Part shown: positions 1-64,000 of the stretch, one piece after another
Layout of the letters: every line of letters starts with the position of its first letter
How positions within the stretch are numbered: the stretch's first letter is position 1
Assembly: GCA_037431425.1 (NCBI GenBank)
Contig: GCA_037431425.1_4129.2
Direction: 5' to 3' (one strand)
DNA length: 64,000 bases
Source: a phage
Position numbers and translations under genes: made by a program
The notes under the pieces: generated by a model
What the model was told of the DNA's origin: nothing
Seen by the model: the letters and a program-made list of their open reading frames with translations, nothing else
The model's database searches: none

Positions 1-2253
1 ACCAGTTACAGTTAAAGTTGACCCAACTAGAACAGATGAGCTTGAGTAAATTGTACCCAAATTAGCAGATCCGGTAACAGTTATATCATCAGCATTAACA
101 GTAGTTGCCGTTATGGTAGTACTATTAAGTACTGGAAGTACGTTAGCATTAACAAGATCATTACTTTTAACAATACCAGAAGTAGTTAATGATTTAACAT
201 TAAGGTTGGCTGCTGATAAATCAAAAGAGCCTTGAACTACTAAATCACCACCTATAGTTGCACCAGCAGTAGTAGTGATTGATTTAGCATTAATATCGGT
301 AGTGCTCAAGTCTAGAGAACCAACAGTTAAGCTACCAGTAATATCAACATTTTCTGTAAAGTTAGTATTACCACTAATAGTTGGTGCAGTCAGAGTTGTT
401 GCACTAATATTAGTACCGTTAATTGTTTGCCCACTTACAGTTCCACTCGCAGTGATAGTAGGAGCCGTTACTTCAGTAGATGCACTAATTGTTGGTGCAG
501 ATACAGAAGTTGTACCAGTAATAGTACCAGAACTTACTGAACCAGCGGATAATGCACCAGAAAGAGTTGCAGTTGTACCAGCAATATCACCAGTAACAGT
601 TAGTTTAGCACCCACGGTAGTGTTACCAGTACTTTCAAGTGTTGCACCTTTAATATTTGCTGCCGCGACAACAGAATTAGGTGTTAGATCTTGACCACTA
701 ACATCAACAGTTAGTCCAGTTACTGTTCCAGTAAATTCAACATCATTAAGAATTGCCTTACCACCAACTGTAAGGTATGGTGTACTTGGGTCTTGAGTAT
801 CGTTACCAGTGATAGTTAGATAATCTAGTTTGTTTAGGCCGTTACCAGTAATACCATAAGAAGATAGTGATGCATTACCAAAGGTAGCAGTTTTAAGTAC
901 TTTCAATGTTGCTGGGGAAACCAACTCAGATTGAACTTCATTAGGTAAAATAACAGTTGGACGTTGATCTTGTGCGGTATATGCAAAACCTAGTTTCACA
1001 GCAGAATCTTGTGAATTTTGACCTAAACTAATAGCTTTAAAAGAAGCAGTACCGTTTAAACCAGTAATATTAGATCCTAGTGTAACACCACCAACTAAAG
1101 AAGACGCACCCTTTATATTTAAAGTGTTTGCATCAATATCATCAAGTTGGAAATCACCACCAAATGTACCGGAAACATTAATATTATTAAAATTAGCAGT
1201 ACCAGTACTTTCAATATCTGGAATGGTTGCTGTTCCAGTAACCTCAAAATCAGCAACTTTAGTTTTACCTTTTGTCACTTCTAGAAGTGGGGTGTCAGGT
1301 GATTGTGTATCGTTACCAGAAACGGTTAGATAATCTAGTTTGTTTAGACCATTACCAGTAATACCATAAGAAGACAATGATGCATTACCAAAAGTAGCAG
1401 AAGTTAAAACTGTCAATTTAGCAGGTGACATTAATTCAGATTGAATTTCATTTTGTAGAATTACTGTTGGACGTTTATCAGGAGCACTGTAAGGGAAGCT
1501 CAATCTGGAGGTTTGTGATTCAGAGTCGGTTCCGATACGGATATCTTTAAATGTAGCAGTGCTATTAATACCAGTTACGTTAGCACCAAAAGTTACCGCA
1601 CCTTTTTGATTAGATGCACCAGTAACATTCAATGTTTCAGCGTTTAAATCAGAAAGATTAAACTCGCCACCTAGTGTACCACTAATATTCACATCTTGAA
1701 ACTCAGCAGTGCCAGTACTACTGATGTCTTTAATTTTTGCAGAATTGGCAGTAATTTTATCAAATGCGGCAGTAGTTCCAGAATACGCAACTAAGTCACC
1801 TTTCATGCTCAAGTTACCTTTTGTACTTAAGTCCCCTTCCACGTTTAATGTACCGTTCATTGTTGCTGTCTCAGCAACTTCCAATTGTTTAACTTTAGTT
1901 GCTTGAAGTGTTGTTTTACCCTCAGATTGAGTGAGATCTGCACCCACCGTAACAGTACCGTTAAATGTGGCGTTTGCATTAATTGTTGCTGTATCAGAAT
2001 CACCATCTTCACTACCGATTGTAGTATTACCTTTAATATCAAGACCACCACTTAGTGTTGCTTTTCCAGCAACATCTAATGTGGATGTAATATTGGCAGT
2101 TTCGGTTTCAATGGCAGTAAAAGTTGCATTTGTGAAAGATATACTACCATTTACAGTTAGGTTATTCTTGAATACAGCATTCCCTTTGACTAAAAGATCC
2201 TTACCAACCGTACCGGAGCCAGTAATATCTAAGTCAGTTTTTATTGAGTACAT
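1..2253 (-). CDS. tail fiber-like repetitive structural protein (N-terminal 751 codons; gene continues past window start)
   Basis: Manual minus-strand translation from ATG at 2253-2251 (MYSIKTDLDITGSGTVGKDL...) has no stop down to position 1; GGAGGG Shine-Dalgarno just upstream; Ser/Thr/Gly/Asn-rich with two long internal repeats. Absent from ORF track because no stop lies inside the window; the plus-strand ORFs 275..2332 are its antisense. Confidence 0.6.
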   Translation of the reverse strand, partial: MYSIKTDLDITGSGTVGKDLLVKGNAVFKNNLTVNGSISFTNATFTAIETETANITSTLDVAGKATLSGGLDIKGNTTIGSEDGDSDTATINANATFNGTVTVGADLTQSEGKTTLQATKVKQLEVAETATMNGTLNVEGDLSTKGNLSMKGDLVAYSGTTAAFDKITANSAKIKDISSTGTAEFQDVNISGTLGGEFNLSDLNAETLNVTGASNQKGAVTFGANVTGINSTATFKDIRIGTDSESQTSRLSFPYSAPDKRPTVILQNEIQSELMSPAKLTVLTSATFGNASLSSYGITGNGLNKLDYLTVSGNDTQSPDTPLLEVTKGKTKVADFEVTGTATIPDIESTGTANFNNINVSGTFGGDFQLDDIDANTLNIKGASSLVGGVTLGSNITGLNGTASFKAISLGQNSQDSAVKLGFAYTAQDQRPTVILPNEVQSELVSPATLKVLKTATFGNASLSSYGITGNGLNKLDYLTITGNDTQDPSTPYLTVGGKAILNDVEFTGTVTGLTVDVSGQDLTPNSVVAAANIKGATLESTGNTTVGAKLTVTGDIAGTTATLSGALSAGSVSSGTITGTTSVSAPTISASTEVTAPTITASGTVSGQTINGTNISATTLTAPTISGNTNFTENVDITGSLTVGSLDLSTTDINAKSITTTAGATIGGDLVVQGSFDLSAANLNVKSLTTSGIVKSNDLVNANVLPVLNSTTITATTVNADDITVTGSANLGTIYSSSSVLVGSTLTVTG
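700..1730 (-). repeat. tandem duplication of two ~510-bp units (~170 aa each) inside the partial fiber gene
   Basis: Near-identical strings recur with 510-bp offset, e.g. aatctagtttgtttag at 821-836 and 1331-1346, followed by ttaccagtaataccataagaaga; protein repeat ...FGNASLSSYGITGNGLNKLDYLT(V/I)(S/T)GNDTQ... appears twice. Unit boundaries are approximate. Confidence 0.6.
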
Positions 2254-2329
2254 TTATACCCTCCATTATAACCTTGTTAATATGTATATATTTAGTTTTA
2301 TTCTCCTGTTAACTAATAATTTATCAAAA

Positions 2330-2370
2330 TAAAAAACCAGACTTATCTTAATAAGTCTGGTTTCATTTTT
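2330..2370. terminator. bidirectional intrinsic terminator
   Basis: 9-bp perfect stem CCAGACTTA / TAAGTCTGG (2337-2345, 2352-2360) flanked by an A-run upstream and T-run downstream, between two convergent-free minus-strand genes. Confidence 0.65.
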
Positions 2371-3272
2371 TACTTACCAGAGATAACAATCTTCCCACTG
2401 AATGTAACATCAGAAGTAAAGGTTACGTCACCTGTGTTGCTAATTTGTGTATCCGTTACAACTAATTCAAATGGAGATAACGAAACACTGCCAGGTGTTT
2501 TATTTGCATAAATCGAAACATACAAATTTTCTGGTGATTGTTTGTGTTCAGATGCTGGAATCGTGATGATGAATTTATCCTCATCTTTATTAGAAATCCA
2601 ATCAGCTTGGTTTACCAATTTACTATAAGGTGCTGTCATTGATGTTGCTCCTATAATGTTTACTATAACATTTTTATAATCCGTAATTTCCCCAATTACA
2701 TCTATTGTAATATCACCCGTACCGCTTACTACCACAGAGGTTTGAAATATTGTATCCAATGTTACACCACCAGGATCGCCATGTAGTTGTATCATGATAT
2801 CTGCACCACGGCCATGAACAGATGCTGGTAATGTGTATGTATAATGATCAGTAGTGTCTGGTACTAATGTAAATTCAGAAACGGGTACAGTTTCTGATGT
2901 TACATATGAACTATCAGTTTGTTGTGCATTTCCTTTAAATGATTTCCAAATACCAAGATCTTTAATATAAATTTGAAGAACATTAGTTTCATCAACTAAA
3001 AAATACACATTGCCATCTAACCCAATAGATTCATCCGGGGCACTGGTCCCACTCAAAATACCAGAACTTCCAGAGCCACTATGTGCGTTTAGATATCCTA
3101 ACGTAACCAGATGTGTGTTAGAGGTCGGTTCACCTGCTGAAATTGGAAGAAGTTTTGTTCCTGAGTAGTTTTGTATTTGCACGACACTACCATTTGTGGT
3201 AATCTGTGCACCATTCTTCCCAAGAATGAAGGATTTCTTCATTGTTCCTTCTAAATTAGAAAAAACTGCCAT
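2370..3272 (-). CDS. tail fiber/tailspike protein; N-terminal domain paralogous to the 3289..5430 product
   Basis: First ~60 aa (MAVFSNLEGTMKKSFILGKNGAQ...) about 45% identical to the N-terminus of the neighbouring spike (MAVFSNFEGTMKPKMILGKNGAS...); C-terminal part unrelated. Confidence 0.6.
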   Translation of the reverse strand: MAVFSNLEGTMKKSFILGKNGAQITTNGSVVQIQNYSGTKLLPISAGEPTSNTHLVTLGYLNAHSGSGSSGILSGTSAPDESIGLDGNVYFLVDETNVLQIYIKDLGIWKSFKGNAQQTDSSYVTSETVPVSEFTLVPDTTDHYTYTLPASVHGRGADIMIQLHGDPGGVTLDTIFQTSVVVSGTGDITIDVIGEITDYKNVIVNIIGATSMTAPYSKLVNQADWISNKDEDKFIITIPASEHKQSPENLYVSIYANKTPGSVSLSPFELVVTDTQISNTGDVTFTSDVTFSGKIVISGK

Positions 3273-3288
3273 TTTAATTTAATCTCCT

Positions 3289-5430
3289 TTATGGTAGGGT
3301 TATGTACGTTACTGGCTGTGCGGCTTTTAATAATGCACCAGAGGCAGTTGCTGTTATGATGGGATCTGCAATATCAATTCTATATACATTATTAACAACA
3401 TATACTGCACGAGTTATATACGTTTTCAAATCATCACCATTTTCACCAGCACCAGATATAATGATCTCAGTTCCAGCCGCTTTTGCATATTGATTATCGC
3501 CCCATGACACACCCAATGCTTCTATATACGTTTGTCCTACCATCGTTTGTCTGATTGTGTCATATTTTCCAAAAAATGATCCACCCACTGTTACAATATA
3601 TTTTCCACCCGATTTTTTATGTATAATCGTTCCTTCTGGGAAGTATCTTCCACCAGGGAAAGTATCATATGGAATATAATATTGTTCAACTACAGGTATT
3701 AGTACTGGGCCACGATGACCAGTACCGTCAATAGCAGTTGTTACTTTAAAATTATTAGATGATTGGTCGATTCTATCTACATACATTTTAGAAAAACTAT
3801 ATTTTGAAACATTACAATCATCTTGAACAACACAGTTAGTCCAATTAGTATAAGTATATTTAGAGCGAGTATACATTCCCCCACCCTCACCTTCAGTGGA
3901 AAGGTGTTGTCCTATTACATCTAATTCTTTTGTTCTGATATCACTAAACTTAGATGAAGATGGTAGACCACGCCAAAGAATTTTAGAACAAGTGATATTA
4001 CTTAATTCTGTACTATTCAGCCAATTATCAGAACCAGAAGTATAAACGAATACGGAAGACTCTGGTATATAGAGATTGGAAATTTTAAAGTTTCTAGGTG
4101 GTCCAGCAAATCGACCAGCAGTTACCCCCCAGTTAATAGATACCATACGGTTTGTGATTGTAGGATCATTAAGTAAATGTCCGGTTAAACCATCAATTAC
4201 AAACTCTTTTGAGCCATAAGTTATCACACCAGCAGTTGTTAATCCTGTACCAACAGAAATTAAAGATGATGGGTACACCTCATTGTCAAGTATTTTGAAA
4301 TCCATCCCCAATTCGACATGGATGCATTGTCTAACATTATAAAGTCTATTATTCTTAATAACAAAGTTTCTAACATATTGAGTATCAGGGGCATCCAAAT
4401 CATAAGGACCAGAACCAGCTACACCGATACCAATACCCCAGTTTGAAAGCGGGATTGGTGCATCAGAGCCATCAACATTTTCAATTATATTACCTTCGAT
4501 CACAAAACCATCAGGATAATGTGAGTTAATAACGTTCAATTCAATTGCATCCCCGTAGATATCATGAATGTGGTTATATGAATAACGACCGACTTTCATT
4601 TTCTCACCAGTACCCTGTTGGAGAACGCCATATTTGCATTTAGTCATTTCATTAAAGCAAAAATCAATTGTACCTGGTTGAGTCATACCTTGCATCAAAA
4701 ACGCAGCAGTACTGGTAATGTTTATAAATTTATTAAAATAAAATTTACCATCCCCACCAAAGAATTTCAGATAACATCCAGTAAGTGTGGTGAATTGAAT
4801 TTGTGAATTAATAACGGATATCATAGTACCACCATTACCAGTAATAGTGCCACCAAACCAAGTTACATCTTCCAAATATACTGCTTTTTTGATACGATAA
4901 TTACCACCTGCTTGAATTTGTATTTTATTTTCTTTGGCATAAGTTGCACACAAATTTACAGCTTCAGTGTCATCGGTTTCCCCATCTCCTTTCGCACCAA
5001 ATTCTTCTGGTGTTATATAGAACTGTGCTTGTTGAACTGTGCCACCAGTAATAAGGCCAATGAAATCACCACCATTTTTACTTGATAGTACTTTTTTATT
5101 AATGTATAGTGATTTAATCCATGTGCCATTTGTTTTTACGAAAATATCAACAATACCATCTTCATCAATTTGAAAATAAGTGTTATTGTTTTTTCCAATA
5201 TCACCAGACGGTGGTTGAACGCCAAATAAGGCATTTGGATTATCTTCAAGGTATCTAACATTAACTGCTGAATCTTGGTCTGATGGTGTTCCTATCTTTA
5301 GTGGTAGGAACTTTTCACCGAGATAATCTTTTATCGATACGGAATCATTGACGAAATTTATCGAAGCACCATTTTTACCCAATATCATTTTTGGTTTCAT
5401 GGTTCCTTCAAAATTAGAAAATACTGCCAT
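3289..5430 (-). CDS. tailspike with pectate-lyase-like right-handed beta-helix domain (putative polysaccharide depolymerase)
   Basis: GAKGDGETDDTEAV motif typical of pectate-lyase-3/tailspike beta-helix domains; start moved to internal ATG at 5430 (GGGGGA SD; conserved MAVFSN N-terminus); the 65 codons upstream in the track ORF look like translated intergenic sequence and overlap the next gene. Confidence 0.65.
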   Translation of the reverse strand: MAVFSNFEGTMKPKMILGKNGASINFVNDSVSIKDYLGEKFLPLKIGTPSDQDSAVNVRYLEDNPNALFGVQPPSGDIGKNNNTYFQIDEDGIVDIFVKTNGTWIKSLYINKKVLSSKNGGDFIGLITGGTVQQAQFYITPEEFGAKGDGETDDTEAVNLCATYAKENKIQIQAGGNYRIKKAVYLEDVTWFGGTITGNGGTMISVINSQIQFTTLTGCYLKFFGGDGKFYFNKFINITSTAAFLMQGMTQPGTIDFCFNEMTKCKYGVLQQGTGEKMKVGRYSYNHIHDIYGDAIELNVINSHYPDGFVIEGNIIENVDGSDAPIPLSNWGIGIGVAGSGPYDLDAPDTQYVRNFVIKNNRLYNVRQCIHVELGMDFKILDNEVYPSSLISVGTGLTTAGVITYGSKEFVIDGLTGHLLNDPTITNRMVSINWGVTAGRFAGPPRNFKISNLYIPESSVFVYTSGSDNWLNSTELSNITCSKILWRGLPSSSKFSDIRTKELDVIGQHLSTEGEGGGMYTRSKYTYTNWTNCVVQDDCNVSKYSFSKMYVDRIDQSSNNFKVTTAIDGTGHRGPVLIPVVEQYYIPYDTFPGGRYFPEGTIIHKKSGGKYIVTVGGSFFGKYDTIRQTMVGQTYIEALGVSWGDNQYAKAAGTEIIISGAGENGDDLKTYITRAVYVVNNVYRIDIADPIITATASGALLKAAQPVTYITLP

Positions 5431-5443
5431 TATGACATCCCCC

Positions 5444-6571
5444 TTAAATATTGTCTTGGATAGGTTGGGCCGGAGCTTGCCATGAAAGAGTACAAATAAT
5501 TTCCATTTTACCATAAGGACTGTTATTAACTGAATCATTAAAAACACATGAAATGATTTCATCAACATCAGATACTTCATGATTTGTTTCATTAACAATA
5601 AAACGCATCTGGCGATTAATATCAAAGTAGGTTATTGGTGCAATGACTGTACCACCAATATTTTCGTTGGCTTCACCACCAAATCGAACAAACATATCAG
5701 TTACTGGTTGTGAATAAGGTTGTAAAACATTTACATCTATATTAGAAACTACATATCCAGCAGGACAAGTCCCAATAACTAATAGAGCATTAGTCCATGA
5801 TCTATCAATAACGTTTCTAATTGTTACAGTATCTTTGCCTGGTGTACCCGGTTCACCTTGCTTACCTTGAATACCTTGTGGACCTTCTTTGCCACGGAAT
5901 AAAATACCACTACTCCATTCTTTTGATGGTGGGGTGGTAGTTGTTACTTCATCCACATAATAAAGCTTGCCATCAGTGTTGTTATAGAAACAATAATCAA
6001 TTGGGAGGTTTTCAATACTTGGAAATTGATCACCACTATCGTCAATATGAAAACGACCACGTGGACCTTGCTCACCACGGAAAGGGACACCATCACTCCA
6101 TGTAGCTGTTACTTTTTGATAAAAATATAGTTTACCATCTTGTGTATTGTAAAATGTATAGTTATCAAAAAGACCAGAACTTGGAAAAGTAGTTCCTGCA
6201 CTATCGATATGAAAAGGCTTACCAGCTTCACCAGTATCACCTTTACCAAATTCAACACTAGTCCAAGTACTGGTTTCTTCTTGTGCATCATTTGATTTAA
6301 AATACAGAGTACTTGTGTTATTTGCCAAACTAAGATAGCACCAGCCAAGCGGTTCACCAACTTTAAATTTATCAGATGGAACTTCAAAACCAATCTCATT
6401 AGGATAAAAGTTTTTACCGTTCTGACCATTTTGTCCCACAACAAGACCGAGATCTTGAATTGTATTATCTGTATATGTTACAATTAAATGACCAGCATTA
6501 TTAATAACTAGACTTTTGATGCCTGAGTTATTACATGAACCACTGGACCCATTGTTAAATGTAATTGTCAT
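5444..6571 (-). CDS. tail fiber protein with collagen-like Gly-X-Y stretches
   Basis: GEQGPRG and GKEGPQGIQGKQGEPGTPGKD triplet runs; internal ~60-aa tandem repeat (HIDxSGxxFPS...YxFYNTxDGKLY...FRG); position in fiber module. Confidence 0.6.
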   Translation of the reverse strand: MTITFNNGSSGSCNNSGIKSLVINNAGHLIVTYTDNTIQDLGLVVGQNGQNGKNFYPNEIGFEVPSDKFKVGEPLGWCYLSLANNTSTLYFKSNDAQEETSTWTSVEFGKGDTGEAGKPFHIDSAGTTFPSSGLFDNYTFYNTQDGKLYFYQKVTATWSDGVPFRGEQGPRGRFHIDDSGDQFPSIENLPIDYCFYNNTDGKLYYVDEVTTTTPPSKEWSSGILFRGKEGPQGIQGKQGEPGTPGKDTVTIRNVIDRSWTNALLVIGTCPAGYVVSNIDVNVLQPYSQPVTDMFVRFGGEANENIGGTVIAPITYFDINRQMRFIVNETNHEVSDVDEIISCVFNDSVNNSPYGKMEIICTLSWQAPAQPIQDNI

Positions 6572-6680
6572 AATATTTCCCTTTTATGAGTGAATGTCAT
6601 ATACCAATATTTATCAGTACGAAATACATTTCGTCACCATTAATAAATAAATGAAAGTTCACTACTAAAAGGGCTTAACA

Positions 6681-7178
6681 ATGGCATTAAGATCAAAAAA
6701 CTTTCTTTTTAAAAGAAAAACAAAAGATGGTTCATGGCAAGATTTTCCTGAATCTGACAGTTGGTATCCAGCCCAATTGGATTATCAATGGAATGAACAA
6801 ACATTACCACTACCAAGCGGTGGATATTATGGCAGCACTACAGGTTTGCATACCATTTCATTTACACTACGTAATTTCATTGGAAGAATTTATGTATTAG
6901 CAACATTAGCCAGCAATCCAACAGATGATGATTGGTTCCCAATTAAATTCACTGAAAGTTGTAAATATTATCTAGAATTTACGGATATGGTTATTTTAAA
7001 TCCAAACGGTGGTGATTTGATTAGACAACAAGGAACTACCGGAACATTTGCAGAGACATTAACAGGTAACTTTACATATCTTAAAGTTGGTATTGACCGA
7101 GATTATATCAGTAAGTACCCGTCAGATGTACAAAAAAGTTTAGCAGGTAAACTAGAACAAATTTTAATTAACTACTAA
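6681..7178 (+). CDS. hypothetical protein (probable virion protein)
   Basis: 165-aa ORF preceded by ATAAATAA late-promoter-like motif; first of three co-oriented genes between the fiber and baseplate clusters. Confidence 0.5.
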   Translation: MALRSKNFLFKRKTKDGSWQDFPESDSWYPAQLDYQWNEQTLPLPSGGYYGSTTGLHTISFTLRNFIGRIYVLATLASNPTDDDWFPIKFTESCKYYLEFTDMVILNPNGGDLIRQQGTTGTFAETLTGNFTYLKVGIDRDYISKYPSDVQKSLAGKLEQILINY

Positions 7179-7187
7179 GGATTAGAA

Positions 7188-7796
7188 ATGAAATTAGAAG
7201 CAGAACAACCAAAACTATTTGTTAAAGGTCATGTCCTAATTACTGACGTTACTGATCCATCAAATCAAAAAATCGTTTTAGATAAATCTAACGCTATTCA
7301 CCCAGAAAATATGAGTACTGCAATTGCTAATGCGTTAGCATACAATCAAGATAGTACCAGTATTCCTATTGGTTCAATTAGCGAAATGCGTTTTGGTAAT
7401 GGTGGTACTGTAGTGTTAAGTACTGGACGAGTCACGTACAAAAAACCACGTGTGACTTCCTTTGGTGGATTGTATTCACAAACATATTTAAAAAAAATCA
7501 ACCCAAGAATTACTGCTGGTATTGATTCACAGTATAATAACATCACAACAGTTCATATCCCAGGACAATCATATACTGATATTGTATGTATTTGTACGCT
7601 TGGTTTGGGTGAACCATCAGACCAAGGTGTAAGTTCAGGCACAAGTATGGATGGCACATATGTATTTGATGAATTAGGGTTATATACTGATGGTGATAGT
7701 GGTATTCCATTGACACATATCATTTTTCACCCAGTTGAGAAAAGTGCTAACCGTGTGTTACAAATTAAATACACAGTTCGTGTACAACTACAATAA
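7188..7796 (+). CDS. hypothetical protein (probable virion protein)
   Basis: 202-aa ORF tightly packed after previous gene; no motif recognised. Confidence 0.5.
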   Translation: MKLEAEQPKLFVKGHVLITDVTDPSNQKIVLDKSNAIHPENMSTAIANALAYNQDSTSIPIGSISEMRFGNGGTVVLSTGRVTYKKPRVTSFGGLYSQTYLKKINPRITAGIDSQYNNITTVHIPGQSYTDIVCICTLGLGEPSDQGVSSGTSMDGTYVFDELGLYTDGDSGIPLTHIIFHPVEKSANRVLQIKYTVRVQLQ

Positions 7797-7808
7797 TGGG
7801 GTCAAATT

Positions 7809-8909
7809 ATGAGTGTAAGTTATACAATTTATAGAAGCAATGGTAGTGTTTATGCTACCATTCCAAATAATGTCATATTGGGGCCAAACCAACCAGGAAG
7901 TAACCCAGTTCCGTTGAATTTTGTCGGAAGAAATAAAGTAAGTTATGGACAAGCATGGAATGAAAACTTTTTACATTTAGTTGAGAATTTCAGTTCAGCT
8001 TCAGCACCACGCGGTAATGTGAACGGTCAACTGTGGTACAGAAATGCTGGCAGTACTGGTGAATTATTGATATCATTGGTTGACAATGCTAGACAACCAT
8101 CAGATGTTGTGAGTGAAGCTGAGTGGGCGTCTATTCCAATGATTTCTGTGTTTAATACCGTACCAGATGGTGAAAATAGTGTTATGGGTCGTATGGTATT
8201 AACCAGTAATGGTGACTCACTTCGTGTATTAATGAAAAATAAAGAATGGCGTGAAATTCAAACATCACGTCCTGAGAATAAAGAATATACATCATTATTG
8301 GATATTAACTATGATAATGGTAAAAAATATATTGAGTTTACACAAAATAATAGTACTAAACCACTAGCATATTTTAACTTAGGAGGAACGTCACAAGTCG
8401 ATACTAACAACTGGACAACCGTAACTAACGGAACTGGTGTTTTTGAATTTGGTAGTAACTATTTCTATGAATTAAAAATTATGATTAGAGAGGTAAGCGA
8501 TTCAACAGGTGAAATTGTATCAGTTCCACATAATTCAAAAACATTTTTAATCAAAGGTCAATTTTATGTAGATAACCAAGGTACGTTTGTCCCTGGTTCT
8601 GTGGGTGCAAGTCAAATGCCAGACCCCCGCAGGATTACACATCTAGAAACCATTAAAGATGTTATTACCAGTAGTCGCCCGAACTGGGATGTGAACATGG
8701 TTATCAATGATGTAGATCCATCACTACCTAATCCAAACGGCACATCTAAAGCAGATTATGAAAACTGGGTTATTAACTCATTGAACTCTAATAAAAACTT
8801 AGGATTTAGAGTTGATGGTAGTATTAGCAATCTTGCACCAGGTGAATCTGTGAAATTACAAGCATCAGTGTTGTTAAACATTACAGGTATTCCAATTATT
8901 GGTGTATAA
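7809..8909 (+). CDS. hypothetical structural protein
   Basis: 366-aa ORF; Asn/Ser/Thr-rich; followed by a strong terminator. Confidence 0.5.
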   Translation: MSVSYTIYRSNGSVYATIPNNVILGPNQPGSNPVPLNFVGRNKVSYGQAWNENFLHLVENFSSASAPRGNVNGQLWYRNAGSTGELLISLVDNARQPSDVVSEAEWASIPMISVFNTVPDGENSVMGRMVLTSNGDSLRVLMKNKEWREIQTSRPENKEYTSLLDINYDNGKKYIEFTQNNSTKPLAYFNLGGTSQVDTNNWTTVTNGTGVFEFGSNYFYELKIMIREVSDSTGEIVSVPHNSKTFLIKGQFYVDNQGTFVPGSVGASQMPDPRRITHLETIKDVITSSRPNWDVNMVINDVDPSLPNPNGTSKADYENWVINSLNSNKNLGFRVDGSISNLAPGESVKLQASVLLNITGIPIIGV

Positions 8910-8914
8910 AAAAA

Positions 8915-8937
8915 AGGAGCCATGTGGCTCCTTTTTT
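8915..8937. terminator. bidirectional intrinsic terminator
   Basis: AGGAGCC-atgt-GGCTCCT stem-loop with A-run before and T-run after; lies between convergent genes ending at 8909 (+) and 8936 (-). Confidence 0.7.
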
Positions 8938-9400
8938 AATATCTATATGGTAAACTATTGACAAACTGTGTACCTTCACGTATACTTTCCCATAATGAGT
9001 AAAAATCTTTCATCAAGTTTGTGTTAAGCAATGTGTTTTTTGCACCAGGGTGTAATGGTTTAGGCCACGAGCCGATTTTAACCCATGCATATCCAGAGCT
9101 TTCATGATTTAATGTTGGTATAAACTCATTCTCAACTACGATAACAAATGAATAATATTTAAATTTACCATTTTTTGTACAAAATACATCAAATGGTATA
9201 ATATCAATAATATTTGGTATTGAGTCACCTAACTCTTCTTTAATTTCTCTCATAAGACCTTGTAATGGTGTTTCGTCGCGTTCAAGCTTTCCACCAACAA
9301 ATGCCCAATTGTTCGAATAGGTACTTCTTTCAGAACGTAAATTTAACATCATATGTCCGGTACTTTTTGATAAAAATATAGCACCAACAGCTTCATTCAT
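8936..9400 (-). CDS. Nudix hydrolase
   Basis: Nudix box GGKLERDETPLQGLMREIKEELG matches GX5EX7REUXEEXGU. Confidence 0.8.
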   Translation of the reverse strand: MNEAVGAIFLSKSTGHMMLNLRSERSTYSNNWAFVGGKLERDETPLQGLMREIKEELGDSIPNIIDIIPFDVFCTKNGKFKYYSFVIVVENEFIPTLNHESSGYAWVKIGSWPKPLHPGAKNTLLNTNLMKDFYSLWESIREGTQFVNSLPYRY

Positions 9401-9412
9401 AACAACACCTCC

Positions 9413-10756
9413 TTATTTGTCAGTGAAAGTTATTTTCCAATATCCTTGACGATAAACTGGCATAATACTTTTATGCCATTTAAATTTACCATTGTATCTA
9501 TAATAACCATTATCTTCGTTGTTATAAATGTAATTACGCACAGTTGATGGGTCAATTAATTCAGCACCGTCGTTGGTAATTTTAAACAAATAATTCGAAG
9601 GAATTTCAGTTTCTTTGTAAATGATGTTATGTATACTGTTATTTACATAATATTGTTCAGGTATTGCGTCAAAAAGAACTGAGCTTTTTTGGACAAATCC
9701 ATGAATAGTATAATCAACTGTATAGTTGCTACTATCAAGCTGAACGATAATTTTATTTGCATCTTCATCTTCACCATATGAAGAAATATAGCCTTTGAGT
9801 GGGTTATCTTCTTCGATTGATTGTTGAAATTTAATACCAACTTTTTTATCATCAAAATTGGGTTCCAAATATTTAAGATATTTTTCCCATGAGTAGATAC
9901 CACCATTAGGGGAAACATCGGACAATGACTGACTAACTAAAGTTAATTGATATGTATCTGGCAAATTATATAAAGAATTAGTTATCTCTTCAACTTTAAT
10001 ACATAAGTTTTTTGGTGTAAAGACATCGGTGATGATATCAGAATAGTCAGACATTTCAATGTCAAATTCATCACGTGCACCTTTAATATTAGTAGTGATT
10101 TGTTGAATCAATTTTGGTTTTTCAACAATAGCTGGTAAAGAAAACCATATTGTTGTTTCAAATGTCAATACCATAATGTCTAAATCTTGGTCAGTTCCTT
10201 GTGGAAACCCACGAGTAGAGAACTGACAATCAATCAACTCTACATCACTTAGTGATGTCCAATCCAACGGGTTTTCAGATAACTGAAGTTGAATACTCGG
10301 TGAAAATAAAGTTGAAATTTGCTCAAATAATTCCATCTTTGTTTGTATTTGAGTTACCCAGATATTCAAATCAAATGTAAATGTCCAAGGAACTGGGTTA
10401 TGTCTTACGATTTTATATTGTGAATCGAGTTCTTTTTTGTATTCATTAATGGCAGGTGATGTGTTTGTACCCATAACTAATGTTTCATTCGCATTAGAAC
10501 GTATACTTTTACGATCCAGCTTTAGTTGATTAACACTGATTGTCATAATTGGTGCAGATGGAAGAACATTTTCACTATTACCATTGATAATTGCAGCAGC
10601 CATTCTTGATATATCCGCATAACGACATGGAACCTTTTTATATTTTGGGTTCCCATCAGCATCAACACCATTTTGTACTTGAAATTCACCAAAAACTCTG
10701 ATAAGATGTTTCAGTACTCTGCGAAATTGGCCGTCATAATAATAATCTATTTTCAT
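9413..10756 (-). CDS. hypothetical protein in baseplate cluster
   Basis: 447-aa ORF; ATGA start/stop overlap with the upstream gene suggests translational coupling; no motif recognised. Confidence 0.55.
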   Translation of the reverse strand: MKIDYYYDGQFRRVLKHLIRVFGEFQVQNGVDADGNPKYKKVPCRYADISRMAAAIINGNSENVLPSAPIMTISVNQLKLDRKSIRSNANETLVMGTNTSPAINEYKKELDSQYKIVRHNPVPWTFTFDLNIWVTQIQTKMELFEQISTLFSPSIQLQLSENPLDWTSLSDVELIDCQFSTRGFPQGTDQDLDIMVLTFETTIWFSLPAIVEKPKLIQQITTNIKGARDEFDIEMSDYSDIITDVFTPKNLCIKVEEITNSLYNLPDTYQLTLVSQSLSDVSPNGGIYSWEKYLKYLEPNFDDKKVGIKFQQSIEEDNPLKGYISSYGEDEDANKIIVQLDSSNYTVDYTIHGFVQKSSVLFDAIPEQYYVNNSIHNIIYKETEIPSNYLFKITNDGAELIDPSTVRNYIYNNEDNGYYRYNGKFKWHKSIMPVYRQGYWKITFTDK

Positions 10757-12258
10757 TCTGTGTCCTTATGTATACGATAAGCTGTATTTGGTTTAACTGC
10801 GTCATGTAATGGAACTTTATTATCACTATTTACGAACTTAGTAAGTGCTAAATCTGCACCTTCCCACGGTTTTCTACCACCGTAATCAAAAATAACCCAT
10901 GAATTCTTAGTTGCATTGAATTCCCACAGTGTAACTGGTGTATAATCAGTACGGTAAAAGTAATCACCATCAACTGCATCAGTAGGGAACATGTTTCCTT
11001 CTGGAACTGTACCTCTTGCTGGTGGGATTTTAGGGCGATAATCCTGTTGTGCATCAATATTTCCATATACACAACTTGATGTGAATGGGTCATTGACGTA
11101 AGTTACTTTTGGTTCGCCCCATTTACCATCATTGTACTGAAAAATGTGTGGTTCTTTATAAAAAATACAAAAATCTTCAATATCTTTTGGTGGATTTTCA
11201 CTGGTCGTGTATTCAACATCACAATTTAACCATTTTTTAACACTTTTATCGTACTGGTATAGTGTATACCCAGTTACATCTACATCATTCTCTTTAAAGA
11301 AGAAATCACCATCCATAGGTTTCTTAGGAAAAACGGTTCCACGCTTGACTTCCAGTGAAATCCATGTATCATTATCGTATTCTTTAAGTATTGGGTATGT
11401 TTTTTTCAAAAAATACATACCACTTGCAGGTTCTTCGGGGAAATCATATCCATTAAGCATATACTTTGACAAATCAACAGTATCACGACGGTCATCATAC
11501 AAATGCTCGTTGGTATAATGAATATAAGGCACTTCATCATCAGCTTGCATAATGATACGATTCATAATATCCATTTCATTACTATAGTTACTGTTATCAG
11601 ATGTACCATCATCAGTGTTACCATTACCATTATTTGGATCATTTGGGTTATCAGGGTAATTGTTGTTTCCTAGTAAGTCGGAGTACTCAGGAGAGTCAGT
11701 CAATGGCTTTACTCGAAGTTTATAAATGTGATGTTGCCAAGTAACAGAGTAACCTTCTGCTGTACGAAACGCATCTTGGACCACATAGAAGCGATTCAGA
11801 CCAGAATCTTTACCAAGAACATCATAATCACGTAAATTTGGTAGTTCAATTACATCACCAGGCATGATTTTTCTACCCAATCGTTGCATCATGGTATTGT
11901 AGTGGATTGTAATGTCCATCGTATTGAAATTAAAGAACAAACCTGGAATTTTCAAGTCAGGTGTTGCTTCTTGAACTTGATAGACACAACTTAGTGTGAT
12001 TGCTTCAAGATTATAGTTTCTATTTGGGGTGTCTCCAAAAATTAAATCACCAATACTTGACACAACCGATCCAGAAGATGTATAATCACCGCCATATGAT
12101 AAGTCTTTGTTATCTGCAACTTGTTTTGGGCCGACATAAGCGTAAAGCCACATGTCAACACCACCAATGTTGTATTGTTCAGCAATGGCAGAGTCAATGA
12201 ACTTGTAATCATTGGTTCTACCTTTTTTCCACATTCTATATGTCATATTTGTCTCCAA
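10753..12258 (-). CDS. hypothetical protein in baseplate cluster
   Basis: 501-aa ORF; Asn/Asp/Tyr-rich; co-oriented with baseplate genes. Confidence 0.55.
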   Translation of the reverse strand: METNMTYRMWKKGRTNDYKFIDSAIAEQYNIGGVDMWLYAYVGPKQVADNKDLSYGGDYTSSGSVVSSIGDLIFGDTPNRNYNLEAITLSCVYQVQEATPDLKIPGLFFNFNTMDITIHYNTMMQRLGRKIMPGDVIELPNLRDYDVLGKDSGLNRFYVVQDAFRTAEGYSVTWQHHIYKLRVKPLTDSPEYSDLLGNNNYPDNPNDPNNGNGNTDDGTSDNSNYSNEMDIMNRIIMQADDEVPYIHYTNEHLYDDRRDTVDLSKYMLNGYDFPEEPASGMYFLKKTYPILKEYDNDTWISLEVKRGTVFPKKPMDGDFFFKENDVDVTGYTLYQYDKSVKKWLNCDVEYTTSENPPKDIEDFCIFYKEPHIFQYNDGKWGEPKVTYVNDPFTSSCVYGNIDAQQDYRPKIPPARGTVPEGNMFPTDAVDGDYFYRTDYTPVTLWEFNATKNSWVIFDYGGRKPWEGADLALTKFVNSDNKVPLHDAVKPNTAYRIHKDTE

Positions 12259-12288
12259 AATAATTCGGGTATATCTTTATTTACCATG

Positions 12289-12316
12289 TAGACAAACCAT
12301 AAGAATGTGATATAAT
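12289..12316 (+). promoter_or_regulatory. sigma70-type promoter for ClpA-like gene (TAGACA-16-TGaTATAAT)
   Basis: -10 TATAAT at 12311-12316 with extended TG at 12308-12309; -35-like TAGACA at 12289-12294; AGGAG SD 6 nt before ATG 12355. Confidence 0.45.
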
Positions 12317-12354
12317 GTTTGTTAATTAGAGTGACGTGAATCACAGGAGAATAC

Positions 12355-14643
12355 ATGAATCTTACTCAATTGTTCAAAAAAAGCGACGAACTAGCAACAT
12401 CCCTAGGTCATACTTTCTTGACTATTGACCATGTGAGTGCTACAGTACTGACTATTGATAGTATCAAGGGCGTGTTCGAAGAAATGAACATCGATGCTGA
12501 CAAGTTGCATAGTCGCCTGATGAACTATCTTAAAAATACAACGGTTCCAAGTGCACCAAAAAGCACACTCGATGAAGATGCCAACCGCACTTCACTTCTG
12601 GTGAACCGTGTTGTACATGAGCTTTCGAAAAAATCAGTCATTGAACAACTAAAAAGTGATGATTTTTCGATTGATGCATATTTTGTTCTATTTGAATGTT
12701 TATCATTCCCAAACACTGCACTTGAAGCTGCTTTGAAAGAAGAAGGTGTTAGCTGTACCGAAGCTGCTCGTGCACTACAGAAACACGTTGAGGCACTGGA
12801 AAAGGGTATCAACCTTCAAAGTATCAATGACGAACCTACTGGAGATAAAAAAGTGGCTCAACCACAGCAATCATCTAAACAAAAAGGTTTAGCAGACTAT
12901 ACAACAAACCTAACGGCCCTTGCAAAAGAAGGCAAACTAGACCCAATGATTGGTCGCCAAAAAGAGCTATCTACATTGATTGAGACTCTTGCTCGCAAAA
13001 CCAAAAAGAATGCCATCCTGACTGGTGAAGCTGGTGTTGGTAAAACACAAATCATCGACGGTCTTGCACAAGCAATTGCTGATGGTAATGTACCAGAGCA
13101 CTTAAAAGATGTTGAAATTCTTTCCCTAAATGTTGGTGCGTTGACTGCTGGGACTAAGTATCGTGGCGAATTTGAGGAACGTATCGATAATTTACTAAAA
13201 GAACTAAAGAAACGTGAAAACACAATTGTTTTCATTGATGAAATCCATATTATGGTCGGGGCAGGTTCTGCAAGCAACGGTTCAATGGACATGAGCAATA
13301 TGCTTAAACCAGCACTATCACGTGGTGAGATTCGTGTAATTGGTGCAACAACATACGAAGAATATCGTAAAAACATCGAGAAAGATAGTGCATTGACTCG
13401 TCGTTTTATGAAAATTGATGTTGTTGAACCGTCAATCGATGAAACTCGTGAAATTGTGAACGGTCTTAAATCAACTTATGAAAAATTCCATAACGTTGAG
13501 TTTACAAAAGATGCAATGGATGCAGTAATTTCTCTCAGTGAGAAGTTCTTGAAAAATAAACACTTCCCAGATAAAGCAATTGACCTAATGGATGCTGCTG
13601 CTGCGAAAGTGCGTTCACGTGATAATAATAGTAAGCTAATTACAGAGAATTTGATTCAAGAAGTTGTTGCTGGTATTGCTAACTTGGATATCAACGTGGT
13701 TGCATGTACAGAAAGTGAACGTATGCGTAATCTACCAGATGCACTACGTTCACGTGTTTACGGACAAGAAGAAGCGATTCAAAAATTGGTTGATAATGTA
13801 ATGGTTGCTCGTGCTGGTCTACGTGATAAGTCGAGTGTTCAAGGTGCTTTTATGTTTGTTGGTCCGTCAGGTACTGGCAAAACAGAAATTACAAAAGCAT
13901 TAGCTGAAGCAACGGGTTCAGAGCTTGTTCGTTTTGATATGTCTGAGTTTTCGCAAGAACATACTGTTTCAAAACTAATTGGTTCCCCTCCAGGTTATGT
14001 TGGTCACGATTCTGGTAATGGTTTGCTATTGGATAAGATTGAGCAGTTTCCTAATGCCATTCTACTACTCGATGAAATCGAGAAAGCAGATCGTAAAGTA
14101 CTACTAACCTTCCTACAGGTTCTGGACGAAGGACGTTTGACTGGATCACAAGGTAAAACTGTTTACTTCAATAACGTAACTGTTATTATGACAACCAACC
14201 TTGGTGCGGCTGATTCAACAAAGCGTAGTATTGGGATGAGTGGTAGTGAAAGTGCACAAGACAAGGCAATTAAAGCATTCTTACCACCAGAATTCATTAA
14301 CCGTATTGACAGTATTGTTACGTTTAATGAACTAAGTAGTGAAGCTATTGACAGTATCATTGATAAATTCATGGGAAGTTTGAATGAACAAGTTAAACAT
14401 CGCAACGTAAAAGTTTCACTAACGAAAGCTGCACGTGGATGGCTTGCAAAAAATGGTGTTCAGGTAGGTATGGGTGCACGACCAATGAAACGTACAATTG
14501 AACAAAACATTCGCGTACCACTAGCGAAGGAAATGTTGTGTGGTTCACTGGTAAATGGTGGTAACATTACATTTGATGTTATCAATGACAAACTTGGTAT
14601 TAAACCAAAACGTACTAAAGCAGTTGAAAAAACACTAGCTTAA
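12355..14643 (+). CDS. clpA: ClpA-like double-AAA+ ATPase/unfoldase (Clp N-domain + D1 + D2)
   Basis: D1 Walker A GEAGVGKTQ and Walker B IVFIDEIH; D2 Walker A GPSGTGKTE and Walker B ILLLDEIE; SIGM loop at the position of the ClpA IGL ClpP-docking tripeptide; 762 aa with no long coiled-coil middle domain, so ClpA-like rather than ClpB-like. Confidence 0.85.
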   Translation: MNLTQLFKKSDELATSLGHTFLTIDHVSATVLTIDSIKGVFEEMNIDADKLHSRLMNYLKNTTVPSAPKSTLDEDANRTSLLVNRVVHELSKKSVIEQLKSDDFSIDAYFVLFECLSFPNTALEAALKEEGVSCTEAARALQKHVEALEKGINLQSINDEPTGDKKVAQPQQSSKQKGLADYTTNLTALAKEGKLDPMIGRQKELSTLIETLARKTKKNAILTGEAGVGKTQIIDGLAQAIADGNVPEHLKDVEILSLNVGALTAGTKYRGEFEERIDNLLKELKKRENTIVFIDEIHIMVGAGSASNGSMDMSNMLKPALSRGEIRVIGATTYEEYRKNIEKDSALTRRFMKIDVVEPSIDETREIVNGLKSTYEKFHNVEFTKDAMDAVISLSEKFLKNKHFPDKAIDLMDAAAAKVRSRDNNSKLITENLIQEVVAGIANLDINVVACTESERMRNLPDALRSRVYGQEEAIQKLVDNVMVARAGLRDKSSVQGAFMFVGPSGTGKTEITKALAEATGSELVRFDMSEFSQEHTVSKLIGSPPGYVGHDSGNGLLLDKIEQFPNAILLLDEIEKADRKVLLTFLQVLDEGRLTGSQGKTVYFNNVTVIMTTNLGAADSTKRSIGMSGSESAQDKAIKAFLPPEFINRIDSIVTFNELSSEAIDSIIDKFMGSLNEQVKHRNVKVSLTKAARGWLAKNGVQVGMGARPMKRTIEQNIRVPLAKEMLCGSLVNGGNITFDVINDKLGIKPKRTKAVEKTLA

Positions 14644-14651
14644 AAAACAAA

Positions 14652-14677
14652 AGGAGAGCATTTTGCTCTCCTTTTTA
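14652..14677. terminator. bidirectional intrinsic terminator
   Basis: GGAGAGC-atttt-GCTCTCC stem with A-run upstream and T-run downstream, between convergent ClpA-like (+) and giant (-) genes. Confidence 0.7.
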
Positions 14678-17600
14678 TTACTTAACTATTAATATTTTTT
14701 GAATATCATTACCACGAACTCGTAGACTGTTAGTATACACAGAAAGGTCTATTGTATAACTATTTTGAGTATAACGTTTAAACTTATCATAACCGCCCAA
14801 ATTAATTCCGTTGAAAGAATATGTAGTATCATGTTTGAAATCGTGTTCTGCACTGTACATTACTCCACGGAGTAAGTTGTTTGTATTTCTAACTTCAACT
14901 TTTTCATATCCAATCGATATAATGTCACTCTTGTTAGCAGCGGAGCCTGATAACACATTATTTCTAACATTATAATGGCTTACGGAAAGAGGTTGTGCTA
15001 CATAAGTTGTGTTTTCTTCACTAATGGTTGTTATGTTAGTGATGGTAGCGTCAGCCACATCAATATACATACTATCAACCATTGGATATTCATACACCCA
15101 CACACCTTCATTATTTTTTGTCGGTTTGATATCTTTCGCATCATATTCAATCACGTTAATTTCTAAACAATCCGGCATTTTAGTTCTTACTAATTCACTA
15201 AGAACACCTTCCCCTGTAATTGGTAGATTATAACCGTTGTCTATAGTAATACCATCATCATTAAATATTTCATTTGATACAACCCAAACATCAACATCAT
15301 CAGGTGTTACTCCGTCATTATACTTACCACCATTTAAAGTAGTATCATAAAAAACGTCATAATTAATCACATCAATGGTGTAATTTCTGTTTTGCTCATA
15401 TAATTTAATATCACCCTTGGTAAATTCTGGGTCAGCAAATGTTCTAACACGAACAATGTTCAATGCAAGATGTTGTACTGGCTGATTCAGTTGTCCAAGT
15501 GTGATGTTATCATATCGAAGAACATTACCAGAACTATCAACCAACTCAATTGTTTCTTTTCCTGTAGTTCTTACAGTGAATAGAATAGGAGTTGTATTAT
15601 GTTTGATATTAGACACACGTAATATGGTTTCCCATGTACGATTTTGATATCGAATAAAATCTTCACCATCCGGCGTGAAAATCATCACCTTATCACCATC
15701 AGATAAGTCACTGTCAACGATTTCAGCCTCAGTTAAGCTATTAATAGAACGTACACGATAGAAATATTTTTCTTCAAACGGTGATGCCGTTTTATTAATA
15801 TCATGTTCAATCTTAGCATATGAAGGAATACTAACAATTGCTTCTGTATGTTTATATGGGTTGATAATTGCCATACCCTCGGTTTTATATCTGCTATTAT
15901 TACGCAATTGCACTAGTGATTCAGTATCAAATCCATAACCATCAACAGTGAATCTAATATGCCCAACTGCACGACTAGCTGGATTTATTTCAGATATATC
16001 GATAATATAAGGATCAACTTCGTCATCTTTAACTTCCCATTTGATAGCTGAAGTTTGTGATTCTAATGCAAGGTTGTCAAATGCATTCATATCATTGAAG
16101 AACTTAGCTTCAGCAATACTATCAATTATATATTGATAATCCGAATACATAGGGTTATTTTGATCTTGTGGTAAATCATCTAGATTTATTTCAGCAAGTT
16201 TAATCATTTCACCATTAGTAATGAAATAATCTTCCATGAAATCATCAATACTTTTATCATCTGGTATACTTTGGTATTCACCATTGATATTTAAGTAGAC
16301 ATGTTTTCTTGGCATCATAGTAATAGCATAGATATCAATAGGTGTTTTTGAAAGAATTTCTTCTGCTTTTTCATACATATCAGTAGAGTCTTTATCAAAC
16401 AACCCTCTCATGGCTGCCAGTACATGGACCGCATCGGAATAGAAACGTGTATCACCACCAATTTCATCATAACGATAAACATATACACCGTATTCAACTT
16501 CAAGTTTCACTTTAATATCATGTTCAGATGCATCTGGATATTTTTCTGTAATAAAAGAAATATATTTTTCATATAATTCTTTACTTATTTCAAAATATCC
16601 ATAGTTATAATCATTACTTGAAGAAAAACCTAATGGTAGTCTAGTACTTGGGTTATCATTATAAACCAAACCACTAAATCCACAGCCAACCTCATCATGA
16701 ATCTTATCATCACTGATATCTTTATAAAGTTTCAAACGGTTTGCTAATGTATTGTACTGAACATAGTGTCGAAGGTCAGTAAACATTTCATTATGCGTTG
16801 ATTCGTTATAAATGCGTTCAAGTGTAGCAGTAAATTCATCAGTTGCTTCTAAATCATCAGCATGTTCTTTATACCACTGGTTTACACCATTTGCAGTTCC
16901 TAGTGTTACATCTAATTCTGGATAGTACGTTTGTAATAGATACGCATTAACCAAGTCAAATGATTGTTCATTATACACAGGGTAAGAATATATATAACGT
17001 TGTAATTCATAGGTATTAACAGAATCTTTTTCATTTGATTGATACTTATTATTAACACTAATCAACTCATTAATGTTTGCCAAATCTTTATTCGGTTTAC
17101 ATTGAATATTATCATAATGCATAATAATATCAATTTCTTGAAATCTTCTATTTGGTGCAATAAAATCACTAGGCAGAGAACCTACTTTCTCCCATTTTTT
17201 AGTGGTTTCATTATATTGAGCGTACTCATAATCCCAAATATCCTTTTCAGTTTTAACCCACGAACCATCAACAAAAATATACCCATTAGGATCTAAATCA
17301 TTACAAAGACCTTTGATTAAGTCATCATCAGACGTTTTTTGTTCTATCTGTGAACGGATTTTTGTACGATATGGTTTCACCTCTTCAAAGTACTCAACAA
17401 TTTGGTTAATCAAATTATCATTTGAATAGTTTTGTACCAAAGATTGTTCCAAACCAACAATATAGATATAGGATGTTTTAAATACCCAATCAACAACACC
17501 CTGTTCTACGTGTACATATTTGACCATATCAAAAACAATTTCACTTTGGTGTAAATCGAAAGAATTTTTTAGCAAAGCAAGTGCTTTTCTAATATTAATT

Positions 17601-20600
17601 TCACGATTACTAAGTGAACCGTCCTCATTATGAACATTATAATCTACATAAAACAAATCGTTAAGCTCAATAGTACTACGTTGTCGCCCAATAGCTTTCC
17701 AATAAATTGAATCACGTGATTGAGATTTGATATATAAAGTCCAAATGTTTTCACTATCTGTGACTCTAATTATATCACCAACTTGATAGTTTTTAGCATT
17801 TGCTTCTTCTAAACTTATCTCTTGGATGTAAGCAGTTTTGCTATCATACCCAACATCATACCAATCTGCATAAGACCAGTATTGAGTCATATCTAATGAT
17901 GTTCCGAGTGATTCAACATAATCCGATTGCTTAATCATTTTATGTTGTCCTTCACCTTTATTTTCTAAAGTTATAGTAACAACACTACCTGCATTAGCTG
18001 GACTATTCATTAACTGAATATATCCGTTTTCATCGAAGTGAATAAAATAAACAGCACTAGTTGATAATGGAGTCGGTAGATAACCGCTAGAACTTAAAAT
18101 AACAGCGTCATTTTCTTTAAATTTATCCTTTTCAACTGCAATTACAAGTTCATTATTATAAGTTAATACACGGAACGAAACCTCATTAGGGTTAACTTCT
18201 GTAGTTTTAACATTAAACACATCTTCCATAACAACACTATTAGTAGTTATGTTTTGTGATCTATAATAATTATTTGCACTTTCTACAAAGTTTCTACGTG
18301 CCTCTATTATATTCTGGAACCAAGTTTTATTAGAGCCTAAACCAGTGCCAACTTCTGGATATAATAAATCTACAACCTTACCTGACTTCGTAGTTTCTTG
18401 ACCAATTAGAGAGTTCCACATAGAGTCCCAAATTAGTGGGTTAAAATTGTAACTTTCACCCTCTTTACAAAGTTGATATTGATCATGTTTAACAACTTCT
18501 GTATTGTCCATATAGTAAGAAATAGTCAAAACACTAGTATCATCATTAACTTCAAACTGCATATTACTAAGAATAAAAGAGTTTTCATTAATTGGTGCGA
18601 ACCAAGGAATGTTCAACTGTGATGGATCTTTAATAATACGTGCAATGTCAGTACATGATTTTGTTCTGGTATGAATAGGTGGTACATAAATTGTATCACG
18701 TACCCAGAAATAGTATTTTGTTACATAACTGTCAGTGGAGCTATCATATTCCAAAAATGTACTATAATTATCTTCAAGTGCTGTTCCACTTGGAAGATAC
18801 ATATTATTATTTTTGTTTTTCTTAGCAACATCTTTACAGTACTTATCCCAGTTATATGGTTCTACTGGTGAACAAACCCATTCCAACACATCAATAGTAC
18901 TATGTGGCAACAAACGACCCCAGTTGTAACGTTTATATTCATTGGTTGCGTCAATATCAACATTTCCATCTGCATCATAAATGGCACGAGTATAATCCAA
19001 ATAAAAAGCGGTGCTAGTGTTCCACCATACTTGACCAACTTTTTCAGCACCCCACGCCTGAACCAATTCGCCATTACTATTATATTGAGCAGGGTCGATT
19101 GGTGAAGTATATGTTACGTTTTGCATTGCTGCACCAGGAATAACACCATTAATTGGGTCATAAACATTTAGATATAATGCAGTAATGTTTGTACGTTCAT
19201 CATATGTAGTTGGACGTTCAAACAAAGTACTTTGTGGTGCTTTAAAACTATATTTTTTATCAATATATGCTTGACGCTCTTCAGTACTCACAAAACGCGA
19301 AACATAACGATACAAACGAGGGCGTGTATCTGGGTCAGTAAATTCGATATTAATTGAAGTATCAAATGGAACCACCATAACTTTGGAATCATCCCCAGCA
19401 GTATAATATTGACTTTCTACTGTTAAAGTATCTGGCATAAAGTTAGTTTCGTCCACAAAATAATAGTAATCACCATCTTCAAGAGGGATATCATCAGATA
19501 GAGTTACTTTACAGAATTTCTCAGCGTAAACATCTGTGGTTTCGATTGGTGTAATAGAAACCATTTTAACATTAGTGTCAATTAATTCAAAAATGTTCCA
19601 TAACCCATTTCCATCTTTGAACATCCATACTGATTCAGGATTTTCACCTTTACCATTGATATACAACATACGGTCATTGAATGCAGTACTGAAATCTTTC
19701 GTAGTATAAGATACTTCATCTAATGTAACTGGACCAATATCAGGCAGTTGGATGTGTTCACTTCTACCACTACGCATTGGGAAAGAGAATTTACCATTTG
19801 GACGAGTAATCCATTGTGGGTCTTTTCCTTGTTCACCAAAGAATACAATATTGTTTCCATTGCCATTTGATGTTGCATTTTCATCAAAAGACATCATTTG
19901 TGGCTGCTGCTTAAATTGGTCATTAATCAATTTAAATTGAAGGTTTTTCTTTCCATCGATGTTACCATATGTACCAACTTTAAACGCCCATTCTTGTAAT
20001 GCTTTATATTCATCAGTATCATAGGATTTAGAAACACGAAGAACACGTTCTAAAACTTGGTTTGTACCTTTGTCATGAATAAATCCTTTATAGAAATCAA
20101 CACGACTTACATCACTACTAATCATACGTTGTAGATAATCACGAGATTGATAACCAATCAAATGGCTAGACAATTCTTGTAATTGTACATCGCTAACGGG
20201 ATGTTCATTGTCATAGTAATGTTGAAAATCTGTTACTAGAGTTTCAAATGATGGTATTGTACCAGATTCCAAAATAATAAAACCAGGTGCTTGTAATCTA
20301 CCAGTCCATGAACCAGTAATGTACCCATACATTTTAATTAGTTCCTGGATAGAACCATAAGTTGGTTGATAGATATAATCACCAAAAATAGTCTTATCAT
20401 CAAATATAACAGCATGTTCATATGAACACAAACTTAAACGGATTAATGCAATACGCTTATTAGAATCGGTTGTTCTAACAGTGAATATATTACCAATACG
20501 TGAAGTTTCGATTTCATATTGACGAATACCTTGGTTATTATCATCAAGCAATGACCACACACCACCATTATTTTGTGTAATAGACTGTACTGAACCAAAA

Positions 20601-23600
20601 TCCGAACCAAACTTAGCATTTGCAGCACTTGGTGTACAAGAGATAAATTCGCCAGTTACCAGAGGACTCTGACTCCATATCACAAAATCTTTAGCAATAG
20701 TGTGCCAATCTTGCTGAATACCATCTTGATTAACATCTTCGAAAATCCAGCCATGTTCTTTAAGATACTCACCATATCCACAAATAAAAGTGTATACTTC
20801 TTGATAACTATTGAAAATAGTCCCATATTCAATAGAAGCCTCAGACTTCCATTCATTATAATGAACAATATTACGGTTTTCCAATTTAAGAGTTACTTTT
20901 CTTCCATTTTTTACTGGAAGTTTATATTTAAATTTCGCACCAACCAAATCATATCCATCAATTTGATATGCACTACCATTCCATGTAATTTTGATGGCAC
21001 TCATCTGTTCATCGCGAATGTTATTCGAACGCACCAGACCAATCGTTTGGTTTTCTTGTGAAATAAGACCAAATGATTTAGCGTTGAATGTTAATTGATC
21101 TGCTTTAGTAAAGCCACCAATTTTATGTCCCACATTTACGTAAGACGAACGTACAACATCTCCATATTTTGTAGTAATATTTTTATTTTGATACATCAAA
21201 TAATCACTAACAAACATTTGATATCCAATTGTTCTTGTGTTATCTTCACCATGAACAGTTGTGTTTTTATCAAAATTCACACGATTGCGGGTATCCCCGT
21301 ACAGAAATTGTTCACCAGTGGTGATAATTTCTTTCAAATTGTCATTACGGGTATCCCAATAATAGTTGGCAAATTGTGCAGGTTTAGCTTTATACAAAAG
21401 TAACATTTGGTCATATGCAAACAATGTGGTGTTCATATACGTAAATTCCATATCACCCATGTCGCCATACGCCCAAGGTTCTGCTCGGTGAACTAAAGAT
21501 CCAGACACTAATCCTAAAACTTCAGGAGCAATATACTCAACCACACAAATATCTACACCGGATGATGTTTTATTTCCAGTTTTAGTAATTTTAAATGGTT
21601 GTACACCAAATCTTTTATATTTGTCATACTGACCACGGCGGTCGCCATATAAAATTGTCCCAGTACTACTATCGCCGATTGTATCATTTACATCCCAAAG
21701 TCCACTAGGAACCAAATCACCTTGTTCATCAGTTACAAGTGCCTCATATACATAAACTACATCACCATCACGTTCACCAACTTGGACAGCGGTTGGTTCA
21801 TACTCTTGGTTCCACCAAGTAGGACGTTGTGTAAACCCAAACATTTCCCATGGATGTGTAGCAGGGCGATATGTACCATATTGATCAGTATAGATTGCAC
21901 GCCATGAACCACGAGCAGGAATTTCAGTACTTTTACCATCAACAACATAATAGGTTCCAGTATAGTTCCATGTTCTCCAGTTATTAGGATCATAATCATG
22001 TGTGCTATTACTAATACCATTAGATGCAGTGAAGTTAATATAACCACGTAATAGAAGTGTTTGTTTTTCTTCTGCACTATATTCAGTTTTTGTAAAATAT
22101 GGCGTAGGGAAAAGATCATCACTATTCAATACAGGGACATAATCAACATCTTTGAATTTATTGTCAATACTATTGAAAATTCTATTTTCAAGTTCATATA
22201 CAACATCATCCATTTTATCAACACCATTGATAACACGGTATGCTTTAGAAATAATACCAGTATGGCTGATATTATAATAGCTAGGTTTACTACCAGCAGT
22301 TAGGAATGTTGCTTTCTCAGGAACGTATGCTTGTAGAATACCTAAAAACTGTGGAGTTGGTGGTATAAATGCACGAATAAGACCAGATGTACTACCCACA
22401 TTGTCATAATAGAATGGGAATGAACTATCACGACCCATATTAATAGTTGCCAAAATAGAATCAACGATGTTAGCTGCACTATTTTGTAAAAAGTTAGTTG
22501 GGTTTTCATTGTACATTCTAAGCATTTGTGTATTAAATTTATTAATGAATCTGAAATATTCAGATTGCATAAACATAGTTGCTTCAAATAAATCAATATC
22601 TTCATTTGCAGTATGAGCCATCAATGGGAGCATAGAAGCTTCATTTTGAATAATTTTAGTTCCTACTCCATTATTCACTAATCCCTTAGCTAAACGTTCT
22701 TCATAATCGTTGAAGTCATCAGCATAACCACTAGTGATATTCTGTTGAATAATATCCTGAAAATGAAGAGTATAGTCTCCTTGATTAATATATATAATAT
22801 TGGAGTTATATGGGTTATTTTGTAAGTTAATTGGAACTTCATATGCACCTAATTCTTTATCAGGTGTTACAGTACTGCTATAAGTTCTAATTTGAATAAC
22901 AGAATCATCATCCAATTCAACACTGTTATCGATTGTGATACTTTGCACTTGACCTTTTAATACATTCTTGGTATATTTGGAGATATTAACACCATCAACA
23001 ACAACTTCAATAATATCAGAGTCATTGTCTAAAACTTTTTGTGCCAATTCAAAAGTATGGTCATATTTTAAAACCTGAATACCATCACCACTAATTTGAT
23101 GCCAGTCCAAATATGTTTCACGTTCAGCTTTATAGTACTGATATGTTTTATCAACTTCGATGACATATGCATACATACCCTCGACTGGTTCTTTAAACAG
23201 TTCCATATCATAAACAGAACTAAAGACTCGATACATATCAGTACGTTTGACTTGAGGTGTCTGTTTTACAAATTGTTTAGAGAATTCTTTTGAACGCACC
23301 CAATCAGTTTGAAGATTCATTTTATTATTTTCATCAATGATGTTATAATAATACAAACCACCGATTTCAACTTCAACACCAAGATGGTCATATGTATAAC
23401 GTTGTGATTGTAAAAAGTTTTCATAAGTGTAATAGTTATAATCACCAAGTTCAATGTTATACCCATATACACTATCAGCCGCGTAGTTATAGTTTATTTT
23501 AAATCCAAATAATGGTGAACCTTTAAATGTACTGGATGGGTACGTGGTGCTGTTATCTAGTTTGATTCCATTACGATCATAAAGTTGGAATTGAGGAAAG

Positions 23601-24661
23601 ACGTTAACACTTGGCTTCGCCTGTGCACGAACCCATAATGTTCCATTCCAATACATAGAATTATTGCCGTACTCATTTCCTTTTGTGACCAAAACTACGT
23701 CACCATTTTGTGGTTCACCACTTGGACGGGACTCAGTTTCTTCATTTGGATCTAGTGCTAAGCCATAAACGCGTGTACCATCTTGCATTTTTTTAACATA
23801 CACTTTATAAATTCTATTGTTTTCACCATCATTACCAATACTGGTGAATAGAATACGCATACCATCTTGTGGAATAATACCATCAATGCGAATACCGCTA
23901 TTGACATCTTTTTGAATAATATCTTCAGGTTTGATACTATCAGAAAAAAGTTCAACTGTTCCACGGAATTTTGTACCGTAGTTAATTAGCTCGATATTTT
24001 TATTATATTCGATAATTGGTGCACGAGCACGAATAAAACGAGAATCTTGCATTAGCTCTTCAGTCAAGATAGAACCGTCTTCTAGTGTTTCACCTAAAGT
24101 ATACCAAAAGTTTTGCAAAGACCATGTATTACCATTAAGTGCTCCACGTTCCATTACAATGTAATCAGGTGTAATGATATTATAAGAGTTTTTGGTATCC
24201 CAAAGATACGAACTAAAATTGTTCATTTTATTTGGGTTAATTGCAGGAGTCCATGCATAAAACTTACCGTTAAATAAACGACTTTCATTATCGGTTAGTG
24301 CTCCGTAATGACTCATGTATCCAACAAGATCATCATAAAATTGAATTGAACGAATTGTTGAATCATCATTTTTAGAGACATAAGCAGTGGACAACTGATA
24401 TAGTTGACGTGCAACAGAACTTTCATGCAAGAAGATATTACCAGCGGCAGCCGGAGAACCCATGTCACCAATATAACCGTCAACCAATTCGTTTTCAGCC
24501 GGATTAAACCATTGTTGAATAACATCATCACTGACTTTTTGAATATCTTCTAAGCCTTGCATCCACTCAGGCAATCTTTTGATAAAAAGCTTTTTCTGTA
24601 CTGCTTCAGCCATCTGTGTAGGTTGAAACTTAAAATTATTAGTCATTTTTCTGGACTCCAT
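14678..24661 (-). CDS. giant virion protein (3327 aa), in the position of T4 baseplate gene 7
   Basis: Single uninterrupted 9984-nt ORF; immediately downstream of the gp6-like gene; preceded by ATAAATAA late-type motif; Asn/Tyr/Asp-rich, no catalytic motif recognised by eye. Confidence 0.75.
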   Translation of the reverse strand: MESRKMTNNFKFQPTQMAEAVQKKLFIKRLPEWMQGLEDIQKVSDDVIQQWFNPAENELVDGYIGDMGSPAAAGNIFLHESSVARQLYQLSTAYVSKNDDSTIRSIQFYDDLVGYMSHYGALTDNESRLFNGKFYAWTPAINPNKMNNFSSYLWDTKNSYNIITPDYIVMERGALNGNTWSLQNFWYTLGETLEDGSILTEELMQDSRFIRARAPIIEYNKNIELINYGTKFRGTVELFSDSIKPEDIIQKDVNSGIRIDGIIPQDGMRILFTSIGNDGENNRIYKVYVKKMQDGTRVYGLALDPNEETESRPSGEPQNGDVVLVTKGNEYGNNSMYWNGTLWVRAQAKPSVNVFPQFQLYDRNGIKLDNSTTYPSSTFKGSPLFGFKINYNYAADSVYGYNIELGDYNYYTYENFLQSQRYTYDHLGVEVEIGGLYYYNIIDENNKMNLQTDWVRSKEFSKQFVKQTPQVKRTDMYRVFSSVYDMELFKEPVEGMYAYVIEVDKTYQYYKAERETYLDWHQISGDGIQVLKYDHTFELAQKVLDNDSDIIEVVVDGVNISKYTKNVLKGQVQSITIDNSVELDDDSVIQIRTYSSTVTPDKELGAYEVPINLQNNPYNSNIIYINQGDYTLHFQDIIQQNITSGYADDFNDYEERLAKGLVNNGVGTKIIQNEASMLPLMAHTANEDIDLFEATMFMQSEYFRFINKFNTQMLRMYNENPTNFLQNSAANIVDSILATINMGRDSSFPFYYDNVGSTSGLIRAFIPPTPQFLGILQAYVPEKATFLTAGSKPSYYNISHTGIISKAYRVINGVDKMDDVVYELENRIFNSIDNKFKDVDYVPVLNSDDLFPTPYFTKTEYSAEEKQTLLLRGYINFTASNGISNSTHDYDPNNWRTWNYTGTYYVVDGKSTEIPARGSWRAIYTDQYGTYRPATHPWEMFGFTQRPTWWNQEYEPTAVQVGERDGDVVYVYEALVTDEQGDLVPSGLWDVNDTIGDSSTGTILYGDRRGQYDKYKRFGVQPFKITKTGNKTSSGVDICVVEYIAPEVLGLVSGSLVHRAEPWAYGDMGDMEFTYMNTTLFAYDQMLLLYKAKPAQFANYYWDTRNDNLKEIITTGEQFLYGDTRNRVNFDKNTTVHGEDNTRTIGYQMFVSDYLMYQNKNITTKYGDVVRSSYVNVGHKIGGFTKADQLTFNAKSFGLISQENQTIGLVRSNNIRDEQMSAIKITWNGSAYQIDGYDLVGAKFKYKLPVKNGRKVTLKLENRNIVHYNEWKSEASIEYGTIFNSYQEVYTFICGYGEYLKEHGWIFEDVNQDGIQQDWHTIAKDFVIWSQSPLVTGEFISCTPSAANAKFGSDFGSVQSITQNNGGVWSLLDDNNQGIRQYEIETSRIGNIFTVRTTDSNKRIALIRLSLCSYEHAVIFDDKTIFGDYIYQPTYGSIQELIKMYGYITGSWTGRLQAPGFIILESGTIPSFETLVTDFQHYYDNEHPVSDVQLQELSSHLIGYQSRDYLQRMISSDVSRVDFYKGFIHDKGTNQVLERVLRVSKSYDTDEYKALQEWAFKVGTYGNIDGKKNLQFKLINDQFKQQPQMMSFDENATSNGNGNNIVFFGEQGKDPQWITRPNGKFSFPMRSGRSEHIQLPDIGPVTLDEVSYTTKDFSTAFNDRMLYINGKGENPESVWMFKDGNGLWNIFELIDTNVKMVSITPIETTDVYAEKFCKVTLSDDIPLEDGDYYYFVDETNFMPDTLTVESQYYTAGDDSKVMVVPFDTSINIEFTDPDTRPRLYRYVSRFVSTEERQAYIDKKYSFKAPQSTLFERPTTYDERTNITALYLNVYDPINGVIPGAAMQNVTYTSPIDPAQYNSNGELVQAWGAEKVGQVWWNTSTAFYLDYTRAIYDADGNVDIDATNEYKRYNWGRLLPHSTIDVLEWVCSPVEPYNWDKYCKDVAKKNKNNNMYLPSGTALEDNYSTFLEYDSSTDSYVTKYYFWVRDTIYVPPIHTRTKSCTDIARIIKDPSQLNIPWFAPINENSFILSNMQFEVNDDTSVLTISYYMDNTEVVKHDQYQLCKEGESYNFNPLIWDSMWNSLIGQETTKSGKVVDLLYPEVGTGLGSNKTWFQNIIEARRNFVESANNYYRSQNITTNSVVMEDVFNVKTTEVNPNEVSFRVLTYNNELVIAVEKDKFKENDAVILSSSGYLPTPLSTSAVYFIHFDENGYIQLMNSPANAGSVVTITLENKGEGQHKMIKQSDYVESLGTSLDMTQYWSYADWYDVGYDSKTAYIQEISLEEANAKNYQVGDIIRVTDSENIWTLYIKSQSRDSIYWKAIGRQRSTIELNDLFYVDYNVHNEDGSLSNREINIRKALALLKNSFDLHQSEIVFDMVKYVHVEQGVVDWVFKTSYIYIVGLEQSLVQNYSNDNLINQIVEYFEEVKPYRTKIRSQIEQKTSDDDLIKGLCNDLDPNGYIFVDGSWVKTEKDIWDYEYAQYNETTKKWEKVGSLPSDFIAPNRRFQEIDIIMHYDNIQCKPNKDLANINELISVNNKYQSNEKDSVNTYELQRYIYSYPVYNEQSFDLVNAYLLQTYYPELDVTLGTANGVNQWYKEHADDLEATDEFTATLERIYNESTHNEMFTDLRHYVQYNTLANRLKLYKDISDDKIHDEVGCGFSGLVYNDNPSTRLPLGFSSSNDYNYGYFEISKELYEKYISFITEKYPDASEHDIKVKLEVEYGVYVYRYDEIGGDTRFYSDAVHVLAAMRGLFDKDSTDMYEKAEEILSKTPIDIYAITMMPRKHVYLNINGEYQSIPDDKSIDDFMEDYFITNGEMIKLAEINLDDLPQDQNNPMYSDYQYIIDSIAEAKFFNDMNAFDNLALESQTSAIKWEVKDDEVDPYIIDISEINPASRAVGHIRFTVDGYGFDTESLVQLRNNSRYKTEGMAIINPYKHTEAIVSIPSYAKIEHDINKTASPFEEKYFYRVRSINSLTEAEIVDSDLSDGDKVMIFTPDGEDFIRYQNRTWETILRVSNIKHNTTPILFTVRTTGKETIELVDSSGNVLRYDNITLGQLNQPVQHLALNIVRVRTFADPEFTKGDIKLYEQNRNYTIDVINYDVFYDTTLNGGKYNDGVTPDDVDVWVVSNEIFNDDGITIDNGYNLPITGEGVLSELVRTKMPDCLEINVIEYDAKDIKPTKNNEGVWVYEYPMVDSMYIDVADATITNITTISEENTTYVAQPLSVSHYNVRNNVLSGSAANKSDIISIGYEKVEVRNTNNLLRGVMYSAEHDFKHDTTYSFNGINLGGYDKFKRYTQNSYTIDLSVYTNSLRVRGNDIQKILIVK

Positions 24662-24695
24662 ATAATTCGTTCATTCATTTGATTTATTTATTAGA

Positions 24696-24720
24696 TAAAA
24701 AAGGCGTTCCGAAGAACGCC
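24696..24720 (-). terminator. intrinsic terminator between gp6-like and giant gene
   Basis: GGCGTTC-cgaa-GAACGCC stem followed on the minus strand by a U-run. Confidence 0.6.
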
Positions 24721-24727
24721 GATATTA

Positions 24728-27700
24728 TTAAGAACCGATATTAATATTACTTTTAGCTAATGAGTTAACTATTTGAACATTTTCAACCGATGCAGTACTC
24801 AAGAATATTTGGTCCGAGCGTGAAGGTATTTCAAACAAAGAACCAAATTTGGAATTCGGATTTTGTGCAACTATAACAATTGTACTAATATGTCTTCCTA
24901 GTTGGGAATGTATATAAGTACATAAATCGGTATAATAGAAACTTTCACCAAAATCCCAGTTATCAACATTAAAATATTCATTCGTTAATGCTATCACATT
25001 TTGACGAATTTCATCATCACTCATCGTGCTATTTGGTAGCTTAACAACTTTAAAATCAGCTTTATAATCTTCCGCAGCACTGTTCCCAAATAATGGTAGA
25101 TACTCTGCACTATGCCAGATAATACTATCACTGATGACTATTTTTTGTTCGACATCTTTGAACATATTTTTCAATTCAACTGATGTTGGAGGCTTCGGCA
25201 TACTTCCAACTGCATTATTTTTTAACCACACATCAACTTCAGTTTTGTATGAGTTTGTTAGTACATACATATCAATTAGGTTTGTTCTACTAGGATCAAT
25301 ACGGTTATCATCAGGTGCATAATGTTTCCAATGGAAATCTATACTGGTACGAGCATTCGTCTTAACCGTATATTGCGATGTAACATCTTTATAACCATAA
25401 TAATCCAACTTCTGATTCTCATCAGCATTAGTACCCATGTTATTAATTGAACGATAAAACGCAAGTTCAGGACTAATAGTTCCGGTATCATCGGAATATG
25501 TCAAATTACTGATTAATTGCCCCAAACGATCATTGTTATTACCAACAGTTTGTTCAATAAAATAATATTTACCATCATATTTAAAACACACTAAGAATCC
25601 AGAGCCTTTACTATACAATCCACTCAATGTGTTAGAACGAATTGCATTATTTCGTACAAATTCGGTTCTTTTATATGTATTAGGTTCAGCTAATGCTTGT
25701 TCCATCGTATAAGACCATGACGTATCCAGTAGTGAGAATGTATCATTTGGTAATGACAGTACTGAAATTGTAAAATCATTATTTTCCTTGAATATCAATA
25801 TACCACCGTATTTTAATGCATCAGAACCTGACCATTCTGGAACAATATCTTTAAATTGATTCGGTTCCAACGGTATACCATTACTATCTACTTTTCTAGA
25901 GGTGACAATAATACGAGAACCATCCAGATATCCATTTTCTTGCTGTATTGTGTCATAAATTTGAAAATCTATATTACTTGTTAGACCTGAGTTACTTGTG
26001 CTTGTTGTGTTGGATGATAAAATTTCAATTTTATCACTTTGAACTGTACCAGAACTAATATCAGTTATTTTTTTGGATGAAACGAAATAGAATTTGACTT
26101 TATTACCACCAACAAATATATATTCAATACCATTTGCATCAAATTCCCAGGTTTCTGCTGTATATTTAACGTTTATTACAACTAAAACTTCGTGACCATT
26201 GTAAACAATAGTATCATCATTTGTACTAATTTCTACTGGAACCCATGAAGTTGTTTCTTTATCATGAACAATAACAAAATCAGTTTTTTTATCAAGCATT
26301 GCAGAAATAGACTGAACCTCAACCGAATCAAATCTTGTTCTATATGGTAATATATAATCAATTGCTTGCATTTTACTAGAAACTGGCGTACTTAATACAT
26401 AAAACCCATTATCTAAAACACTAATAACACTTGCCCATATAGTTGTTGTAGAGTTGGAGAACTTAATTAAAGTGCCAACCTGATACGAATTATATACTGT
26501 CCCAGATGATCCCATGATTCTTCCATATGTATTGGTAGTATAATTCGAATTATAAACAGGTGTCCATGATTGTTGAAGTTCAATTCCAATAGTATTTGGT
26601 GGATATGCTTGATAACGTTGTATCACAGCATTTTCACCAATTAGTGGTTGAATATTGTCAATTACGATACTGGCATTTGTTTTTGTAGTTGGTAGTAATA
26701 AAGATTTATTAAATTTAGTATTTTCTTTATATAATGCACCATCATCACTAAAAACATCAGTATTTTGATATTTTCCAGTAGGGTCATTAATATCAATGAA
26801 TCGAGACTGTCCACTATAAATTCTATTAATAGCTTTTGACTTAAGTACAGTGTTACCTAAACTGAGTGGAGCAATATTATAATCTTCACCATTAACAAAA
26901 CGGTTTTGTGTGTAATACATTTGTGGTGCTCGTGCTTTAATTTGCTCAATAGTCTCAGCACTTTGTGCACGATCTGATTCGTATTGTAATGAAAAGCGTA
27001 CATCTAGTGTGCTTGATTCATAACTGGATTGTGTTTTAGTACGATACGTATATTTTACACTTTTATTTTGAATTTCTGACGTTTTGATGTTATATGTTTT
27101 ACCATTACTAACACGATACCACACACGGAATGTACCACGCGGAACAACACCACTTCTGGAATCTGGATATTTAATTGTTATTTGATCTTTATCACGAGTT
27201 GTAACTGCAAAAATTGTTTTAAGCTGGCGATTGACCGTGTTGTATGCAATACTTTCCATGGATGGAACTTTTGTCCATTTGGTACGAACAATACCATCTT
27301 CATTGATTTCTTGTACCCAAACATCAGTTTCATTTATGTTATCAACGTTTACCTCTTGTATTCTATTTTCTTCACGAATATTATATTGGTAATCTTGATA
27401 TGTCAATGTTCCTTGGATAAAATACACAAAAAAACCAGTATTTGGTGAACTGAATCCATTACCATCATTTTGGTACACAATATATTTTTGCTCTTGTGGT
27501 TCTGGATGTCTCTCTTCAACACCAACAGATGTAATGTCAGGGTTAACCACTTCAAATGTCATTGATTCACCATTAACAGTTGCAACAAATGGTATACTTG
27601 GAGCACTCATAGGAATAGTATTCATTCGATAAAGCTGACGTGACACCCCATTGACATCAATACGTTTAACTGGATTACCGAACTGATTAGTACTAACAAA

Positions 27701-28189
27701 TGAACTATTCATAACAAGAATAAAGTTTTCATACCAATTCGCATCCATTGGGTCGTTCCAACGAATAATTTTATCTTTTAATGATTCATTAAAACTATTA
27801 CGAACATCTTGGTTTGTTTTAATTTCTGTTAATTTTGCTACTGCACGACCTGGATATGAGCGACGTGGTGTATACGAAATCATTTTGGCTAATTTTAGAA
27901 CCGATGCACGGCGTGTAGCAGTATCTAAGAAGTTTTCACGCGTGTTCAAATCCATACGAAATGCCAAGTTCTGACCCAGCATTGAAATGGTATCAAGAAT
28001 AAAAATAAACTGATCGTTTTCAATCCAGTCATTAAATGAATCAGGATACGTTTGACGCAAATAATCAATCATACTCTGGCGAATAGTATCAAAGTCAAAT
28101 GCCGTGAGATTGATTTTATAAAAACTTTCATATACTTGTGTCCAATCTTCACCACTATATAAATTTGATTGCCTTTTTTGTTGTGACAT
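24728..28189 (-). CDS. 6: baseplate wedge protein, gp6-like (baseplate J family), enlarged to 1153 aa
   Basis: N-terminal region LTAFDFDTIRQSMIDYL...LDTISMLGQNLAF...TATRRASVLKLAKMISYTP follows the pattern of T4 gp6 as recalled; position downstream of gp25-like gene. Confidence 0.7.
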   Translation of the reverse strand: MSQQKRQSNLYSGEDWTQVYESFYKINLTAFDFDTIRQSMIDYLRQTYPDSFNDWIENDQFIFILDTISMLGQNLAFRMDLNTRENFLDTATRRASVLKLAKMISYTPRRSYPGRAVAKLTEIKTNQDVRNSFNESLKDKIIRWNDPMDANWYENFILVMNSSFVSTNQFGNPVKRIDVNGVSRQLYRMNTIPMSAPSIPFVATVNGESMTFEVVNPDITSVGVEERHPEPQEQKYIVYQNDGNGFSSPNTGFFVYFIQGTLTYQDYQYNIREENRIQEVNVDNINETDVWVQEINEDGIVRTKWTKVPSMESIAYNTVNRQLKTIFAVTTRDKDQITIKYPDSRSGVVPRGTFRVWYRVSNGKTYNIKTSEIQNKSVKYTYRTKTQSSYESSTLDVRFSLQYESDRAQSAETIEQIKARAPQMYYTQNRFVNGEDYNIAPLSLGNTVLKSKAINRIYSGQSRFIDINDPTGKYQNTDVFSDDGALYKENTKFNKSLLLPTTKTNASIVIDNIQPLIGENAVIQRYQAYPPNTIGIELQQSWTPVYNSNYTTNTYGRIMGSSGTVYNSYQVGTLIKFSNSTTTIWASVISVLDNGFYVLSTPVSSKMQAIDYILPYRTRFDSVEVQSISAMLDKKTDFVIVHDKETTSWVPVEISTNDDTIVYNGHEVLVVINVKYTAETWEFDANGIEYIFVGGNKVKFYFVSSKKITDISSGTVQSDKIEILSSNTTSTSNSGLTSNIDFQIYDTIQQENGYLDGSRIIVTSRKVDSNGIPLEPNQFKDIVPEWSGSDALKYGGILIFKENNDFTISVLSLPNDTFSLLDTSWSYTMEQALAEPNTYKRTEFVRNNAIRSNTLSGLYSKGSGFLVCFKYDGKYYFIEQTVGNNNDRLGQLISNLTYSDDTGTISPELAFYRSINNMGTNADENQKLDYYGYKDVTSQYTVKTNARTSIDFHWKHYAPDDNRIDPSRTNLIDMYVLTNSYKTEVDVWLKNNAVGSMPKPPTSVELKNMFKDVEQKIVISDSIIWHSAEYLPLFGNSAAEDYKADFKVVKLPNSTMSDDEIRQNVIALTNEYFNVDNWDFGESFYYTDLCTYIHSQLGRHISTIVIVAQNPNSKFGSLFEIPSRSDQIFLSTASVENVQIVNSLAKSNINIGS

Positions 28190-28254
28190 AATTTATTCCT
28201 TTAAATCAGTAAAGTACTAGTTCAGTACTGGGAATTATATAGAAATATTTATTC

Positions 28255-28286
28255 AAAAAGAAAAGCACCCCGAAGAGTGCTTTTTT
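28255..28286. terminator. bidirectional stem-loop terminator
   Basis: AAAGCAC-cccgaaga-GTGCTTT stem with flanking A-run and T-run. Confidence 0.55.
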
Positions 28287-28291
28287 AATAT

Positions 28292-28687
28292 CTACAAAGA
28301 CGATACTGAATATGTTGCCATTCTATTATTACTTCTTGCATCAAATACAATAGAAAGTTCCTCTACAGTATTCAATACTACATAATGCAATACTATGTTC
28401 ATTTGATATCCATATTCTATCCTTGAAATTTGTATTTTTTTAAGATTCAAACGTGGATCTAAAGAAATAATCCTTCTGGCATCTGCTTCCAAAAGGTTCA
28501 TAGTATTATAACCTTCCAATTCAAACAACAAATCCCATGCAATAAAACCATAGTCTGCATCAAATGCCCTTTCGCCTTTTTTTGTATTGAAATGGTTCAT
28601 TAAATCCTGACGAACCAGTTCAGTATCGTACAATGTTTCCGTTCTACCCACAACTGGTGTGGAGAAACCTTTAAAAACAACTGCCAT
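28292..28687 (-). CDS. 25: baseplate wedge protein, gp25-like (GPW/lysozyme-like fold)
   Basis: KKGERAFDADYGFIAWDLLFE...LDPRL matches the gp25/GPW pattern G-R-FDP-FG...LFE...EPR; 131 aa. Confidence 0.75.
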   Translation of the reverse strand: MAVVFKGFSTPVVGRTETLYDTELVRQDLMNHFNTKKGERAFDADYGFIAWDLLFELEGYNTMNLLEADARRIISLDPRLNLKKIQISRIEYGYQMNIVLHYVVLNTVEELSIVFDARSNNRMATYSVSSL

Positions 28688-28700
28688 TGTCTATTTCCTT

Positions 28701-29189
28701 TTATACGGATTCGACGATTCGTGCCATCTTTTCCGCTCTAGAAGTGGTTTGTTTATACCAGGTACTATCACGCAATTCTTTACCAGCAGTTTTATAATCA
28801 GCATTACCCAATGCGGTCATTGCTTTTTTAAATTTCAAAACTTTGGCTTTGCCCATTTGGAACACCATCATCCACAAAACACGCTGTACTTGTACTGGTG
28901 CAGTCATGCCAAATTGCTCATAAATTGATTTTGCGTCATTGTACGCGGCCTGAGCATCTTTAATAAGAAGTTGTTCAGCTTGTTCTTCAGTTAAGCCATT
29001 TTTGAAGTTTTCACCAGGAAGAACTAAATGACCATAACCAATAGTATCAAGTCCCAAGCTATCTTTATATACCCAAAACTTATCATTTTTAAAATAACCA
29101 AGTTTTTTCTGATAAGCAATAGTTCCTTCAAATTCTTTGATTTCATTAAAAAATTGCTCATCTGTATTTTTAATTTCCCATTTACTCAT
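28701..29189 (-). CDS. e: T4-type lysozyme (GH24 endolysin)
   Basis: TIGYGHL, MVFQMGKAKVLKFKKA and WYKQTTSRAEKMARIV track T4 lysozyme TIGIGHL / MVFQMGETGVAGFTNS / WYNQTPNRAKRVI; 162 aa. Confidence 0.9.
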   Translation of the reverse strand: MSKWEIKNTDEQFFNEIKEFEGTIAYQKKLGYFKNDKFWVYKDSLGLDTIGYGHLVLPGENFKNGLTEEQAEQLLIKDAQAAYNDAKSIYEQFGMTAPVQVQRVLWMMVFQMGKAKVLKFKKAMTALGNADYKTAGKELRDSTWYKQTTSRAEKMARIVESV

Positions 29190-29225
29190 AAAGACATCCT
29201 TATATTATTTATAGTACTAAAATAT

Positions 29226-31889
29226 TTATTGACATGCCTCTAAACGACGAGCCATTAATTCAGCACGGCGTGTTGTTTGACGATACCAAGCCGAATTTCG
29301 TATTTGAGCAGCAGCTTGTTTATAGTTTCCTTTGGCTAATTCAGACAACATGGTCTTAAATTTAAGGACACCCCCTTTACCCATCTGGAATACCATTTGA
29401 CATAGAACTTGTTGTGCCATGTAAGGAGTTTTCATGTTATATGATGCATAAATTGCCTTAGCATCATAAATTGCTTTACTACTGTCTCTAACAAGCATAT
29501 CATTGGCTTCTTGTTCAGTTATACCTGACGAAAAGTTCTCACCGCTAACAATTAAGTGACCGTATCCAATAGTAGGGAATCCACGACTATCTAAGTAACG
29601 CCAGAATTTACCATTACGGTAATATCCTTTTGCTTGTTGATATTGTATTGTACCCTCATATTCTTTTAATTCCGAAATAAACTGAGCATCACCTGGGACG
29701 ATTTTCCAATCTATTGCTGTTTTATCTACGTTACCAACATTATATGTAGGTTGTTCAACTGGCGTTGATGATACACTTCTACGTTGTGTTCTTCTTTTGC
29801 GTGGTACATGTCGTGAACCACGCTGAGAATAACCAGTCCCAATTGTTTTAATTTTAGTAGTTACTACTAATTCATCACTATCTACTGACGGTTGCACAAC
29901 TGCTTGCGGTGACGATTGATTAGTTGCTTTTCCAGCAATCAAGGTTTTATTAGCTGCATCTGCTCCAATTCCAGTTTGTGATGCATAGAACAATCCCGGA
30001 TCAACTGAACCACTAAACCCAAGTACATTTGCAGACGTTACACGTATTTCAAATTGAATAACACCTTTAGCTTTACCTATAACTTGTCCTTTTTGAACAA
30101 CATCTTTATTCAATAAATCAGTTTGAATATTATAAAATATAGATTTATATCCAGATTTGTGTTGTATTAAAATACCACCATTGGTGATTGAAACAACACC
30201 ACCATCTGGTGCAACAACATCACCTTTGCATTGTATTTCCCATCCAGAACGATCTGCTTTTCCACCGTTTTGTGTTGGAATACCTTTCCCCCAGTAACCA
30301 TATTGACGAATTGTCCCACTACATGGCATATACATATGTAAACCTTCATATGTGATACTATATCCAGTCATCCCAGCATCAGATACCATCAAATCTTGTG
30401 TTTGTACTTGTTCTGTTTCAGGGGTATAGTTAATAAACTGTATAGCTTCAGTTTCTTGAGCTTCTGGAATTTCTGGTGTAACATCATTAGCAGGTTGTGG
30501 CTGTACTGGTGATTCACTTGAAATCTTCCCACCGCCTTGTCTCGGTGGTTCAACAGTACTACCATGTTTTTCTGCATTAACCCAAGCAGAAATGTCATGA
30601 ATGTGTTCATTTAGACCCGTAGATGGTGTTTTAAAGTTAGGAGCAGTAAATTCAGCAGTTCCGCTGTTTCCTCCACTGTTAACAGTCAATGTTTGACCAC
30701 CACCACTAATTATTGCTGATGATGAACCAATTAAATTTGCGGAAGTAGAAGCAGATATAGATGCATTTGAACCTGCGGTAATATCAGTACTACTACCACT
30801 TTGCATACGCAATGATGCAGCAGTAACTAATCGGAGATCTGCACCAGAATTAACAACAACCTGACCACCAACTTTTGCATCAAGTGCACCAATTAAATCC
30901 AACTTAGTATTTGCACCAACACGTGCATTGAAATCTTGACCAGATTCAATATTATATGAACGACCAGCAATCATATTAATATCCTGACCAGCACGAATAT
31001 TGATATTCTTATCACAATGCATATCAATATCACCTTCACCTGTAAATTTTATGCGTGCTGTTCCGTCACGGTTAATTAACAGAACGTCGCCTGTTGCTTC
31101 TGACAGTAATAGCTGTGCACCACTGCGAGTTTTTATAACAACTCCTTCATTTTTACGGGAACCAACACGTGTATCGTTTACTGGGTTATTAAATTGTGTA
31201 TCCTGATAACCATCTGGATCTTGATCCCATGTAGGTGCGGTTAATTCCTCTTCAGTATATCCATCATCGATAATAAAACTATTTCCACGTGGTGACGACA
31301 TGCCATATACAGTACTGGTTGTCTGGCGGGTGCTACTGCGATTAGCAAGACCTGCTTCTTCATCATATAAAAGGTTTTGTTTTTTCAAACCAGCAATGAT
31401 TGGAACGTTTGCATACTTATCTTGCATGTCCGTTGTGATTGTGTTACGATCATAATCAGTAACAGGGATAGGCATATCCGTTCCGCTATAACTACTAACT
31501 TCAGTTGCCATGCCTGGAACCATAGTATTCATGCGATGGTCATATACACAGCCAATCCAATATGCCTGAAATGTACGTGCCTGTGCGAAAATCACAATAA
31601 CAGTGCACCCAACATCAGGCGGTACAGCCCAGAATCCATAGCCTTTGGGATATTGACCATATGCATCGGCACTTGGAATACCTGGTGTTTTGCCAGCAAA
31701 TGGTGACATATATGATGCTTCAATCCATGATTCTTTGGAATTTTTATCACTTTGTGAACCTTGTATCCAAACTTTCAATTTTCCTGATTTAGTTGGATCT
31801 CTATTATCCATAACCGTTGCTAACTGTGGGTAAGATGGGTCAAAACGACCCAACTGTTGTTGTGCATACTTTTTACTTGTATCTGCCAT
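29226..31889 (-). CDS. 5: baseplate central spike, gp5-like: N-terminal OB-fold, beta-helical needle, degenerate M23-like domain, C-terminal GH24 lysozyme domain
   Basis: N-terminal VMDNRDPTKSGKLKVWIQG resembles the gp5 OB-fold motif; Ser/Gly/Thr repeat region; GDVVAPDGGVVSI...GGILIQHKSGYKSIFYN...GQVIGKAKG M23-like pattern lacking catalytic His; C-terminal 150 aa closely similar to the adjacent free lysozyme. Confidence 0.8.
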   Translation of the reverse strand: MADTSKKYAQQQLGRFDPSYPQLATVMDNRDPTKSGKLKVWIQGSQSDKNSKESWIEASYMSPFAGKTPGIPSADAYGQYPKGYGFWAVPPDVGCTVIVIFAQARTFQAYWIGCVYDHRMNTMVPGMATEVSSYSGTDMPIPVTDYDRNTITTDMQDKYANVPIIAGLKKQNLLYDEEAGLANRSSTRQTTSTVYGMSSPRGNSFIIDDGYTEEELTAPTWDQDPDGYQDTQFNNPVNDTRVGSRKNEGVVIKTRSGAQLLLSEATGDVLLINRDGTARIKFTGEGDIDMHCDKNINIRAGQDINMIAGRSYNIESGQDFNARVGANTKLDLIGALDAKVGGQVVVNSGADLRLVTAASLRMQSGSSTDITAGSNASISASTSANLIGSSSAIISGGGQTLTVNSGGNSGTAEFTAPNFKTPSTGLNEHIHDISAWVNAEKHGSTVEPPRQGGGKISSESPVQPQPANDVTPEIPEAQETEAIQFINYTPETEQVQTQDLMVSDAGMTGYSITYEGLHMYMPCSGTIRQYGYWGKGIPTQNGGKADRSGWEIQCKGDVVAPDGGVVSITNGGILIQHKSGYKSIFYNIQTDLLNKDVVQKGQVIGKAKGVIQFEIRVTSANVLGFSGSVDPGLFYASQTGIGADAANKTLIAGKATNQSSPQAVVQPSVDSDELVVTTKIKTIGTGYSQRGSRHVPRKRRTQRRSVSSTPVEQPTYNVGNVDKTAIDWKIVPGDAQFISELKEYEGTIQYQQAKGYYRNGKFWRYLDSRGFPTIGYGHLIVSGENFSSGITEQEANDMLVRDSSKAIYDAKAIYASYNMKTPYMAQQVLCQMVFQMGKGGVLKFKTMLSELAKGNYKQAAAQIRNSAWYRQTTRRAELMARRLEACQ

Positions 31890-31899
31890 ATTTTATTCC

Positions 31900-34149
31900 T
31901 TAATCAACTATACTATCTTGACGTTTAAGTGCACGGATTACAATTGCAGCTTGAATTTGTTGTGTGAAAGAACCACCTGCTCCAAAGTCATGCACAATTT
32001 TATTAACACGATAAATGGTTTGATTAAACGTGGTTGGTGTATTAATATCCAATACACCCGTGTTATCATTAATTGATACTACAGGTTGTAATTTAAGTAA
32101 AAGGTATGCTTCAGATGTTATATAGTTTGCTACATGATAATCATCTGGATTAATTTCCATATCTTCCCCATTAATTACTTGCTCTAGATATTGTAAGTAC
32201 GAATAATCACTCCATCCAAGCCAATATGGGTCACCAACAACTCGCATATCAAGTTTACACAAAAAAGGTCTATTGTAATAGTTGTCACGTATTTTACGTC
32301 TATCCATTTCATATGTACTACTGTTATCATTTAATGAAGCAGACAGTGTGGTTTCGTTGTTAGTTGCTTCAGTTGGCATAGTGAATATTTGACCATATCG
32401 ATGACCAACGCCGTCAGTACCTTCATCAGTTTCTTCATATGTGGAGACATAATCTTCAATATATTGTGGTAATACATTTACTTGATAATTATTATAACGA
32501 TCCTGCTCTTCTGCATTTCCAACCTGCATTTGGTTTTTAGCTAATGTGTCAATATCATTTAATAAATCTTGCTGATCTTTGGTTAGCATACCACCCATAT
32601 CACGTGTAACACGCAAATCGCTTGTTTTCGCCCATGCATCTGGTATACTATTATATTGTACACCTTGTATATTCAATTCTTGTGAGTTATGTGTACCTGA
32701 ATGGTTTGCTACGTCTTGTATTGGACCAGGGTTGCGAGTAGTAGCTACAAAAAATTGCTGGTCAAATTTCAAATCCAAATCAAGTATCTCACTATTAAGT
32801 CCACTAAACTGATAATTATAAGTTTTCATGTTTATTTTAGGTTTTTGATCAATAGGATCTACGTATTTTTCTGCGTTCTCAAAAAAGTACTCAAATGTGA
32901 AATTTTCTGGTTTCAAGTCAGATTCATGTACAATGTCACCTATTTTAAATTTAACTATGTAAAAAATTACTTTATAAACAGATGTATTACGATAATTATC
33001 AAAACCTATATATTGTTTTATTGGTATAATATTAACAAATTGTCTTACACTAGTACTCTCATCCGCTTGTACAGTACAAGTGTCGATAACATCATCAATA
33101 ATTCTTGATATTGGTGTGCTTGGGTTCCATGAAAAGTTTTTAGAACCTTGTGTTCCACTTTTAGTCGTTCCTGCTTCTGCCATTTGTTTTGAATCATAGT
33201 TGATAAAAAGATCTTGTAAATCAGGAGCTACTTTAAATTCAAAAAATTTACCATCGGATAATTCACCAAATTTATATCTTAGATAGCCATATTGTTGATC
33301 TGCCATTTGATTTAATTTATCTTCTAAATCAAAACAGAAATCACCAAAGTTTTCAGCCGTACAGTTAAATGGTTCTTTTAATGTCCATTCCATGTTGTCA
33401 ACTAATGCTGCTCTATTATGAACTAAACTCATAGTATATAGCATAGTACTACCACTTTGTGATGCACTTGCTGTAATACTATTAATTTTTACAGACCATC
33501 TTCTCGTGGTTTCTGGTATAATCTCAGGTATTCCATTCTTATTAAAACCAACAAACTTTAACTCTAAGATTAAAGGTAAGTCCATGAATTTATGAAATCT
33601 AAGTTTGTTACTTAAAGATACTAATTCGTCATATAGACTCATACTGTTATTCTCAGACATATTAAGAACTGCGGTATTAAAACAATAATTCGTTGTCATT
33701 CCTGGTGTGGATGGTCCTGCTTGTGTCATTTGAACACTTGTTATATTATATTTTCCACTAACGCCACTTTCTGATATAACATAGCGTTGTACCTCTGCAT
33801 CAGGGTAAAGCCAAAAGTTTTTGAAATCATCTTTATCTAAAGCAAACAGACAAAAATGCCAAGTTGGGTTGTCATATTTTAATAACTTATTCTCATATGG
33901 TATTACAAACTGACTTAAATCCAAATCTTCATAAACTTGGTCCATTCCGGCACTTTGTGATGGTAATGATTCAACATTACTAACGTTTGCTTTATAATTA
34001 TTTTTCGTGATAGTTTTTACATCATTTTGTAATGTATTGGTGGTGGCTTTCAAATTATCAAGTGAATTATTTGCAGTTGTTTTTGTCTTACCAGTGATAT
34101 TTGATATATCATTTTGAAAATTATCAACTGTACTTCGTAAATCTGCCAT
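31900..34149 (-). CDS. hypothetical baseplate hub-associated protein (immediately upstream of gp5-like spike)
   Basis: 749-aa ORF 10 bp from gp5-like start; no motif recognised; function inferred from position only. Confidence 0.5.
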   Translation of the reverse strand: MADLRSTVDNFQNDISNITGKTKTTANNSLDNLKATTNTLQNDVKTITKNNYKANVSNVESLPSQSAGMDQVYEDLDLSQFVIPYENKLLKYDNPTWHFCLFALDKDDFKNFWLYPDAEVQRYVISESGVSGKYNITSVQMTQAGPSTPGMTTNYCFNTAVLNMSENNSMSLYDELVSLSNKLRFHKFMDLPLILELKFVGFNKNGIPEIIPETTRRWSVKINSITASASQSGSTMLYTMSLVHNRAALVDNMEWTLKEPFNCTAENFGDFCFDLEDKLNQMADQQYGYLRYKFGELSDGKFFEFKVAPDLQDLFINYDSKQMAEAGTTKSGTQGSKNFSWNPSTPISRIIDDVIDTCTVQADESTSVRQFVNIIPIKQYIGFDNYRNTSVYKVIFYIVKFKIGDIVHESDLKPENFTFEYFFENAEKYVDPIDQKPKINMKTYNYQFSGLNSEILDLDLKFDQQFFVATTRNPGPIQDVANHSGTHNSQELNIQGVQYNSIPDAWAKTSDLRVTRDMGGMLTKDQQDLLNDIDTLAKNQMQVGNAEEQDRYNNYQVNVLPQYIEDYVSTYEETDEGTDGVGHRYGQIFTMPTEATNNETTLSASLNDNSSTYEMDRRKIRDNYYNRPFLCKLDMRVVGDPYWLGWSDYSYLQYLEQVINGEDMEINPDDYHVANYITSEAYLLLKLQPVVSINDNTGVLDINTPTTFNQTIYRVNKIVHDFGAGGSFTQQIQAAIVIRALKRQDSIVD

Positions 34150-34161
34150 GTGTTACTCCAT

Positions 34162-34476
34162 TTAGCCTATATTTCGAGTACCATTAAGATAGTTTTGTAC
34201 TCTTTGATTTGCTGGTATTCTAATTGTTACCCCACTTTTAAAATTATATATTGGGTCTTCTCCTAATATGTCTGGATTTAATAACGCAAAGATATAATAT
34301 AATCGTTCATTTCCGTACATTTCGTATGCCAAACGCCATGGTTGGTATTCATATTTCAATGGTATCTCATAAAAATCATCAGTATCTGCCGGAATGATGT
34401 CACGTGGTAAATTATACCCAAGATACCATGTTTGTTTCACCTTAGCATAAGGTGAGTATTGACTATAGTTGGACAT
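34162..34476 (-). CDS. hypothetical protein
   Basis: 104-aa ORF; 1-nt start/stop overlap with upstream gene; co-oriented in baseplate cluster. Confidence 0.45.
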   Translation of the reverse strand: MSNYSQYSPYAKVKQTWYLGYNLPRDIIPADTDDFYEIPLKYEYQPWRLAYEMYGNERLYYIFALLNPDILGEDPIYNFKSGVTIRIPANQRVQNYLNGTRNIG

Positions 34477-35234
34477 TAAATAAATCCTCCGTTGCGTAAT
34501 AGTTCACCTCGCTTAAAAGCATTTAGGTTGAATGTTTTAGTCATATAATCGGAAGTAGGTTGTTCTTCAAGCTGTATCATAACCGATATTTTTTGTGGAA
34601 CCCAAACCTCATCTTGTGGGTTCATATACCCAGTACTTCTAAGTTGTTCAAAGAATTTCCTACTATCCATATCGGATAAGTTAAATGTACTGTCACTACT
34701 ATTCAAAGGAACTTGAATATAAGAAACATCATTTGGATATGTAAAATTATAAGATTTTAAAATAACAGGAATATCATTATATGTATATCGCCCATACCCA
34801 CTTAAAAGTAAGATTGGTGGTGGAGCACCTGCAATTGCAAGTTCTGGGTTATTCGCTGAAGCAGCTTGTCTACCAAAATCCATCAATGAAACTGAACGTA
34901 TAAAATGGATACATGCTAATGTGTACATAGCTTCTGCTGCTGTGTTAGCATAAAACTCACCCTGAATGGTGAAAACAGTATTAGAAGTGTTCTTATAGTT
35001 GTTATAGTTACTGTTGGTATGTATCGGTGACTGTGTTTCATACTGAATTGACCTTTGTTCAGTAATTATTGGTGTTACAGTCCATACCAACCCATTAGTT
35101 GGACGCAGAAACGAAAGTAGTGTGGGTTCAGAACTATCTCCGAAATCTCCATATACATAGTTAGCACCTGCGGCTTTAGGTCGTAATCGAATTCTACGAT
35201 CAATCATTTTTGATTCTCCATAATAAGGGAACAT
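34476..35234 (-). CDS. hypothetical protein (first gene of minus-strand baseplate cluster)
   Basis: 252-aa ORF; divergent from gp55 across a 102-bp promoter region. Confidence 0.5.
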   Translation of the reverse strand: MFPYYGESKMIDRRIRLRPKAAGANYVYGDFGDSSEPTLLSFLRPTNGLVWTVTPIITEQRSIQYETQSPIHTNSNYNNYKNTSNTVFTIQGEFYANTAAEAMYTLACIHFIRSVSLMDFGRQAASANNPELAIAGAPPPILLLSGYGRYTYNDIPVILKSYNFTYPNDVSYIQVPLNSSDSTFNLSDMDSRKFFEQLRSTGYMNPQDEVWVPQKISVMIQLEEQPTSDYMTKTFNLNAFKRGELLRNGGFI

Positions 35235-35270
35235 TTGATGTATTTATGGGTGGGACAAACTGGTTCTTAG

Positions 35271-35279
35271 TGCTATAAT
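35271..35279 (+). promoter_or_regulatory. extended -10 element TGcTATAAT upstream of gp55-like gene
   Basis: TGcTATAAT at 35271-35279 with no good -35 hexamer, so possibly an activator-dependent (middle-type) promoter; GGAGAG SD 9 nt before ATG 35337. Confidence 0.35.
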
Positions 35280-35336
35280 AACATTGATGGTACAAGGATT
35301 GTACCTATTGGATTAGAACATGGAGAGTGTAACACA

Positions 35337-36176
35337 ATGACAAGTAGACCAAAGCGTAAAAAGTATCTCAACAATGCAGATTTACTTCGTGAAATACAAA
35401 AAAGTAAGATTTCATACTGCTGGTTATTAGATAAATCATATAGTATGTATGATTATATTGTCTTTCATGAATCTGAAATCACGGCTGAGTTACTTGAAAA
35501 AGCTAAAGCAGCACGAATTAAAAGACTCAACAATGAAATGCTTGAAAGTATTCGTGCAAAGGAAAACATGAGTGCAAAAAAAGCAAAGGAATATGCAGAA
35601 GAGAATAATTTAGTTATTACTGACGTTCCAATTGATGAAGTTGTTATTCGTGTTATTACTGATGAACACATTCCACCAGATACTAGAGTTAACTTTGAAC
35701 CATTCAAGCATTATATTGTGGATAATGAAGGTATCCTTTATGAAGTTTGTCGTTCTCACTGGAAAGGTGACCTAGAAACTGGTGAATTCTGCACTATTCA
35801 CGGTAAAATTACTAATGAATTGGGTAAAATGTTCATTAAACTTGCAGAGGAAATCTCACATAAATCTAATTATAGAAACTATACTTACTTAGATGAAATG
35901 ATGGGCGATGCAAGAATTCAATTAGTTAAAAATGCACTACTCTTTAAAGAGAGTATTCTTTATAAAAAAGATAAACCAGCCGTACAATTAAATCCTTTCT
36001 CTTACTATACATCGTTTGTAAACAATAGCTTTCGTTCTATTTTGAATAGTGAGAAAAATGTTCGAAATATACGTGATGATTTACTCGAAATGCATGGTTT
36101 TACACCATCACACACACGTCAAATTGAAATTGAATTGAACATGATTGAAAGGAAAAATGAAGATGGCTCTATTTGA
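35337..36176 (+). CDS. 55: late-transcription sigma factor, gp55-like
   Basis: N-terminal RPKRKKYLNNADLLREIQKSK parallels T4 gp55 [20 protein letters not shown], and a C-terminal segment KLAEEISHKSNYRNYTYLDEMMGDARIQLVKNALLF parallels the corresponding gp55 region as recalled; 279 aa (T4 gp55 is 185 aa), so a central insertion is implied. Confidence 0.6.
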   Translation: MTSRPKRKKYLNNADLLREIQKSKISYCWLLDKSYSMYDYIVFHESEITAELLEKAKAARIKRLNNEMLESIRAKENMSAKKAKEYAEENNLVITDVPIDEVVIRVITDEHIPPDTRVNFEPFKHYIVDNEGILYEVCRSHWKGDLETGEFCTIHGKITNELGKMFIKLAEEISHKSNYRNYTYLDEMMGDARIQLVKNALLFKESILYKKDKPAVQLNPFSYYTSFVNNSFRSILNSEKNVRNIRDDLLEMHGFTPSHTRQIEIELNMIERKNEDGSI

Positions 36177-37194
36177 TAAAGCAATTACATTCACTGATAT
36201 TCACTTGGGATTAAAGAATAACAGTAAACAACACAATGAAGATTGTTTAAACTTCATTAAATTTATGATAGATGAGGCAAAAAAGAATAATATCAAAGTT
36301 TGTGTTTTTATGGGAGATTATTTTCATAATAGAAGTAATATCAACATTCAAACACTAAACTATGGTTTACAGATTCTTCAACTACTGAATGACAATTTTG
36401 AAAAAGTATATTTTCTTGTTGGGAATCATGATATGTACCATAAGAACAAACGTGATATCACAAGTATCAATATGGCTCAAGTATATGAAAATATCGAGTT
36501 CATCAATGAAATCACAACATTTGACGATTGTACATTCATTCCATTTATGATTGAAGATGAATATAAACTATTACCTCAACTAAAAAGTAAGTATGTTTTC
36601 GGTCACTTAGAATTACCAGGGTACTTACTTAATAAGATGGTAGAAATGCCAGACCATGGGAAAGAAACCGATGGTTCTTTTAGTGGGTGTGAATATGTTT
36701 TTAGTGGGCATTTTCATAAAAGGCAAGCAAAAACAACATCTAAAGGAACTCGTGTTGTTTATACTGGTAATTGCTTCCCACATAATTTTTCCGATACGTG
36801 GGATGATGCAAGAGGTGTAATGATTCTCGAACACGATAAAGAACCAATTTTTAAATCGTGGGATAGTGCACCAAAATATCGAACATTCACACTTTCCGAA
36901 TTATTGACTGACCCCAGTTATTATCTTCAAGATAATACAATTTCTAAAGTTCAAATTGATATATCAATAACAACGGATGAGATTAGTTTTATTCGTGATA
37001 CTTTTACTAAACTATACAACATTAGAGAGTTTAATGTTGTAACAAGTAAACAAAATGTATCAGAATTAATTGAAGATGGTGTCAATTTTGAAAGTACTGA
37101 ATCAGTTGATGAGATTGTTTTACAACAAATCATGGAAATTGATTCACCAATGTTTGATAAAAATCTTCTAATCCAAATTTACAGATCATTATAA
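36163..37194 (+). CDS. 47: recombination nuclease subunit gp47-like (Mre11/SbcD calcineurin-like phosphoesterase)
   Basis: Phosphoesterase motifs FTDIHLG, GDYFH, GNHD; start set at ATG 36163 (AGGA SD 9 nt upstream); the track ORF begins at an upstream TTG at 36145 and overlaps the gp55 stop. Confidence 0.8.
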   Translation: MALFDKAITFTDIHLGLKNNSKQHNEDCLNFIKFMIDEAKKNNIKVCVFMGDYFHNRSNINIQTLNYGLQILQLLNDNFEKVYFLVGNHDMYHKNKRDITSINMAQVYENIEFINEITTFDDCTFIPFMIEDEYKLLPQLKSKYVFGHLELPGYLLNKMVEMPDHGKETDGSFSGCEYVFSGHFHKRQAKTTSKGTRVVYTGNCFPHNFSDTWDDARGVMILEHDKEPIFKSWDSAPKYRTFTLSELLTDPSYYLQDNTISKVQIDISITTDEISFIRDTFTKLYNIREFNVVTSKQNVSELIEDGVNFESTESVDEIVLQQIMEIDSPMFDKNLLIQIYRSL

Positions 37195-37202
37195 GGGACT
37201 AT

Positions 37203-39350
37203 ATGCTAAACATTACACGTATATCTATGCGAAACTTCTTTTCATTCGGTAATGCACCACAAATTATTGAATTGAATAGTTCTGACATTTCATTAGTACT
37301 GGGTCAAAATAATGATGCAGTTATTGAAGGCGGTGACAGTTCTGGACGACGAAATGGTGTAGGAAAAAGTGCAATTATTCAAGGATTAGTTTTTGGATTA
37401 TTTGGAAAAAGTATTGGGAATGATATTAAAATCCCCAACTTAGTTAATAAAACTAATGGGAAAAATTGCGAAGTTGTGGTGGAGTTTGAAAAAGACGGTG
37501 TGCAATATATTGTTGAGCGTGGGAGAAGTCCCACGTATTTCAATCTTGTTACTTTAGGTAAAGATGACAAAATTGAAGATGAATCAAGGGGTGAAAAGAA
37601 AGACACTCAAGAAGATTTGAATGAAATTCTTGGAATATCCCAATTATTATTTGAACATATTGTAGTACTGAATGCAAACGTTGAACCTTTCTTGGCGTTA
37701 TCCACACAAAAACAACGTGATATGATAGAAGAACTTCTAGGTATAACACAGTTAACAGAAAAAGCCGAAATATTAAAGGAGATGTACAAGGATACTAAAC
37801 GCTTAGCAGAGCAAGAAAAGTTTAAAAATGAAACAGTTGCTGCAAGTAACGAACGTATTCAAAAAAGTATTGAGGTTCTTCAAGAACAGGCAAACCAATT
37901 TGAGATCGATAAAAGTAATAGAGTAGCGAAGTTAAATGAAGAGTTGAATATTTATAAAACTTTCGACTTCAATGAACTCTATAAAGCTGCTGAAGAGAAA
38001 GAGAAAGCTCTTATTCATAACACAAAGCGTAATGAAATAGAACGCCGTGTACAAGATTTAGCTTTAAAATTTGATGCATATGACCGTGAGATTGAATCAT
38101 CCAAACGTGCACTAAAACTAAGCATTGATAAACTAAAAACTATTGATATTAGTGCTGAGTTGGAAAATCATAATGAACTAGAGATATGGAAACAGTTAGA
38201 AGACATTCTTAAAGAGAATAATAACCAAAAACGTTTCAAAGAGCAAAAGCTAAACTCACTAAAAGTTGCATTAAAAGGGTATGAATGTTCAATTAATGCT
38301 GAAATTGACAAATTATCAACCGTTGAAAATAGTAAATGTCCACTTTGTATGTCAGAATTGGAACATAATGAACATACTTCTTCAATTAAAGATAAAATTC
38401 AAAGTACTATTGACGATCTTCAAGCCAAAATTGACAGTTCTTCTTCTGAAATTGAGATTTTACTTAAAGAAATTGAGAGTATTGAGATTTTTGATATGCC
38501 ACCTAAGCCTGTGACATATTATAATACACTTTCAGAAGCACAAATGCATGAACATAAGCTTCAAGAATTGATCAAAAAGAGTGAAGAAGAGCCAATAAAC
38601 ATCTATGCAAATGAACTTATGTCATCATATGATGAACTTAACTCATATGAACTAATGGAAGTTCCAGATACATTAAACAAATATGAAGTTAAAGAGTTGG
38701 AAATGACCGTAAATTCATTATCACAGCAATTAGATCGTGAATTGAAGACTACTAACACATTTATTAGTCAAATTAATACCCTGAAGACTGATTCTTTAGT
38801 ACCAATCGATTATAGTGACTATAATAATCTTGATAAAATGTCAAATCACCAAGATTTCTTGGTTAAATTACTTTTAAACAAGGATTCTTATGTCCGTAAA
38901 CGTATTATTGAGCAAAATATCTCATATTTGAATACACGACTTCAGTACTATATCGATATGTGCGGTTCTGAGCATAATGTTGTGTTTTTGAATGATTTGA
39001 GTGTTGAAATTGAGAAGAGTGGGCAGTACTTTGACTATAAACAGCTTAGTCGTGGTGAGCGTACAAGGGTAAACATCGCATTATCTTGTGCTTTCCGTGA
39101 TACATACGAGTCATTATATCAAAGTATCAATCTAATAGCACTAGATGAAGCTTGTGATGTTGGTCTTGATTCAAGTGGTGTTGTTAAAGTGTGGTCAATC
39201 TTCAATGACATGGCTGCTATCAGAAATAAAAATGTATATATCATCTCACATAGAGAAGAACTAGTTTCTAAGACTGAACATATACTTAAAGTAACCAAAG
39301 AAGATGGTTTTAGTACTATAAGTTACTGTACAATTGATGATATCTATTAA
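37203..39350 (+). CDS. 46: recombination ATPase gp46-like (Rad50/SbcC family)
   Basis: Walker A GRRNGVGKSA near N-terminus; long coiled-coil middle; CPLC zinc hook; C-terminal signature LSRGERTRVNIAL and Walker B LIALDEA. Confidence 0.85.
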   Translation: MLNITRISMRNFFSFGNAPQIIELNSSDISLVLGQNNDAVIEGGDSSGRRNGVGKSAIIQGLVFGLFGKSIGNDIKIPNLVNKTNGKNCEVVVEFEKDGVQYIVERGRSPTYFNLVTLGKDDKIEDESRGEKKDTQEDLNEILGISQLLFEHIVVLNANVEPFLALSTQKQRDMIEELLGITQLTEKAEILKEMYKDTKRLAEQEKFKNETVAASNERIQKSIEVLQEQANQFEIDKSNRVAKLNEELNIYKTFDFNELYKAAEEKEKALIHNTKRNEIERRVQDLALKFDAYDREIESSKRALKLSIDKLKTIDISAELENHNELEIWKQLEDILKENNNQKRFKEQKLNSLKVALKGYECSINAEIDKLSTVENSKCPLCMSELEHNEHTSSIKDKIQSTIDDLQAKIDSSSSEIEILLKEIESIEIFDMPPKPVTYYNTLSEAQMHEHKLQELIKKSEEEPINIYANELMSSYDELNSYELMEVPDTLNKYEVKELEMTVNSLSQQLDRELKTTNTFISQINTLKTDSLVPIDYSDYNNLDKMSNHQDFLVKLLLNKDSYVRKRIIEQNISYLNTRLQYYIDMCGSEHNVVFLNDLSVEIEKSGQYFDYKQLSRGERTRVNIALSCAFRDTYESLYQSINLIALDEACDVGLDSSGVVKVWSIFNDMAAIRNKNVYIISHREELVSKTEHILKVTKEDGFSTISYCTIDDIY

Positions 39351-39357
39351 TAACAGA

Positions 39358-39383
39358 AAAGGGGGCTTATGCTCCCTTTTTTA
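39358..39383. terminator. intrinsic terminator after gp46-like gene
   Basis: GGGGGC-ttat-GCTCCC stem (one G-U pair) followed by TTTTTT; A-run upstream. Confidence 0.6.
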
Positions 39384-39459
39384 TTATCATTATATCTATT
39401 GTTTCCATACATCCTACATCGAACTAGATTTTGTAAGATATAGGATTGGTAATGTGTTT

Positions 39460-39954
39460 TTATTTTGTATCTCTTTTTACATCAACCATGTTTAATTTAC
39501 CGTCCTTAATTAGCTTTCTAGCTTGTTTTACACGAGCAGTAGTGTTGCTACCAGGGACGACACCTAACCCTTCCAGAATTGCGTTTTGCTGCGTTGCTGG
39601 AAGCCTTTTAAACTTATTCACATCTACTGTTAGTGCTGTGTGATGTATCACTTGCTCTTCTAGTGGGATGTTGTTGTTCTTTTCAAGATAATCTGCCAGA
39701 TTTCTTAGTACTTCATGTAAAGGCATATCAGTTAAATGCTTTCCATATCGGTTCCATGCGTTGGAAACTTTACCTTCAAATGCGTTTATTTCATTCTGTA
39801 GAACTTCACGACAGTGTTGGTTACCATAATGGTAGTGATCCAGTACTGGTTTAGTTATTGGTTCCTTAATTATAGGATCAATTCCTTTTTGCTTCTTTAG
39901 TAATTCATTACGATAGTTTGCAGCTTCTTTACTATCTTTTAATCTTTTCTTCAT
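39460..39954 (-). CDS. hypothetical protein
   Basis: 164-aa ORF with GGTGGGGA SD 4 nt before ATG at 39954; no motif recognised. Confidence 0.5.
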   Translation of the reverse strand: MKKRLKDSKEAANYRNELLKKQKGIDPIIKEPITKPVLDHYHYGNQHCREVLQNEINAFEGKVSNAWNRYGKHLTDMPLHEVLRNLADYLEKNNNIPLEEQVIHHTALTVDVNKFKRLPATQQNAILEGLGVVPGSNTTARVKQARKLIKDGKLNMVDVKRDTK

Positions 39955-40046
39955 AAATCCCCACCAAACTAATTTTTATAAAAATATTTATGAGTTACAT
40001 TAGAGAACAATAATTATGTGTTTTTTGATAAATAAATTTAAATTAT

Positions 40047-40076
40047 TTGAGACAACTTTGAAGTTTGTGCTATAAT
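40047..40076 (+). promoter_or_regulatory. sigma70-type promoter TTGAGA-18-TGcTATAAT driving the plus-strand non-coding region
   Basis: -35 TTGAGA 40047-40052, 18-nt spacer, extended -10 TGcTATAAT 40068-40076; no protein-coding gene downstream on this strand. Confidence 0.5.
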
Positions 40077-40082
40077 GTTTGA

Positions 40083-40550
40083 TGTAGTAATGACAATCCT
40101 GTTGAATGCAGAAATGCATATAAATTAGAACCTGATCCTATCGAAAATGTAGATGGCAGATGAGCAGTTCAACAGTGCGATGAGCAGAAGAAACCCGTCA
40201 GAAGTGGGCATAGTTTGAACCCCTCACGGCAATGCGGCTCAATAAAGAACTCCGATAAGCATACAGAGAGTTCCTAGATAGACATATAAGGAATCACACC
40301 TTACCAGATTTGCTAAGGGAGTTTATTAATTGATTTTAATAAACAGCCTGAAGTTTGATTGTATAGACTTTCAGGTGAGTGCTGGGATGAAAAGACCAGT
40401 GACCGTTGCATATGACCGTGATAGGGAGAAACAGAGCAACCCGCTTCCGTTTGTGATTGATCATTTTACAATATAGATCCGTCCAAAATTCACGATACAA
40501 TAAATGCTGAAACCATCAGCGTCAAGAAGAGACTTAATTGTCTCTTTTTT
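40083..40550 (+). ncRNA. candidate structured non-coding RNA of unknown class (~470 nt)
   Basis: Bounded by the promoter above and an intrinsic terminator at 40527-40553; interior ~50% GC versus ~35% background; stops in all frames; local hairpins such as CCTGAA (40347-40352) pairing with TTCAGG (40370-40375). Confidence 0.4.
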
Positions 40551-40553
40551 ATT
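40527..40553 (+). terminator. intrinsic terminator ending the candidate RNA
   Basis: Perfect 7-bp stem AAGAGAC / GTCTCTT with 6-nt loop ttaatt, followed by TTTTTTATT. Confidence 0.7.
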
Positions 40554-40762
40554 ACTTTCATTCCCCTGCGGGGGGATGAAAATGTCCTCAACAAATCCCG
40601 TCAAGTTTTAAATCTTTAAAAGTTCTTTCTAAATTAATTTAATGAAATGAATATGAGTTACGTAGTAACGAATATTCTTCAGGTAACGAATGAAATGAGT
40701 TAGCTGAATCCAATATATTAAAATTAATCTTTCATAATTCAATTCAAATAATTCTGTAGTTT

Positions 40763-40796
40763 AAAAAAACAAAAAAAACCAGCAACAATGTGCTGG
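40763..40796 (-). terminator. intrinsic terminator for the minus-strand operon ending at 40809
   Basis: CCAGCA-acaatg-TGCTGG stem; on the minus strand it is followed by a long U-run (plus-strand A-run 40763-40778). Confidence 0.65.
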
Positions 40797-40808
40797 TAAT
40801 TATGTGAT

Positions 40809-41018
40809 TTAGTGCTTCTCGTTTTGTTTTTTAATTTTCTTATTAAAAGACTTAACTAATAAGTCTCTATCTATTAAAGGCATATTAAGAAGTGTTCCAT
40901 AGTCAATATTATCCATATAAACAGAACACTCCATTAGTGCTTGTTTGATTTCTGACTTATTCAGTTCTATCTCCCTTATGACTTCTTGTATTTCTTCAGG
41001 AGTTGACTGGAGAAGCAT
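40809..41018 (-). CDS. hypothetical small protein (69 aa)
   Basis: TAATG stop/start overlap with upstream gene suggests translational coupling; charged, probably helical. Confidence 0.4.
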   Translation of the reverse strand: MLLQSTPEEIQEVIREIELNKSEIKQALMECSVYMDNIDYGTLLNMPLIDRDLLVKSFNKKIKKQNEKH

Positions 41019-41854
41019 TACTCGAAAAAATGACTAGGATCATATTTTAGTCCATCAATTTCCCATTGATGATTACAGTTACTACATTCAACTTCCATAG
41101 TATGGGAGACACCAATCTCAAGTACTTCATCCATTTTTTCACGAATTAGTTTAAGAACTCCCTTCGATTGTTGACCGAGCCATTCATTAATAAATTCCTT
41201 TTCAACTACTTCATCACCGTCTGGTGTTATAATTTTTGCAATAACTCCACCAATCATATCAAAATTAAGTTGAGCCATACTTTCAAAAACTTCTGAAAAT
41301 ATTTTTACTTTTTCATCCTTGTCAATATCAGCAGTTTCAAGAAACTTGGTTTTTTGTTGTTCGTTGAACATGCGTTCTGCAAAAGATGAATATTCTTTCC
41401 ATGTAAGTGGTTTAAATTCCAAACGTAGACCGTTATCCAAATCAACAGAAGGAATTTCACTAAATGATTTCGCAGTTTCAAGTAGATATGATAGATTACG
41501 CTCAAAGCGTCCCTCTTTTTCACATTCAGGACATACTACGTTAATGTCATATGTTTCTTCTTTCGAAGCAACTTTAATTGCAATAAGAAGCATTTCAACA
41601 TCATTTACATATAGTTCATCTGCATCAATTACATTCGGAACACAGTTCTCAATCACACGTGATACTGCATCACCATTTAGTAGCATATCTGGTGTATTCA
41701 GTGTCATTTCATCACGTGCACTACGTGCACAAACTCCGCACTTGACACCTTTTGGTCCTAGTACTCCATCTTTATAAGGAATAACACCGTTTGTAACCAA
41801 CTTAGTACTGATCTCTTCAATTTTAGTGTACTTAGCAAGTGGATTCATAGCCAT
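41018..41854 (-). CDS. hypothetical Cys-rich protein with three CxxC pairs (possible zinc-binding)
   Basis: CGVC, CPEC and CSNC motifs; start moved to ATG 41854 (MAMNPLAKY..., GGAG ~10 nt upstream); the 35 extra N-terminal codons in the track ORF look like translated AT-rich spacer. Confidence 0.5.
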   Translation of the reverse strand: MAMNPLAKYTKIEEISTKLVTNGVIPYKDGVLGPKGVKCGVCARSARDEMTLNTPDMLLNGDAVSRVIENCVPNVIDADELYVNDVEMLLIAIKVASKEETYDINVVCPECEKEGRFERNLSYLLETAKSFSEIPSVDLDNGLRLEFKPLTWKEYSSFAERMFNEQQKTKFLETADIDKDEKVKIFSEVFESMAQLNFDMIGGVIAKIITPDGDEVVEKEFINEWLGQQSKGVLKLIREKMDEVLEIGVSHTMEVECSNCNHQWEIDGLKYDPSHFFE

Positions 41855-41977
41855 TTTGTTAAATCTCCATGTAATAAATGTGTTTATAGTATTTATAATA
41901 CTAAAATCAAACAATTTTTTTATATTATATATAGTTTCATAAATATTTCTATAATACATCTATTAAAAGGGAATGTT

Positions 41978-44179
41978 ATGGCTGGAAATACAAGTGATTA
42001 CCTACTACAACAGTTGGTTAATCAAACTAAAGATAACAATGATAGCTTGAGTGCTATACGTGAGTTATTGGCTGAAAATATAAAAAATGACAGAAAGAAA
42101 TCCGGTTCTAAAAGTAGAAAACATAACGAAAGAACTTCATCTGGTTCTGGGAATCGTGGTTCTAAAGCTAATAATGTAGATGGTGGTAAAGAATTTGGTA
42201 AAATATTCAAATCATTATCATCTGAAGTATCAAATGTTGGAAAAACAATGATGAGTACATCTGCTAACGTCAGCAACGTTGTCAATTCACTGGGAATGAG
42301 TGCATCTTCATTTGCTGGTTCATTGGCAATGATTCCTGGGCCAGTTGGTGCAGCCGCAACTGCTTTTAAAATGGTCGCTGACGTTGGTATGGCAGTATAT
42401 AATGTATTAAATGCACAACTTGAAGTTTATAATAGAATAAACAGTGCTGGTGTTGCCCTATCTGAAGGATATGGTTCCATATTAAAAGGTGCAGGTGCAT
42501 CAATGATGAGTGTTGATGCATTTGGTGAAGCATTACAAACACATAGTTCTGTTGTTGCACAATTGGATGGAGCATATGGTGATGGTGTATCCACATTTGG
42601 TAAATTATTGGGTACTGTACAACAGGCACAAAATCAATTGGGTTTATATGGAGTTTCACAAAAAACACTAACTGATTTAACTGCACGTAATATTAAATTC
42701 CAAAAGCAATTTGGTGGAAGAGAAATGTTACGTAGTATGGATCAAGCAAAAAGTACTGAACAGTTTATCATGAGCATGACTAAGTTCAGTAAAAGTATGG
42801 GTGAGTCGGTTGATGCACTATTAAATAAAACACAAAACTTAGATAAATCATTAGATACACGTTCAATGCAAATAGCATTACAGAACTATTCTGGGCTATC
42901 AGGTAAAGCAGCAGTCGAAACGTCAAAAGCATTTAACGAAGCTGCTGCGAGTATGGGTGATGCTGGTGCAGATTTCCTACGTTTAATTTCACATCGTTTA
43001 ACCATTGGTGGTGTACCAGATGATTTATTGACTCCAGTACTTAATCAATTTGCTGACTTAGGTGAGAACTTGGTACGTAGTGGTGTTACTGATTCGCAAG
43101 AAATTCGCCGCCAGCAGATAGAATTTGTTAAAAAGAACAAAGAATTAATAAAGCAAGATTTATTACATCAGATTAATTTAGGAAACACTACTGCTGCAAT
43201 CTTCAACCAACAACTACTCGATATGGAAGCTGCGATAAACGATCCTAAGAGTCAACCAGCAGATAAATTAACACAATTCACTGATAGATTCAACAGATGG
43301 ATTAGTAAAGAGTTTACTGGACCATTTAATAAAATGTATGCAGATACACAAAATTCTATTGCGGATTACCTTACTGATATTGCTGATAGTACTGATGGTG
43401 CATGGGAATTCATCGGAAAGTTAGCACTTGATGGTTTTGGTTTGGTTCCTATTGCGAAAGATGCCGTTGTGTATTTGGATAGGATCGGTGGTGAGTTTGA
43501 GCAGTGGTTAGAAGGGTTAGGTACTGAAATTTTTGGTAGTGGATATAATAAAGTTTCAGAAGCATTCAATAGTTTTATGAATAACTTAATGGATTTACCT
43601 GGAAAACTATGGGATTCTGTAAAAGGTTGGTTTGGTGGTTCGAAAGATAAACCAAAAGTTGATAATAATTCAGTCACCGATGGAGTAGAAAAAGTTAATA
43701 GCTACTTCGAAGATAAAATGAATTCATTTGGGGATTATATTTCCAATTCATTTGACCATTTTTTGAAATGGAATTCAAGTAGGAACTTTAAACAACCTAA
43801 ACCACTTGATGGTTCAGTTGCAGAAAAACTTATTGGTACTGGTATTGATAGTAAACCCACAACAACTACTAGAATCGAAAAATCTGAACACGTTGCTCCG
43901 TATGTTACCATTACACCAAAAACTTTTGATAAGTCAGCATGGGGACCGAATGAACCGCCAGTTCAAGCTCAACCGGACGATAATGAGGCTATGAAAGCGA
44001 TGATAAATAATGGTAGTAGTATGGCAAATATTAATAATAATGCCACAATATCAGAAGATATGAAAGAGTTACTTAAAAAACTTGCTGATGTTAACGAGCA
44101 ATCACTATCTGCTGTACAACAGACAAATAACTATCTAAGAACTATCTCTGAAAACACTCAAGGTGAGAGAAACAGTTAA
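41978..44179 (+). CDS. hypothetical Ala/Gly/Ser-rich protein (733 aa), possibly tape-measure-like or internal virion protein
   Basis: Low-complexity Ala/Ser/Gly-rich, predicted helical; ATAAATAT late-type motif upstream; directly precedes portal gene. The tape-measure suggestion rests on composition and position only. Confidence 0.55.
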   Translation: MAGNTSDYLLQQLVNQTKDNNDSLSAIRELLAENIKNDRKKSGSKSRKHNERTSSGSGNRGSKANNVDGGKEFGKIFKSLSSEVSNVGKTMMSTSANVSNVVNSLGMSASSFAGSLAMIPGPVGAAATAFKMVADVGMAVYNVLNAQLEVYNRINSAGVALSEGYGSILKGAGASMMSVDAFGEALQTHSSVVAQLDGAYGDGVSTFGKLLGTVQQAQNQLGLYGVSQKTLTDLTARNIKFQKQFGGREMLRSMDQAKSTEQFIMSMTKFSKSMGESVDALLNKTQNLDKSLDTRSMQIALQNYSGLSGKAAVETSKAFNEAAASMGDAGADFLRLISHRLTIGGVPDDLLTPVLNQFADLGENLVRSGVTDSQEIRRQQIEFVKKNKELIKQDLLHQINLGNTTAAIFNQQLLDMEAAINDPKSQPADKLTQFTDRFNRWISKEFTGPFNKMYADTQNSIADYLTDIADSTDGAWEFIGKLALDGFGLVPIAKDAVVYLDRIGGEFEQWLEGLGTEIFGSGYNKVSEAFNSFMNNLMDLPGKLWDSVKGWFGGSKDKPKVDNNSVTDGVEKVNSYFEDKMNSFGDYISNSFDHFLKWNSSRNFKQPKPLDGSVAEKLIGTGIDSKPTTTTRIEKSEHVAPYVTITPKTFDKSAWGPNEPPVQAQPDDNEAMKAMINNGSSMANINNNATISEDMKELLKKLADVNEQSLSAVQQTNNYLRTISENTQGERNS

Positions 44180-44190
44180 GGACGAAAATA

Positions 44191-45930
44191 ATGAGTTGGA
44201 AACGACATATGACAATGGGAAGGTCTAAATTATCGACCATCCCAAATCAGTCCAGTAATAGCAATAAATCAACGGGAACTAAAACAAATTTCGCTTCCTA
44301 TCTACCAGTTGTATATAATGGATTGGCAAATCGCACTGAACGTTATAGTCAGTACGAGCAAATGGACCAAGACCCTGAAATTAGAACTGCATTAAATATC
44401 ATTGCTGACTTCTGTACACAAAGTACTGAAGACTATGGTTTGCCATATAAAATTAAATACAAAGATGATATTGGTGATACAGAAGTAACTACAATTGAAG
44501 ACCGTTTGGATGCTTGGACTGAACAAAATGATTTTAAAACACGAATGTATGAAATTGTACGTGGTCTTCTTAAATATGGCGACCAGTTTTTTATTCGTGA
44601 CCCAGAAACATTTGATTGGTATTGGGTGAGTCCAAAAAACGTTGAACAAGTGTTTGTTAACGAAGCTACTGGAAAAACACCAGTAATTTATTACATACGA
44701 GATGTGTCATTGAACCTGAAAGATAAGGTTTTTAGTAACCTACAAGTAGGATTTGATAAAACAGCTTATCCTGGTGCGATCCCTACAACAATGGGTGGGG
44801 GTGGTTCAGTAGCTGCGGGTGGTGCGTCTGGATTTACCAGCCAAGGAAATACTGCTGACCCATTCAGTACTAATGGACAATTGGACGTTATTCCTGTTGG
44901 TGCAGAACACGTAATTCATCTAACACTAAATACAGGACAAGATGGGGTATGGCCTTTTGGAACAAGTATACTTGAGGACGTATTTAAAGTCTATAAGCAA
45001 AAAGAACTTCTGGAAGATAGTATTATAATTTATCGCGTACAACGTGCACCGGAACGTCGTGTGTTTAAAATTGATGTTGGTGATATGCAAGCACACCAAG
45101 CAATGGCTTATGTGGAAAGATTTAAAAATGAAATCCACCAGCGTAGAATACCTTCGAACAAAGGTGGAAGCACTTCATTGATGGATGCTGCATATAATCC
45201 ATTAAGCATTTTAGAAGATTACTTTTTTCCACAAACTTCCGAAGGTCGTGGTTCTGATGTCCAAACACTACCTGGTGGTGATAACTTGGGACAAATTGAT
45301 GACTTACGTTATTTTAATAATAAATTGATTCGTGGTCTTCAAATACCAGCTTCATATCTACCACAAGGTCCAGATGATGGCGGTGTTTCGCTATTTGGTG
45401 ATGGTGCTACACAAGCTATGGCAAGTGAATTGCGATTCAATAATCAATGTATGCGTTATCAGCGTTTGGTTGCAAAACACTTTGATGCTGAGTTTAAAAG
45501 ATTTATGGTTAAAAATGGTTATAATATTAGTACTTCATCTTTTGAGGTTATAATGAATCCACCTATTAACTTGGCTTCTTATCGTAAAGCAGAGTTGGAT
45601 GCTAAATTGATTAACACCTATCTTCCTCTTAATGATTTGCCTTATATGGCTAAACAAACAATTCTTGAAAAAATGGGATTTTCTAAATCTGATATTGTCA
45701 AGAATGAACAATTGTGGTTACAAGAAAATCCACAAGATGGTTCTCAACCTACTGGTGATGAAGAAGAATCAGCAGGTTTGCAGTCTGTTGGTATTGACGC
45801 ACCAAATGACCCTGGAATGGATCTTGGTATTGATAGCGATGGTAATTTGGAAAGTGCTGATGCAGAATATCAAGAACAACAAAGTGGAAGTGACGGTTTC
45901 GACCCGAATAATTTAGGCAATTCTTTTTAA
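44191..45930 (+). CDS. 20: portal protein, gp20-like
   Basis: LLEDSIIIYRVQRAPERRVFKIDVGDM and SDVQTLPGGDNLGQIDDLRYF parallel T4 gp20 [27 protein letters not shown] / [21 protein letters not shown] as recalled; position upstream of gp21-22-23. Confidence 0.8.
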   Translation: MSWKRHMTMGRSKLSTIPNQSSNSNKSTGTKTNFASYLPVVYNGLANRTERYSQYEQMDQDPEIRTALNIIADFCTQSTEDYGLPYKIKYKDDIGDTEVTTIEDRLDAWTEQNDFKTRMYEIVRGLLKYGDQFFIRDPETFDWYWVSPKNVEQVFVNEATGKTPVIYYIRDVSLNLKDKVFSNLQVGFDKTAYPGAIPTTMGGGGSVAAGGASGFTSQGNTADPFSTNGQLDVIPVGAEHVIHLTLNTGQDGVWPFGTSILEDVFKVYKQKELLEDSIIIYRVQRAPERRVFKIDVGDMQAHQAMAYVERFKNEIHQRRIPSNKGGSTSLMDAAYNPLSILEDYFFPQTSEGRGSDVQTLPGGDNLGQIDDLRYFNNKLIRGLQIPASYLPQGPDDGGVSLFGDGATQAMASELRFNNQCMRYQRLVAKHFDAEFKRFMVKNGYNISTSSFEVIMNPPINLASYRKAELDAKLINTYLPLNDLPYMAKQTILEKMGFSKSDIVKNEQLWLQENPQDGSQPTGDEEESAGLQSVGIDAPNDPGMDLGIDSDGNLESADAEYQEQQSGSDGFDPNNLGNSF

Positions 45931-46003
45931 ACATAAATAATATTGTATAAAAGTGAGGGTGAAATTAAACCCTCATTTATAATGCATATTTCAAGGAGAT
46001 TGA

Positions 46004-46231
46004 ATGTTAAAGGACATCTTTGAATCTAGCAGTGATTCAATGTACGACCCTGAAGATGATCAGAACGTATATAAAATTACTGATTCCAGAAAACCGAAAC
46101 TGACATTACAAGTACTAAACAATTTAAGAAAGTATCGTGAATTTAAAGCACATGAAGAACAACGCCGCAAAAATGTGGTTGCAGTTGTTTATGCCGCTGC
46201 ACCATCTGGTGACGGTTCTGGACTAATGTAA
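46004..46231 (+). CDS. small hypothetical protein, possible prohead core component (gp67/68 position)
   Basis: 75-aa ORF with AGGAG SD 6 nt upstream; lies between portal and protease genes. Confidence 0.45.
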   Translation: MLKDIFESSSDSMYDPEDDQNVYKITDSRKPKLTLQVLNNLRKYREFKAHEEQRRKNVVAVVYAAAPSGDGSGLM

Positions 46232-46333
46232 GTTAAAAAATCGCACTTTTTGAAGCTTTTAAAAAAGGCGATTTTATTCAGTACTAAATAATATCATACT
46301 TTATACGAATATAATATATCTATGGAGGATATA

Positions 46334-47170
46334 ATGGCGAATTTAAAACTACTACAAGAAGCAATTGCGGCGTTTGCAAATGGCGAGCAAGATATTGCTG
46401 ATAAAAAAATGCGTAAGTATTTTGTTGAACAAGCACAAGAAATTAACAAAAAGCTAGAAGAAAGCATGGAAGACGAAGAAAGCATTGAAGATGAAGACGT
46501 CGAAGATGAAGAAAAGCTTGATGAAGATTTTGACGTACAACCAGATGCAGGTCTTAATGCAGAAATCCAATACACCCTTGGTGAAGAAGATGAAAGTGCA
46601 GAAGACGAAGTTGAGATTTCTGCTGATGCAGATGCCGATGGTGAAGATGATGTTGATGTTGATGTAAAAGCAGATGCTGAAGTTCCTTCTGAAGATCAAT
46701 GGGAATCAATTCAAGATGCTTTCCGTGGTCTACAGCAAATGTTTGATGAAATTGGTGATGGTGAAGTTGACCTAGACTCCGATGAAGAAGTCGAAGATAG
46801 TGAAGAAGAAGTTGGTGTTGATGGTGATGATGAATTCGCTGATATTGAATTTGGTGATGAAAAAATCGGTGAATCATTCAAACTAGAAAAAGTTGCACCA
46901 GTTGATAAGAAAGAAAAAGCAGGAACTCATACTAAATCACCAGTTGCACCAGAAGCTAAATCACCAGTAGATGGTGTAGAACCAGTTAAATTCGCTAAGA
47001 AAACTGATCAAGCACCACTAGTTGATCTTGATGATAAATCTGTTCTACCAAAAGATAATCTAGATCTTGGTAAAAACGCTCGTGGTGAAATGAAAGATGT
47101 CAAAGAACCAAAAACTACTGCATCTAAGTCCAAATCACCACTAAGCAAAGCACAACCTAAACTAAAATAA
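46334..47170 (+). CDS. highly acidic Asp/Glu-rich protein, probable prohead core/scaffold-type protein
   Basis: Long DE-rich low-complexity stretches (EDEESIEDEDVEDEEKLDEDFD...); start set at ATG 46334 with GGAGG SD 5 nt upstream (track ORF starts at 46322 without SD). Confidence 0.5.
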   Translation: MANLKLLQEAIAAFANGEQDIADKKMRKYFVEQAQEINKKLEESMEDEESIEDEDVEDEEKLDEDFDVQPDAGLNAEIQYTLGEEDESAEDEVEISADADADGEDDVDVDVKADAEVPSEDQWESIQDAFRGLQQMFDEIGDGEVDLDSDEEVEDSEEEVGVDGDDEFADIEFGDEKIGESFKLEKVAPVDKKEKAGTHTKSPVAPEAKSPVDGVEPVKFAKKTDQAPLVDLDDKSVLPKDNLDLGKNARGEMKDVKEPKTTASKSKSPLSKAQPKLK

Positions 47171-47190
47171 ATATCTGAAAGGAGATCATT

Positions 47191-47814
47191 ATGAGTAGTA
47201 TGATTCGTGAATGGTCTTCATTCAATGATTCTAAAGTTGTTTTGGAACATCGTGATAATGGATTTGGTGGGCGTGATTGCTATCTTCGTGGCATTGCTAT
47301 TCAAGCTGACCAACGAAATTTGAACGAGAGAATTTACCCTTTATCTGAAATTACAAGGGCAGTAAATAACATGAACCAGCGTTTAGCTAAAGGTGAAAGC
47401 ATTCTTGTTGAATGTGACCATCCAGAAACATTAACTATTAATCTGGACCGAGTAGCAGCAATGATTACTAAGGTTTGGATGGAAGGTGCTAATGGTATGG
47501 CAGAAATCAAATTACTTGATACTGCACATGGTCAAAATATCCGTAAAATGCTAGAGGCTGGTGTGAAACTTGGTGTAAGTTCTCGCGGTTCCGGTAACGT
47601 TGATTATAATGGAATAGTTTCTGATTTTGAAATTATCACTATTGATATTGTTGCTCAACCTAGTGCTCCAGAAGCATACCCAACAGCGGTATTTGAATCT
47701 CTGATGAGTAAGTACGGATCACCTTGTAAAAGTTCTAAAAAAATCACTGAATCTAAAAAGGTAAATAACTTAGATTCTGAAATATACGATTTTTTCAAGA
47801 AATTAAAAGGTTAA
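47191..47814 (+). CDS. 21: prohead core protease, gp21-like
   Basis: ECDHPETLTINLDR, GVSSRGSGNVD and DIVAQPSAPEAYP parallel T4 gp21 ECDHPSDLKINLDR / GVSSRGSGTVD / DIVSNPSAPDAYP as recalled. Confidence 0.8.
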   Translation: MSSMIREWSSFNDSKVVLEHRDNGFGGRDCYLRGIAIQADQRNLNERIYPLSEITRAVNNMNQRLAKGESILVECDHPETLTINLDRVAAMITKVWMEGANGMAEIKLLDTAHGQNIRKMLEAGVKLGVSSRGSGNVDYNGIVSDFEIITIDIVAQPSAPEAYPTAVFESLMSKYGSPCKSSKKITESKKVNNLDSEIYDFFKKLKG

Positions 47815-47825
47815 CATTTTAAAAA

Positions 47826-47833
47826 TATAAATA
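47826..47833 (+). promoter_or_regulatory. T4-type late promoter TATAAATA upstream of scaffold gene
   Basis: Exact TATAAATA 48 nt upstream of ATG 47881; overlaps an 11-bp inverted repeat (47829-47839 / 47848-47858). Confidence 0.5.
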
Positions 47834-47880
47834 TCTGTATATTGAAGTACAGATATTTCAGTACTTAAAGGAGAGAACGA

Positions 47881-48996
47881 ATGTCTAAATTAGAAAAGCT
47901 TCTAAAAGAATCATCTCTTTCTGATGAGGCAAAACAGCTAATTCAGGAAGCATGGAATGAAGAAAAGAATACACTAGCCGCAGAGATGCGTGAAGAAATG
48001 AAAGGTCGTTACCAGCAAGATTTGGCTGAACTAACTGAAGGTTTGAATACTATGGTTACTCAAGTCATTGCTGAAGAAATGGGTGCTGTATATGAAGAGA
48101 AAAAACGTCTTGTAGAAGATCGTGTAACTCTACGTAAAACACTAAGTAATTTCTCTGCGTTTTCAAACTCTGTATTGGCAGAAGAAGTTAAACAAATGCG
48201 TAAAGAACGTAAGCATCTTCATGAATGTATGGGTAAATTTGTTAATTTTTCTAACGGTATCCTAGCAGAAGAGCTAAAAGAATTCCACAATGAAAAACGT
48301 CAACTAGTTGAAACACGTGTAAAACTACTTGCTGAAGGTTCACGTCAAATTGCTGAAGCTCGTAATAACTTCATCAAACGTACATCTGAAAGTGCTGCTA
48401 AATATATTGCAGAGACAACTCAGAAGAATCTATATGCGTTAAAACAAGATCTAGTGGAAGCGAAACAAAATATGTTTGGTCGTAAAATCTTTGAAGCATT
48501 TGCTCAAGAATTTAATGTCAAACAATTCAATGAAAATTCATTGCTACGTTCACTAACTGAAACAATTAAATCTAAAGAAGATGAAATTGATCAAGTTAAG
48601 CAAGAACTACATGAAACTGTTAATGCGGTCAAAGCTGCTAAAACTAAACTACGTATTATGGAAGATGCACAAGCCCGTAATGCGATTATGTCTGAACTAG
48701 TAAAACCACTAACAGCACAGCAAAAACAAATTATGGAATCCCTTCTAGCAACTTCACCTACTGAAAAGCTTAAAGAAGATTTCAATAAGTACCATAAGTC
48801 AGTTCTTAACGGTACTAAAGTAAATGAATCTGCTACCACTCGTCAAGCAGTTCAGTCTTCCGCTAAGAAAACTCTTGCAGAAGGTAAAGTAATCACTGGC
48901 AACCGTCAGGCTATTGTTGAAAGCGAAGAAATGACCGCTGACGATATGGCATTCCTAAAAGAACTTGATGTTCTTTCTGGTATCAATAAAAAATAA
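47881..48996 (+). CDS. 22: prohead scaffold protein, gp22-like
   Basis: 371-aa charged protein with heptad-like coiled-coil character; sits between gp21-like and gp23-like genes. Confidence 0.6.
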   Translation: MSKLEKLLKESSLSDEAKQLIQEAWNEEKNTLAAEMREEMKGRYQQDLAELTEGLNTMVTQVIAEEMGAVYEEKKRLVEDRVTLRKTLSNFSAFSNSVLAEEVKQMRKERKHLHECMGKFVNFSNGILAEELKEFHNEKRQLVETRVKLLAEGSRQIAEARNNFIKRTSESAAKYIAETTQKNLYALKQDLVEAKQNMFGRKIFEAFAQEFNVKQFNENSLLRSLTETIKSKEDEIDQVKQELHETVNAVKAAKTKLRIMEDAQARNAIMSELVKPLTAQQKQIMESLLATSPTEKLKEDFNKYHKSVLNGTKVNESATTRQAVQSSAKKTLAEGKVITGNRQAIVESEEMTADDMAFLKELDVLSGINKK

Positions 48997-49034
48997 ATAT
49001 TTTAAAGCATTTTAATAATCAAATTTTTCAGTTC

Positions 49035-49042
49035 TATAAATA
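49035..49042 (+). promoter_or_regulatory. T4-type late promoter TATAAATA upstream of major capsid gene
   Basis: Exact TATAAATA 46 nt upstream of ATG 49088; AAGGAG SD 7 nt before start. Confidence 0.5.
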
Positions 49043-49087
49043 ATAACATACTGAAAAACGAATATAACATCTTTAAGGAGATATATA

Positions 49088-50263
49088 ATGTCACAACTAC
49101 TAAATGAATCCAAATGGGTAGCAGTAAAAGAGAAACTAGTTGAAGGTCTACAGGGTACTCGTAAGTCTGTAATGGAAACTGTTCTTGATAACCATCGTAA
49201 AGTTATGCTAACTGAATCTGCAACTTCTGGTGCAACTACTGCTGGTAACATCGCTACTCTAAACAAAGTGATTCTACCAATTATGCGTCGTGTAATGCCA
49301 ACTGTTATTGCTAACGAAATTATCGGTGTTCAACCAATGACTGGTCCAGTTGGTCAGATTCACACCCTACGTGTGCAATATGCTGATAATGCACCTGGTG
49401 TTATTGCTGGTGAAGAAATGCTTTCTCCATACAAAATTGCAAAATCCTACTCTGGTGAACTAAATTCTGATAATAGCAACCCACAAGCTGCACCTACTAG
49501 TCAACTAGAAGGTACTATGGGTCGTCGCGTAAATATCCGTATCCTACGTGAAACTGTTGAAGCGAAATCACGCCGTCTATCTGCACGTTGGACTGTTGAA
49601 TCTGCACAAGATGCACAATCTCAACATGGTGTTGATGTTGAAGCTGAACTAATGGCAGCAATTGCACAAGAAGTTACTGTAGAAATCGACCAAGAACTAC
49701 TAAGCCGTCTACGTGCACTACCAGGTGCTGCTGCTGTAACTTATGACCAATCTAAAGTTACTGGTGTTGCAACTTTCGTAGGTGATGAACACGCTGCTCT
49801 AGCTACCCTAATCAACCGTCAAGCAAACGAAGTTGCTCGTCGTACCAAGCGTGGTGCAGCAAACTGGGCTGTTGTTTCCCCAACTGCTCTAACCATTCTA
49901 CAGTCTGCAACTACTTCTAGCTTTGCACGTACCACTGAAGGTACTTTTGAAGCACCAACTAACGTTAAGTTTGTAGGTACTCTAAACAGCACCATGCGTA
50001 TCTTTGTTGATACCTATGCAAGTGATTCTGAAGATATCCTAATTGGTTATAAAGGTAATGCTGAAACTGATGCTGGTGTATTCTATTGCCCATACATCCC
50101 ACTAATGGCATCCGGTACTGTTATGGACCCTAACACTGGTGAATTGGTTACAACTTTCCTAACTCGTTATGGTTACGTACAATTGACCGACAGCACTTCC
50201 TCTCTTGGTAACGCTGCTGACTACTATAGCAAAATCGCTATCAAAAACGTTACTTTCATGTAA
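49088..50263 (+). CDS. 23: major capsid protein, gp23-like (compact, 391 aa)
   Basis: LPIMRRVMPTVIANEIIGVQPMTGPVGQIHTLRVQY, VEAKSRRLSARWTVESAQDAQSQHGVDVEAEL and IGYKGNAETDAGVFYCPYIPL parallel T4 gp23 segments as recalled; strongly biased codon usage. Confidence 0.9.
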   Translation: MSQLLNESKWVAVKEKLVEGLQGTRKSVMETVLDNHRKVMLTESATSGATTAGNIATLNKVILPIMRRVMPTVIANEIIGVQPMTGPVGQIHTLRVQYADNAPGVIAGEEMLSPYKIAKSYSGELNSDNSNPQAAPTSQLEGTMGRRVNIRILRETVEAKSRRLSARWTVESAQDAQSQHGVDVEAELMAAIAQEVTVEIDQELLSRLRALPGAAAVTYDQSKVTGVATFVGDEHAALATLINRQANEVARRTKRGAANWAVVSPTALTILQSATTSSFARTTEGTFEAPTNVKFVGTLNSTMRIFVDTYASDSEDILIGYKGNAETDAGVFYCPYIPLMASGTVMDPNTGELVTTFLTRYGYVQLTDSTSSLGNAADYYSKIAIKNVTFM

Positions 50264-50307
50264 TTATAATCGATTTAAAAAAATAATCAAGAAATTAAAA
50301 ACAAAAA

Positions 50308-50334
50308 GGGACTCTGATGAGTCCCTTTTCTTTT
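50308..50334 (+). terminator. intrinsic terminator after major capsid gene
   Basis: Perfect 7-bp stem GGGACTC / GAGTCCC with 4-nt loop, followed by TTTTCTTTT. Confidence 0.7.
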
Positions 50335-50405
50335 ATCTAAATATTGACAAACAGTACTGAAACATGTTATGCTTATGTAAATATAGTAACTATAGAGGAA
50401 TTTAA

Positions 50406-52004
50406 ATGCTTGGTGAAATCAAACAGTTTTTGAAGACGAAAAAGTTAAGAGGTGTAAAATCTGCACTTCAAGCAAAACCATTATATGTTGATTACTTAAA
50501 AGAAATTTATGGTGATATCGAACTGAATGTTATCATTTACATGGTATTGAATGATATTAAAGAAATTCCAAAAGCAAAATGTGGTAACGATGTAAAGTTT
50601 GTTAATTTAATTGAGGGATTCAGTGACAGATGTAATCTACCGTTTCAGGGAAAAAATAAATGTAAAGTTTGTTCTGTAATGATTTCTGAAAAAAGAAAAA
50701 GTACATACAAGAATAAAACTGGGTATGATAATCCCGGACAGAATCCAGACGTTCGTGACAAGATGTCAAGAACTAATATTAATCGTTACGGAACTACTGT
50801 TCCCCAGCAGACCGATGTTGTCAAAAAACGTTCAATTGAGACAAATATTCTTAAGTACGGAGTTGAACATCCCTCAATGTTGGAAGAAAACAAAGAGAAA
50901 CGCCAAAAAACTGTTTTTGAAAAGTATGGTGTAGATAATGTACTTAAAACTACACATAAACGCCTTGAAGAACGTTATATGAATTTCAAGAAAAAATATG
51001 AATATTCTGGAAAATATACATTACTTAGTTCAATTGAAGAGTATGATTCTTCTGTTAATGGTGTTAAAAGTATTCTTTTATGGAAATGTAATACTTGCAA
51101 CAATACTTTCAATAAAGTTGCACCGTGTTTAAGATGTCCTAAATGTGAACCATACTCTTCCAGTACTGAAGAAGTTGAATTATATGAATATATTTCATCA
51201 ATCTATGACGGTGTAATTATCCAGAATAGTAGGAATATTATCACAGGTAATGAGATTGATATTTTCATTCCAGAACTGAAACTTGGTATTGAGTTCAATG
51301 GTGAGTACTGGCACAGAGACGAAGTGCGTGGTAATAATTATCATCAGAGCAAATATATTCGTATGAAGGAAAATGGCAACAAACTTATTACTATATATAG
51401 TAATGAATGGCGTAATAAAACTGACATCGTTAAGCGTAGATTAAAAAGCATTTTAAATACTGATAATAGAGTGTACGCTCGTAAGTGTACTATCGGTTTA
51501 GTTCAGAATGATGTATGTGATGAGTTTTTGAATACATATCATATACAGGGTAAGTGTAGTTCTTCGATTCGCGTAGGTCTGTATTTGGAAACAGAACTTG
51601 TTGCAGTAATGACATTCGGTAAACCAAGATTTAACAAAGAATATGAATATGAACTACTCCGTTATTGTTCCAAAGATACAGTGGTTGGTGGTGCTTCAAA
51701 ACTGTTAAAATATTTCGAAATTACACATGTTCCAAAATCTTTGATATCTTATGCTGATATGAACTGGAGTTCTGGTAATCTATATGAAGCAATTGGGTTT
51801 CAATTTGTTGAAATGACGAAACCTGGATATTTCTATTATGATAAAAAAACAGAAACCACATATTCCAGATACCAATGTCAAAAGCAAAAATTAATATCAA
51901 AGTTTGGATTTCCTAATACAATGACAGAGAATGAAATGACACGATCACTTGGTTATTACAAAATATATGATTGTGGTAATTTAGTATATAAAAAAGAATA
52001 CTAA
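50406..52004 (+). CDS. homing-endonuclease-like protein: repeated K/R-Y-G motifs, CxxC zinc ribbon, PD-(D/E)XK-like nuclease motif
   Basis: Three repeats (TNINRYGTTVPQQ / TNILKYGVEHPSM / KTVFEKYGVDNVLK); WKCNTCNN...CLRCPKC zinc ribbon; IDIFIPELKLGIEFNGEYWH nuclease-like motif; located right after the capsid gene, where T4 carries a seg homing endonuclease. Confidence 0.5.
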   Translation: MLGEIKQFLKTKKLRGVKSALQAKPLYVDYLKEIYGDIELNVIIYMVLNDIKEIPKAKCGNDVKFVNLIEGFSDRCNLPFQGKNKCKVCSVMISEKRKSTYKNKTGYDNPGQNPDVRDKMSRTNINRYGTTVPQQTDVVKKRSIETNILKYGVEHPSMLEENKEKRQKTVFEKYGVDNVLKTTHKRLEERYMNFKKKYEYSGKYTLLSSIEEYDSSVNGVKSILLWKCNTCNNTFNKVAPCLRCPKCEPYSSSTEEVELYEYISSIYDGVIIQNSRNIITGNEIDIFIPELKLGIEFNGEYWHRDEVRGNNYHQSKYIRMKENGNKLITIYSNEWRNKTDIVKRRLKSILNTDNRVYARKCTIGLVQNDVCDEFLNTYHIQGKCSSSIRVGLYLETELVAVMTFGKPRFNKEYEYELLRYCSKDTVVGGASKLLKYFEITHVPKSLISYADMNWSSGNLYEAIGFQFVEMTKPGYFYYDKKTETTYSRYQCQKQKLISKFGFPNTMTENEMTRSLGYYKIYDCGNLVYKKEY

Positions 52005-52023
52005 AATACATTATTGAAACAAG

Positions 52024-52383
52024 GTGGTTTCGGTGTTAACTGTATATATTTTTAAGAAAGAAGAGTACTTAAAGAGTCAGTACTCTAAAATTGAGATTAA
52101 CGTTCCCTATGGAACATTGGTTGGTTATGACGAATCTAGCGAAACCTTGTTTTATAATGATGATAAACTTGACTATAGCATTGATTCATTTATTGAAGAT
52201 ATACTTGATTGTAATACAGAAGATATGTTGTATGAAGAATACTTAGATGCGTACAGAGAACGTATGTCAAAGTTACATGCTGACGCTCCAGTACTAAACA
52301 TTACACAAAAATCTTCTGAATTTGAACCACATAATCCGTTTCAACGTTTAATTGATATTGGTTTAAAATTCACTATTAATTGA
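52024..52383 (+). CDS. hypothetical acidic protein (GTG start)
   Basis: 119-aa ORF starting at GTG; Asp/Glu/Tyr-rich; no motif recognised. Confidence 0.4.
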   Translation: MVSVLTVYIFKKEEYLKSQYSKIEINVPYGTLVGYDESSETLFYNDDKLDYSIDSFIEDILDCNTEDMLYEEYLDAYRERMSKLHADAPVLNITQKSSEFEPHNPFQRLIDIGLKFTIN

Positions 52384-52422
52384 TAGATAAATATCTCCAT
52401 ATTAATGATGGAGATTGAATCT

Positions 52423-52731
52423 ATGTCACAAATATGTTATGTTATCATAAATTCTGCGTGGCCTGATTATGTTAAGATTGGGTTCACATCAAAATCCGAA
52501 ATGACTGAGCGTTTGAGAACATATCAGACAGCTACACCTTTCAGAGATTTTGAGGTATACCATGAGGTGTATTTTGATGATGCACGTTTGGCTGAAAAAG
52601 AAATTCATAAAAGACTAAAGCAAATGAATGCAATTAGACAACCGAACACTGAGTGGTTTAAAATGTCTAAAAAGATCGCCGCAAACATTATTGACTCCAT
52701 AAGGGATGATATGGATAATGATATGTTATAG
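52423..52731 (+). CDS. T5orf172 / GIY-YIG-like domain protein
   Basis: CYVIINSAWPDYVKIGFTSKSEMTERLRTYQT...EWF matches the T5orf172 pattern (YVY...KIG.T...R...); start set at ATG 52423 with GGAG SD 9 nt upstream. Confidence 0.55.
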   Translation: MSQICYVIINSAWPDYVKIGFTSKSEMTERLRTYQTATPFRDFEVYHEVYFDDARLAEKEIHKRLKQMNAIRQPNTEWFKMSKKIAANIIDSIRDDMDNDML

Positions 52732-52771
52732 GAATAAATATAGTATATATTAATCATAAAGGGATTTATAC

Positions 52772-54385
52772 ATGAGCATAAGTTTTAATAACCCACTGGA
52801 TACAATGACCAGTACTGGTGCTAATGGTTCTTTGGAACTAATAGTGCTTGGTGGTACACCAACTAACCCAAGACCTATTCGTTTTAATTCATCATCAGTT
52901 ATTATGCCAGTAAAAACATTACCGACTGGTGAACAAGGTGCAATGGTTTTTGATAGAAACGAATTAGTGTTAAAGTATCATAATGGTACTAGTTGGATTG
53001 CAATATACGACAATGATACTATTTTAGAACCAATTAGGGTTTCGTTGGATGAAGTAAACAGAAAATTAAACTTAAAGGTTGAAAGTGTAACATACAGTAG
53101 TAGTTCTGTTCCAAGTGCAAGTATCAGTGGAACAAACTTAAACATCGTATTCCCTACTGTTTCTAGTGGTGGTGGTTCAGGGCCAACTGGCCTTTATACT
53201 TCACTTAAACCTGGTGTTATCACACAGTACGCATTGACTTCTGGTCAAAACGTTGCTAGTATACGTGAACAAATGTCTGGACAAACCAATGGTCAAAATG
53301 GACGAAATGGTTCGCAAGCTGCTCCATGGAAAACATCAGATGGATGGTGCTTTGCTGATGGTATGTGGTGGCAATGGGAAGGTGAAAATGGCACAGTTAC
53401 TAAACAAGTACCAAATCTTAACAGAAACGCGTATTTAAAAGGGATATCCACATCAGGGGTAACCAAAACGGATAGTGTTATTGGGAGCAGTGGTAACATT
53501 AGCGGAACTGTTTTGAGTGTAGCACAATTGCCTTCACATTCATTTAGTTTTAGCGGAAGAACTGATGCTGCTGGTCGCCACAGCCATAGTCAAGCACTAA
53601 AAGGTATGGACCGAAGTGGTCTAAATGCGTTAACATCAAGTAATGATAACGGTATACCAACAGTAATTAGTAACATTAATGAAGCACCAGACCATGTTCA
53701 CTCATTTAGTGGAAACACAAACACACTTGGTGGGAATCAGCCACATTATCATGGTATCAGTAATGTTGATGTTGAGCACTTTAACGTGGCATATTTATAT
53801 AACATTGCAGAATCAAACGTAGCACTGAGTGAAAAAGTAGCAAATACGCGTTATGTACTGAAATCAGGTGATACAATGACTGGTTCTTTAACTATTGCCA
53901 ACAGTGCATCTATTAAGTCTAATGATACATCATTAGTTCTATATTTCCGTAACGCAAGCGGCGGTGAACGTGCGGCTGTTTACCATAATTCATCAAACAA
54001 CACGTTGCGATTACGTTCCGGTGGTGCTGAAGTAGCAGTAAACTCTTCAGGTAACTTGTCTGCTCCTTCATTAACTGTTTCTAATAATTCAGCTACTGTT
54101 GGTGGTAAAAATATTGTTCGCACTATCAATGGTACAGCGGCTGATGGTAATGGTAATGTTTCATTGCAAATTAATTCGAATAACGTACAAAGTATTCGTT
54201 TGAGTGCAAGAATTGAAACAAGTAAAATTCCAGATTCTTCATGGACATACGCACCTGAAGGTGCACTCATGGATGGTGTATGGATTTCAGTGAACGGTAG
54301 TTCAGGAACTCATTTGGAACGTATTAGCTATCGTTATATTCAAATGCAGGTAAATGGCAATTGGGAAACGGTACGACAACAATAA
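52772..54385 (+). CDS. tail fiber protein with His-rich (HxH-type) C-terminal region
   Basis: AAGRHSHSQ, APDHVHSFSG and NQPHYHG motifs resemble metal-binding HxH motifs of T-even fiber tips; followed directly by a chaperone-like gene; ATAAATAT late-type motif upstream. Confidence 0.55.
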   Translation: MSISFNNPLDTMTSTGANGSLELIVLGGTPTNPRPIRFNSSSVIMPVKTLPTGEQGAMVFDRNELVLKYHNGTSWIAIYDNDTILEPIRVSLDEVNRKLNLKVESVTYSSSSVPSASISGTNLNIVFPTVSSGGGSGPTGLYTSLKPGVITQYALTSGQNVASIREQMSGQTNGQNGRNGSQAAPWKTSDGWCFADGMWWQWEGENGTVTKQVPNLNRNAYLKGISTSGVTKTDSVIGSSGNISGTVLSVAQLPSHSFSFSGRTDAAGRHSHSQALKGMDRSGLNALTSSNDNGIPTVISNINEAPDHVHSFSGNTNTLGGNQPHYHGISNVDVEHFNVAYLYNIAESNVALSEKVANTRYVLKSGDTMTGSLTIANSASIKSNDTSLVLYFRNASGGERAAVYHNSSNNTLRLRSGGAEVAVNSSGNLSAPSLTVSNNSATVGGKNIVRTINGTAADGNGNVSLQINSNNVQSIRLSARIETSKIPDSSWTYAPEGALMDGVWISVNGSSGTHLERISYRYIQMQVNGNWETVRQQ

Positions 54386-54391
54386 GGAAAT

Positions 54392-54907
54392 GTGCAAATG
54401 CAACTAACTAATTTTAAGATGTACGATAAAGAAGATGGAAATCCAAATTCTTTGTATATGATGTCCGATGAAGGCATGGATTGGTATGAATCTCGTGGTC
54501 TGTTTGACATTAACAAAGCCAAATTTATGTATGATGCCAATGGATTGATAGTTTCTGCATCATATGACATTTATGATCTAGTACCTTTGGGGTTTAGTGT
54601 TTCTGAAATTGAGTACGATGGTGACGTTAACAAACTTTATGGTATGATTTATGATGGTAAAACTATCAAGGAGTATGTAGAAACCAAAGAAGAAAAGATT
54701 GAACGTCTTAAGATTGAATTGGAAAAATTAAAATACTCTGCAATTCAACAGCTTGGGCATTTGAAAACAGCTATGGATCTTGAGTTAGCATCAGATGAAG
54801 AAGCTGTATTGTTTGCAAAATTAAAAGAGTATGTAACACAATTGTCGTCAATTAAACCAGTAGATATGGTCAAAAAAACATTTTCATTTCCAGTCAAACC
54901 TGAATAA
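54392..54907 (+). CDS. tail fiber assembly chaperone (Tfa-like)
   Basis: C-terminus ASDEEAVLFAKLKEYVTQLSSIKPVDMVKKTFSFPVKPE resembles the conserved C-terminal motif of the tail-fiber-assembly family; immediately downstream of a fiber gene. Confidence 0.5.
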   Translation: MQMQLTNFKMYDKEDGNPNSLYMMSDEGMDWYESRGLFDINKAKFMYDANGLIVSASYDIYDLVPLGFSVSEIEYDGDVNKLYGMIYDGKTIKEYVETKEEKIERLKIELEKLKYSAIQQLGHLKTAMDLELASDEEAVLFAKLKEYVTQLSSIKPVDMVKKTFSFPVKPE

Positions 54908-54944
54908 AAATTGAGACAGCACTGAAATGTATGATACAATTTAG

Positions 54945-54980
54945 TCATCTCACCAGCGGTGGTGAGGTGACATTTTTTTC
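54945..54980 (+). terminator. intrinsic terminator after fiber/chaperone pair
   Basis: 10-bp stem with one mismatch (TCATCTCACC / GGTGAGGTGA) followed by cat + TTTTTTT. Confidence 0.55.
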
Positions 54981-55004
54981 AAAACAAACATGGAGAAATA
55001 CAAA

Positions 55005-55307
55005 ATGGCTAAATCCAAAAAAGAAGTTAAAGTTGAAATTCGTGATCTAAACGATGAACAGCGTAAACGTCTCGGTGATGCACTTAACAACATCGTAGTC
55101 CAACTAACTTTTATCGATGATACTAAAGCATCTTTATCTGATTTTGTTTCTAGTGTTTCAGACGAACTTGGTATTGATGCATCCGATATCAAACAAGCGG
55201 CACAACGTATGTACAAAGGTGATTACTTTGACAAACAAAGTAAACTAGATAATATTGAAACTATTCTAAGTGTTACCAACAATCTTCCACAAGCAGACGA
55301 TTACTAA
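55005..55307 (+). CDS. hypothetical protein
   Basis: Start set at ATG 55005 (MAKSKKEV..., GGAG SD 9 nt upstream); track ORF begins 15 nt earlier without SD; followed by a terminator. Confidence 0.45.
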   Translation: MAKSKKEVKVEIRDLNDEQRKRLGDALNNIVVQLTFIDDTKASLSDFVSSVSDELGIDASDIKQAAQRMYKGDYFDKQSKLDNIETILSVTNNLPQADDY

Positions 55308-55331
55308 TTTGTAATAAAAATATATTAAATT

Positions 55332-55358
55332 GCCTCCATGGACGGAGGCATTATTTTT
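55332..55358 (+). terminator. intrinsic terminator upstream of DNA polymerase gene
   Basis: GCCTCC-atggac-GGAGGC stem followed by ATTATTTTT. Confidence 0.65.
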
Positions 55359-55387
55359 AACTTAATAAACGTAAGGGAATACTAACG

Positions 55388-58300
55388 ATGTATATCGATG
55401 CTTATATGGAACGTAAACGTACTGGTGATATTCTTCATGTTGTTGAACGTAAAAATGGTAAACGTATTCTACGTGAATTAGATCCAGTATATGAATATTA
55501 CGTTGAATCTCCCCAAGGTACACACAAAACTGTGTATGGTACAATGGCTAAACATTTTGAGTTTCAAACACAAGCTCAAATGAATAAAAGTGTAGAGCAG
55601 CACAAAAGTGAAGGTCTACGTATTTTTGAAAGTGATTGTAACATTACATTTAAAACACTAGCAAAAGAATATATGGGGAAAGGCTCACCGGACTTGAATA
55701 TTGTTTTCTTCGATATCGAGACTGATTTCCATAAGAAATTTGGCTATGCCCCGCCATCAGACCCATTCAACCGTGTAACAGCCATTTCCCTATATCAATC
55801 ATGGACCGGAAAAGATTATGTACTTACTTTACCACCTGATGATATGGAAATTTATGAAGCACAGGACATTGTTCGTAAACTAAATGAAGAAACAAACGAT
55901 CCTAACAGTACTGTAATTCTATATACAGACGAAAAGGAAATGTTTATGGAATTCTTTAGTTTAATTGATGATTCTGATATTATTTCAGGATGGAATAGTG
56001 AATTCTTTGATATTCCATATATGATCAATAGAACTAAAAAAATCTTCAATGAAGCAACAACTGCACGTTGGTGTTTGTGGAATAAAAAACCAACTTCGCG
56101 TGAAGCCGATAACTTTGGAAAAATAGTTCAAACTTATGATCTGATTGGTCGTGTTCATCTTGACTACTTGGCATTGTATAAAAAACATGCTGGTCAGGTT
56201 GAACAATCTTATAAACTGGATTATATTGCAGAAAAAGTAACTAAAGAAAATAAAGTATCATATGAAGGTTCACTAGATAAACTTTACAGAGAAGATTATA
56301 TTACTTTCTTACGATATTCCAAACAAGATAGCATTCTACTTAAAAAGATTGATGCAAAGTGTGACTACATCAACCTGCACAATCGCCTGGCACATAAAGA
56401 ATGCGTTCTTATTAGTACAACAATGGGTTCTGTTGCACTTATTGACACAGCTATTATTAACTTAGCACATGCACGTGGTGAAGTTGTTTTTAACAAAGCA
56501 CCCAAAGATGATGTTGAGTTTGATCCTGAAATGGAATATTATGGTGAAGATGGAATTGATGGAGAAGAGAAAATCAGTGCAAAAGCAGCAGGGGCATGGG
56601 TACAAGATCCAGTACTAGGACTTGTGAGTGACCTTGGGTGTACTGACTTTAACTCACTTTATCCTACTGTCCTACGTACTTTAGGTATGAGTACTGAATG
56701 TATTCTTGGACAACTACGACAAGATTACACAGATGCGTATCTTGCAGCTAAAATCCAGGAACAGAAGAGCAAATCTAAATCAAAATCATTTGAACCTGAT
56801 TGGACTGCTGCATGGCATGGTTTGTTTGCCGCAGTAGAGTTTACAATGGTCCATGAAAAGTCAGAAGAAACATTGATTGTGGACTTAGAAGATGGTAGTT
56901 CCTTCAAAGCAACTGGTAAGGAACTATATGATATTATTTTTGCAGAAGATAGCACGATTGTTCTTAGTGCAAACGGAACATTGTTTGATAAATCTAAATC
57001 AGGTGTAATTCCAGATATTCTTACACAATGGTATTCTGAACGTAAAGCCCAGCAAAAAATGGTTATTGATTACAAACATATGTGTACGGATGGCTGGGAG
57101 TTTAATGGTCATGAAAAAGTTGAACCATTGCTATCCAACTATACACATGGAACTATGTTTAGAACCAATATCCATGATAACGATCCAGTATACTTACTTC
57201 GTAAAGAAATTGGTAAAGGACAATGGGATGAAGTTGCTAAGTTGATTGTTGAAAACGGCTTAATCCTAAAAGAAGGTCGCATTTTTTGTCCAAACGAAGA
57301 AAAAGAGTACTTTAAACAGCGTAGTGCTTTCTGGAAACAGAACCAACAGATTCGTAAAATTCTTCTAAACAGTCTATATGGTGCACTATTGAACAAAGGT
57401 TCTCGTTTCTTTGATAAACGTTTAGGTCAATCTGTTACATTAACTGGTCGTTCAATGACTAAGCACATGGCAAGTCGTATCAATGAAATCACAACTGGTG
57501 AATATATCCACCACGGTGGTTCTGTAATTTACGGTGATACTGACTCCGTTTACTTTAGTGTGACACATTATCTGAAAGAACAAGGCATCCCATATAATTT
57601 ATCAAAAGAAGAAATTGTTGATATGTATATTAAAATTGGTGAAGAAGTTGGTGAATCTTTCCCAACATTTATGCATGAAATGTTCAACACTGGTATTGAA
57701 AAAGGTAAGATTGTCGGTGCAGACCTTGAGATGGTTGGTTCCCGTGGATTATTCTTGAAGAAAAAACGTTATGCAATCTTGAAGTACTGGGAAGATGGCT
57801 TCCGTAAAGATATTGATGGTAAACCCGGTGAAATCAAAGCAATGGGTCTTGAGATTAAACGTTCAGATACACCAAAATACATCCAGAACTTCCTAGAAGA
57901 GACACTAATTGCACTACTGGTAGGTGAGAGTGAACAGCAATTAAAACAGCGTGTACGTGCTTTTAAAGATGTATTTAAGGACATGCCAGTATACGAAAAA
58001 GGATCACCAAAAACCGTAAAAAATTACACTAATTTAGAGGCAGAATATCAACTAACTGGTAAGTGTAAGGTTGGTCATGTTCTTGCTGGTATTCAATGGA
58101 ATCGTCTTCGTGAAATTTATGATGATAAAACAGTACCAGAAGTAACTGATGGAACAAAAGTGATTGTCTGTAACTTAAAAGATAACCCTATGGGAATTAA
58201 AGCTGTTGGTTATCCAATTGACTGTGTTGAGTATCTTCCAGAATGGTTCTTGGAATTACCATTTGATACTGAAAAAATGGAAGAGATTGTCCTGACTAAA

Positions 58301-58393
58301 AAATTAGAGAATATTTTTGGTATTTTAGATATGGATATTGGTATTCATGAAAAAAGTACTGCATCAGTAAACAATGGATTCTTCACTTGGTAA
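55388..58393 (+). CDS. 43: family B DNA polymerase (gp43-like)
   Basis: Exo I FFDIETD; motif A DFNSLYPTV; motif B KILLNSLYGAL; motif C IYGDTDSVYF; 1001 aa. Confidence 0.9.
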   Translation: MYIDAYMERKRTGDILHVVERKNGKRILRELDPVYEYYVESPQGTHKTVYGTMAKHFEFQTQAQMNKSVEQHKSEGLRIFESDCNITFKTLAKEYMGKGSPDLNIVFFDIETDFHKKFGYAPPSDPFNRVTAISLYQSWTGKDYVLTLPPDDMEIYEAQDIVRKLNEETNDPNSTVILYTDEKEMFMEFFSLIDDSDIISGWNSEFFDIPYMINRTKKIFNEATTARWCLWNKKPTSREADNFGKIVQTYDLIGRVHLDYLALYKKHAGQVEQSYKLDYIAEKVTKENKVSYEGSLDKLYREDYITFLRYSKQDSILLKKIDAKCDYINLHNRLAHKECVLISTTMGSVALIDTAIINLAHARGEVVFNKAPKDDVEFDPEMEYYGEDGIDGEEKISAKAAGAWVQDPVLGLVSDLGCTDFNSLYPTVLRTLGMSTECILGQLRQDYTDAYLAAKIQEQKSKSKSKSFEPDWTAAWHGLFAAVEFTMVHEKSEETLIVDLEDGSSFKATGKELYDIIFAEDSTIVLSANGTLFDKSKSGVIPDILTQWYSERKAQQKMVIDYKHMCTDGWEFNGHEKVEPLLSNYTHGTMFRTNIHDNDPVYLLRKEIGKGQWDEVAKLIVENGLILKEGRIFCPNEEKEYFKQRSAFWKQNQQIRKILLNSLYGALLNKGSRFFDKRLGQSVTLTGRSMTKHMASRINEITTGEYIHHGGSVIYGDTDSVYFSVTHYLKEQGIPYNLSKEEIVDMYIKIGEEVGESFPTFMHEMFNTGIEKGKIVGADLEMVGSRGLFLKKKRYAILKYWEDGFRKDIDGKPGEIKAMGLEIKRSDTPKYIQNFLEETLIALLVGESEQQLKQRVRAFKDVFKDMPVYEKGSPKTVKNYTNLEAEYQLTGKCKVGHVLAGIQWNRLREIYDDKTVPEVTDGTKVIVCNLKDNPMGIKAVGYPIDCVEYLPEWFLELPFDTEKMEEIVLTKKLENIFGILDMDIGIHEKSTASVNNGFFTW

Positions 58394-58404
58394 GGAGTAA
58401 TATT

Positions 58405-58554
58405 ATGGTTATTGTAAATGAAATTGAGCTAAACTATGACGAAGTAAATGATACTTTCACTAATGCAATGTTGAATATTACTGAAGAAAGTGTAAATGAG
58501 GCATGGGAAAAATATGTAGAATGGACTTCATTACAAGGTAAAAATGATGAGTAA
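58405..58554 (+). CDS. possible small protein (49 aa)
   Basis: ATG 58405 preceded by GGAG 8 nt upstream, directly after the polymerase stop; below the ORF-track size cut-off; overlaps next gene start by 11 nt. Confidence 0.3.
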   Translation: MVIVNEIELNYDEVNDTFTNAMLNITEESVNEAWEKYVEWTSLQGKNDE

Positions 58555-58843
58555 TATATATAAGCGTATTGGTGAAGTACTAGAAGGCAATGGTATCATC
58601 AATTCTGTACTAGCATACGATAATGATGAAGAAGTAGTTCTAATTGGTGCGGGTTTTACCCGTACTGGTTCTGTTGAAGTTGATGGCGAGATTGTTGATG
58701 TTTATACTCTTGTGAAAAAGCGTAAAGTTGTTTTTGTAGACGATGTGCATACATTAAAAGACTTAGAAAAATTACGCAATAAAATTGGCATGAGTTCTAC
58801 AATTGATAAGCCTTATCTTAAACGTTGGAACACAAAATTCTGA
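58544..58843 (+). CDS. hypothetical protein
   Basis: 99-aa ORF; no motif recognised. Confidence 0.45.
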   Translation: MMSNIYKRIGEVLEGNGIINSVLAYDNDEEVVLIGAGFTRTGSVEVDGEIVDVYTLVKKRKVVFVDDVHTLKDLEKLRNKIGMSSTIDKPYLKRWNTKF

Positions 58844-58941
58844 TAAAAATGAGACAAGCACCATTTTTGAGATATAATGGTGCTTGTAGTAATCTGACAT
58901 AAACACATTTTTGATTAACAAATAAAACGGAGAATTATATA

Positions 58942-59673
58942 ATGGATCTACGCAACGTACTACGTGACCTAGTTAACACCACCAGCAGCATCGATTTTTC
59001 TTGTATCGCAGTGAGTAGTGAAGACCGTGGTGAAGGACAACGTGTATATATGGAAGCGTATACAGATGACCGAACTCTTGTTATGCGTGCATATACAAAA
59101 GAAGATGTTCCTGAAGTTCAGGGTCGTTTTGGTCTAGGAAACCTAGGTCTTCTTCAAGGTCTAATGTCCCTTAAAACGTACAGTACTGAAGGAACTACCA
59201 TTACATCTAATGTTAAAGATGGTTCAGTTAAAAGTTTAGGATTTAAATCAGAAGATGCAAGTACTACATTTATGGTACAAGCAGAAAAACTTATTCCAGT
59301 TCAACCACGTTTCCATGAACAACCATATGACGTACAGGTTATTCCTAGTGCTGCTAAAGTTCAAGAACTAAAAAGTTTTTCTGGTGTATTCAAATCATTT
59401 AGTTCTCTCGTAACACCATACACTGAAGGAGACACTCTATACTTTCATGTTGGTGAGAAAAACAAAAGCAATCACGTTGGGTCATTAGCTTTTTCTAAAA
59501 CTGAAGGTGAATTGGGTCTTGGATTTGGATACAATATTGATCGTGTACTTCAAGCACTGTCCCGTGTATCTAATGCTGAATCTGTATCACTCGGAATTAC
59601 CAAAACTGGTATGCTAAATGTAACGCTTGATACTGGTATTGCAGTATACAAATTTTACGTAACAGGTTGCTAA
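58942..59673 (+). CDS. possible sliding clamp (gp45-like)
   Basis: 243 aa, size and segments such as GLGNLGLLQGLMSL loosely parallel T4 gp45 DLNGFLGILSLV as recalled; weak, needs profile search. Confidence 0.45.
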   Translation: MDLRNVLRDLVNTTSSIDFSCIAVSSEDRGEGQRVYMEAYTDDRTLVMRAYTKEDVPEVQGRFGLGNLGLLQGLMSLKTYSTEGTTITSNVKDGSVKSLGFKSEDASTTFMVQAEKLIPVQPRFHEQPYDVQVIPSAAKVQELKSFSGVFKSFSSLVTPYTEGDTLYFHVGEKNKSNHVGSLAFSKTEGELGLGFGYNIDRVLQALSRVSNAESVSLGITKTGMLNVTLDTGIAVYKFYVTGC

Positions 59674-59742
59674 TATATATATAACGGGGAATGTAATATT
59701 CCCCACTACTTAGTTTTATTTAAAAGTAAAGGAATACAAAAA

Positions 59743-59949
59743 ATGCCATTATATACATATCGTTGTGAAAAAGAAGAATGCAAGCATAGCATTGAAAAAA
59801 TTGTTAAAATTGCAAATCGTGATGAACCTCATGATTGTCCTAAATGTAATGGTGAAAAAACTATGAAGTTGGAAGTGTTCACTCCAGGTGATAAAGGTGC
59901 TAATCTTTATTTTCGTGGAAAATGGTTTGCAAATACTGGGGGCTACTAA
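59743..59949 (+). CDS. FmdB-family zinc-ribbon protein
   Basis: MPLYTYRCEKEEC...CPKC: N-terminal YxYRC plus two CxxC pairs typical of FmdB-type zinc ribbons; 68 aa. Confidence 0.55.
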   Translation: MPLYTYRCEKEECKHSIEKIVKIANRDEPHDCPKCNGEKTMKLEVFTPGDKGANLYFRGKWFANTGGY

Positions 59950-59950
59950 T

Positions 59951-60250
59951 ATGAAAATTAAAATGATTAATGATTATGTACTTGTTCGCCAAATTGAAGC
60001 ACAGAATAAAAGTTCTGGTGGTATTATTCTTGGTAATGTTGAACCACCTTGCATTGGTATGGTAATTTCAGTTGGGCCTGGTAAAATCTTACCTAATGGA
60101 CAATTAGCAGAGCACAATATTAAAGAAGGTGATATGGTTGTATTTGGACGCTCTTCGTTGAACACCCCACTCACTGAAGATCTTGGTGGTGGTGAAGATA
60201 CATATTATGTAATGAAAATTGAAGAGATTTTTGGTAAGAAAAATGGCTAA
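59951..60250 (+). CDS. 31: GroES-like co-chaperonin (gp31-like)
   Basis: NDYVLVRQIEAQNKSSGGIILG...PPCIGMVISVGPG...GDMVVFG follows the GroES/gp31 pattern; start set at ATG 59951 (GGGGG SD 8 nt upstream) rather than the longer track ORF. Confidence 0.7.
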   Translation: MKIKMINDYVLVRQIEAQNKSSGGIILGNVEPPCIGMVISVGPGKILPNGQLAEHNIKEGDMVVFGRSSLNTPLTEDLGGGEDTYYVMKIEEIFGKKNG

Positions 60251-60968
60251 AAAGAAATTCATACCATTTTGGCTTGTCCCTGCACATTGGGGACTTTCTG
60301 GAAAAGCAAAAGAGATTGCCAAAGCATACTACTACAATGATGATTATGAAGCTGATATGAAAGTTGCAGAATTGACATATTTAACTCCATATGAAGTAGA
60401 AGTAGCACATTTAGATATTAAAAAGAAATATAATGTAATTGGAGAACTTGAATATCTAATCGCAGTACTTGATGTAGACCTTAAATATTCTAAAATTACA
60501 CGTGAACAGTATGACGTTAAAGTTCTTGATGCAAAATTAAGTACTGGAACTATTACTGAAAAAGAATATGACATGGAAATTATCGAGTTAATGCCAGACG
60601 GTGATGAAAAAAGGCTGAAGGCAATTGAATATGCATATCGATATGATGAAATCACACAAAGTGAATATTCTAAGGAAATATACACACTTCGTAAAGAGCC
60701 GTGGATTGATTTAGACGTGGTTCTTGACCCTGATACGAATGAAGTTGAGTTTGTGTTTGATTATAATGAGTATTTCTGGAAAAAGTTGAAGGCTGAAGGC
60801 CATCCAGGTAATGACGAAGAAGAGATTATTGATAATTTTGTTAGAGACTTAGGTCGTAAACTTGCCACGGATGATTTCAGTGATGATTATGACACAAAGT
60901 TGGTGAGTGCGAACGAAGGATTAGACAAGCTACCTGGTTTGCCTGAAGGTTTTCGTTCATATAGATGA
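60243..60968 (+). CDS. hypothetical protein
   Basis: Start set at ATG 60243 (MAKKKF...), overlapping the gp31-like stop by 8 nt; track ORF begins at an upstream TTG; Asp/Glu/Tyr-rich. Confidence 0.5.
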   Translation: MAKKKFIPFWLVPAHWGLSGKAKEIAKAYYYNDDYEADMKVAELTYLTPYEVEVAHLDIKKKYNVIGELEYLIAVLDVDLKYSKITREQYDVKVLDAKLSTGTITEKEYDMEIIELMPDGDEKRLKAIEYAYRYDEITQSEYSKEIYTLRKEPWIDLDVVLDPDTNEVEFVFDYNEYFWKKLKAEGHPGNDEEEIIDNFVRDLGRKLATDDFSDDYDTKLVSANEGLDKLPGLPEGFRSYR

Positions 60969-60973
60969 AATAT

Positions 60974-61005
60974 AAAAAGGAGAGCATATGCTCTCCTTTT
61001 CTTTT
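60974..61005. terminator. bidirectional intrinsic terminator
   Basis: GGAGAGCA / TGCTCTCC stem with A-run before and T-run after; same stem sequence as the terminator at 14652-14677. Confidence 0.7.
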
Positions 61006-61011
61006 GATATA

Positions 61012-61701
61012 TTAAACCAATGCTGGGAGGTATTTGAATAGTTTAATACCGAAATCACCTGCTGCATCAGCGGCCTGTGAACGAAGATACACTTCAGTGA
61101 CACCATCTTTTGCCAATAGCGGAACACCAGTTAGGTCATCGATTAGTAGGCGACCTTCTTCATATTCAGTACTTGGAACACCTTGTGGTGATTTGAGATC
61201 TTTATTAAAGACACTAGCACGTTCAACAAGGAATGTGATAACAGAAGCATCATCAATGCTAACGCTACCAGCACTCATAACACCATCAGGTGCGTTGGAG
61301 AAACCAGTAACCGGAAACGCTTCAGCACCACTTCCTGCAATGTTGGATGTGGCAATAACAACTGCACGCTGTTGCACAACGTCTACGATGCGTTTGACGT
61401 TGGTTTGTGCTGCATAGGATGCATTGTAATCTGATTCTAGTGATTCTAGAACGAAAGCAGAACCATCAACACGCTTGATACCTTTATCATTTAGGTATGC
61501 TAGAATTTCTTCTGGGATATCAGTGTTTAGAAAACGTTGTAAACCTACATAAGAGGAAACTGCTCCTGTTACAAGAACGTTCACGTCACCAAGTTTACTA
61601 ATAGCAATAGATGCTAGGGCGTTAGTACCACAAAAGTAACCTAGAATACGCTCAAATGAATACCCATTGATACGTTCAAAAGAAGTATTAGTATTTGACA
61701 T
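61012..61701 (-). CDS. abundant structural protein candidate, paralog A
   Basis: 229 aa, Ala/Val/Ser/Thr/Gly-rich; shares motifs QQRAVVIATS and ERASVFNK with the adjacent paralog; capsid-like codon bias. Confidence 0.55.
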   Translation of the reverse strand: MSNTNTSFERINGYSFERILGYFCGTNALASIAISKLGDVNVLVTGAVSSYVGLQRFLNTDIPEEILAYLNDKGIKRVDGSAFVLESLESDYNASYAAQTNVKRIVDVVQQRAVVIATSNIAGSGAEAFPVTGFSNAPDGVMSAGSVSIDDASVITFLVERASVFNKDLKSPQGVPSTEYEEGRLLIDDLTGVPLLAKDGVTEVYLRSQAADAAGDFGIKLFKYLPALV

Positions 61702-61716
61702 AATATTACCTCTCTA

Positions 61717-62316
61717 TTATAGTTGAACTGGAAGAGCAGCACGTACTTTAATAGCTACAGCAGTAGATGCACCTGCATCACCAACACCATCAGTTCCTTG
61801 ACTTACGAAAGTTTTAGTACGAAAAACTTTAGCTTGTGCAATAGATTTAGCTAGGTCAACAGTTGGATCAACTGGAGCAGGACATGCAGAACCTGGACGA
61901 ACTTCTTGTTTATTAAATACGTCTTGACGTTCACAGATGAAAGTCAATGCAACAGAGTTAGCACCACCTTTAACATCAGTACCGCTAGTACCAAATGCAA
62001 CTACGTTTGGGTTAGCATTTTTAAAATCTTCAGGAATAACAACTTCTGCATCAAGAGCAAGTAGTGAAGTCGTTACAAGAACAGCACGTTGCTGTAGTAG
62101 TTGAGTAACCATGAATAGGTTATATTGTGCATTGCTTAGTGCAGTTTGATATGCATCAGCTTGAGCATCAGAACCATCGGACACAACTTTAGTAGTACCG
62201 ATTTCAACATCAGTTGGTAGGTCGATTACGATGGTTACAAAACCGTTGTTGCCACCCCACCATTCACGTGCAACACCAGACATACCATAGTTACGGTTAA
62301 AAGAATTAAGACTCAT
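61717..62316 (-). CDS. abundant structural protein candidate, paralog B
   Basis: 199 aa; QQRAVLVTTS and ERQDVFNK motifs shared with paralog A; 15-bp spacing between the two genes. Confidence 0.55.
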   Translation of the reverse strand: MSLNSFNRNYGMSGVAREWWGGNNGFVTIVIDLPTDVEIGTTKVVSDGSDAQADAYQTALSNAQYNLFMVTQLLQQRAVLVTTSLLALDAEVVIPEDFKNANPNVVAFGTSGTDVKGGANSVALTFICERQDVFNKQEVRPGSACPAPVDPTVDLAKSIAQAKVFRTKTFVSQGTDGVGDAGASTAVAIKVRAALPVQL

Positions 62317-62459
62317 GAAAATCTCCTTGTCGAATTTTGTGCAGGTTCATCCTGCTTAAAGTTATTTATCAAAAAATATTCCTAGCATTTAAATTTACTG
62401 GAATAATTAATGAATTTCTATGATATTATTTATCAAAAATGGGAAAGTGGTTAATGATG

Positions 62460-64000
<1,541 letters not shown>

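Follow-up and report, generated by a model that had tools for sequence, protein, structure and literature searches.

The stretch of phage DNA analysed here, 64,000 nucleotides long and referred to below as the window, contains a gene for a ClpA-like AAA+ unfoldase. As the earlier note on this DNA had observed, the gene is antisense to the late structural genes around it: both of its neighbours, which belong to the tail/baseplate genes, are on the minus strand. The features of the locus are as follows:

9413 to 10756, minus strand: tail sheath stabiliser/completion protein, beyond the gene for the 501-aa protein (annotation of relatives)
10753 to 12258, minus strand: divergent upstream neighbour, a 501-aa structural protein (ORF list, annotation of relatives)
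12288 to 12296, plus strand: −35 block GTAGACAAA, which includes TAGACA at 12289–12294 (promoter scan)
12305 to 12316, plus strand: extended −10 element ATGTGATATAAT, TGn followed by TATAAT (promoter scan)
12345 to 12349, plus strand: Shine-Dalgarno sequence AGGAG, 5 nt before the ATG (sequence)
12355 to 14643, plus strand: coding sequence of the ClpA-like AAA+ unfoldase, 762 aa and a stop codon (ORF list, profile searches)
12355 to 12804, plus strand: N-domain, aa 1–150, Clp_N-like and all-helical (Pfam Clp_N, TIGR02639, AF2 model)
12910 to 13674, plus strand: D1 AAA+ module, aa ~186–440 (Pfam AAA, AAA_lid_9)
13024 to 13047, plus strand: D1 Walker A (sequence motif)
13156 to 13164, plus strand: D1 KYR pore-1 loop, K268-Y269-R270 (sequence motif)
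13225 to 13248, plus strand: D1 Walker B (sequence motif)
13702 to 14574, plus strand: D2 AAA+ module and D2-small domain, aa ~450–740 (Pfam AAA_2, 168.8 bits; ClpB_D2-small, 74.5 bits)
13861 to 13887, plus strand: D2 Walker A (sequence motif)
13993 to 14004, plus strand: D2 GYVG pore-1 loop, G547-Y548-V549-G550 (sequence motif)
14059 to 14082, plus strand: D2 Walker B (sequence motif)
14230 to 14238, plus strand: tripeptide I626-G627-M628, aligned to the E. coli ClpA docking loop I617-G618-L619 (alignment)
14649 to 14675, both strands: bidirectional intrinsic terminator, common to the ClpA-like gene and the convergent giant gene (12-bp stem, T-runs on both strands)
14678 to 24661, minus strand: convergent downstream neighbour, a 3327-aa virion protein (ORF list, annotation of relatives)
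24728 to 28189, minus strand: baseplate wedge gene, beyond the gene for the 3327-aa protein (annotation of relatives)

Over its whole length, the window matches Escherichia phage ph0011 at 98.7–99.6% identity; ph0011 is an Asteriusvirus (121Q/PBECO4 group) with a genome of 348 kb, and the window is therefore from a jumbo phage and not in the T4-type context assumed previously. The ClpA-like gene is a conserved member of the Asteriusvirus gene set and was already known: relatives carry it annotated as a Clp ATP-binding subunit (121Q gp581, PHROG 4871), with identical flanking genes in ph0011, G17, phAPEC6, and GAP32, and ClpA has been described as highly conserved in most Rak2-like jumbo phages (PMC6102473). 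The protein is 99.9% identical to that of ph0011 (WAE77172), 95% identical to those of the 121Q/PBECO4/phAPEC6 group, and 61% identical to that of GAP32. The gene alone contributes nothing new, since dozens of deposited Asteriusvirus and Rak2-like genomes carry its annotation and the jumbo-phage literature names it. A search of the literature for experiments on any phage ClpA, ClpP, or ClpS found none.

The assignment of the protein to the ClpA-type double-ring unfoldases was borne out by alignment. Residues 20–737 of E. coli ClpA align with aa 17–744 of the phage protein in a single stretch (HMMER, E = 2e-178), and all of the motifs quoted previously were located (GEAGVGKT at aa 224–231, IVFIDEIH at 291–298, GPSGTGKTE at 503–511, ILLLDEIE at 569–576, and KRSIGMSG at 623–630). 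The PHROG 4871 profile matches aa 2–756 over profile positions 11–761 of 764 with 1024.9 bits, and the best NCBIfam model is TIGR02639 (ClpA), with 754.7 bits; these scores rule out a chance ORF. The NCBIfam cut-offs for ClpA equivalogs are missed for TIGR02639 (at least 993 bits) and also for NF008263 (646.6 against at least 1350 bits), and the protein is ClpA-like rather than a ClpA equivalog. A profile check for ClpA versus ClpB or ClpC also came down on the side of ClpA: ClpB and ClpC align only as two separate stretches, and the ClpV profile likewise matches in two. The match to TIGR03346 is split at aa ~421 (model position ~398) with no insertion, which, together with the length of 762 aa, agrees with the proposed lack of a ClpB-type middle domain.

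The N-terminus had been described as Clp N-domain-like, and this holds, with a single repeat detected: scanned alone, it matches Pfam Clp_N at aa 11–59 with 23.5 bits (cut-off 20.7), and the TIGR02639 alignment starts at aa 3. The N-domain is helical in the AF2 model, with a pLDDT of only 52–65 in its second half, and across the phage clade no other folded part of the protein varies as much. The N-domain is followed by a low-confidence linker (aa ~151–185, with pLDDT below 50 at aa 156–176). The machinery of the two rings is intact. In D2, both R650 and a GARP sensor-2 motif (R709) were found, and the Walker A Lys, the Walker B Asp-Glu, the GYVG Tyr, the D2 Arg finger, and the sensor-2 Arg are invariant in all 112 cluster representatives of the phage clade; the Tyr of the D1 KYR loop is Tyr in 105 of them and Phe in 7. 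The AF2 model superimposes on the ClpA chains of ClpAP cryo-EM structures with TM scores of 0.82–0.88 normalised to the ClpA chain and 0.60–0.67 normalised to the model, at 46–47% identity.

The gene has its own host-type promoter with an extended −10, as had been proposed: TAGACA-16-TATAAT with TG upstream (12289 to 12316) gives 11 of 12 matches to the sigma-70 type, with a predicted transcription start near 12323. Within this promoter, AATGTGnTATAATGT is kept as far as GAP32, and the rest of the spacer has diverged. Exact copies of TGTGNTATAAT occur three times in the window against 0.65 expected. In ph0011, the 9-mer GTAGACAAA is also found, identical, upstream of the ClpP gene, and the two promoters are near-identical (GTAGACAAA-N9-TGTGATATAAT); among the 10 promoters of the class in the 172 kb examined, only those of ClpA and ClpP have this −35 block. 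The common ClpA/ClpP promoter was demonstrated for Asteriusvirus only; the GAP32 ClpP gene, which starts 1 nt after the preceding gene, lacks a separate promoter. The ClpA promoter family also precedes genes for DNA metabolism and chaperones, and expression of the ClpA-like gene is therefore probably early or middle rather than late. Structural genes are preceded by an ATAAATA-type motif, from which the ClpA promoter differs in class. The main text of the PA5oct RNA-seq study does not mention Clp.

The T4 late promoter TATAAATA was also sought and is not enriched over the whole window (6 matches against 10.3 expected). Its position directly upstream of some structural genes is the only suggestive thing about it.

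The earlier note had the gene insulated by bidirectional terminators. This is true downstream, where the terminator at 14649–14675 has a counterpart at the corresponding place in the annotation of phage G17. Upstream, none is convincing: the region 12259–12354 is a divergent promoter region, and a candidate at 12190–12219 was rejected since it lies inside the neighbouring ORF and has only three G-C pairs.

Two further Clp genes were found in ph0011, outside the region corresponding to the window, and are attributed to the present phage via its near-identity to ph0011. The first (84302 to 84997) encodes a ClpP homologue (Pfam CLP_protease, 142.6 bits) with an intact Ser-His-Asp triad and a conserved N-terminal gating region; the triad is kept in all 67 ClpP representatives of the phage clade, one of which is a fragment without the Asp column. 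The second (259249 to 259794) encodes a ClpS-like protein that scores 20.2 bits with Pfam ClpS, below the cut-off of 23, and is tied to ClpS solely through its GAP32 orthologue (37.6% identity, E = 8e-33), which scores 41.8 bits. With E. coli ClpS as the tblastn query, no Asteriusvirus match was obtained; the homologue surfaced only when the GAP32 ClpS-like protein served as an intermediate query. The residues of the N-degron pocket are only partly kept. The three genes are not an operon, being spread over about 175 kb, with ClpP ~86 kb upstream and the ClpS-like gene ~88 kb downstream of the ClpA-like gene. They co-occur across the Rak2-like clade, with closely agreeing counts by genus: phage records with ClpA/ClpP/ClpS number 33/34/34 for Escherichia, 11/10/10 for Klebsiella, 10/8/8 for Salmonella, 8/8/8 for Erwinia, and 11/11/11 for Pseudomonas.

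The loop KRSIGMSG had been proposed as a ClpP-docking loop of the IGL type. It does lie at the right position in D2, with phage SIGM falling on ClpA SIGL in the HMMER alignment, and aa 624–630 have a pLDDT below 50 in the AF2 model, as expected of a flexible loop. However, IGM is not the canonical tripeptide ([LIV]-G-[FL]); L619 of E. coli ClpA is replaced by Met and I620 by Ser, and the phage loop is 2–4 residues shorter. The tripeptide also varies across the clade, where 25 variants were counted, including IGG, IGA, MNM, and MSM; in entropy, its third residue ranks at the 93rd percentile of D2, and the pattern hydrophobic-Gly-hydrophobic is kept in 75 of 112 members. Such poor conservation might be a sign that the protein can do without docking to a ClpP of any kind. 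The pocket of ClpP that grips the IGL loop in E. coli is altered in the phage ClpP (Y60T, F82S, F112L, L114G, and A52S). From lineage to lineage, the change comes by degrees: IGF goes with a bacterial-like pocket in Atu_ph07 and with an intermediate one in PA5oct, and in the enterobacterial clade, IGM, IGV, LGM, or MNM goes with a ClpP pocket of T/S/V60, S/N/C/Y82, and G114; this trend comprises seven lineages and is confounded by phylogeny. An apparent loss of ClpP Arg192 in a MAFFT alignment (Pro, Ala, Glu, or Asp in its place) was discarded, since a one-residue shift (GPRN versus THRN) restores Arg or Lys.

These observations are best explained if the phage encodes a Clp protease and this ORF supplies its hexameric double-ring unfoldase, expressed in the early or middle class, a reading that we consider probable. 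Its partners are likely to be the phage's own ClpP and ClpS-like adaptor rather than the host ClpP; that the three are physically associated is our inference from the genomes. With the two ATPase rings and their tyrosine pore loops intact, the protein would be expected to work on polypeptides in the manner of ClpA, gripping, unfolding, and translocating them. The flexible D2 loop I626-G627-M628 would most likely dock on the tetradecamer of the phage ClpP, and the ClpS-like protein would probably land on the diverged Clp_N-type N-domain. The gene would be transcribed alone from its sigma-70-type extended −10 promoter, and transcription would stop at the terminator common to the convergent giant structural gene.

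Another possibility, which we regard as unlikely, is that of a remodelling chaperone independent of ClpP, which, while virions are being assembled, would unfold, disassemble, or hold tail or baseplate proteins of very large size, for instance the adjacent 3327-aa protein. ClpA alone remodels RepA. The earlier note had likewise suggested help in folding the giant neighbour, and the conserved gene order leaves room for this: the ClpA-like gene adjoins a giant tail/baseplate protein gene in Asteriusvirus and, in the identical antisense arrangement, in GAP32, where the order of the 501-aa gene and the tail sheath stabiliser is also found; in PA5oct, it adjoins the gene for the 2236-aa tail protein gp184, and in Atu_ph07, a tail fibre gene lies ~1.6 kb downstream. 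Moreover, a DnaJ-like gene is immediately upstream of ClpA in PA5oct and Atu_ph07, the weak constraint on the docking tripeptide fits a docking-independent role, and Iyer et al. suggested a role in virion assembly (PMC7824862). However, conservation of gene order within one phage lineage is expected even without a functional link, and BLASTP found no significant similarity between the 3327-aa protein and the PA5oct tail protein, so the common adjacency to a giant protein cannot be called orthologous. The promoter is in the class of the DNA-metabolism genes and not of the structural genes, no member has lost the docking loop, and the gene occurs together with ClpP and ClpS. In the mass-spectrometry table for phAPEC6 virions, the products of both neighbouring genes, gp245 (382 kDa, the orthologue of the 3327-aa protein) and gp248, are listed, but the ClpA orthologue gp246c is absent. 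In CBB and PA5oct virions, there are mass-spectrometry signals for ClpP but not for ClpA, and given these signals, ClpP might have a separate role.

A further explanation follows the earlier note's suggestion that the protein docks onto host ClpP and redirects host proteolysis: the IGM loop would bind E. coli ClpP, either by itself or as a second partner beside the phage ClpP. The exact alignment with the IGL loop and the hydrophobic-Gly-hydrophobic pattern, which most of the clade shares, are consistent with this, as is the fact that E. coli ClpP naturally takes both IGF (from ClpX) and IGL (from ClpA); the host ClpP would, moreover, already be there when the phage ClpA is first made. It is not the most economical reading, and we think it improbable: the phage has a ClpP of its own, co-conserved with ClpA and under a near-identical promoter, along with a ClpS-like gene, and the loop has diverged in the residues and the length described above. 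The ClpX-ClpP interface is intolerant of even conservative changes in the tripeptide or in loop length, since I268L, F270L, or loop-length changes in ClpX severely impair ClpP binding (PMC7112951), and in relatives that infect enterobacteria, where ClpP is highly conserved, the tripeptide drifts to IGG, IGA, and MNM. Finally, a decaying or functionless passenger gene of host origin, which the duplication of a host function and a G+C content of 0.387 in 12001–14000 (slightly above that of neighbouring windows) might recall, is very improbable, and the conservation data in effect already refute it: the ORF is uninterrupted, the promoter is conserved too, and the catalytic residues are all invariant over a clade diverged to 52% identity. 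That clade also stands sharply apart from bacterial ClpA, with scores of 805 bits or more among its members and of 596 bits or less to bacteria. Such a pattern indicates vertical descent over a long time, with purifying selection at work.

The reading as part of a phage-encoded protease can be extended, tentatively, to the proposal that the Rak2-like jumbo phages of enterobacteria have a private Clp protease, composed of ClpA, ClpP, and an enlarged ClpS-like adaptor, which does not cross-react with that of the host. The interface would have drifted on both sides together (IGM, IGV, LGM, or MNM in the tripeptide; T60, S/N82, G114, and a 17-aa tail in ClpP), such that the phage ClpP would not be lost to the host ClpX or ClpA and the phage machine would not depend on the host ClpP. 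The machine would be turned on along with the replication genes and might degrade host or phage proteins of the phage's choosing, for example, N-degron substrates or defence proteins. The possible value of these findings lies in the system as a whole, that is, in three ClpAPS-type parts, a common ClpA/ClpP promoter, and a docking interface of which both sides depart from those of bacteria. Were the phage protease truly insulated from that of the host, it would be a natural case of an orthogonal AAA+ protease pair, with uses in the engineering of degradation systems, and would reveal how protein turnover is handled during takeover by a virus whose genome measures 350 kb.

How does this protein compare with known systems? 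With respect to the ClpA-like genes of Asteriusvirus and Rak2-like phages, there is no substantive difference: gene order, antisense orientation, promoter, and terminator are all alike, and the window represents a further isolate of a known gene. With respect to E. coli ClpA (PDB 1KSF/1R6B, 6W1Z, and 7UIV), the phage protein is of near-equal length (762 versus 758 aa), has the N-domain, D1, D2, and D2-small in the same order without a middle domain, and shares the KYR and GYVG pore loops and the position of the docking loop, with D1–D2 being 46–47% identical; it differs in its strongly diverged N-domain, in which the first Clp_N repeat alone is detected, and in being encoded by a virus alongside the virus's own diverged ClpP and ClpS-like genes. 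The other class-I Hsp100 proteins, ClpB/Hsp104 and ClpC/ClpE, have in common with it the two AAA+ rings and the Clp_N, AAA_2, and D2-small domains, but they align as two separate stretches because the phage protein has no coiled-coil middle domain; ClpB, in addition, has no ClpP-docking loop. Lastly, ClpA, ClpP, and ClpS are all present in Atu_ph07 and PA5oct, where the tripeptide is the bacterial-type IGF, the ClpP pocket is more bacterial, the ClpS is short, and a DnaJ-like gene lies beside ClpA, whereas in the enterobacterial clade, the interface is remodelled, ClpP is extended by 17 aa at its C-terminus, and the ClpS-like protein has 177–181 aa.

The window was found to be collinear over its whole length, at 98.7-99.6% identity, with the Escherichia phage ph0011 (OP557969, 348 kb, genus Asteriusvirus). 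The source belongs among the Rak2-like jumbo phages, and the T4-type setting assumed in an earlier note on this DNA has to be abandoned. The single stretch of the window without an alignment to ph0011 is 1729-1874 (~146 nt versus ~107 nt), inside the gene for the long tail fibre proximal subunit, a difference that may reflect host-range-related variation. The ClpA region is ~88.7% identical to that of 121Q, PBECO4, phAPEC6, G17, and further phages of the group. The gene is not new: in Asteriusvirus it is annotated as a Clp ATP-binding subunit or a "ClpA-like protein" (121Q gp581, phAPEC6 gp246c), and two papers refer to it. In one, strong conservation of ClpA in most Rak2-like phages is reported (PMC6102473), and ClpA is among the jumbo-phage AAA+ chaperones listed by Iyer et al. 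(PMC7824862); a literature search found no experimental work on the phage protein.

The ClpA-like gene and its surroundings in the window
8936..9400, minus strand: NUDIX/MutT hydrolase, within the block of tail genes, immediately 3' of the tail sheath stabiliser/completion gene (same place in GAP32)
12289..12316, plus strand: ClpA promoter, TAGACA-16-(TG)a-TATAAT (promoter scan)
12355..14643, plus strand: ClpA-like ORF, 762 aa
14649..14675, both strands: strong terminator downstream of the ClpA-like gene
14678..24661, minus strand: 3327-aa (382 kDa) virion ORF, convergent with the ClpA-like gene and sharing its terminator; conserved in GAP32 (3341 aa)

The ORF, preceded at 5 nt by a Shine-Dalgarno-like AGGAG, contains all the motifs quoted in the earlier note. 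Pfam recognizes AAA (D1), AAA_lid_9, AAA_2 (D2, 168.8 bits), and ClpB_D2-small, and PHROG 4871 matches at full length (1024.9 bits). Of the NCBIfam models, ClpA (TIGR02639; 754.7 bits, aa 3-740 against model positions 5-732) fits best, but this score is under the equivalog cut-off of 993, as is that for NF008263 under its own, so that "ClpA-like" is correct while membership of the ClpA equivalog is not. E. coli ClpA residues 20-737 align in a single piece with aa 17-744 (HMMER, E = 2e-178), whereas ClpB, ClpC, ClpV, and Hsp104 each align as two stretches only, and the ClpB-type middle domain is therefore absent, as had been claimed. The proposed Clp N-domain is only partly borne out: when the N-terminal 172 aa were scanned alone, Pfam Clp_N passed its threshold (23.5 bits versus 20.7) but with a single repeat. 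The AlphaFold2 model (mean pLDDT 78.6) superimposes on the ClpA chains of ClpAP cryo-EM structures with TM 0.82-0.88 (normalized to the ClpA chain) and a sequence identity of 46-47%.

The phage clade was represented by 112 clusters in a database search (52-91% identity, at least 805 bits), separated by a sharp drop in score from bacterial ClpA (at most 596 bits, ~41% identity). In all 112, the Walker A Lys and Walker B Asp-Glu of both rings are invariant, as are the GYVG tyrosine, the D2 arginine finger, and the GARP sensor-2 motif; the KYR position is Y in 105 and F in 7. To judge from these alignments, purifying selection acts on the protein, which is a functional ATPase and translocase.

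The flanking tail and baseplate genes are all on the minus strand, which agrees with the antisense placement first described: on the upstream side lie the NUDIX hydrolase, the tail sheath stabiliser/completion protein, and a 501-aa structural protein, and on the downstream side the 3327-aa protein and a baseplate wedge gene. Among the proteins identified by mass spectrometry in phAPEC6 virions are gp248 and the giant gp245 (382 kDa), but not gp246c, the orthologue of ClpA. The antisense arrangement is identical in GAP32 (ClpA 61% identical). In PA5oct (ClpA 42% identical), ClpA is flanked by a DnaJ-like gene and a gene for a 2236-aa tail protein with no detectable similarity to the giant protein of the window, and in Atu_ph07 a DnaJ gene precedes ClpA and a tail fibre gene follows it. 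In these two distant lineages, the DnaJ-like gene is immediately upstream on the same strand (extracts L007:14284-17202 and L012:2097-5274, respectively); none adjoins ClpA in Asteriusvirus or GAP32.

The insulation of the gene by bidirectional terminators holds downstream, but the divergent intergenic region upstream contains no credible terminator. The extended -10 promoter is present as proposed; its block AATGTGnTATAATGT is conserved out to GAP32, the remaining spacer having diverged. It belongs to a family, TGrGACA-N12-GTGnTATAAT, whose members in the window are all on the plus strand.

Promoter family in the window (end of the -10 element)
12316, plus strand: ClpA
35279, plus strand: operon with gp47/46-like recombination nuclease genes
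40076, plus strand: small-ORF region
58878, plus strand: operon with a GroES-like co-chaperonin
62468, plus strand: 5'-3' exonuclease

The related phage CBB is reported to have a "divergent RpoD-like" class of promoters 5' of genes for DNA synthesis and, 5' of structural genes, a late motif of the ATAAATA type (PMC5259590). The present family is probably this divergent (middle) class, which is on record for both CBB and GAP32. In the window, too, structural genes are preceded by ATAAATA-like motifs. T4-late-like TATAAATA motifs, often adjoined by an AGTACT-like sequence, occur at 29206-29213 (minus), 47826-47833 (plus), and 49035-49042 (plus), 20-50 nt 5' of structural genes, including that of the major capsid protein (gene at 49088); TATAAATA is not enriched across the window overall. 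Production of PA5oct is rifampicin-sensitive, and this phage uses sigma-70-like promoters (PMC7318152). Together, these results support a sigma-70-type ClpA promoter. Among the ten family sites in 172 kb of ph0011, GTAGACAAA-N9-TGTGATATAAT is common to two only, those of ClpA and of a phage-encoded ClpP, and no other site has their -35 block; we infer early or middle expression of ClpA, co-ordinated with ClpP.

Candidate partner genes in ph0011, outside the window (L005 and L009 are extracts of ph0011)
84239-84267 (L005:34239-34267): ClpP promoter GTAGACAAA-N9-TGTGATATAAT, same as that of ClpA
84302..84997 (L005:34302-34997): ClpP homologue, 231 aa, Pfam CLP_protease 142.6 bits
259249..259794: ClpS-like protein gene, found with the GAP32 ClpS-like protein as query

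The phage ClpP shows the motifs GYAASMG, CHQV, and DRD and a conserved N-terminal gating segment, and the Ser-His-Asp triad is retained in 67 of 67 phage-clade representatives (the Asp column is missing in one fragment). By tblastn, it occurs in the same phages as the ClpA-like gene: Asteriusvirus, the RaK2 group, GAP32, Erwinia/Serratia/Yersinia phages, SE_PL, PA5oct, and Atu_ph07. A ClpS-domain protein of 177-181 aa is present in 34 of 34 Asteriusvirus records and in 72 records overall; that of ph0011 scores just under the Pfam ClpS cut-off (20.2 versus 23), which its GAP32 orthologue passes (41.8 bits). The ClpS-like gene begins 13 nt after a gene for an IF-3-like translation initiation factor (ph0011 258732-259794; L009:1972-3034), a pairing also seen in GAP32, and the operon has a perfect consensus sigma-70 promoter, TTGACA-17-TATAAT. 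With a GroES-like 10-kDa co-chaperonin gene (window 59888..60250, plus strand), which follows that of a small CxxC zinc-ribbon protein, and a small DnaJ zinc-finger-like protein gene (ph0011 79377..79604), the proteostasis set of the phage, including ClpA, ClpP, and ClpS-like, is sizeable.

The earlier note had proposed docking onto host ClpP. In E. coli ClpAP, ClpA I617-G618-L619-I620 enters a ClpP pocket made of L48, F49, A52, and F82 from one subunit and L23, Y60, Y62, I90, M92, F112, L114, and L189 from the next (bioRxiv 10.1101/820209). A loop does exist at this position, with I626-G627-M628-S629 aligned, but it is IGM-S rather than IGL-I and 2-4 residues shorter. ClpP binding by ClpX is severely impaired by I268L, F270L, V274A, and changes in loop length (PMC7112951). 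The tripeptide is [IM]-G-F in 8 of 8 bacterial ClpA matches; the phage clade has 25 forms (including IGM, MGM, IGV, IGA, LGM, LGL, MSM, IGG, and MNM), with hydrophobic-Gly-hydrophobic kept in 75 of 112 members and the third residue ranking at the 93rd percentile for column entropy in D2. Whether the phage loop fits E. coli ClpP is doubtful. The phage ClpP pocket, in an ungapped and unambiguous alignment, differs from the bacterial one by Y60T, F82S, F112L, L114G, A52S, L48V, and F49W, with Y62 and M92 retained; across the clade, position 82 is S/N/C/Y, and position 114 is G throughout the enterobacterial clade.

ClpA tripeptide and ClpP pocket by lineage
Atu_ph07: IGF; Y60, F82, L114 (bacterial-like)
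PA5oct: IGF; S60, Y82, S114
Enterobacterial clade: IGM, IGV, LGM, VGM, MNM; T/S/V60, S/N/C/Y82, G114

Tripeptide and pocket vary together along the lineage, a trend over seven lineages that phylogeny confounds. A putative phage-encoded ClpA-ClpP-ClpS set should supplant both the T4 frame and docking onto host ClpP. In the enterobacterial Rak2-like clade, ClpP is lengthened by a conserved stretch of ~17 aa, NEKGQYLVKRRGGVEEWV, on the pocket-lining C-terminal strand. The ClpP of bacteria, PA5oct, and Atu_ph07 is without it, and the ClpS genes of the latter two phages are shorter and more bacterial.

Follow-up and report, generated by a model that had tools for sequence, protein, structure and literature searches.

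A phage central spike with a degenerate LytM domain and a C-terminal lysozyme beyond its beta-helical needle

An 887-aa protein encoded by Escherichia phage ph0011 is probably a trimeric, iron-tipped central spike that carries a tethered, catalytically dead LytM domain and a muramidase to the periplasm as part of a contractile tail of the RaK2/121Q type. The 64-kb stretch of DNA analysed here (the window) matched this giant E. coli phage (Asteriusvirus; RaK2/121Q group) with 99.5% identity, and the spike gene lies in a phage baseplate cluster. From the N to the C terminus the protein consists of an OB-fold, a neck, a beta-helix, an HxH motif, a linker, an M23/LytM domain, a second linker and a GH24 lysozyme, and a gene for a free lysozyme lies directly downstream (Table 1). 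An earlier reading made from the letters of the window alone (the sequence-only reading) had proposed both ORFs, and their boundaries and strand stand unchanged.

Domain order of the spike and its published orthologs

The OB-fold (Phage_base_V, aa 23-116; PF04717, 29.5 bits against a cutoff of 23.8) and a DUF2345 beta-helix repeat (Pfam, aa 280-326; 31.3 bits against 30.7) both scored above the Pfam cutoffs, in agreement with the gp5-like central spike of 887 aa named by the sequence-only reading and with a gp5/VgrG-like protein, and the spike contains a triple-stranded beta-helix of the T4 gp5 type. The intervening neck (aa 119-270), where T4 gp5 carries its lysozyme, contained no enzyme domain and gave no Pfam match; it has the highest per-position identity in the spike (0.6-0.8) and is also present in distant relatives of ~550 aa. 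Because the Phage_lysozyme match (Pfam, aa 765-882, E 1.9e-11) comes after the DUF2345 match, the spike lysozyme follows the beta-helix, as had been suggested, and the reverse order in gp5 chains of the T4 type is seen in 9f4a_BB (lysozyme 190-326, helix 444-543). Thus, whereas the T4 gp5 lysozyme sits as an insertion between OB-fold and helix, that of ph0011 is C-terminal (aa 728-887, helix 271-420), beyond the helix, the HxH motif and the dead LytM domain. T4 likewise combines an OB-fold/beta-helix spike bearing a GH24 domain (gp5) with a free GH24 paralog, but this paralog, gene e, is located elsewhere in the genome, whereas in ph0011 it adjoins the spike gene. The neighbouring genes of the gp53, gp25 and gp6 types in T4 are syntenic with the ph0011 spike region.

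The spike belongs to a family with RaK2 gp078, CBB_240, phAPEC6 gp241 and 121Q gp587/586 (58-71% full-length identity), and its gene neighbourhood is common to the published orthologs, except that four small ORFs separate the spike and free lysozyme genes in RaK2. The novelty implied by the sequence-only reading did not hold: in 2013 a C-terminal lysozyme and "a very unusual domain composition" had been reported for RaK2 gp078 (PMC3622015), and for CBB_240/CBB_239 a paper of 2017 gave a domain order unlike that of T4, an adjacent T4-type lysozyme and, in the centre, a possible M23 domain (PMC5259590). The layout is therefore already known and its novelty is low; given that the gene is also annotated in a deposited phage genome, the value as a discovery is small. 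Beyond these two papers, our analysis adds that the M23 domain has lost its catalytic residues, that an invariant HxH lies mid-chain, that the lysozyme duplication is ancient and that cargo is swapped in distant relatives.

Table 1 Features of the spike locus (positions in the window)
Feature	Coordinates	Strand	Remarks
Central spike ORF, 887 aa	29226..31889	-	
Spike OB-fold (gp5/VgrG "Phage_base_V"), aa 20-118	31536..31832	-	PF04717; many invariant residues across the family
Spike neck, aa 119-270	31080..31535	-	Top conservation; without Pfam match
Spike triple-stranded beta-helix needle, aa 271-420	30630..31079	-	
Spike putative iron-binding apex, aa 421-449	30543..30629	-	Invariant H429-x-H431
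Spike linker 1, aa 450-513, P/Q/E-rich	30351..30542	-	Length range, pLDDT
Spike degenerate (catalytically dead) LytM/M23-fold domain, aa 514-659	29913..30350	-	
Spike linker 2, aa 660-727	29709..29912	-	Column counts, invariant residues, pLDDT
Spike C-terminal GH24 (T4-type) lysozyme, aa 728-887; catalytic E745, D767, T773	29229..29708	-	
Free GH24 lysozyme, 162 aa, ancient paralog of the spike C-terminal domain	28701..29189	-	PF00959; 52% identity
TATAAATA motif within the 36 nt that separate the spike stop codon from the start of the free lysozyme	29206..29213	-	T4-late-promoter-like; weak lead
gp25-like baseplate wedge protein, 131 aa, last gene of the sub-cluster	28292..28687	-	Pfam GPW_gp25, 36.1 bits; PHROG 43
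Virion structural protein, 749 aa, directly upstream of the spike	31900..34149	-	PHROG 11190 "virion structural protein"

The degenerate LytM domain and the lysozyme pair

The central domain matched Peptidase_M23 below the Pfam cutoff (aa 551-608; 18.1 bits against 28.7, E 3e-3). This weak match reflects true homology, since a profile of the spike family searched against the PDB matched LasA (2.5e-6) and SpoIIQ (6.8e-6), the AF2 model of the domain had a pLDDT of 90-97, and the top PDB matches of this model in Foldseek were all LytM/M23 domains. The sequence-only reading had described an M23-like segment whose histidines are replaced, and the replacements proved correct: HxGxD reads R547-S-G-W-E551 and HLHFE reads V610-I-Q612-F-E614, and N587 additionally takes the place of the catalytic histidine of the YxH motif. 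None of the 87 spike sequences contained the full set of zinc ligands and catalytic histidines, and a histidine at position 547 occurred in only five. The segment is thus a genuine LytM fold without the zinc ligands (HxxxD and HxH) and catalytic histidines of M23 in the whole family, and despite this loss it is strongly conserved, with many invariant residues. The dead form is confined to this spike lineage, and the next-best matches outside it mostly keep HxGxD and HLHFE. Loss of the metal site in a conserved domain is also seen in the degenerate LytM factors EnvC, NlpD, DipM and SpoIIQ, which have the LytM fold without metal and catalytic residues and are among the closest structural neighbours of the spike domain; these are bacterial regulators or scaffolds, whereas the ph0011 domain sits inside a phage spike. 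By this analogy, the dead LytM domain may most simply be a non-catalytic module that binds peptidoglycan or peptide stems.

Both the spike C-terminal domain and the free ORF scored above the PF00959 cutoff (44.8 and 37.4 bits against 22.3), which bears out the assignment of the C-terminal domain to GH24. E745 and D767, which we take to be equivalent to E11 and D20 of T4 lysozyme, were retained together with T773 in 86 of the 87 sequences, and E21, D43 and T49 align with them in the free lysozyme. The catalytic pair of the spike domain is intact, and a muramidase is predicted.

The parallel between the free lysozyme and the spike C terminus, also pointed out by the sequence-only reading, was substantiated by an ungapped alignment of spike aa 728-886 with free lysozyme aa 4-162 (52% identity, E 3e-58). 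The proposed duplication is indeed local, but a recent origin, whether by duplication or by gene conversion, is rejected because the spike-fused domains of five divergent phages formed one clade and the free lysozymes the other, and because third codon positions were 41.5% identical (56.8% over all nucleotides). Synteny of the two genes is kept as far as Xanthomonas phage XaC1, and the duplication is therefore local but ancient. The free 162-aa protein is an old duplicate that most likely works as a soluble late lysin. Its UE-S1 ortholog LysUE1 was lytic with EDTA as a purified protein (PMC12805682), and CBB_239 is not among the confirmed structural proteins of CBB (PMC5259590). In an excerpt of the phAPEC6 virion table, no entry stands between gp241 (spike) and gp244 (wedge), a gap that would hold the free lysozyme if synteny and the assumed numbering apply.

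Putative apex, proposed tethering of the cargo and alternative readings

H429 and H431 were invariant in all 87 sequences and H442 was present in 79, and further conserved positions of the putative apex are F/W436, A439 and N441-H442-S443, extending as far as P448-P449. In spikes of the P2 gpV type, HxH is the hallmark of an Apex domain that binds Fe (bioRxiv 10.1101/2023.02.25.529910; PMC12407873), and the OB-fold, the beta-helix and the conserved HxH are common to P2 gpV, phi92 gp138 and the ph0011 spike, whereas T4 gp5 has no HxH near its C terminus and is capped by gp5.4 (bioRxiv 10.1101/2023.02.25.529910; PMC12407873). By analogy, three copies of H429-x-H431 most likely form a putative iron-binding apex like that of P2 gpV; in apex-bearing spikes of this kind the Fe ion is buried in an octahedral cage of six histidines. 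As in apex-bearing spikes, the motif follows the beta-helix, but it lies mid-chain rather than close to the C terminus: in P2 gpV the Apex comprises residues 191-211 of 211 with HxH ~12 residues before the end (bioRxiv 10.1101/2023.02.25.529910), while 456 residues follow H431 in the ph0011 spike. No PAAR Pfam match was found in 10 small ORFs of the 64-kb window, which is part of a 348-kb genome.

The two linkers appear flexible, because pLDDT fell below 50 in stretches of both (501-511 in linker 1; 660-664 and 702-715 in linker 2) and their lengths vary across the family (53-108 aa and 77-100 aa, respectively). Linker 1 nevertheless contains conserved islands (GGG 452-454, PANDV 466-470 and a strand at 478-486), and linker 2 contains a conserved segment with a basic tract (ELVV..SIGSGYSQRGSRxxPRR, aa 673-698), with L650, V675 and G691 among the invariant positions noted with it. 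Residues 461-490 reached a pLDDT of 82-85 in the full-length model only and stayed below 50 in the isolated segment; the idea that linkers and domains may fold back and dock derives solely from this difference between models.

In the model that we favour, the OB-fold would seat the spike on the hub or tube end, and OB-fold, neck and beta-helix would form a rigid needle closing in the Fe apex. Beyond the apex, a flexible linker of ~60 aa would lead to the dead LytM domain, and a partly conserved linker of ~70 aa to the GH24 muramidase. A trimeric spike whose chains continue past the apex would therefore bear three tethered cargos of dead LytM and lysozyme per needle, which the tether length would permit to lie beside the shaft within the baseplate and not ahead of the tip. 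Sheath contraction would drive the needle through the outer membrane and drag the cargo into the periplasm, where the lysozyme would cleave glycan strands locally for passage of the tube, while the dead LytM domain, as a binder of peptidoglycan or peptide stems, would keep the lysozyme on its substrate. That the spike is a virion protein is presumed from its orthologs: seven peptides are given for gp241 in the excerpted phAPEC6 virion data and three were found for CBB_240 (PMC5259590), whereas RaK2 gp078 was not detected by mass spectrometry (PMC3622015). We count this absence of RaK2 gp078 against the tethered-cargo model.

The HxH motif could alternatively be a metal site that keeps the register in the middle of a fibre, with the trimer continuing and the LytM and lysozyme domains forming a blunt distal knob that meets the cell first. 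HxH cages are known along fibres, away from tips, in receptor-binding proteins (PMC12407873), which counts against the apex reading, and the length of chain beyond the motif and the partly conserved linker 1 with its high pLDDT in the full-length model are consistent with a continuing trimer. Nevertheless, we consider this unlikely: the segment after residue 450 is P/Q/E-rich, varies in length and includes a stretch of very low pLDDT, LytM and GH24 domains are usually monomeric globular folds, relatives of ~550 aa have HxH near position 460 without any enzymatic cargo, and a blunt tip is at odds with the effect of tip cross-section on P2 infectivity (bioRxiv 10.1101/2023.02.25.529910). Ortholog mass spectrometry does not distinguish between the parts of the protein, so that loss of the cargo by cleavage is conceivable; the C-terminal half would then be cut off or released as the spike assembles, as happens when T4 gp5 matures or with C-terminal intramolecular chaperones, leaving a mature needle that ends at the apex and enzymes that are non-covalently retained or absent from the virion. 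T4 gp5 itself undergoes cleavage, a conserved basic motif GS(R/K)xxP(R/K)(R/K) lies within linker 2, and the low coverage of the orthologs (4-10%) and the undetected RaK2 protein fit such processing. We regard it as quite unlikely, because the intact catalytic residues and the strong conservation of the cargo in 87 sequences favour a role in infection, and the excerpted phAPEC6 listing gives the full 95.9 kDa, albeit as a predicted mass.

Two further readings concern the LytM domain itself. It might act as a regulator like EnvC, NlpD and DipM, injected at the puncture site as a mimic of EnvC or NlpD, its groove switching on the host amidases AmiA/B/C or other autolysins by de-repression, or else gating the spike lysozyme via the linker-2 segment 673-698. 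In that case, autolysins of the host itself would do part of the work of opening the sacculus; we hold this regulatory reading to be doubtful indeed. It is very improbable that the domain is an active endopeptidase with non-canonical residues: H577, E614, R616 and D630 are nearly invariant, but these are usual scaffold positions of M23, the full set of three zinc ligands and two catalytic histidines is absent from all 87 sequences, and the best matches outside the spikes mostly keep theirs. A distant relative, P0093, does have an intact M23 domain where the ph0011 spike has the dead LytM domain; however, when tested as a possible ancestor, it showed no pairwise similarity to the ph0011 domain.

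Cargo exchange, related systems and the gene neighbourhood

The spike core is kept in distant relatives while the wall-degrading cargo varies: relatives sharing the core only end in intact M23 plus a trypsin-like domain, in GH24, in two GH24 domains or in GH19, or carry no cargo. The cargo is thus modular. A similar layout of beta-helical spike, linker and C-terminal lysozyme-like domain acting in the target periplasm is found in evolved VgrGs such as V. cholerae VgrG3 and VgrG3cp, and the C-terminal muramidase of evolved VgrG3cp is delivered to the periplasm (PMC9927483). The ph0011 spike shares with them the C-terminal effector after the helix, but it is a phage virion protein that starts directly with the OB-fold, outside a T6SS context and without an immunity gene. 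Because the profile of its core aligned only to residues ~365-616 of VgrG, the portion that resembles gp5 and includes the beta-helices, the spike contains no fused gp27-like module. In functional terms it may be viewed as a phage equivalent of the evolved VgrGs that performs the task of T4 gp5 through a different domain order. Wall enzymes also occur on other tail-tip proteins, including the hub CHAP "cleaver" of Staphylococcus phage 812 and M23 domains in tape-measure, hub and internal proteins (BFVD), and phi29 gp13 pairs a lysozyme with M23. Activity is reported or predicted for the M23 or CHAP domains of phi29 gp13, phage 812 and others, whereas in the ph0011 spike the lysozyme alone is intact, next to a dead M23 domain.

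The residual value of this locus lies in a clean natural case of evolved-VgrG architecture in a phage spike, in which a conserved needle core exchanged its wall-degrading cargo (GH24, GH19, M23, trypsin-like) during evolution and, in one lineage, the LytM domain lost catalysis yet remained under strong selection. It raises the testable questions of what the dead LytM domain does at cell entry and whether an HxH iron apex can coexist with a long C-terminal extension, both of which are relevant to the engineering of phage tails that carry cargo, of tailocins and of related contractile injection systems.

In the gap ahead of the free lysozyme, TATAAATA is followed by an AAGGA ribosome-binding site. 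A role of this motif as a dedicated late promoter was rejected, as it occurred 6 times in the window against 10.3 expected and is not kept in XaC1 or CBB; a sigma-70 promoter scan was uninformative (64 sites against 61.8 expected). A terminator-like hairpin at 28261-28284 follows the gp25-like wedge gene. The 749-aa protein encoded upstream is a possible hub partner of the spike and at most a candidate gp27-like hub, as it gave no Pfam or PDB sequence match. Its orthologs CBB_241 (PMC5259590) and, in the excerpted phAPEC6 data, gp240 were found in virions by mass spectrometry.

Spike locus and domain order

The region matched Escherichia phage ph0011 (OP557969.1, Asteriusvirus, 348 kb) at 99.5% identity across 4.5 kb by megablast, and 34 more records, among them the jumbo phages 121Q, PBECO4 and phAPEC6, at 80-90% identity. 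The genes of the gp5/VgrG-like central spike and the free GH24 lysozyme lie on the same strand with a 36 nt gap between them; "lysozyme" is the sole label of both in the ph0011 record, and PHROG 13211, named lysozyme, gives an end-to-end match. The gene order, namely structural protein, gp53-like, 749-aa virion protein, spike, free lysozyme, gp25-like, gp6-like wedge (1153 aa) and giant 3327-aa protein, parallels that of the T4 baseplate cluster.

Features of the spike locus and of the window (amino acid numbering of the 887-aa spike)
Feature	Window position	Strand	Spike aa	Remark
Spike ORF	29226-31889	-		887 aa
Free lysozyme ORF	28701-29189	-		162 aa
749-aa virion protein	31900-34149	-		directly upstream of spike
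OB-fold (Phage_base_V)			23-116	Pfam
Beta-helix repeat (DUF2345)			280-326	Pfam
Peptidase_M23			551-608	Pfam, sub-threshold, 18.1 bits vs 28.7 cutoff
Phage_lysozyme			765-882	Pfam, E 1.9e-11
Conserved linker-2 segment	~29796-29873	-	673-698
Penultimate cysteine	29232-29234	-	886	...EAC-Q
TATAAATA	29206-29213	-		T4-late-promoter-like, perfect
Terminator-like hairpin	28261-28284	-		strong; 10-bp stem then T-run
3327-aa ORF	14678-24661	-		single ORF downstream of wedge gene
T5orf172/MUG113 ORF	52405-52731	+		small, GIY-YIG-like
NUDIX hydrolase gene	8936-9400	-

The hairpin directly 3′ of the gp25-like gene suggests that the spike, free lysozyme and gp25-like genes form the end of one transcription unit, ahead of the 1153-aa wedge gene. 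The 749-aa protein, in a position that could suit a gp27-like hub, gave no Pfam match and no PDB sequence match. By virion mass spectrometry its orthologs are abundant (CBB_241, 12 peptides, PMC5259590; phAPEC6 gp240, 5 peptides) and spike orthologs are present (CBB_240, 3 peptides, PMC5259590; phAPEC6 gp241, 7 peptides); the 3327-aa ORF has a 382-kDa virion protein as its phAPEC6 ortholog. The T5orf172/MUG113 ORF is probably a mobile gene of the homing-endonuclease type; it and the NUDIX hydrolase gene turned up in a PAAR screen of small ORFs, in which 10 ORFs of the window gave no PAAR match in Pfam.

Pfam placement located the lysozyme C-terminal to the beta-helix, as the sequence-only reading had it, which reverses the order of T4-type gp5, where lysozyme (~190-326) precedes helix (~444-543). 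A core profile built from spike aa 1-450 and short distant relatives matched VgrG structures (9jg8 at 6e-9, 4uhv/4mtk at ~2e-5). Orthologs have been described in these terms: RaK2 gp078, in which the beta-helix has an unmatched region on either side and the lysozyme is C-terminal, was contrasted with T4 gp5 in a paper that also remarked three lysozyme paralogs (PMC3622015), and CBB_240, with an N-terminal gp5 OB domain, a candidate M23 domain in the middle, a C-terminal lysozyme and an architecture unlike gp5, was described together with the adjoining T4-type lysozyme CBB_239 (PMC5259590). Given these 2013 and 2017 descriptions, every element of the initial observation is already in print for orthologs. 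In the literature searched, we found no baseplate structure from the RaK2 group and no report of loss of the M23 catalytic residues throughout the family, of the invariant mid-chain HxH of the spike, of ancient two-clade lysozyme paralogy or of cargo swapping on the conserved spike core; these four points add modestly to a protein already known.

Degenerate LytM domain, HxH motif and linkers

Residues 514-659 were predicted at pLDDT 90-97 in a segment-only model (spike aa 470-700, alignment of 27 sequences). In a Foldseek search of the PDB with the domain model, 47/47 matches at E<=1e-3 were LytM/M23 domains, the best being EnvC (8tzl_E, 3.2e-6), DipM (7qrl), a peptidoglycan peptidase (6jn7) and PrgK, with LytM, lysostaphin and SpoIIQ among the others; the family profile, using sequence alone, reached LasA (2.5e-6), SpoIIQ (6.8e-6), DipM and EnvC. 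In the spike, HxxxD is replaced by R547...E551, the YxH catalytic histidine by N587 (D, G or N across the family) and the HxH zinc-site motif of M23 by V610/Q612. The 87-sequence family alignment has R in 71 and H in 5 sequences at position 547, I in 50 and E in 9 at position 551, and the full canonical M23 set in 0/87, bearing out the earlier suggestion that the catalytic residues are replaced. The scaffold is highly conserved, with P522, G525, W550, G580, R616, G624, G627, D630-P631-G632 and F634 invariant throughout. Among 1.84 billion representatives searched exhaustively with HMMER, 7 matched the domain below 1e-30, all 870-985-aa proteins carrying it at the same position, followed from ~1e-14 by generic M23 proteins, most with HxGxD and HLHFE intact. 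Because catalytic residues are lost, the scaffold is conserved and near matches are restricted to spike-type proteins, the domain is, as judged from sequence, lineage-specific, catalytically dead and under purifying selection.

Between needle and cargo, H429 and H431 are invariant (87/87 sequences), followed by conserved F/W436, A439, N441-H442-S443 and P448-P449; 456 residues lie beyond the motif, placing it mid-chain. Linker 1 (aa 450-513) is P/Q/E-rich, ranges from 53 to 108 aa across the family and includes a stretch with pLDDT <50. In spikes such as P2 gpV, HxH is the mark of an iron-binding Apex domain (bioRxiv 10.1101/2023.02.25.529910; PMC12407873). We read the needle as terminating in an apex near residue 449, with tethered cargo making up the remainder. 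Alternatively, HxH would bind metal partway along the fibre and the trimer would continue beyond it, a reading favored by HxH motifs known at positions other than the tip in receptor-binding fibres (PMC12407873; bioRxiv 10.1101/2023.02.25.529910). As for cargo beyond an apex, aa 461-490 and 671-700 reached pLDDT ~74-85 in the full-length model versus < ~50 in the isolated 470-700 model. Linker 2 (aa 660-727) contains a conserved ELVV..SIGSGYSQRGS(R/K)xxP(R/K)(R/K) segment, with V675 and G691 invariant and I683, S692 and P696 near-invariant, which is moderately confident in the full-length model only. This difference between models and the conserved segment together hint that the cargo may be docked rather than freely tethered; the segment could act in inhibition or docking, or as a site of cleavage/processing.

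The lysozyme pair

Spike aa 728-886 and free-lysozyme aa 4-162 aligned ungapped (52% identity, E 3e-58), with the GH24 catalytic Glu/Asp/Thr present in both (E745/D767/T773 and E21/D43/T49, respectively) and the Glu/Asp pair conserved in 86/87 spikes. Both share a 13-residue insertion between Glu and Asp relative to T4 lysozyme, which served as outgroup only. Across five divergent phages (ph0011, RaK2, CBB, 7t3 and XaC1), spike-fused domains formed one clade and free lysozymes the other, and the adjacency seen in ph0011 is kept in XaC1, CBB and 7t3. The two-clade tree and conserved adjacency indicate, at the sequence level, a duplication that is local but old, older than the divergence of the whole jumbo-phage group. 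The local duplication first proposed thus stands as to paralogy and locality, but it is not recent, given the split clades and a DNA identity of 56.8% that falls to 41.5% at third codon positions. RaK2 differs in that ORF074-077, four small ORFs of which two are on the opposite strand, have been inserted between the two genes (6842-8335 of the RaK2 locus). The penultimate cysteine, kept in 73/87 spikes and, among five free paralogs compared, in XaC1 only, may engage in a periplasmic disulfide bond or link two domains.

The free lysozyme has an ortholog in UE-S1, LysUE1, whose reported similarity to ph0011 WAE77176.1 is 95%. In the presence of EDTA, the purified enzyme lyses E. coli (PMC12805682), making a soluble late lysin the simplest role for the free lysozyme. 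The main endolysin proposed by the CBB authors is a different gene, a SAR-type lysozyme (PMC5259590). TATAAATA is intergenic, between the stop codon of the spike gene and the ATG of the free lysozyme, which it precedes by 17 nt, with AAGGA next; the 64-kb window holds 6 copies versus 10.3 expected by chance, 3/6 just upstream of ORFs, and the orthologous site has the motif in RaK2, a near match in 7t3 and none in XaC1 and CBB.

Proposed delivery and cargo of distant relatives

The spike combines domains of known identity and order, an intact muramidase, a dead LytM domain and flexible, length-variable linkers. We propose a trimeric needle that has its OB-fold on the hub, the beta-helix as shaft and Fe-bound HxH as apex, and that sheath contraction would drive through the outer membrane. 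Three tethered LytM-GH24 units, stowed alongside the shaft and not in front of the tip, would enter the periplasm together with the needle, where the GH24 lysozyme would open the sacculus locally and the dead LytM domain would bind peptidoglycan or a partner protein. It seems improbable that the latter, once injected, regulates host autolysins or the lysozyme of the spike itself in the manner of EnvC/NlpD.

Distant relatives match the spike over aa ~20-370 only (26-33% identity) and differ in their C-termini: some end at ~550 aa with no enzyme, P0093 combines an intact M23 domain (62.8 bits, HWGID + HLH) with a trypsin-like peptidase, P0088 has GH24, P0119 two GH24 domains, and P0103 and P0109 GH19. 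Evolved VgrG proteins show the same pattern of swapped C-terminal cargo on a conserved core; in VgrG3cp, the C-terminal cargo is a pesticin/lysozyme-like muramidase delivered to the target periplasm (PMC9927483). M23 folds occur widely in the tape-measure, hub and internal proteins of phages (BFVD), and the Staphylococcus phage 812 hub has a CHAP "cleaver" domain (PMC13433997). Among the distant relatives P0090-P0120, those of ~500-600 aa without enzymatic cargo conserve R-x-x-x-x-E-P-x-P-E-H-E-N in their last ~40 aa, a motif seen also in P0093 as THEPYVNHP, and many of these cargo-less proteins are without any HxH.

Follow-up and report, generated by a model that had tools for sequence, protein, structure and literature searches.

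What does the longest gene-free stretch of this phage DNA encode? In the window, by which we mean the whole 64,000-nt stretch that was analysed, positions 39955-40808 form the longest segment lacking an ORF of at least 60 aa on either strand (854 bp, the runner-up measuring 429 bp). It is flanked by two minus-strand neighbours, an EndoVII-like gene (39460-39954) and a 69-aa ORF (40809-41018). Public records leave the region unannotated or call it hypothetical proteins; the GenBank records of some phages (ph0011, JP4, E9.1) annotate one to four of these at the locus. The original prediction, made by reading the sequence without database searches, held that this was the sole long ORF-less gap, that both neighbours were on the minus strand, and that the plus strand encoded an orphan structured RNA between a sigma70-type promoter and an intrinsic terminator. 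The claims on the gap and on its neighbours held. Two descriptive claims failed: the interior, put at about 50% GC, measured 41.5% for 40140-40520 and reached 48-49% only as a 100-nt window peak (whole window, 34.7%), and the micro-ORFs were not limited to two of 21 and 29 aa, as several others were found, including a 48-aa TTG-start ORF (40330-40476) and minus-strand ORFs of 47-54 aa, none of them conserved.

The locus is a gene for a large non-coding RNA

Comparison of the homologous copies argued against a protein product. Only 15% of the indels in the family were multiples of three, the longest ORF shifted strand and location between copies, and no ORF was kept in place, strand or frame. 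A search among the homologues for a conserved small ORF on either strand found none.

Evidence for a folded product came from covariation. RNAalifold returned 76 pairs with compensatory changes at 51. A 91-pair model (17 helices including three pseudoknot pairings), scored on an unfitted 32-sequence alignment, was 94.8% paired compared with 38-43% in shifted controls, and both-sided (compensatory) changes were observed at 67 pairs. Its covariation score of 0.487 was to be set against at most 0.093 in slid controls, and was reached by none of 500 shuffles. The pseudoknot PK1 formed a 5-9 bp duplex in all 32 sequences, in at least eight sequence variants, with changes on both sides at 5 of the 6 scored column pairs. 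PK3 covaried at 7/7 pairs (99.1% of cells paired). PK2 was 100% paired, one pair changing from G-C to A-U in four sequences while the remaining pairs were invariant; its support is weaker than that of the covarying pseudoknots, and PK2 and the 3' hairpin rest mainly on invariant pairs. Two other pairings, GGGAG (40317-40321) with CUUCC and CGUGA with UCACG (40224-40228), were rejected, as local alternatives covary and these do not. The covariation shows a large folded RNA of at least 17 helices bound by three pseudoknots, one of which locks the 5' end into a hairpin loop. The coordinates of the features are collected in Table 1.

Table 1. Features of the RNA locus, in window coordinates
Feature	Position	Strand	Description
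sigma70 promoter	40047-40076	+	-35 TTGAGA/GAGACA, 18-nt spacer, extended -10 TGCTATAAT
Structured RNA core	40084-40523	+	13 nested helices (H2-H9, H4b, Hb, Hc, Hd and one more) and 3 pseudoknot helices
Pseudoknot PK1	40099-40106 x 40168-40175	+	5' strand CUGUUGAA with UUCAACAG in the loop of hairpin H3 (40164-40178)
Pseudoknot PK3	40358-40364 x 40495-40501	+	AUUGUAU in the loop of hairpin H8 (40346-40376) with AUACAAU
Pseudoknot PK2	40405-40409 x 40436-40440	+	GUUGC with GCAAC, within the 15-nt loop of helix Hb (40424-40448)
Intrinsic terminator	40524-40550	+	AAGAAGAGAC-UUAAUU-GUCUCUUUUUU; terminator scan, 10 pairs and T run
Conserved 3' hairpin and tail	40557-40605	+	UUCAUUCCCC-UGC-GGGGGGAUGAA, tail CAAAUCCCGUCAAG; sequence conservation
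3' module, hairpin X	40649-40679	+	Closed by GAAUAU/AUAUUC, apical hairpin 40658-40668; single-sequence folds
3' module, hairpin Y	40680-40706	+	Compensatory changes at 5/5 pairs

About a quarter of the nucleotides (124/533) were invariant and many more nearly so, many of them in loops and junctions; the unpaired invariant blocks of the core include CGAAAAUGUAG, AGAUGAG, GCUAAGGGAG, GACCGUUGC, GAGAAACAGAGCAACCCGCUU and CAGCGUCAAG. Folding energy alone could not decide the strand, because the minus strand (z = -3.3) also folds better than shuffles, as does the plus strand (z = -4.2). G-U pairs were common, occurring at several pairs, and A-C pairs rare, which argues for selection on the plus-strand transcript.

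The locus encodes a large non-coding RNA and is neither protein-coding nor a UTR or intron; that it is expressed is an inference. The original reading, a promoter-driven structured non-coding RNA of undescribed class on the plus strand, held and now rests on covariation, expression again being inferred. Two results that would have refuted it, a lack of covariation among homologues and a conserved small ORF, were looked for in the sequences: covariation is present and no such ORF was seen.

Promoter, terminator and extent of the transcript

The TTGAGA-18-TATAAT element with its TG extension was the top sigma70-like site in 38000-43000, with 11 of 12 positions matched. The number of promoter-like sites in this interval was no greater than chance (23 observed, 25.9 expected). 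TGnTATAAT with a GACA-type (xxGACA) -35 was present at the equivalent place in nearly all homologues having upstream sequence, and because of this recurrence we judge the window promoter to be real. The scan and the homologues together bore out the original call of a near-consensus promoter at 40047-40076. Transcription would start at about 40083-40084. No expression data exist for any member of the family, and the start, the RNA 3' ends and the stability of the RNA are inferred from sequence alone.

The clean intrinsic terminator first placed at 40527-40553 was also confirmed, with a small shift: the scan put it at 40524-40549, and the feature in Table 1 runs to 40550. Its stem covaries at 5/6 pairs and a U run follows the stem in most phage copies, while the terminator is missing in D-type, RaK2-type and island copies. 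Termination at 40550 would yield a short form of about 470 nt. Conservation extends beyond the terminator, to about 40706; the claim of a promoter-to-terminator unit of about 470 nt was therefore only partly right, the conserved structured unit overrunning its terminator. Read-through is predicted to give a long form of about 625 nt, the sole form containing the 3' module.

Downstream of the terminator, GGGGGGAU and CAAAxxxCGUCA were invariant or near-invariant in 32/32 sequences, terminator-less copies included. In the RaK2 lineage, the CGUCA motif of the 3' tail and the one at 40517-40526 are altered in parallel. Folds with the two hairpins X and Y were predicted independently in 15 diverged homologues with differing stem sequences. 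From the 3' module aligned with MAFFT, RNAalifold recovered hairpin Y alone, so hairpin X rests on the single-sequence folds.

The RNA belongs to a family in Rak2-like jumbo phages

The description of the locus as an orphan failed: it is one of four paralogues, with family members in bacterial islands and some 70 Rak2-like jumbo phages. Among sequenced phages the nearest to the window, at 99% identity, is the Asteriusvirus ph0011; it carries four diverged paralogues, each with its own promoter, as detected by blastn, nhmmer and a covariance model; they are dispersed and lie in the same orientation. Across the Rak2-like jumbo phages (70-73 records), 3-5 copies were found in each. Paralogues within one phage are 68-74% identical, and PK1 and PK3 have private sequences that differ among paralogues A/B, C and D. 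The copy beside EndoVII is kept in Asteriusvirus, Eneladusvirus and Mimasvirus, and in ph0011 and RaK2 alike a copy follows the sigma-factor gene; plus-strand genes come after copies B, C and D. The hosts of these phages are E. coli, Klebsiella, Salmonella, Serratia, Yersinia and Erwinia, and the phages are under development for therapy and biocontrol.

A covariance model, R1, was built from 23 homologues, the window copy among them. It matched the window at 40345-40527 (137.6 bits, E 1.6e-28, a score to be read with the training set in mind), picked up four copies, no more and no fewer, in ph0011 as well as an E. coli island copy outside the training set (145 bits), and gave no further matches at E up to 1 within the 470 kb searched. 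The window copy has the R1-type core fold (H8, H9, Hc, Hb, Hd) with the invariant blocks GACCGUUGC and GAAACAGAGCAACCCGC, all three pseudoknots and its own TGnTATAAT promoter. PA5oct provides the sole RNA-seq on a related jumbo phage, in which ncRNAs were detected; the two compared here, ncRNA001 and ncRNA002, showed no homology to the window RNA by maximum-sensitivity nhmmer or the covariance model (15 kb examined).

Single copies reside in chromosomal islands

Full-length RNA was also found, as single copies, in chromosomes of Serratia, Citrobacter, Enterobacter, Silvania and E. coli. The setting is low-GC integrase/cI-like islands of 6-10 kb, where RNA and repressor gene are convergent; in E. 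coli LR-29-1 the island lies beside ffs. Among the island proteins none for replication or packaging was seen, and no known defence system was identified in PADLOC and PHROGs scans. Islands and phage have no proteins in common except one DUF4326 protein, in the E. coli island. At 72-80% identity, the island RNAs are nearer to the copies that adjoin EndoVII in three different phage lineages than paralogues of one phage are to each other.

In the islands, the RNA promoter is overlaid, from its -35 region through the spacer, by a 20-bp operator-like palindrome. This palindrome was not found verbatim in the island repressor/Ner switch region, where only half-sites were present. A search of the phage database with the island-type RNA, for temperate carriers, returned only the same Rak2-like jumbo phages, and the RNA was absent from 72,556 PLSDB plasmids at blastn sensitivity. 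Both the mobility of the islands and their link to Rak2-like phages are inferred from sequence alone, and no experimental data support satellite behaviour.

Known RNA classes do not account for the locus

Rfam 15 gave no relevant match, either in a gathering scan of the whole window or at E up to 10 for 39900-40900 and five diverged homologues. For eight island loci scanned at gathering thresholds, the only returns were a TPP riboswitch and STnc450, both elsewhere in the loci. Of the two likenesses first noted by eye, one to RNase P RNA and one to the S element of group I introns, neither held: no Rfam model was matched at E<=10 in the six copies. For RNase P RNA, there was no RNaseP_bact_a/b-type match in the window, nor at E up to 10 at the locus or in the five homologues. 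A group I intron was rejected on the absence of an Rfam match and on the copies themselves, which are all intergenic, have their own promoter and no exons, and lie between flanks that vary by copy. Likewise, a tmRNA or tRNA-like molecule is not supported, as ARAGORN detected no tRNA or tmRNA in the window, Rfam no tmRNA, and no ORF is conserved. GOLLD, ROOL, HEARO, OLE and raiA had no Rfam 15 covariance-model match in the window copy or the five diverged homologues. A ColE1-type replicon found no support in the blastn-level plasmid search described above or in Rfam, where no RNAI was matched. A hammerhead reading of CAGAUGAG-stem-CGAA was rejected on inspection, as hammerhead-invariant positions vary. 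The RNA was not described in the full texts searched; a list of 10,006 candidate viral RNAs, for the most part short (PMC10690425), could hold fragments of it.

A trans-acting folded RNA is the favoured reading

The reading that we favour, although it could as well prove wrong as right, is that the RNA is a trans-acting folded machine working with a phage-specific partner; it is an inference from the comparisons above. RNAs this large and complex, such as RNase P, group I and II introns, tmRNA, GOLLD, ROOL and OLE, act as folded molecules, and GOLLD and ROOL are phage-associated (PMC12286853). In such a scheme, host RNA polymerase would transcribe all copies from the onset of infection. The majority of transcripts would stop at 40550, yielding a particle of about 470 nt that is compact and resists nucleases; read-through would append the structured 3' module to give about 625 nt. 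The invariant unpaired nucleotides would make up a surface that docks a partner or is itself active. The partner is presumed to be phage-specific rather than a general host factor, because the only other carriers are islands otherwise unlike the phages, whose RNA copies track different phage lineages. The machine could be an RNP scaffold, a ribozyme or a self-assembling particle acting in an early step of jumbo-phage infection, and the repressor-controlled copy of the islands may tap or jam that step. Several observations weigh against this reading. Four diverged copies at long-fixed, dispersed positions are not obviously needed by a trans-acting RNA, nor is conservation 3' of its own terminator, and both would better fit a cis-acting element. 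Moreover, no partner protein has been identified, and neither a catalytic core nor a protein-binding motif of a known kind could be recognised.

The main rival, which remains possible, is a transcript-dependent cis-acting signal for replication start or for its hijacking. The sigma70 transcript, shaped by its folded core, would stay on or return to its template in the conserved 3' region, at the G6 run 40567-40572 and the CGUCA tail, and would prime or license phage DNA synthesis; an island with one copy would be amplified by the phage replisome and headful-packaged like minimalist T4-like satellites. Such a signal would have its analogues in ColE1 RNA II and in the R-loops of T4 oriF and oriG. 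Of the roughly five origins in T4, two are transcript-primed, and satellites of jumbo and T4-like phages exist (PMC12595487, PMC10803314). In favour of this view are the 4-5 dispersed same-orientation copies with positions kept across genera, the sequence conservation beyond the terminator, and the fact that, the DUF4326 exception aside, the locus is the sole thing common to the phages and to islands lacking replication and packaging genes. The island copies follow different phage lineages, the palindrome on their RNA promoter would license firing only upon induction, and absence from plasmids would be expected if the phage replisome were required. Against it, no origin transcript is known to have three pseudoknots and a comparable number of invariant loop nucleotides; a canonical terminator lies upstream of the proposed hybrid region in most phage copies and would release the RNA; the 3' module has RNA-type compensatory changes and not DNA conservation alone; and the cumulative GC skew of ph0011 follows gene orientation only, with no independent origin signal. 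The mobility of the islands and their phage link, on which this rival leans, are themselves only inferred.

A protein-free, self-assembling 'ornate' RNA, or a ribozyme with a host target, as proposed for the GOLLD/ROOL nanocages, appears unlikely. PK1 and PK3 would then be intermolecular kissing contacts, their private sequences allowing each paralogue to assemble only with itself. Covariation is blind to the difference between intramolecular and homomeric intermolecular pairing, these pseudoknots do differ among A/B, C and D, the fold is stabler than shuffles, and size, phage association and unknown function are as in GOLLD and ROOL (PMC12286853). However, there is no homology to the GOLLD, ROOL, OLE or raiA models, and a host-directed role predicts neither lineage-tracking island copies nor restriction to one phage clade. 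Even less likely is a cis-regulatory leader or processive antiterminator, like the HK022 put RNA, for downstream genes. The layout of promoter, structured RNA and terminator and the plus-strand genes after copies B, C and D would suit it, but at the window copy, as at the orthologous copies of other genera, the gene ahead is convergent and on the minus strand, with nothing downstream to express, the island RNA converges on the repressor gene, and 470-625 nt with three pseudoknots far exceeds known leaders. Small protein genes on either strand, or a decayed known RNA (RNase P, group I/II intron, tmRNA), are all but excluded on the sequence evidence. Their support is limited to the hypothetical proteins of some GenBank records and to GACCAGUG...ACAGAGCAACCCGC, which we take to be locally like the RNase P P7-P9 region of E. 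coli M1. They are countered by the absence of an ORF conserved in place, strand or frame, by the 85% of indels that are not multiples of three, by the Rfam and ARAGORN results, and by copies having their own promoters and no exons.

Whatever its mechanism, the RNA is likely to be a new functional RNA of about 470-630 nt that links Rak2-like phages to islands, without a match in the families and literature searched. A conservative reading would make it a new class inside the loose 'ornate' group of phage RNAs. We class it as a wholly new kind, since no relative could be detected and none of the known functional kinds accommodates it. A bolder reading, which is no more than possible, is that the folded transcript serves Rak2-like phages and the minimalist islands alike as the recognition element for replication or propagation, an origin or hijack signal defined by RNA structure, or that it is a new ribozyme or RNP central to the jumbo-phage cycle and copied by the islands to parasitise or block the phage. 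If true, either would add a functional class of large RNA, and for the first time an RNA would be seen to act as 'currency' between a virulent phage and its hitch-hikers. Non-coding RNAs that are both large and highly structured are uncommon, and almost every class of known function is fundamental (catalysis, translation, RNA processing). Here the covariation support is very strong, the hosts are well known and the phages are in development for therapeutic and biocontrol use; with four paralogues to work on, and the RNA also carried by repressor-controlled islands within the E. coli group, function can be approached directly in a tractable host. Jumbo phages may have a connection to small genomic islands that has gone unseen.

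Comparison with known systems

GOLLD and ROOL resemble the window RNA in being pseudoknotted phage non-coding RNAs of several hundred nucleotides, with many conserved unpaired nucleotides and unknown function, discovered by comparative analysis and not by genetics. They differ in that the window RNA has no sequence or structure homology to them (no Rfam match). Whereas they occur in Lactobacillales, rumen or lake phages, it is found in virulent Enterobacterales jumbo phages as 3-5 old paralogues per genome with their own promoters, and also in small chromosomal islands; it is not beside tRNA genes (ARAGORN, window). With RNase P RNA it shares size, long-range pseudoknots and the short P7-P9-like stretch, but it fails the covariance models, is multi-copy, apparently lacks the CR-I/CR-V P4 core, and has paralogues far more diverged than expected of an essential ribozyme.

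ColE1 RNA II and the T4 origins oriF and oriG are similar in having a host-polymerase transcript of about 500 nt with a strong promoter and a G-rich segment near its 3' end. As with RNA II, folding would decide the priming of DNA synthesis, and as in T4 there are several sites per genome. Origin activity is hypothetical here, and the window RNA has no homology to these transcripts, was found on no plasmid, and has a far more elaborate fold and an internal terminator. The phi29 pRNA is likewise a phage-encoded structured RNA with covarying loop-loop pseudoknots, and works with phage proteins; it is, however, a single-copy RNA of 174 nt, in contrast to the multi-copy RNA of 470-625 nt described here, which has no similarity to it, an early host-type promoter and no evidence of a packaging link. 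Satellite/helper cis signals (P4/P2 cos, PICI pac/cos, PICMI) are short DNA sites, unlike a transcribed structured RNA gene, and satellite behaviour of the islands is unproven; what they have in common with the present locus is that a non-coding element is the sole link between a virulent clade and integrase islands.

Covariation supports a pseudoknotted plus-strand RNA

Selection at the locus acts on a plus-strand RNA whose fold is elaborate and pseudoknotted. About 150 loci came from pattern scans of IMG/VR, JGI metagenomes and GTDB genomes; from these, nhmmer extraction gave 75 distinct full-length instances, or 47 clusters at 92% identity. On A1, a MAFFT alignment of 32 sequences that was not fitted to any structure, RNAalifold predicted 76 pairs, and compensatory changes occur at 51; a covariation-supported structure is thus present. 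Three pseudoknots were added by an all-against-all column scan and by duplex searches in each sequence. The full 91-pair model was tallied on A1, with partners slid by 1-3 columns as controls: 94.8% of cells were paired in the model versus 38-43% in the controls, 67 of the 91 pairs had changed on both sides versus 18-31, and the covariation score was 0.487 versus at most 0.093. None of 500 shuffles attained the observed value. Since G-U pairs are frequent in the model and A-C pairs rare, the plus strand is the one under selection. The weakest parts are PK2 and the 3' C4/G4 hairpin, supported mostly by invariant pairs; in the window copy, the register of helix H8 differs by one bulge. Relative to shuffles, folding is better by 4.2 SD on the plus strand and by 3.3 SD on the minus strand; folding energy by itself settles nothing.

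Features of the RNA locus and positions of its copies in Escherichia phage ph0011
Feature	Position	Strand	Remarks
Sigma70-like promoter	40047-40076	+	top site in 5-kb scan; 11/12 plus TG extension
Intrinsic terminator	40524-40549	+	found by scan
Hairpin and tail	40557-40605	+	invariant GGGGGGAU, then CAAAUCYCGUCA; kept in paralogues and orthologues
3' module	40649-40706	+	two hairpins (X, Y); same fold in 15 diverged homologues, stem sequences differing
Strong intrinsic terminator	40778-40797	-	ACCAGCACAUUGUUGCUGGU plus U run; ends 69-aa gene 40809-41018
PK1	40099-40106 (5' strand)	+	partner is loop of hairpin H3
PK2		+	GUUGC with GCAAC
PK3	40495-40501	+	with loop of H8
Copy A	ph0011, 198.5 kb		the window copy
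Copy B	ph0011, 314.8 kb		behind sigma-factor gene; ~90-94% identity to A
Copy C	ph0011, 116.2 kb
Copy D	ph0011, 61.2 kb

An insertion-like hairpin module, ~35 nt long (loop UACAAUAUAG, then CCGUCCAAAAUU; window 40458-40487; A1 columns ~365-405 and ~545-585), appears to be movable: the window copy carries it at the apex of helix Hd, the D-type, GAP32 and Serratia BF copies at that of H7, and ph0011 copy C at both. The junction CAG-AUGA-[H3]-GA-UGAGC (40159-40181) has the potential for tandem G-A/A-G pairs, k-turn- or loop E-like, and a GAG/CGA internal loop in hairpin X is similar to it. A hammerhead core at this junction was rejected as a superficial likeness, the invariant hammerhead positions failing.

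Extent and coding potential of the locus

The source phage belongs to the genus Asteriusvirus, among the Rak2-like jumbo myoviruses; window 1875-64000 and positions 160368-222486 of ph0011 (OP557969.1) align with 99.2% identity, and in that record the RNA locus occupies 198443-199293. The original prediction of a long ORF-free gap held: 39955-40808 (854 bp) is the longest span in the window without an ORF of at least 60 aa on either strand (runner-up, 429 bp). The promoter and terminator proposed within it were both recovered by scans. An interior GC content of about 50% held in part; the enrichment is real, but 40140-40520 has 41.5%, versus 34.7% window-wide. The gap lies between a minus-strand endonuclease VII (EndoVII) gene and minus-strand baseplate-region genes. 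The RNA unit takes up nearly all of the gap, and an AT-rich spacer fills the remainder up to the neighbour's minus-strand terminator. This terminator, the right-hand boundary of the spacer, is kept in Munch, Serratia BF and GAP32.

The proposed promoter-to-terminator extent also held only in part. The terminator is real, its stem covaries, and it is missing from D-type, RaK2-type and island copies; but conservation among paralogues and orthologues passes through it into the following hairpin and the 3' module, so that the conserved unit extends to about 40706. All 5 pairs of hairpin Y show compensatory changes. Given a terminator with conserved sequence 3' of it, we infer two forms, a short one of ~470 nt and one of ~625 nt made by read-through, without experimental data on ends, start or abundance.

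Three YCGUCA(A)G motifs were observed (40195-40201, 40517-40526 and 40592-40605). The RaK2 lineage shows parallel changes in the last two, from C...G to G...U (40517/40521, 40597/40600), possibly because a single binding site is present twice or because two tertiary contacts are equivalent.

No conserved reading frame was found in the RNA region, the longest ORF shifting strand and place among copies, and pairwise indels come in multiples of three in just 15% of cases. These observations, sequence evidence only, speak against the translated small proteins that would have refuted the original prediction. For the same reasons, the one to four "hypothetical proteins" annotated in GenBank over 40330-40620 (ph0011 record 198818-199108), and similar calls at equivalent regions of JP4, E9.1, SHEFM2K and SD-phages, are probably spurious.

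A multi-copy family in Rak2-like phages

The RNA had been taken for an orphan, which failed: blastn against 50,697 phage records found the region in 70-73, at 3-5 places per genome. All are Rak2-like jumbo phages (hosts Escherichia, Klebsiella, Salmonella, Erwinia, Yersinia, Serratia, Cronobacter, Pectobacterium and Xanthomonas), and this database search found none in other phages. The ph0011 genome, joined from seven 50-kb pieces before the copy search, has four copies in identical orientation; a covariance model of the 3' core (E-values rough) found exactly these four, and exactly one in the window. The RNA carries a conserved promoter of its own, and most phage copies also include a terminator. 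Every ph0011 copy is preceded by TGnTATAAT with a GACA-type -35, as is almost every one of the 75 distinct instances that has upstream sequence. Copy positions are retained across genera: in Serratia phage BF and Cronobacter phage GAP32 the A-type copy adjoins EndoVII, and in RaK2 the B-type copy lies behind the sigma-factor gene.

Across the whole window, no Rfam 15 family reached its gathering score. With hits allowed up to E 10, the window copy and five diverged homologues matched no RNase P, group I or II intron, tmRNA, GOLLD, ROOL, HEARO or other relevant model, so the suggested likenesses to RNase P and group I introns failed. ARAGORN found no tRNA or tmRNA, and the full-text literature searched held no description of the family. 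Two ncRNAs that RNA-seq had revealed in the related phage PA5oct (PMC7318152), ncRNA001 and ncRNA002, were rejected as homologues; the family is therefore still without expression evidence.

Single copies in small bacterial islands

Outside Rak2-like phages, the RNA is common only to small islands. Unexpectedly, the GTDB scan found it full-length in chromosomes of Serratia fonticola, Serratia sp., Citrobacter amalonaticus, Enterobacter chinensis, Silvania hatchlandensis and several MAGs; 2 of 5,426 complete E. coli genomes carry it, and it was absent from 72,556 plasmids searched. The islands that hold these copies (bacterial and metagenomic loci L137, L138, L144, L146, L147, L152, L085 and L153) are low in GC, measure roughly 6-10 kb and have a fixed gene order: integrase (large serine recombinase of ~550 aa or tyrosine integrase of ~399 aa), RNA, a convergent cI-like HTH/S24 repressor, a Ner-like protein (87 aa), a membrane protein (286 aa), an LprI-like protein and a small resolvase. 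The insertion site differs with integrase type; in E. coli LR-29-1 the island lies between ffs and ybaA, the RNA unannotated.

In the commonest type, a 20-bp palindrome, TAATGATAAGAGCGTCATTA, spans -39 to -20 of the RNA promoter (for example, L138 4532-4551), overlapping the -35 region and spacer. TAATGA half-sites recur in the repressor/Ner intergenic region, and the palindrome is likely, by inference from its sequence, to be an operator. Because no replication, packaging or known defence genes were found in the mini-islands (PADLOC models gave no match), they could be minimalist satellites of Rak2-like phages, mobility and phage interaction being inferred; satellites of jumbo and T4-like phages have precedents (PMC12595487, PMC10803314). 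One DUF4326 protein is all that ph0011 and island proteins have in common. The nearest relatives of the island RNAs are the copies beside EndoVII in three different phage lineages; their identity of 72-80% exceeds the 68-74% between paralogues of a single phage, from which we infer repeated exchange or long co-divergence with the phages.

Possible functions

We infer that host polymerase would transcribe the RNA early in infection, as two isoforms, and that it would act with a phage-specific partner, because the island copies follow phage lineages and islands and phages share nothing else. We rank first a trans-acting folded machine (RNP scaffold, ribozyme or assembly), although we would not be surprised to see it fail. 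Every known RNA of such complexity does its work in folded form, and the terminator points to a discrete product.

A transcript-dependent origin or hijack signal, the main rival, falls somewhat behind. It better explains the dispersed copies held at fixed positions, the conservation past the terminator, the operator-controlled copy in islands without replication genes and the absence from plasmids, but has no precedent with so ornate a fold. Readings as a leader or antiterminator, as protein-coding sequence or as a decayed known RNA are weak or refuted.

Other features of the window

The sole break in the alignment with ph0011 (window 1729-1874 versus ph0011 160261-160367) is a replaced tail-fibre gene segment of ~146 nt. 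In the region of the long tail-fibre gene, a 177-nt direct repeat (793-969 and 1303-1479; 82% identity, 510 nt apart) is likely an internal protein repeat.

Follow-up and report, generated by a model that had tools for sequence, protein, structure and literature searches.

A Hef-type homing endonuclease gene beside a conserved fibre block between the capsid and polymerase genes of an Asteriusvirus jumbo phage

The 4.5-kb stretch that separates the major capsid gene from the DNA polymerase gene in this phage probably consists of a mobile cassette, holding the first gene, next to an ancestral and conserved block of four genes in which only the fibre tip and its chaperone have been exchanged. The finding is largely an ordinary one, a homing endonuclease beside conserved fibre genes. 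The window, by which we mean the whole 64,000-nucleotide stretch of DNA analysed here, is 99.7% identical to Asteriusvirus phage ph0011, and its source is, on this identity, an Asteriusvirus jumbo coliphage, a giant RaK2-like phage of E. coli. Upstream of the stretch lies the gene of a gp23-type major capsid protein (Pfam E = 5.5e-90) and downstream that of a B-family DNA polymerase. All five open reading frames that an earlier note had read in the stretch, with their motifs and the capsid-gene terminator, are present as it described them. The features are:

50304..50329, + strand: intrinsic terminator of the major capsid gene, a strong GGGACTC..GAGTCCC hairpin with a T-run behind it
about 50344..52019, + strand: putative homing-endonuclease cassette of ~1.68 kb with promoter-like site, ribosome-binding site, Hef-type gene and short tail
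50344..50373, + strand: sigma-70-like promoter candidate of the cassette (TTGACA, 18 nt, TG-TATGCT), a consensus match only
50406..52004, + strand: Hef-type (Vsr-like, EDxHD) free-standing homing endonuclease, 532 aa, by family and domain matches; N-terminal helical region, DUF7487 helical repeats (residues 87-200), zinc ribbon (224-247), Vsr-like nuclease (253-350), Mom-like GNAT domain (351-532)
52033..52383, + strand: conserved small acidic ORF, 116 aa, phrog_15724, first gene of the conserved block
52423..52731, + strand: stand-alone T5orf172 (GIY-YIG-like) domain protein, 102 aa, Pfam T5orf172 E = 3.9e-13
52772..54166, + strand: N-terminal attachment and shaft part of the fibre, residues 1-465, conserved; ortholog of RaK2 gp098
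54167..54385, + strand: exchangeable C-terminal fibre tip, residues 466-537, alignable in close relatives only
54392..54907, + strand: Tfa / Mu U / P1 U family chaperone for tail fibre assembly; matches Caudo_TAP (E = 2.6e-9) and phrog_136 (E = 1.6e-36)
54944..54971, + strand: intrinsic terminator at the end of the fibre/chaperone unit, with a 12-bp stem and a T-run after it

The 532-aa protein is, judged by its sequence, a Hef-type (Vsr-like, EDxHD) homing endonuclease. It matches phrog_3339, ‘homing endonuclease’, with E = 8.4e-136 and has at least 1974 homologs, many of them in phage genomes and labelled Hef or homing endonuclease, which often occur in several copies per genome, beside conserved genes and with patchy presence. 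The zinc-ribbon cysteines C228, C231, C244 and C247 are invariant or nearly so across 48 homologs, and C-terminal to the ribbon follows a Vsr-type, diverged PD-(D/E)XK nuclease core in which D285, N298 and H303 align with D196, N208 and H213 of I-Bth0305I. Phage Hef-type endonucleases had already been assigned to the EDxHD family (Taylor et al. 2011, PMC3239194), and Hef of phage U5 has been described as an endonuclease cleaving nrdB (PMC2988022).

The gene occupies a slot whose left edge is the capsid-gene terminator, which is invariant in alignments of seven phages and kept in all relatives, and the cassette fills the gap between this terminator and the ribosome-binding site of the next gene. 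In phage PBECO4 the site is empty: the terminator is followed by ATCTAAATA, then by CACATAGGTGAC.. and directly by the start of the next gene. The window has ATCTAAATA in common with PBECO4 on the left of the cassette and CAAGGTGG on the right; the borders, drawn by this comparison, are approximate, and a search for flanking direct repeats or target-site duplications at them found none. The promoter candidate has 10 of 12 consensus matches and an extended -10 TG, and elements resembling TTGACA/TATAAT also stand upstream of the other slot occupants and are absent from the empty site. The slot is polymorphic for presence and absence, relatives carrying a diverged allele, an unrelated nuclease gene or nothing. 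A Hef-type gene is found in the window and ph0011 (532 aa), in UE-S1 and in one metagenomic contig (66% aa identity). An unrelated zinc-finger gene takes its place in 121Q, A4 and Turkey3 (365-368 aa) and in G17 and Munch (304-307 aa), with DUF4379/DUF723/CapR zinc fingers and a weak, sub-threshold T5orf172-like C-terminus; RaK2 ORF095 (408 aa) has zinc fingers of the same kind. The slot is empty in PBECO4, CBB and fHe-Yen9-04. Among 24 close Asteriusvirus records, surveyed by span lengths with some records inspected directly, the Hef gene of the window is present in ph0011 only, and the two other states are common.

That an endonuclease-like gene next to the capsid gene is a mobile insertion, as the earlier note proposed, is thus borne out for the 532-aa gene by the polymorphic slot and by its family, and it is from this distribution and family that we infer mobility. 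By analogy with the family, a homing mechanism is likely. The ~1.68-kb unit would be a selfish cassette in the gap behind the capsid terminator, with its own promoter-like site and Hef-type gene. When a related phage without the gene infects the same cell, the N-terminal repeat modules of the enzyme may read a long target, and the Vsr-like nuclease domain would cut the rival genome within the conserved end of the locus at the capsid gene, or close to it. Repair of the break by recombination would then bring the cassette, together with markers that flank it, into the rival genome. In other relatives the same slot would be contested by the unrelated zinc-finger/T5orf172 endonuclease gene.

Could the Hef-type gene instead be an old resident of the slot, inherited vertically, lost or replaced in many lineages, and by now decaying or domesticated rather than mobile? 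We consider this unlikely, although several observations point that way. The six closest homologs (98, 66, 66, 52, 50 and 46% identical) each adjoin gp23 on its downstream side, in RaK2-like phages with capsid proteins of 77-100% identity; they make up a lineage specific to this site, which agrees with the main reading too, and their divergence scales approximately with that of the host genomes. Between the ph0011 and UE-S1 alleles synonymous divergence is 48%, similar to the 37-53% of the right flank, so that vertical inheritance, with a fast-evolving protein and repeated losses, retains some probability; in the alleles the DNA-binding part evolves fastest (54-59% identity, versus 84% for the nuclease domain). 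The comparison of composition with core genes gives no mark of recent arrival either, since GC3 (23.6%) equals that of the core genes and total GC alone is low (31.2%, in the lowest 4% of sequence windows). Against decay or domestication stand the full-length reading frame, which has kept every one of the family's 27 invariant and 38 nearly invariant residues, a well-folded structure model (pLDDT 91.7), and the gene's own promoter-like and ribosome-binding sites. The restriction to ph0011 among the close records also speaks for mobility, and unrelated endonuclease genes sharing an identical slot are what competition between homing genes classically looks like.

The C-terminal half of Hef-type endonucleases is, according to the structure model and the alignments, a GNAT domain like that of phage Mu Mom that keeps several residues aligned with Mom's essential ones. 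For the C-terminal 180 residues of the 532-aa protein the top Foldseek match is 8bv8 (phage Mu Mom, E = 7.8e-7), phrog_1384 matches with E = 1.5e-8 and the Pfam Mom match is weak. Mom residues H58, R111, D149 and Y159 correspond to H379, R419, D451 and Y460, which are invariant or nearly so in the 48 homologs. Many but not all Hef-like proteins carry the domain, as judged by length coverage, and we found no paper describing a Mom-like GNAT domain in Hef-type endonucleases. These matches and conserved residues would suit a protein that is not primarily selfish and combines a nuclease with a DNA-modifying domain for conflict between phages or between phage and host; such a protein could mark its own DNA and cut that of competitors or of the host where it is unmodified. 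This seems to us less probable still than an old resident. The hhalign alignment to Mom is of low confidence (probability 4%, E = 0.01; identity ~16%), counterparts of Mom's essential S124 and R151 are not clear in it, the family is distributed as homing genes are (in multiple copies, beside conserved genes, patchily), and the domain could serve DNA binding or dimerisation only.

The remaining four genes, in contrast to the cassette, probably form an ancestral, vertically inherited block of RaK2-like jumbo phages. Small acidic ORF, T5orf172 gene, fibre and chaperone keep the same order between capsid and polymerase in the Asteriusvirus relatives, Munch and CBB; in RaK2, fHe-Yen9-04, XaC1 and metagenomic relatives the order holds with some genes replaced one for one. 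The most likely start of the small acidic ORF is a GTG codon at 52033, preceded by the Shine-Dalgarno sequence AAGGTGG, and its product then has 116 rather than 119 aa. The ORF directly follows the slot in all Asteriusvirus relatives (82-86% aa identity), is 47% identical in RaK2 and weakly recognisable in CBB, Munch and XaC1 (24-31%); in fHe-Yen9-04 and loci L014-L016 it has no significant match, and an ORF of similar size is present there. The T5orf172 gene starts at 52423 as claimed earlier, its orthologs beginning MSQICYV. The earlier note had also counted it as part of a mobile insertion, which its orthologs contradict: they are single-copy, in the same position and 65-75% identical in four other lineages (Munch, CBB, fHe-Yen9-04 and XaC1), about as conserved as the polymerase (63-78%), with GIY-YIG-type residues Y12, K24-x-G26, R36, E64 and E83-W84 invariant. 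Because it is a conserved protein of this single domain, lacking a DNA-binding domain, it is not a mobile gene.

The fibre (52772-54385, 537 aa) belongs to phrog_13229 (E = 1.9e-263) and carries HxH motifs; one of these, H325-x-H327, does not vary between genera. Identity over residues 1-465 is 48-57% in RaK2, CBB, fHe-Yen9-04, XaC1 and Munch, where the gene always stands between those for capsid and polymerase. In RaK2 the ortholog, gp098, belongs to the virion, sits at the baseplate and is required for infection (PMC10253068); because of this, and given the conservation across genera, the fibre is not the extra, horizontally acquired one it had been taken for. By analogy with this ortholog, 49% identical, it may be a baseplate-associated secondary receptor-binding protein. 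For phAPEC6, the fibre ortholog gp221 is absent from the text and the examined virion-table rows of PMC7247149, and the chaperone homolog gp220 was not found in virions (PMC7247149). The tip behaves differently from the rest of the fibre. It is 92% identical to that of 121Q and 74% to that of UE-S1, and is replaced by other tip types in Turkey3, RaK2, fHe-Yen9-04 and XaC1, while residues ~419-537 have matches of 34-46% identity in the fibre tips of ~145-kb myoviruses that are unrelated. The chaperone (Caudo_TAP score 37.7 bits, cut-off 22.1) varies in presence and type together with the tip between lineages. Exchange of tip and chaperone is the usual route of host-range change in such phages. 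The proposed host-range cassette thus survives for the last ~70 fibre residues and the chaperone, exchanged as a module, and not for the rest of the fibre, which is core-like; within the conserved block only the receptor-binding tip and its matching chaperone would have been exchanged horizontally.

That the whole of 50406-54907 is one acquired island, with two mobile endonuclease-like genes and an extra fibre/chaperone host-range cassette, is very improbable: the stretch does have a core gene on either side and a terminator at each end (the right-hand one annotated at the equivalent position in G17, UE-S1 and Munch), contains two nuclease-like genes and a variable tip and chaperone, and its fibre locus is far from the main fibre cluster (~230 kb in RaK2; PMC10253068), but the description fits the first gene only, and the conserved order of the other four, kept also in phages with an empty slot, the core-like fibre with its essential ortholog, the polymerase-like conservation of the T5orf172 protein and the lack of target-site duplications at the island borders refute it.

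Compared with known systems, the 532-aa protein resembles Hef of phage U5, F-LimIII, VII, VIII and X of Dickeya phage LIMEstone1 and the Hef genes of Campylobacter phages, to which it is homologous over 50-93% of its length at 29-43% identity. As in the Hef-type/EDxHD family with its prototype I-Bth0305I, the predicted fold is Vsr-like with aligned catalytic Asp, Asn and His, and like Hef-type genes the gene is free-standing, intergenic, beside a highly conserved essential gene and patchily present. Unlike known Hef and I-Bth0305I genes, it lies behind a RaK2-like capsid gene and not at nrd genes or in a recA intron; its N-terminal region has DUF7487 repeats and a zinc ribbon instead of the NUMOD/HTH modules of I-Bth0305I, the fifth EDxHD motif position is His313 instead of Asp, and I-Bth0305I has no C-terminal Mom-like GNAT domain. 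Mom itself, the best structural match of that domain, is a GNAT-fold, glycyl-tRNA-dependent adenine hypermodification enzyme; in our reading of model and alignment the two share extra sequence at Mom's insertion between the last GNAT strands, whereas the domain here is fused to nuclease and DNA-binding modules.

With unrelated endonuclease genes in one intergenic slot and an empty allele, the putative homing locus here resembles intronless homing in T4 (segH, hef replacing mobC, mobE). In T4, SegD adjoins gene 23. Homing endonuclease genes cluster near capsid genes, 31% of T5orf172 HEG neighbourhoods containing one (PMC10448857).

The fibre is the positional ortholog of the secondary receptor-binding protein RaK2 gp098 / phiK64-1 S2-8, with the same flanking genes and 49% identity over residues 1-465. 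It differs from gp098 in its C-terminal tip, RaK2 has no downstream Tfa chaperone gene, and where gp098 has been located in the virion the Asteriusvirus fibre is a predicted virion protein. A Caudo_TAP chaperone directly 3' of the fibre gene recalls Mu (S/U), P1 (S/U), P2 (H/G) and lambda (Stf/Tfa), and the chaperone is 28-32% identical to Mu U and P1 U. Unlike those modules, this one has no invertible segment and is joined to a jumbo-phage-specific N-terminal fibre body; like them, tip and chaperone change together between lineages.

The interval 50406-54907, which an earlier note read as one acquired accessory island, splits for annotation purposes into one probably selfish gene and a core block. 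In megablast, positions 49000-56000 align end to end with the 348-kb Escherichia phage ph0011 (Asteriusvirus; 99.7% identity) and in part with ~70 other RaK2-like jumbo phages, and the window is therefore part of a jumbo coliphage of the 121Q/PBECO4 type. Every ORF listed in the earlier note is present, and its family assignments hold.

Features of the interval from the capsid gene to the polymerase gene
49088-50263, gp23-type major capsid gene (Pfam Gp23, E = 5.5e-90)
50304-50329, strong terminator hairpin 3' of the capsid gene
50406-52004, 532-aa Hef-type protein (phrog_3339 'homing endonuclease', E = 8.4e-136; Pfam DUF7487)
52033 (most likely start), acidic ORF, 116 aa
52423-52731, T5orf172 protein, 102 aa (Pfam PF10544, E = 3.9e-13, 50.2 bits, cut-off 20)
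52772-54385, tail fibre, 537 aa (phrog_13229 'tail fiber protein', E = 1.9e-263)
from 7 nt past the fibre stop codon, chaperone, 171 aa (Caudo_TAP PF02413, 37.7 bits, cut-off 22.1; phrog_136, E = 1.6e-36)
54944-54971, strong terminator hairpin 3' of the chaperone gene
54990-55307, ORF of ~100 aa
55331-55350, terminator of the ~100-aa ORF
55388-58393, B-family DNA polymerase gene

The T5orf172 start at 52423 agrees with the earlier reading. None of the six proteins, nor any of three relatives scanned with them, had an NCBIfam match. The acidic ORF most likely begins with the GTG at 52033, as the relatives all carry ATGTTAACTGTA at this position. Its start codon (52024-52035) is GTG in the window and ph0011 and ATG in all relatives examined, and the GTG sits right at the junction with the inserted cassette. 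For the ~100-aa ORF between the chaperone and polymerase genes the hit is phrog_639 'transcriptional regulator' (E = 1.5e-7). Two metagenomic relatives have ORFs at the corresponding position with weak Phage_DsbA (PF11126) matches, and the ORF of the window may encode a double-stranded-DNA-binding protein similar to T4 DsbA.

The order capsid gene, variable slot, small acidic ORF, T5orf172 gene, fibre, chaperone, ~100-aa ORF and polymerase is shared by the Asteriusvirus relatives, Munch (Salmonella) and CBB (Pectobacterium), and recurs with gene-for-gene variation in RaK2, fHe-Yen9-04, XaC1 and a metagenomic relative. RaK2 has a 244-aa ORF in place of T5orf172 and no chaperone, the ORF 3' of the fibre in fHe-Yen9-04 is no recognisable Tfa, and XaC1 has two additional small ORFs. 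Between the window and other genera (RaK2, Munch, CBB, fHe-Yen9-04 and XaC1), amino-acid identities are 65-75% for the T5orf172 protein, of which RaK2 has no ortholog, 48-57% for fibre residues 1-465, 32-70% for the ~100-aa ORF and 63-81% for the polymerase. The accessory-island reading is hence right for one gene, the Hef-type gene, whose slot is polymorphic, but wrong for the four others, with their conserved order and core-like identities. Horizontal acquisition of the whole interval is contradicted by the variability of its first gene only, by a GC3 equal to that of core genes and by the absence of flanking direct repeats. Base composition is uninformative on foreign origin: the Hef gene has a low total GC (31.2%, in the lowest 4% of windows), but its GC3 is like that of core genes.

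The T5orf172 protein had also been taken for a mobile homing gene. Its nuclease domain is genuine, with the GIY-YIG-type residues Y12, K24-x-G26, R36, E64 and E83-W84 invariant in eight orthologs. However, it has no attached DNA-binding domain, the protein consisting of the nuclease domain alone (which spans residues 10-99 of 108), and instead of patchy presence we find a single-copy ortholog at the same position in ~64 jumbo-phage records, with 60-100% identity. The gene is absent only from RaK2 and two metagenomic relatives. Of three features to be expected in a T5orf172 homing gene it thus lacks two, and the most fitting view is of a putative domesticated or ancestral stand-alone nuclease-like protein. 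Speculatively, its role might resemble that of T4 endonuclease II, a GIY-YIG enzyme that also stands alone. By comparison, 87% of T5orf172 homing endonuclease genes carry CapR, DUF723 or a related treble-clef zinc finger ('DUF4397' in the paper; PMC10448857). In distant lineages the T5orf172 position also turns over, since its occupants differ: RaK2 has there a 244-aa protein (ORF097, 5214-5948 of the RaK2 locus L009) with no tblastn T5orf172 match and no Pfam match, one metagenomic relative has a 300-aa protein lacking a T5orf172 match (locus L014, 2427-3329), and in another the position is vacant (locus L015, 6651-7043).

The slot between the capsid-gene terminator and the acidic ORF has at least three allelic states in phages that are otherwise ~90-99% identical. 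In ph0011 and UE-S1 it holds one kind of gene, with proteins only 66% identical; 121Q, Turkey3 and A4 have a gene of 365-368 aa, of which a 304-307-aa version is found in G17 and Munch; RaK2 has a 408-aa 'endonuclease'; and in PBECO4, CBB and fHe-Yen9-04 the slot is vacant. BLASTP shows the 121Q-type occupant to be unrelated to the 532-aa protein of the window. In Pfam, occupants of the 121Q gp604 type consist of the treble-clef zinc fingers DUF4379, DUF723 and CapR followed by a weak, sub-threshold T5orf172-like end, and zinc fingers with a T5orf172 end are the canonical architecture of T5orf172 homing endonucleases (Barth et al., PMC10448857). It is thus this slot occupant, unlike the 102-aa protein of the conserved block, that has the zinc fingers of the family. 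Its long form (365-368 aa; 121Q gp604, at 4411-5508 of the 121Q locus L002) and short form (304-307 aa; 4398-5321 of the G17 locus L004 and 10376-11290 of the Munch locus L007) are one N-terminal zinc-finger module apart and 66-70% identical over the rest, in line with reports that T5orf172 endonucleases gain and lose modules. Matched span lengths, verified directly in four cases, suggest that the 24 closest records comprise one Hef-type slot, ~8 of the long T5orf172 type, ~9 of the short type and ~6 vacant.

In nucleotide alignments the cassette begins immediately past the invariant terminator, on its 3' side, and ends at the ribosome-binding site of the next gene. Left of the insert, the window and the vacant site of PBECO4 have ATCTAAATA in common, and right of it CA(T)AGGTG, so that the insert spans about 50344-52019. 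Each slot occupant brings a TTGACA/TATAAT-like element, which the vacant site lacks. The target-site duplications for which the earlier note had proposed a search were not found: at the cassette borders there are only short chance repeats, none pairing both borders, and no terminal inverted repeats. Without flanking direct repeats, the site looks as it should after recombinational repair and not as after transposition.

Is the Hef-type gene itself mobile? Its distribution is patchy, at one fixed site next to a conserved gene, and close relatives include a vacant allele. Its six closest homologs (98, 66, 66, 52, 50 and 46% identical) all lie directly downstream of gp23 in RaK2-like genomes or contigs, whose capsid proteins are 77-100% identical to that of the window. 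ph0011 and UE-S1 have identical capsid proteins and polymerases that are 97% identical, whereas 34% of residues differ between their Hef proteins. Divergence is greatest in the N-terminal and repeat regions (54-59% identity) and smallest in the nuclease domain (84%), a pattern that fits a homing enzyme whose DNA-reading part would track its target. Less probably, the gene may be a long-standing resident of the slot, with losses, since at synonymous sites the Hef alleles have diverged (48%) about as far as the right flank (37-53%). A predicted free-standing Hef/EDxHD homing endonuclease occupies a contested slot, and this capsid-side slot offers a clean natural system for studying competition between unrelated homing endonucleases in jumbo phages.

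The flanks of the slot carry further signatures. At the 3' end of the capsid gene (50160-50225; columns 200-265 of our alignment A3 of this region), synonymous multi-nucleotide changes cluster in a gene whose protein is otherwise ~99% conserved. Among them are serine codon-family switches (AGC/AGT to TCN), and ~40 invariant bases follow directly 3'. Such a patch could serve a homing endonuclease as target or in immunity, but there is no co-segregation of its haplotypes with the slot occupant, and no target can be called from it. Across the slot, divergence at four-fold sites between the window (47191-58393) and 121Q, PBECO4 and G17 steps up, from 5-17% in the protease, scaffold and capsid genes to 30-47% from the 116-aa ORF through the polymerase. 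Synonymous divergence from Turkey3 rises in the same direction, more weakly, and codon bias of the highly expressed head genes may therefore explain part of the step. The step is no more than suggestive of a recombination boundary at the slot, which would fit the picture of nuclease genes lying where genetic exchange stops. The late-promoter motif of the T4 type, TATAAATA, is found at 47826-47833 and 49035-49042, ~50 nt upstream of the scaffold and capsid starts, and is absent from the + strand of 50264-55400, thus not preceding the fibre block. The motif is not enriched in the window (6 found, 10 expected).

The fibre had been regarded as an extra one, away from the main fibre locus. It is the ortholog of RaK2 gp098 (49% identity over residues 1-465), lies in the capsid-polymerase interval in both phages and keeps its conserved site throughout the phage group. 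RaK2 gp098, identical to S2-8 of phiK64-1, is found in virions, antibodies against its C-terminus lower the plating efficiency, and immunogold labels mainly contracted particles; its gene adjoins the baseplate, tail and capsid module, distant from the main fibre cluster (PMC10253068). The authors of that study conclude that gp098 is a baseplate protein and secondary receptor-binding protein outside the long branched fibres; it is in RaK2 alone that such a protein has been placed at the baseplate and found necessary for infection (PMC10253068). As the arrangement in the window matches that of RaK2, a fibre gene at this distance is the normal, conserved state of the group. The fibre at 52772-54385 is best read as the jumbo-phage counterpart of gp098, a likely secondary, irreversible-binding receptor protein. 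In the Asteriusvirus phage phAPEC6 the counterpart by gene order is gp221, between the major capsid protein gp225 and the Tfa gp220; in the available portion of the phAPEC6 study gp221 appears in neither text nor virion table, and the chaperone gp220 is, as expected, undetected in virions (PMC7247149).

The suggestion of a host-range cassette fares better for one end of the fibre than for the rest. Its body, with an invariant H325-x-H327, is conserved to about residue 465 and matches RaK2-like phages only, but the tips beyond come in at least three kinds. The first is that of the window and 121Q, with A4, CBB and Munch having remoter forms of it; behind it lies a chaperone gene, Tfa-type or other, and in A4 there are two different ones. 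The second, in RaK2 (6001-7785 of L009) and Turkey3 (5269-6975 of its locus L008), has no downstream chaperone gene. The third, in fHe-Yen9-04 (locus L011, 6001-7632) and XaC1 (locus L012, 6001-7836), ends in DIWAFSD(I/E)RLKENI, which we take to be of the intramolecular-chaperone (peptidase S74) type, and it looks like an auto-cleaving intramolecular chaperone. Fibre residues ~419-537 are 34-46% identical to fibre tips of unrelated ~145-kb myoviruses. The chaperone, a genuine Caudo_TAP member, is 87% identical to that of 121Q, 83% to UE-S1, ~50% to TH47 and fEgEco12 and 28% to U of Mu and P1. Tip and chaperone identities drop together, at 92/87% to 121Q and 74/83% to UE-S1, and both window-type parts are absent or replaced in Turkey3, RaK2 and A4. 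These tip matches, with the chaperone following the tip, indicate that horizontal exchange is real and restricted to the tip-plus-chaperone module. The gp098-type fibre is relevant to host-range engineering of therapeutic Asteriusvirus phages, with tip and chaperone as a natural swap unit.

The 532-aa protein belongs to a large family. With tblastn, homologs were found in 424 phage records, many of them large phages and many annotated as 'Hef-like homing endonuclease', including those of Campylobacter phages (10-12 copies per genome), Dickeya LIMEstone1 (F-LimVIII), Bacillus AR9 and T4-like phages; the protein database holds at least 1974 homologs (scored at E <= 1e-10). The 64-kb window has no paralog of the gene; elsewhere in the ph0011 genome there are at least two further Hef-type paralogs, of which P0009 (664 aa) is 35% identical. 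Five helical DUF7487 repeats make up residues 87-200, a Cys4 zinc ribbon comes next, the two together being a predicted DNA-binding region, and the nuclease domain has a Vsr-like fold. D285, N298 and H303 align with D196, N208 and H213 of I-Bth0305I, so that three of the five positions of the E-D-x-H-D motif (E170, D196, N208, H213, D222) are matched; in an alignment of 48 homologs D285 is kept in 47 and H303 in all, the N298 match being one of pairwise alignment only, outside this count. The D222 position is instead His313 (47/48), and the candidate for the N-terminal Glu, E256/E258, is not invariant. The family has E283 and E296 as extra invariant residues, and invariant or nearly so are the zinc ribbon (C228, C231, C244, C247), the nuclease block (E283, D285, E296, H303, H313, K316) and many more positions in the C-terminal half.

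This C-terminal half, in the Hef-type endonuclease and ~2000 homologs, is a GNAT domain resembling phage Mu Mom (Mom family PF25680); residues 351-532 (51456-52001) have a GNAT fold with Mom as the closest structure. Published work describes Mom residues H58, R111, D149 and Y159 as essential or at least important, and R111 (R101 in other numbering) as Mom-specific within GNATs (PMC13219725; PMC7261163). In profile alignments, which are weak here, they fall on H379, R419, D451 and Y460, of which D451 is kept in 40/48 homologs and the others are invariant or nearly so; the essential Mom residues S124 and R151 have only uncertain equivalents in the same weak alignment. Our literature search found no paper linking Hef-type endonucleases to Mom or describing a Mom/Vsr/GNAT fusion, and one GenBank record names a homolog 'putative nuclease/acetyltransferase protein'. 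The Mom-like domain may serve in DNA binding, enzyme dimerisation or DNA modification. We consider it improbable that the Hef-type family (at least ~2000 proteins) consists of two-enzyme proteins, joining the Vsr-like nuclease to a catalytically competent, DNA-marking Mom-like domain. Such a domain would be no inert DNA-binding or dimerisation module; the DNA it marked would be the element's own target site, giving self-immunity in the manner of restriction-modification, or else a broken end. The equivalents of H58, R111, D149 and Y159, conserved in all or most of 48 diverse homologs, would be compatible with two activities in one protein, in our estimate a long shot.

In conclusion, the locus is made of known kinds: a predicted free-standing Hef/EDxHD homing endonuclease in a contested slot and, next to it, a conserved fibre of the gp098 type whose tip and Tfa chaperone are exchangeable. 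The likeness to Mom is the one lead here worth a bench test, and a cheap one, on how Hef-type elements recognise or protect DNA.
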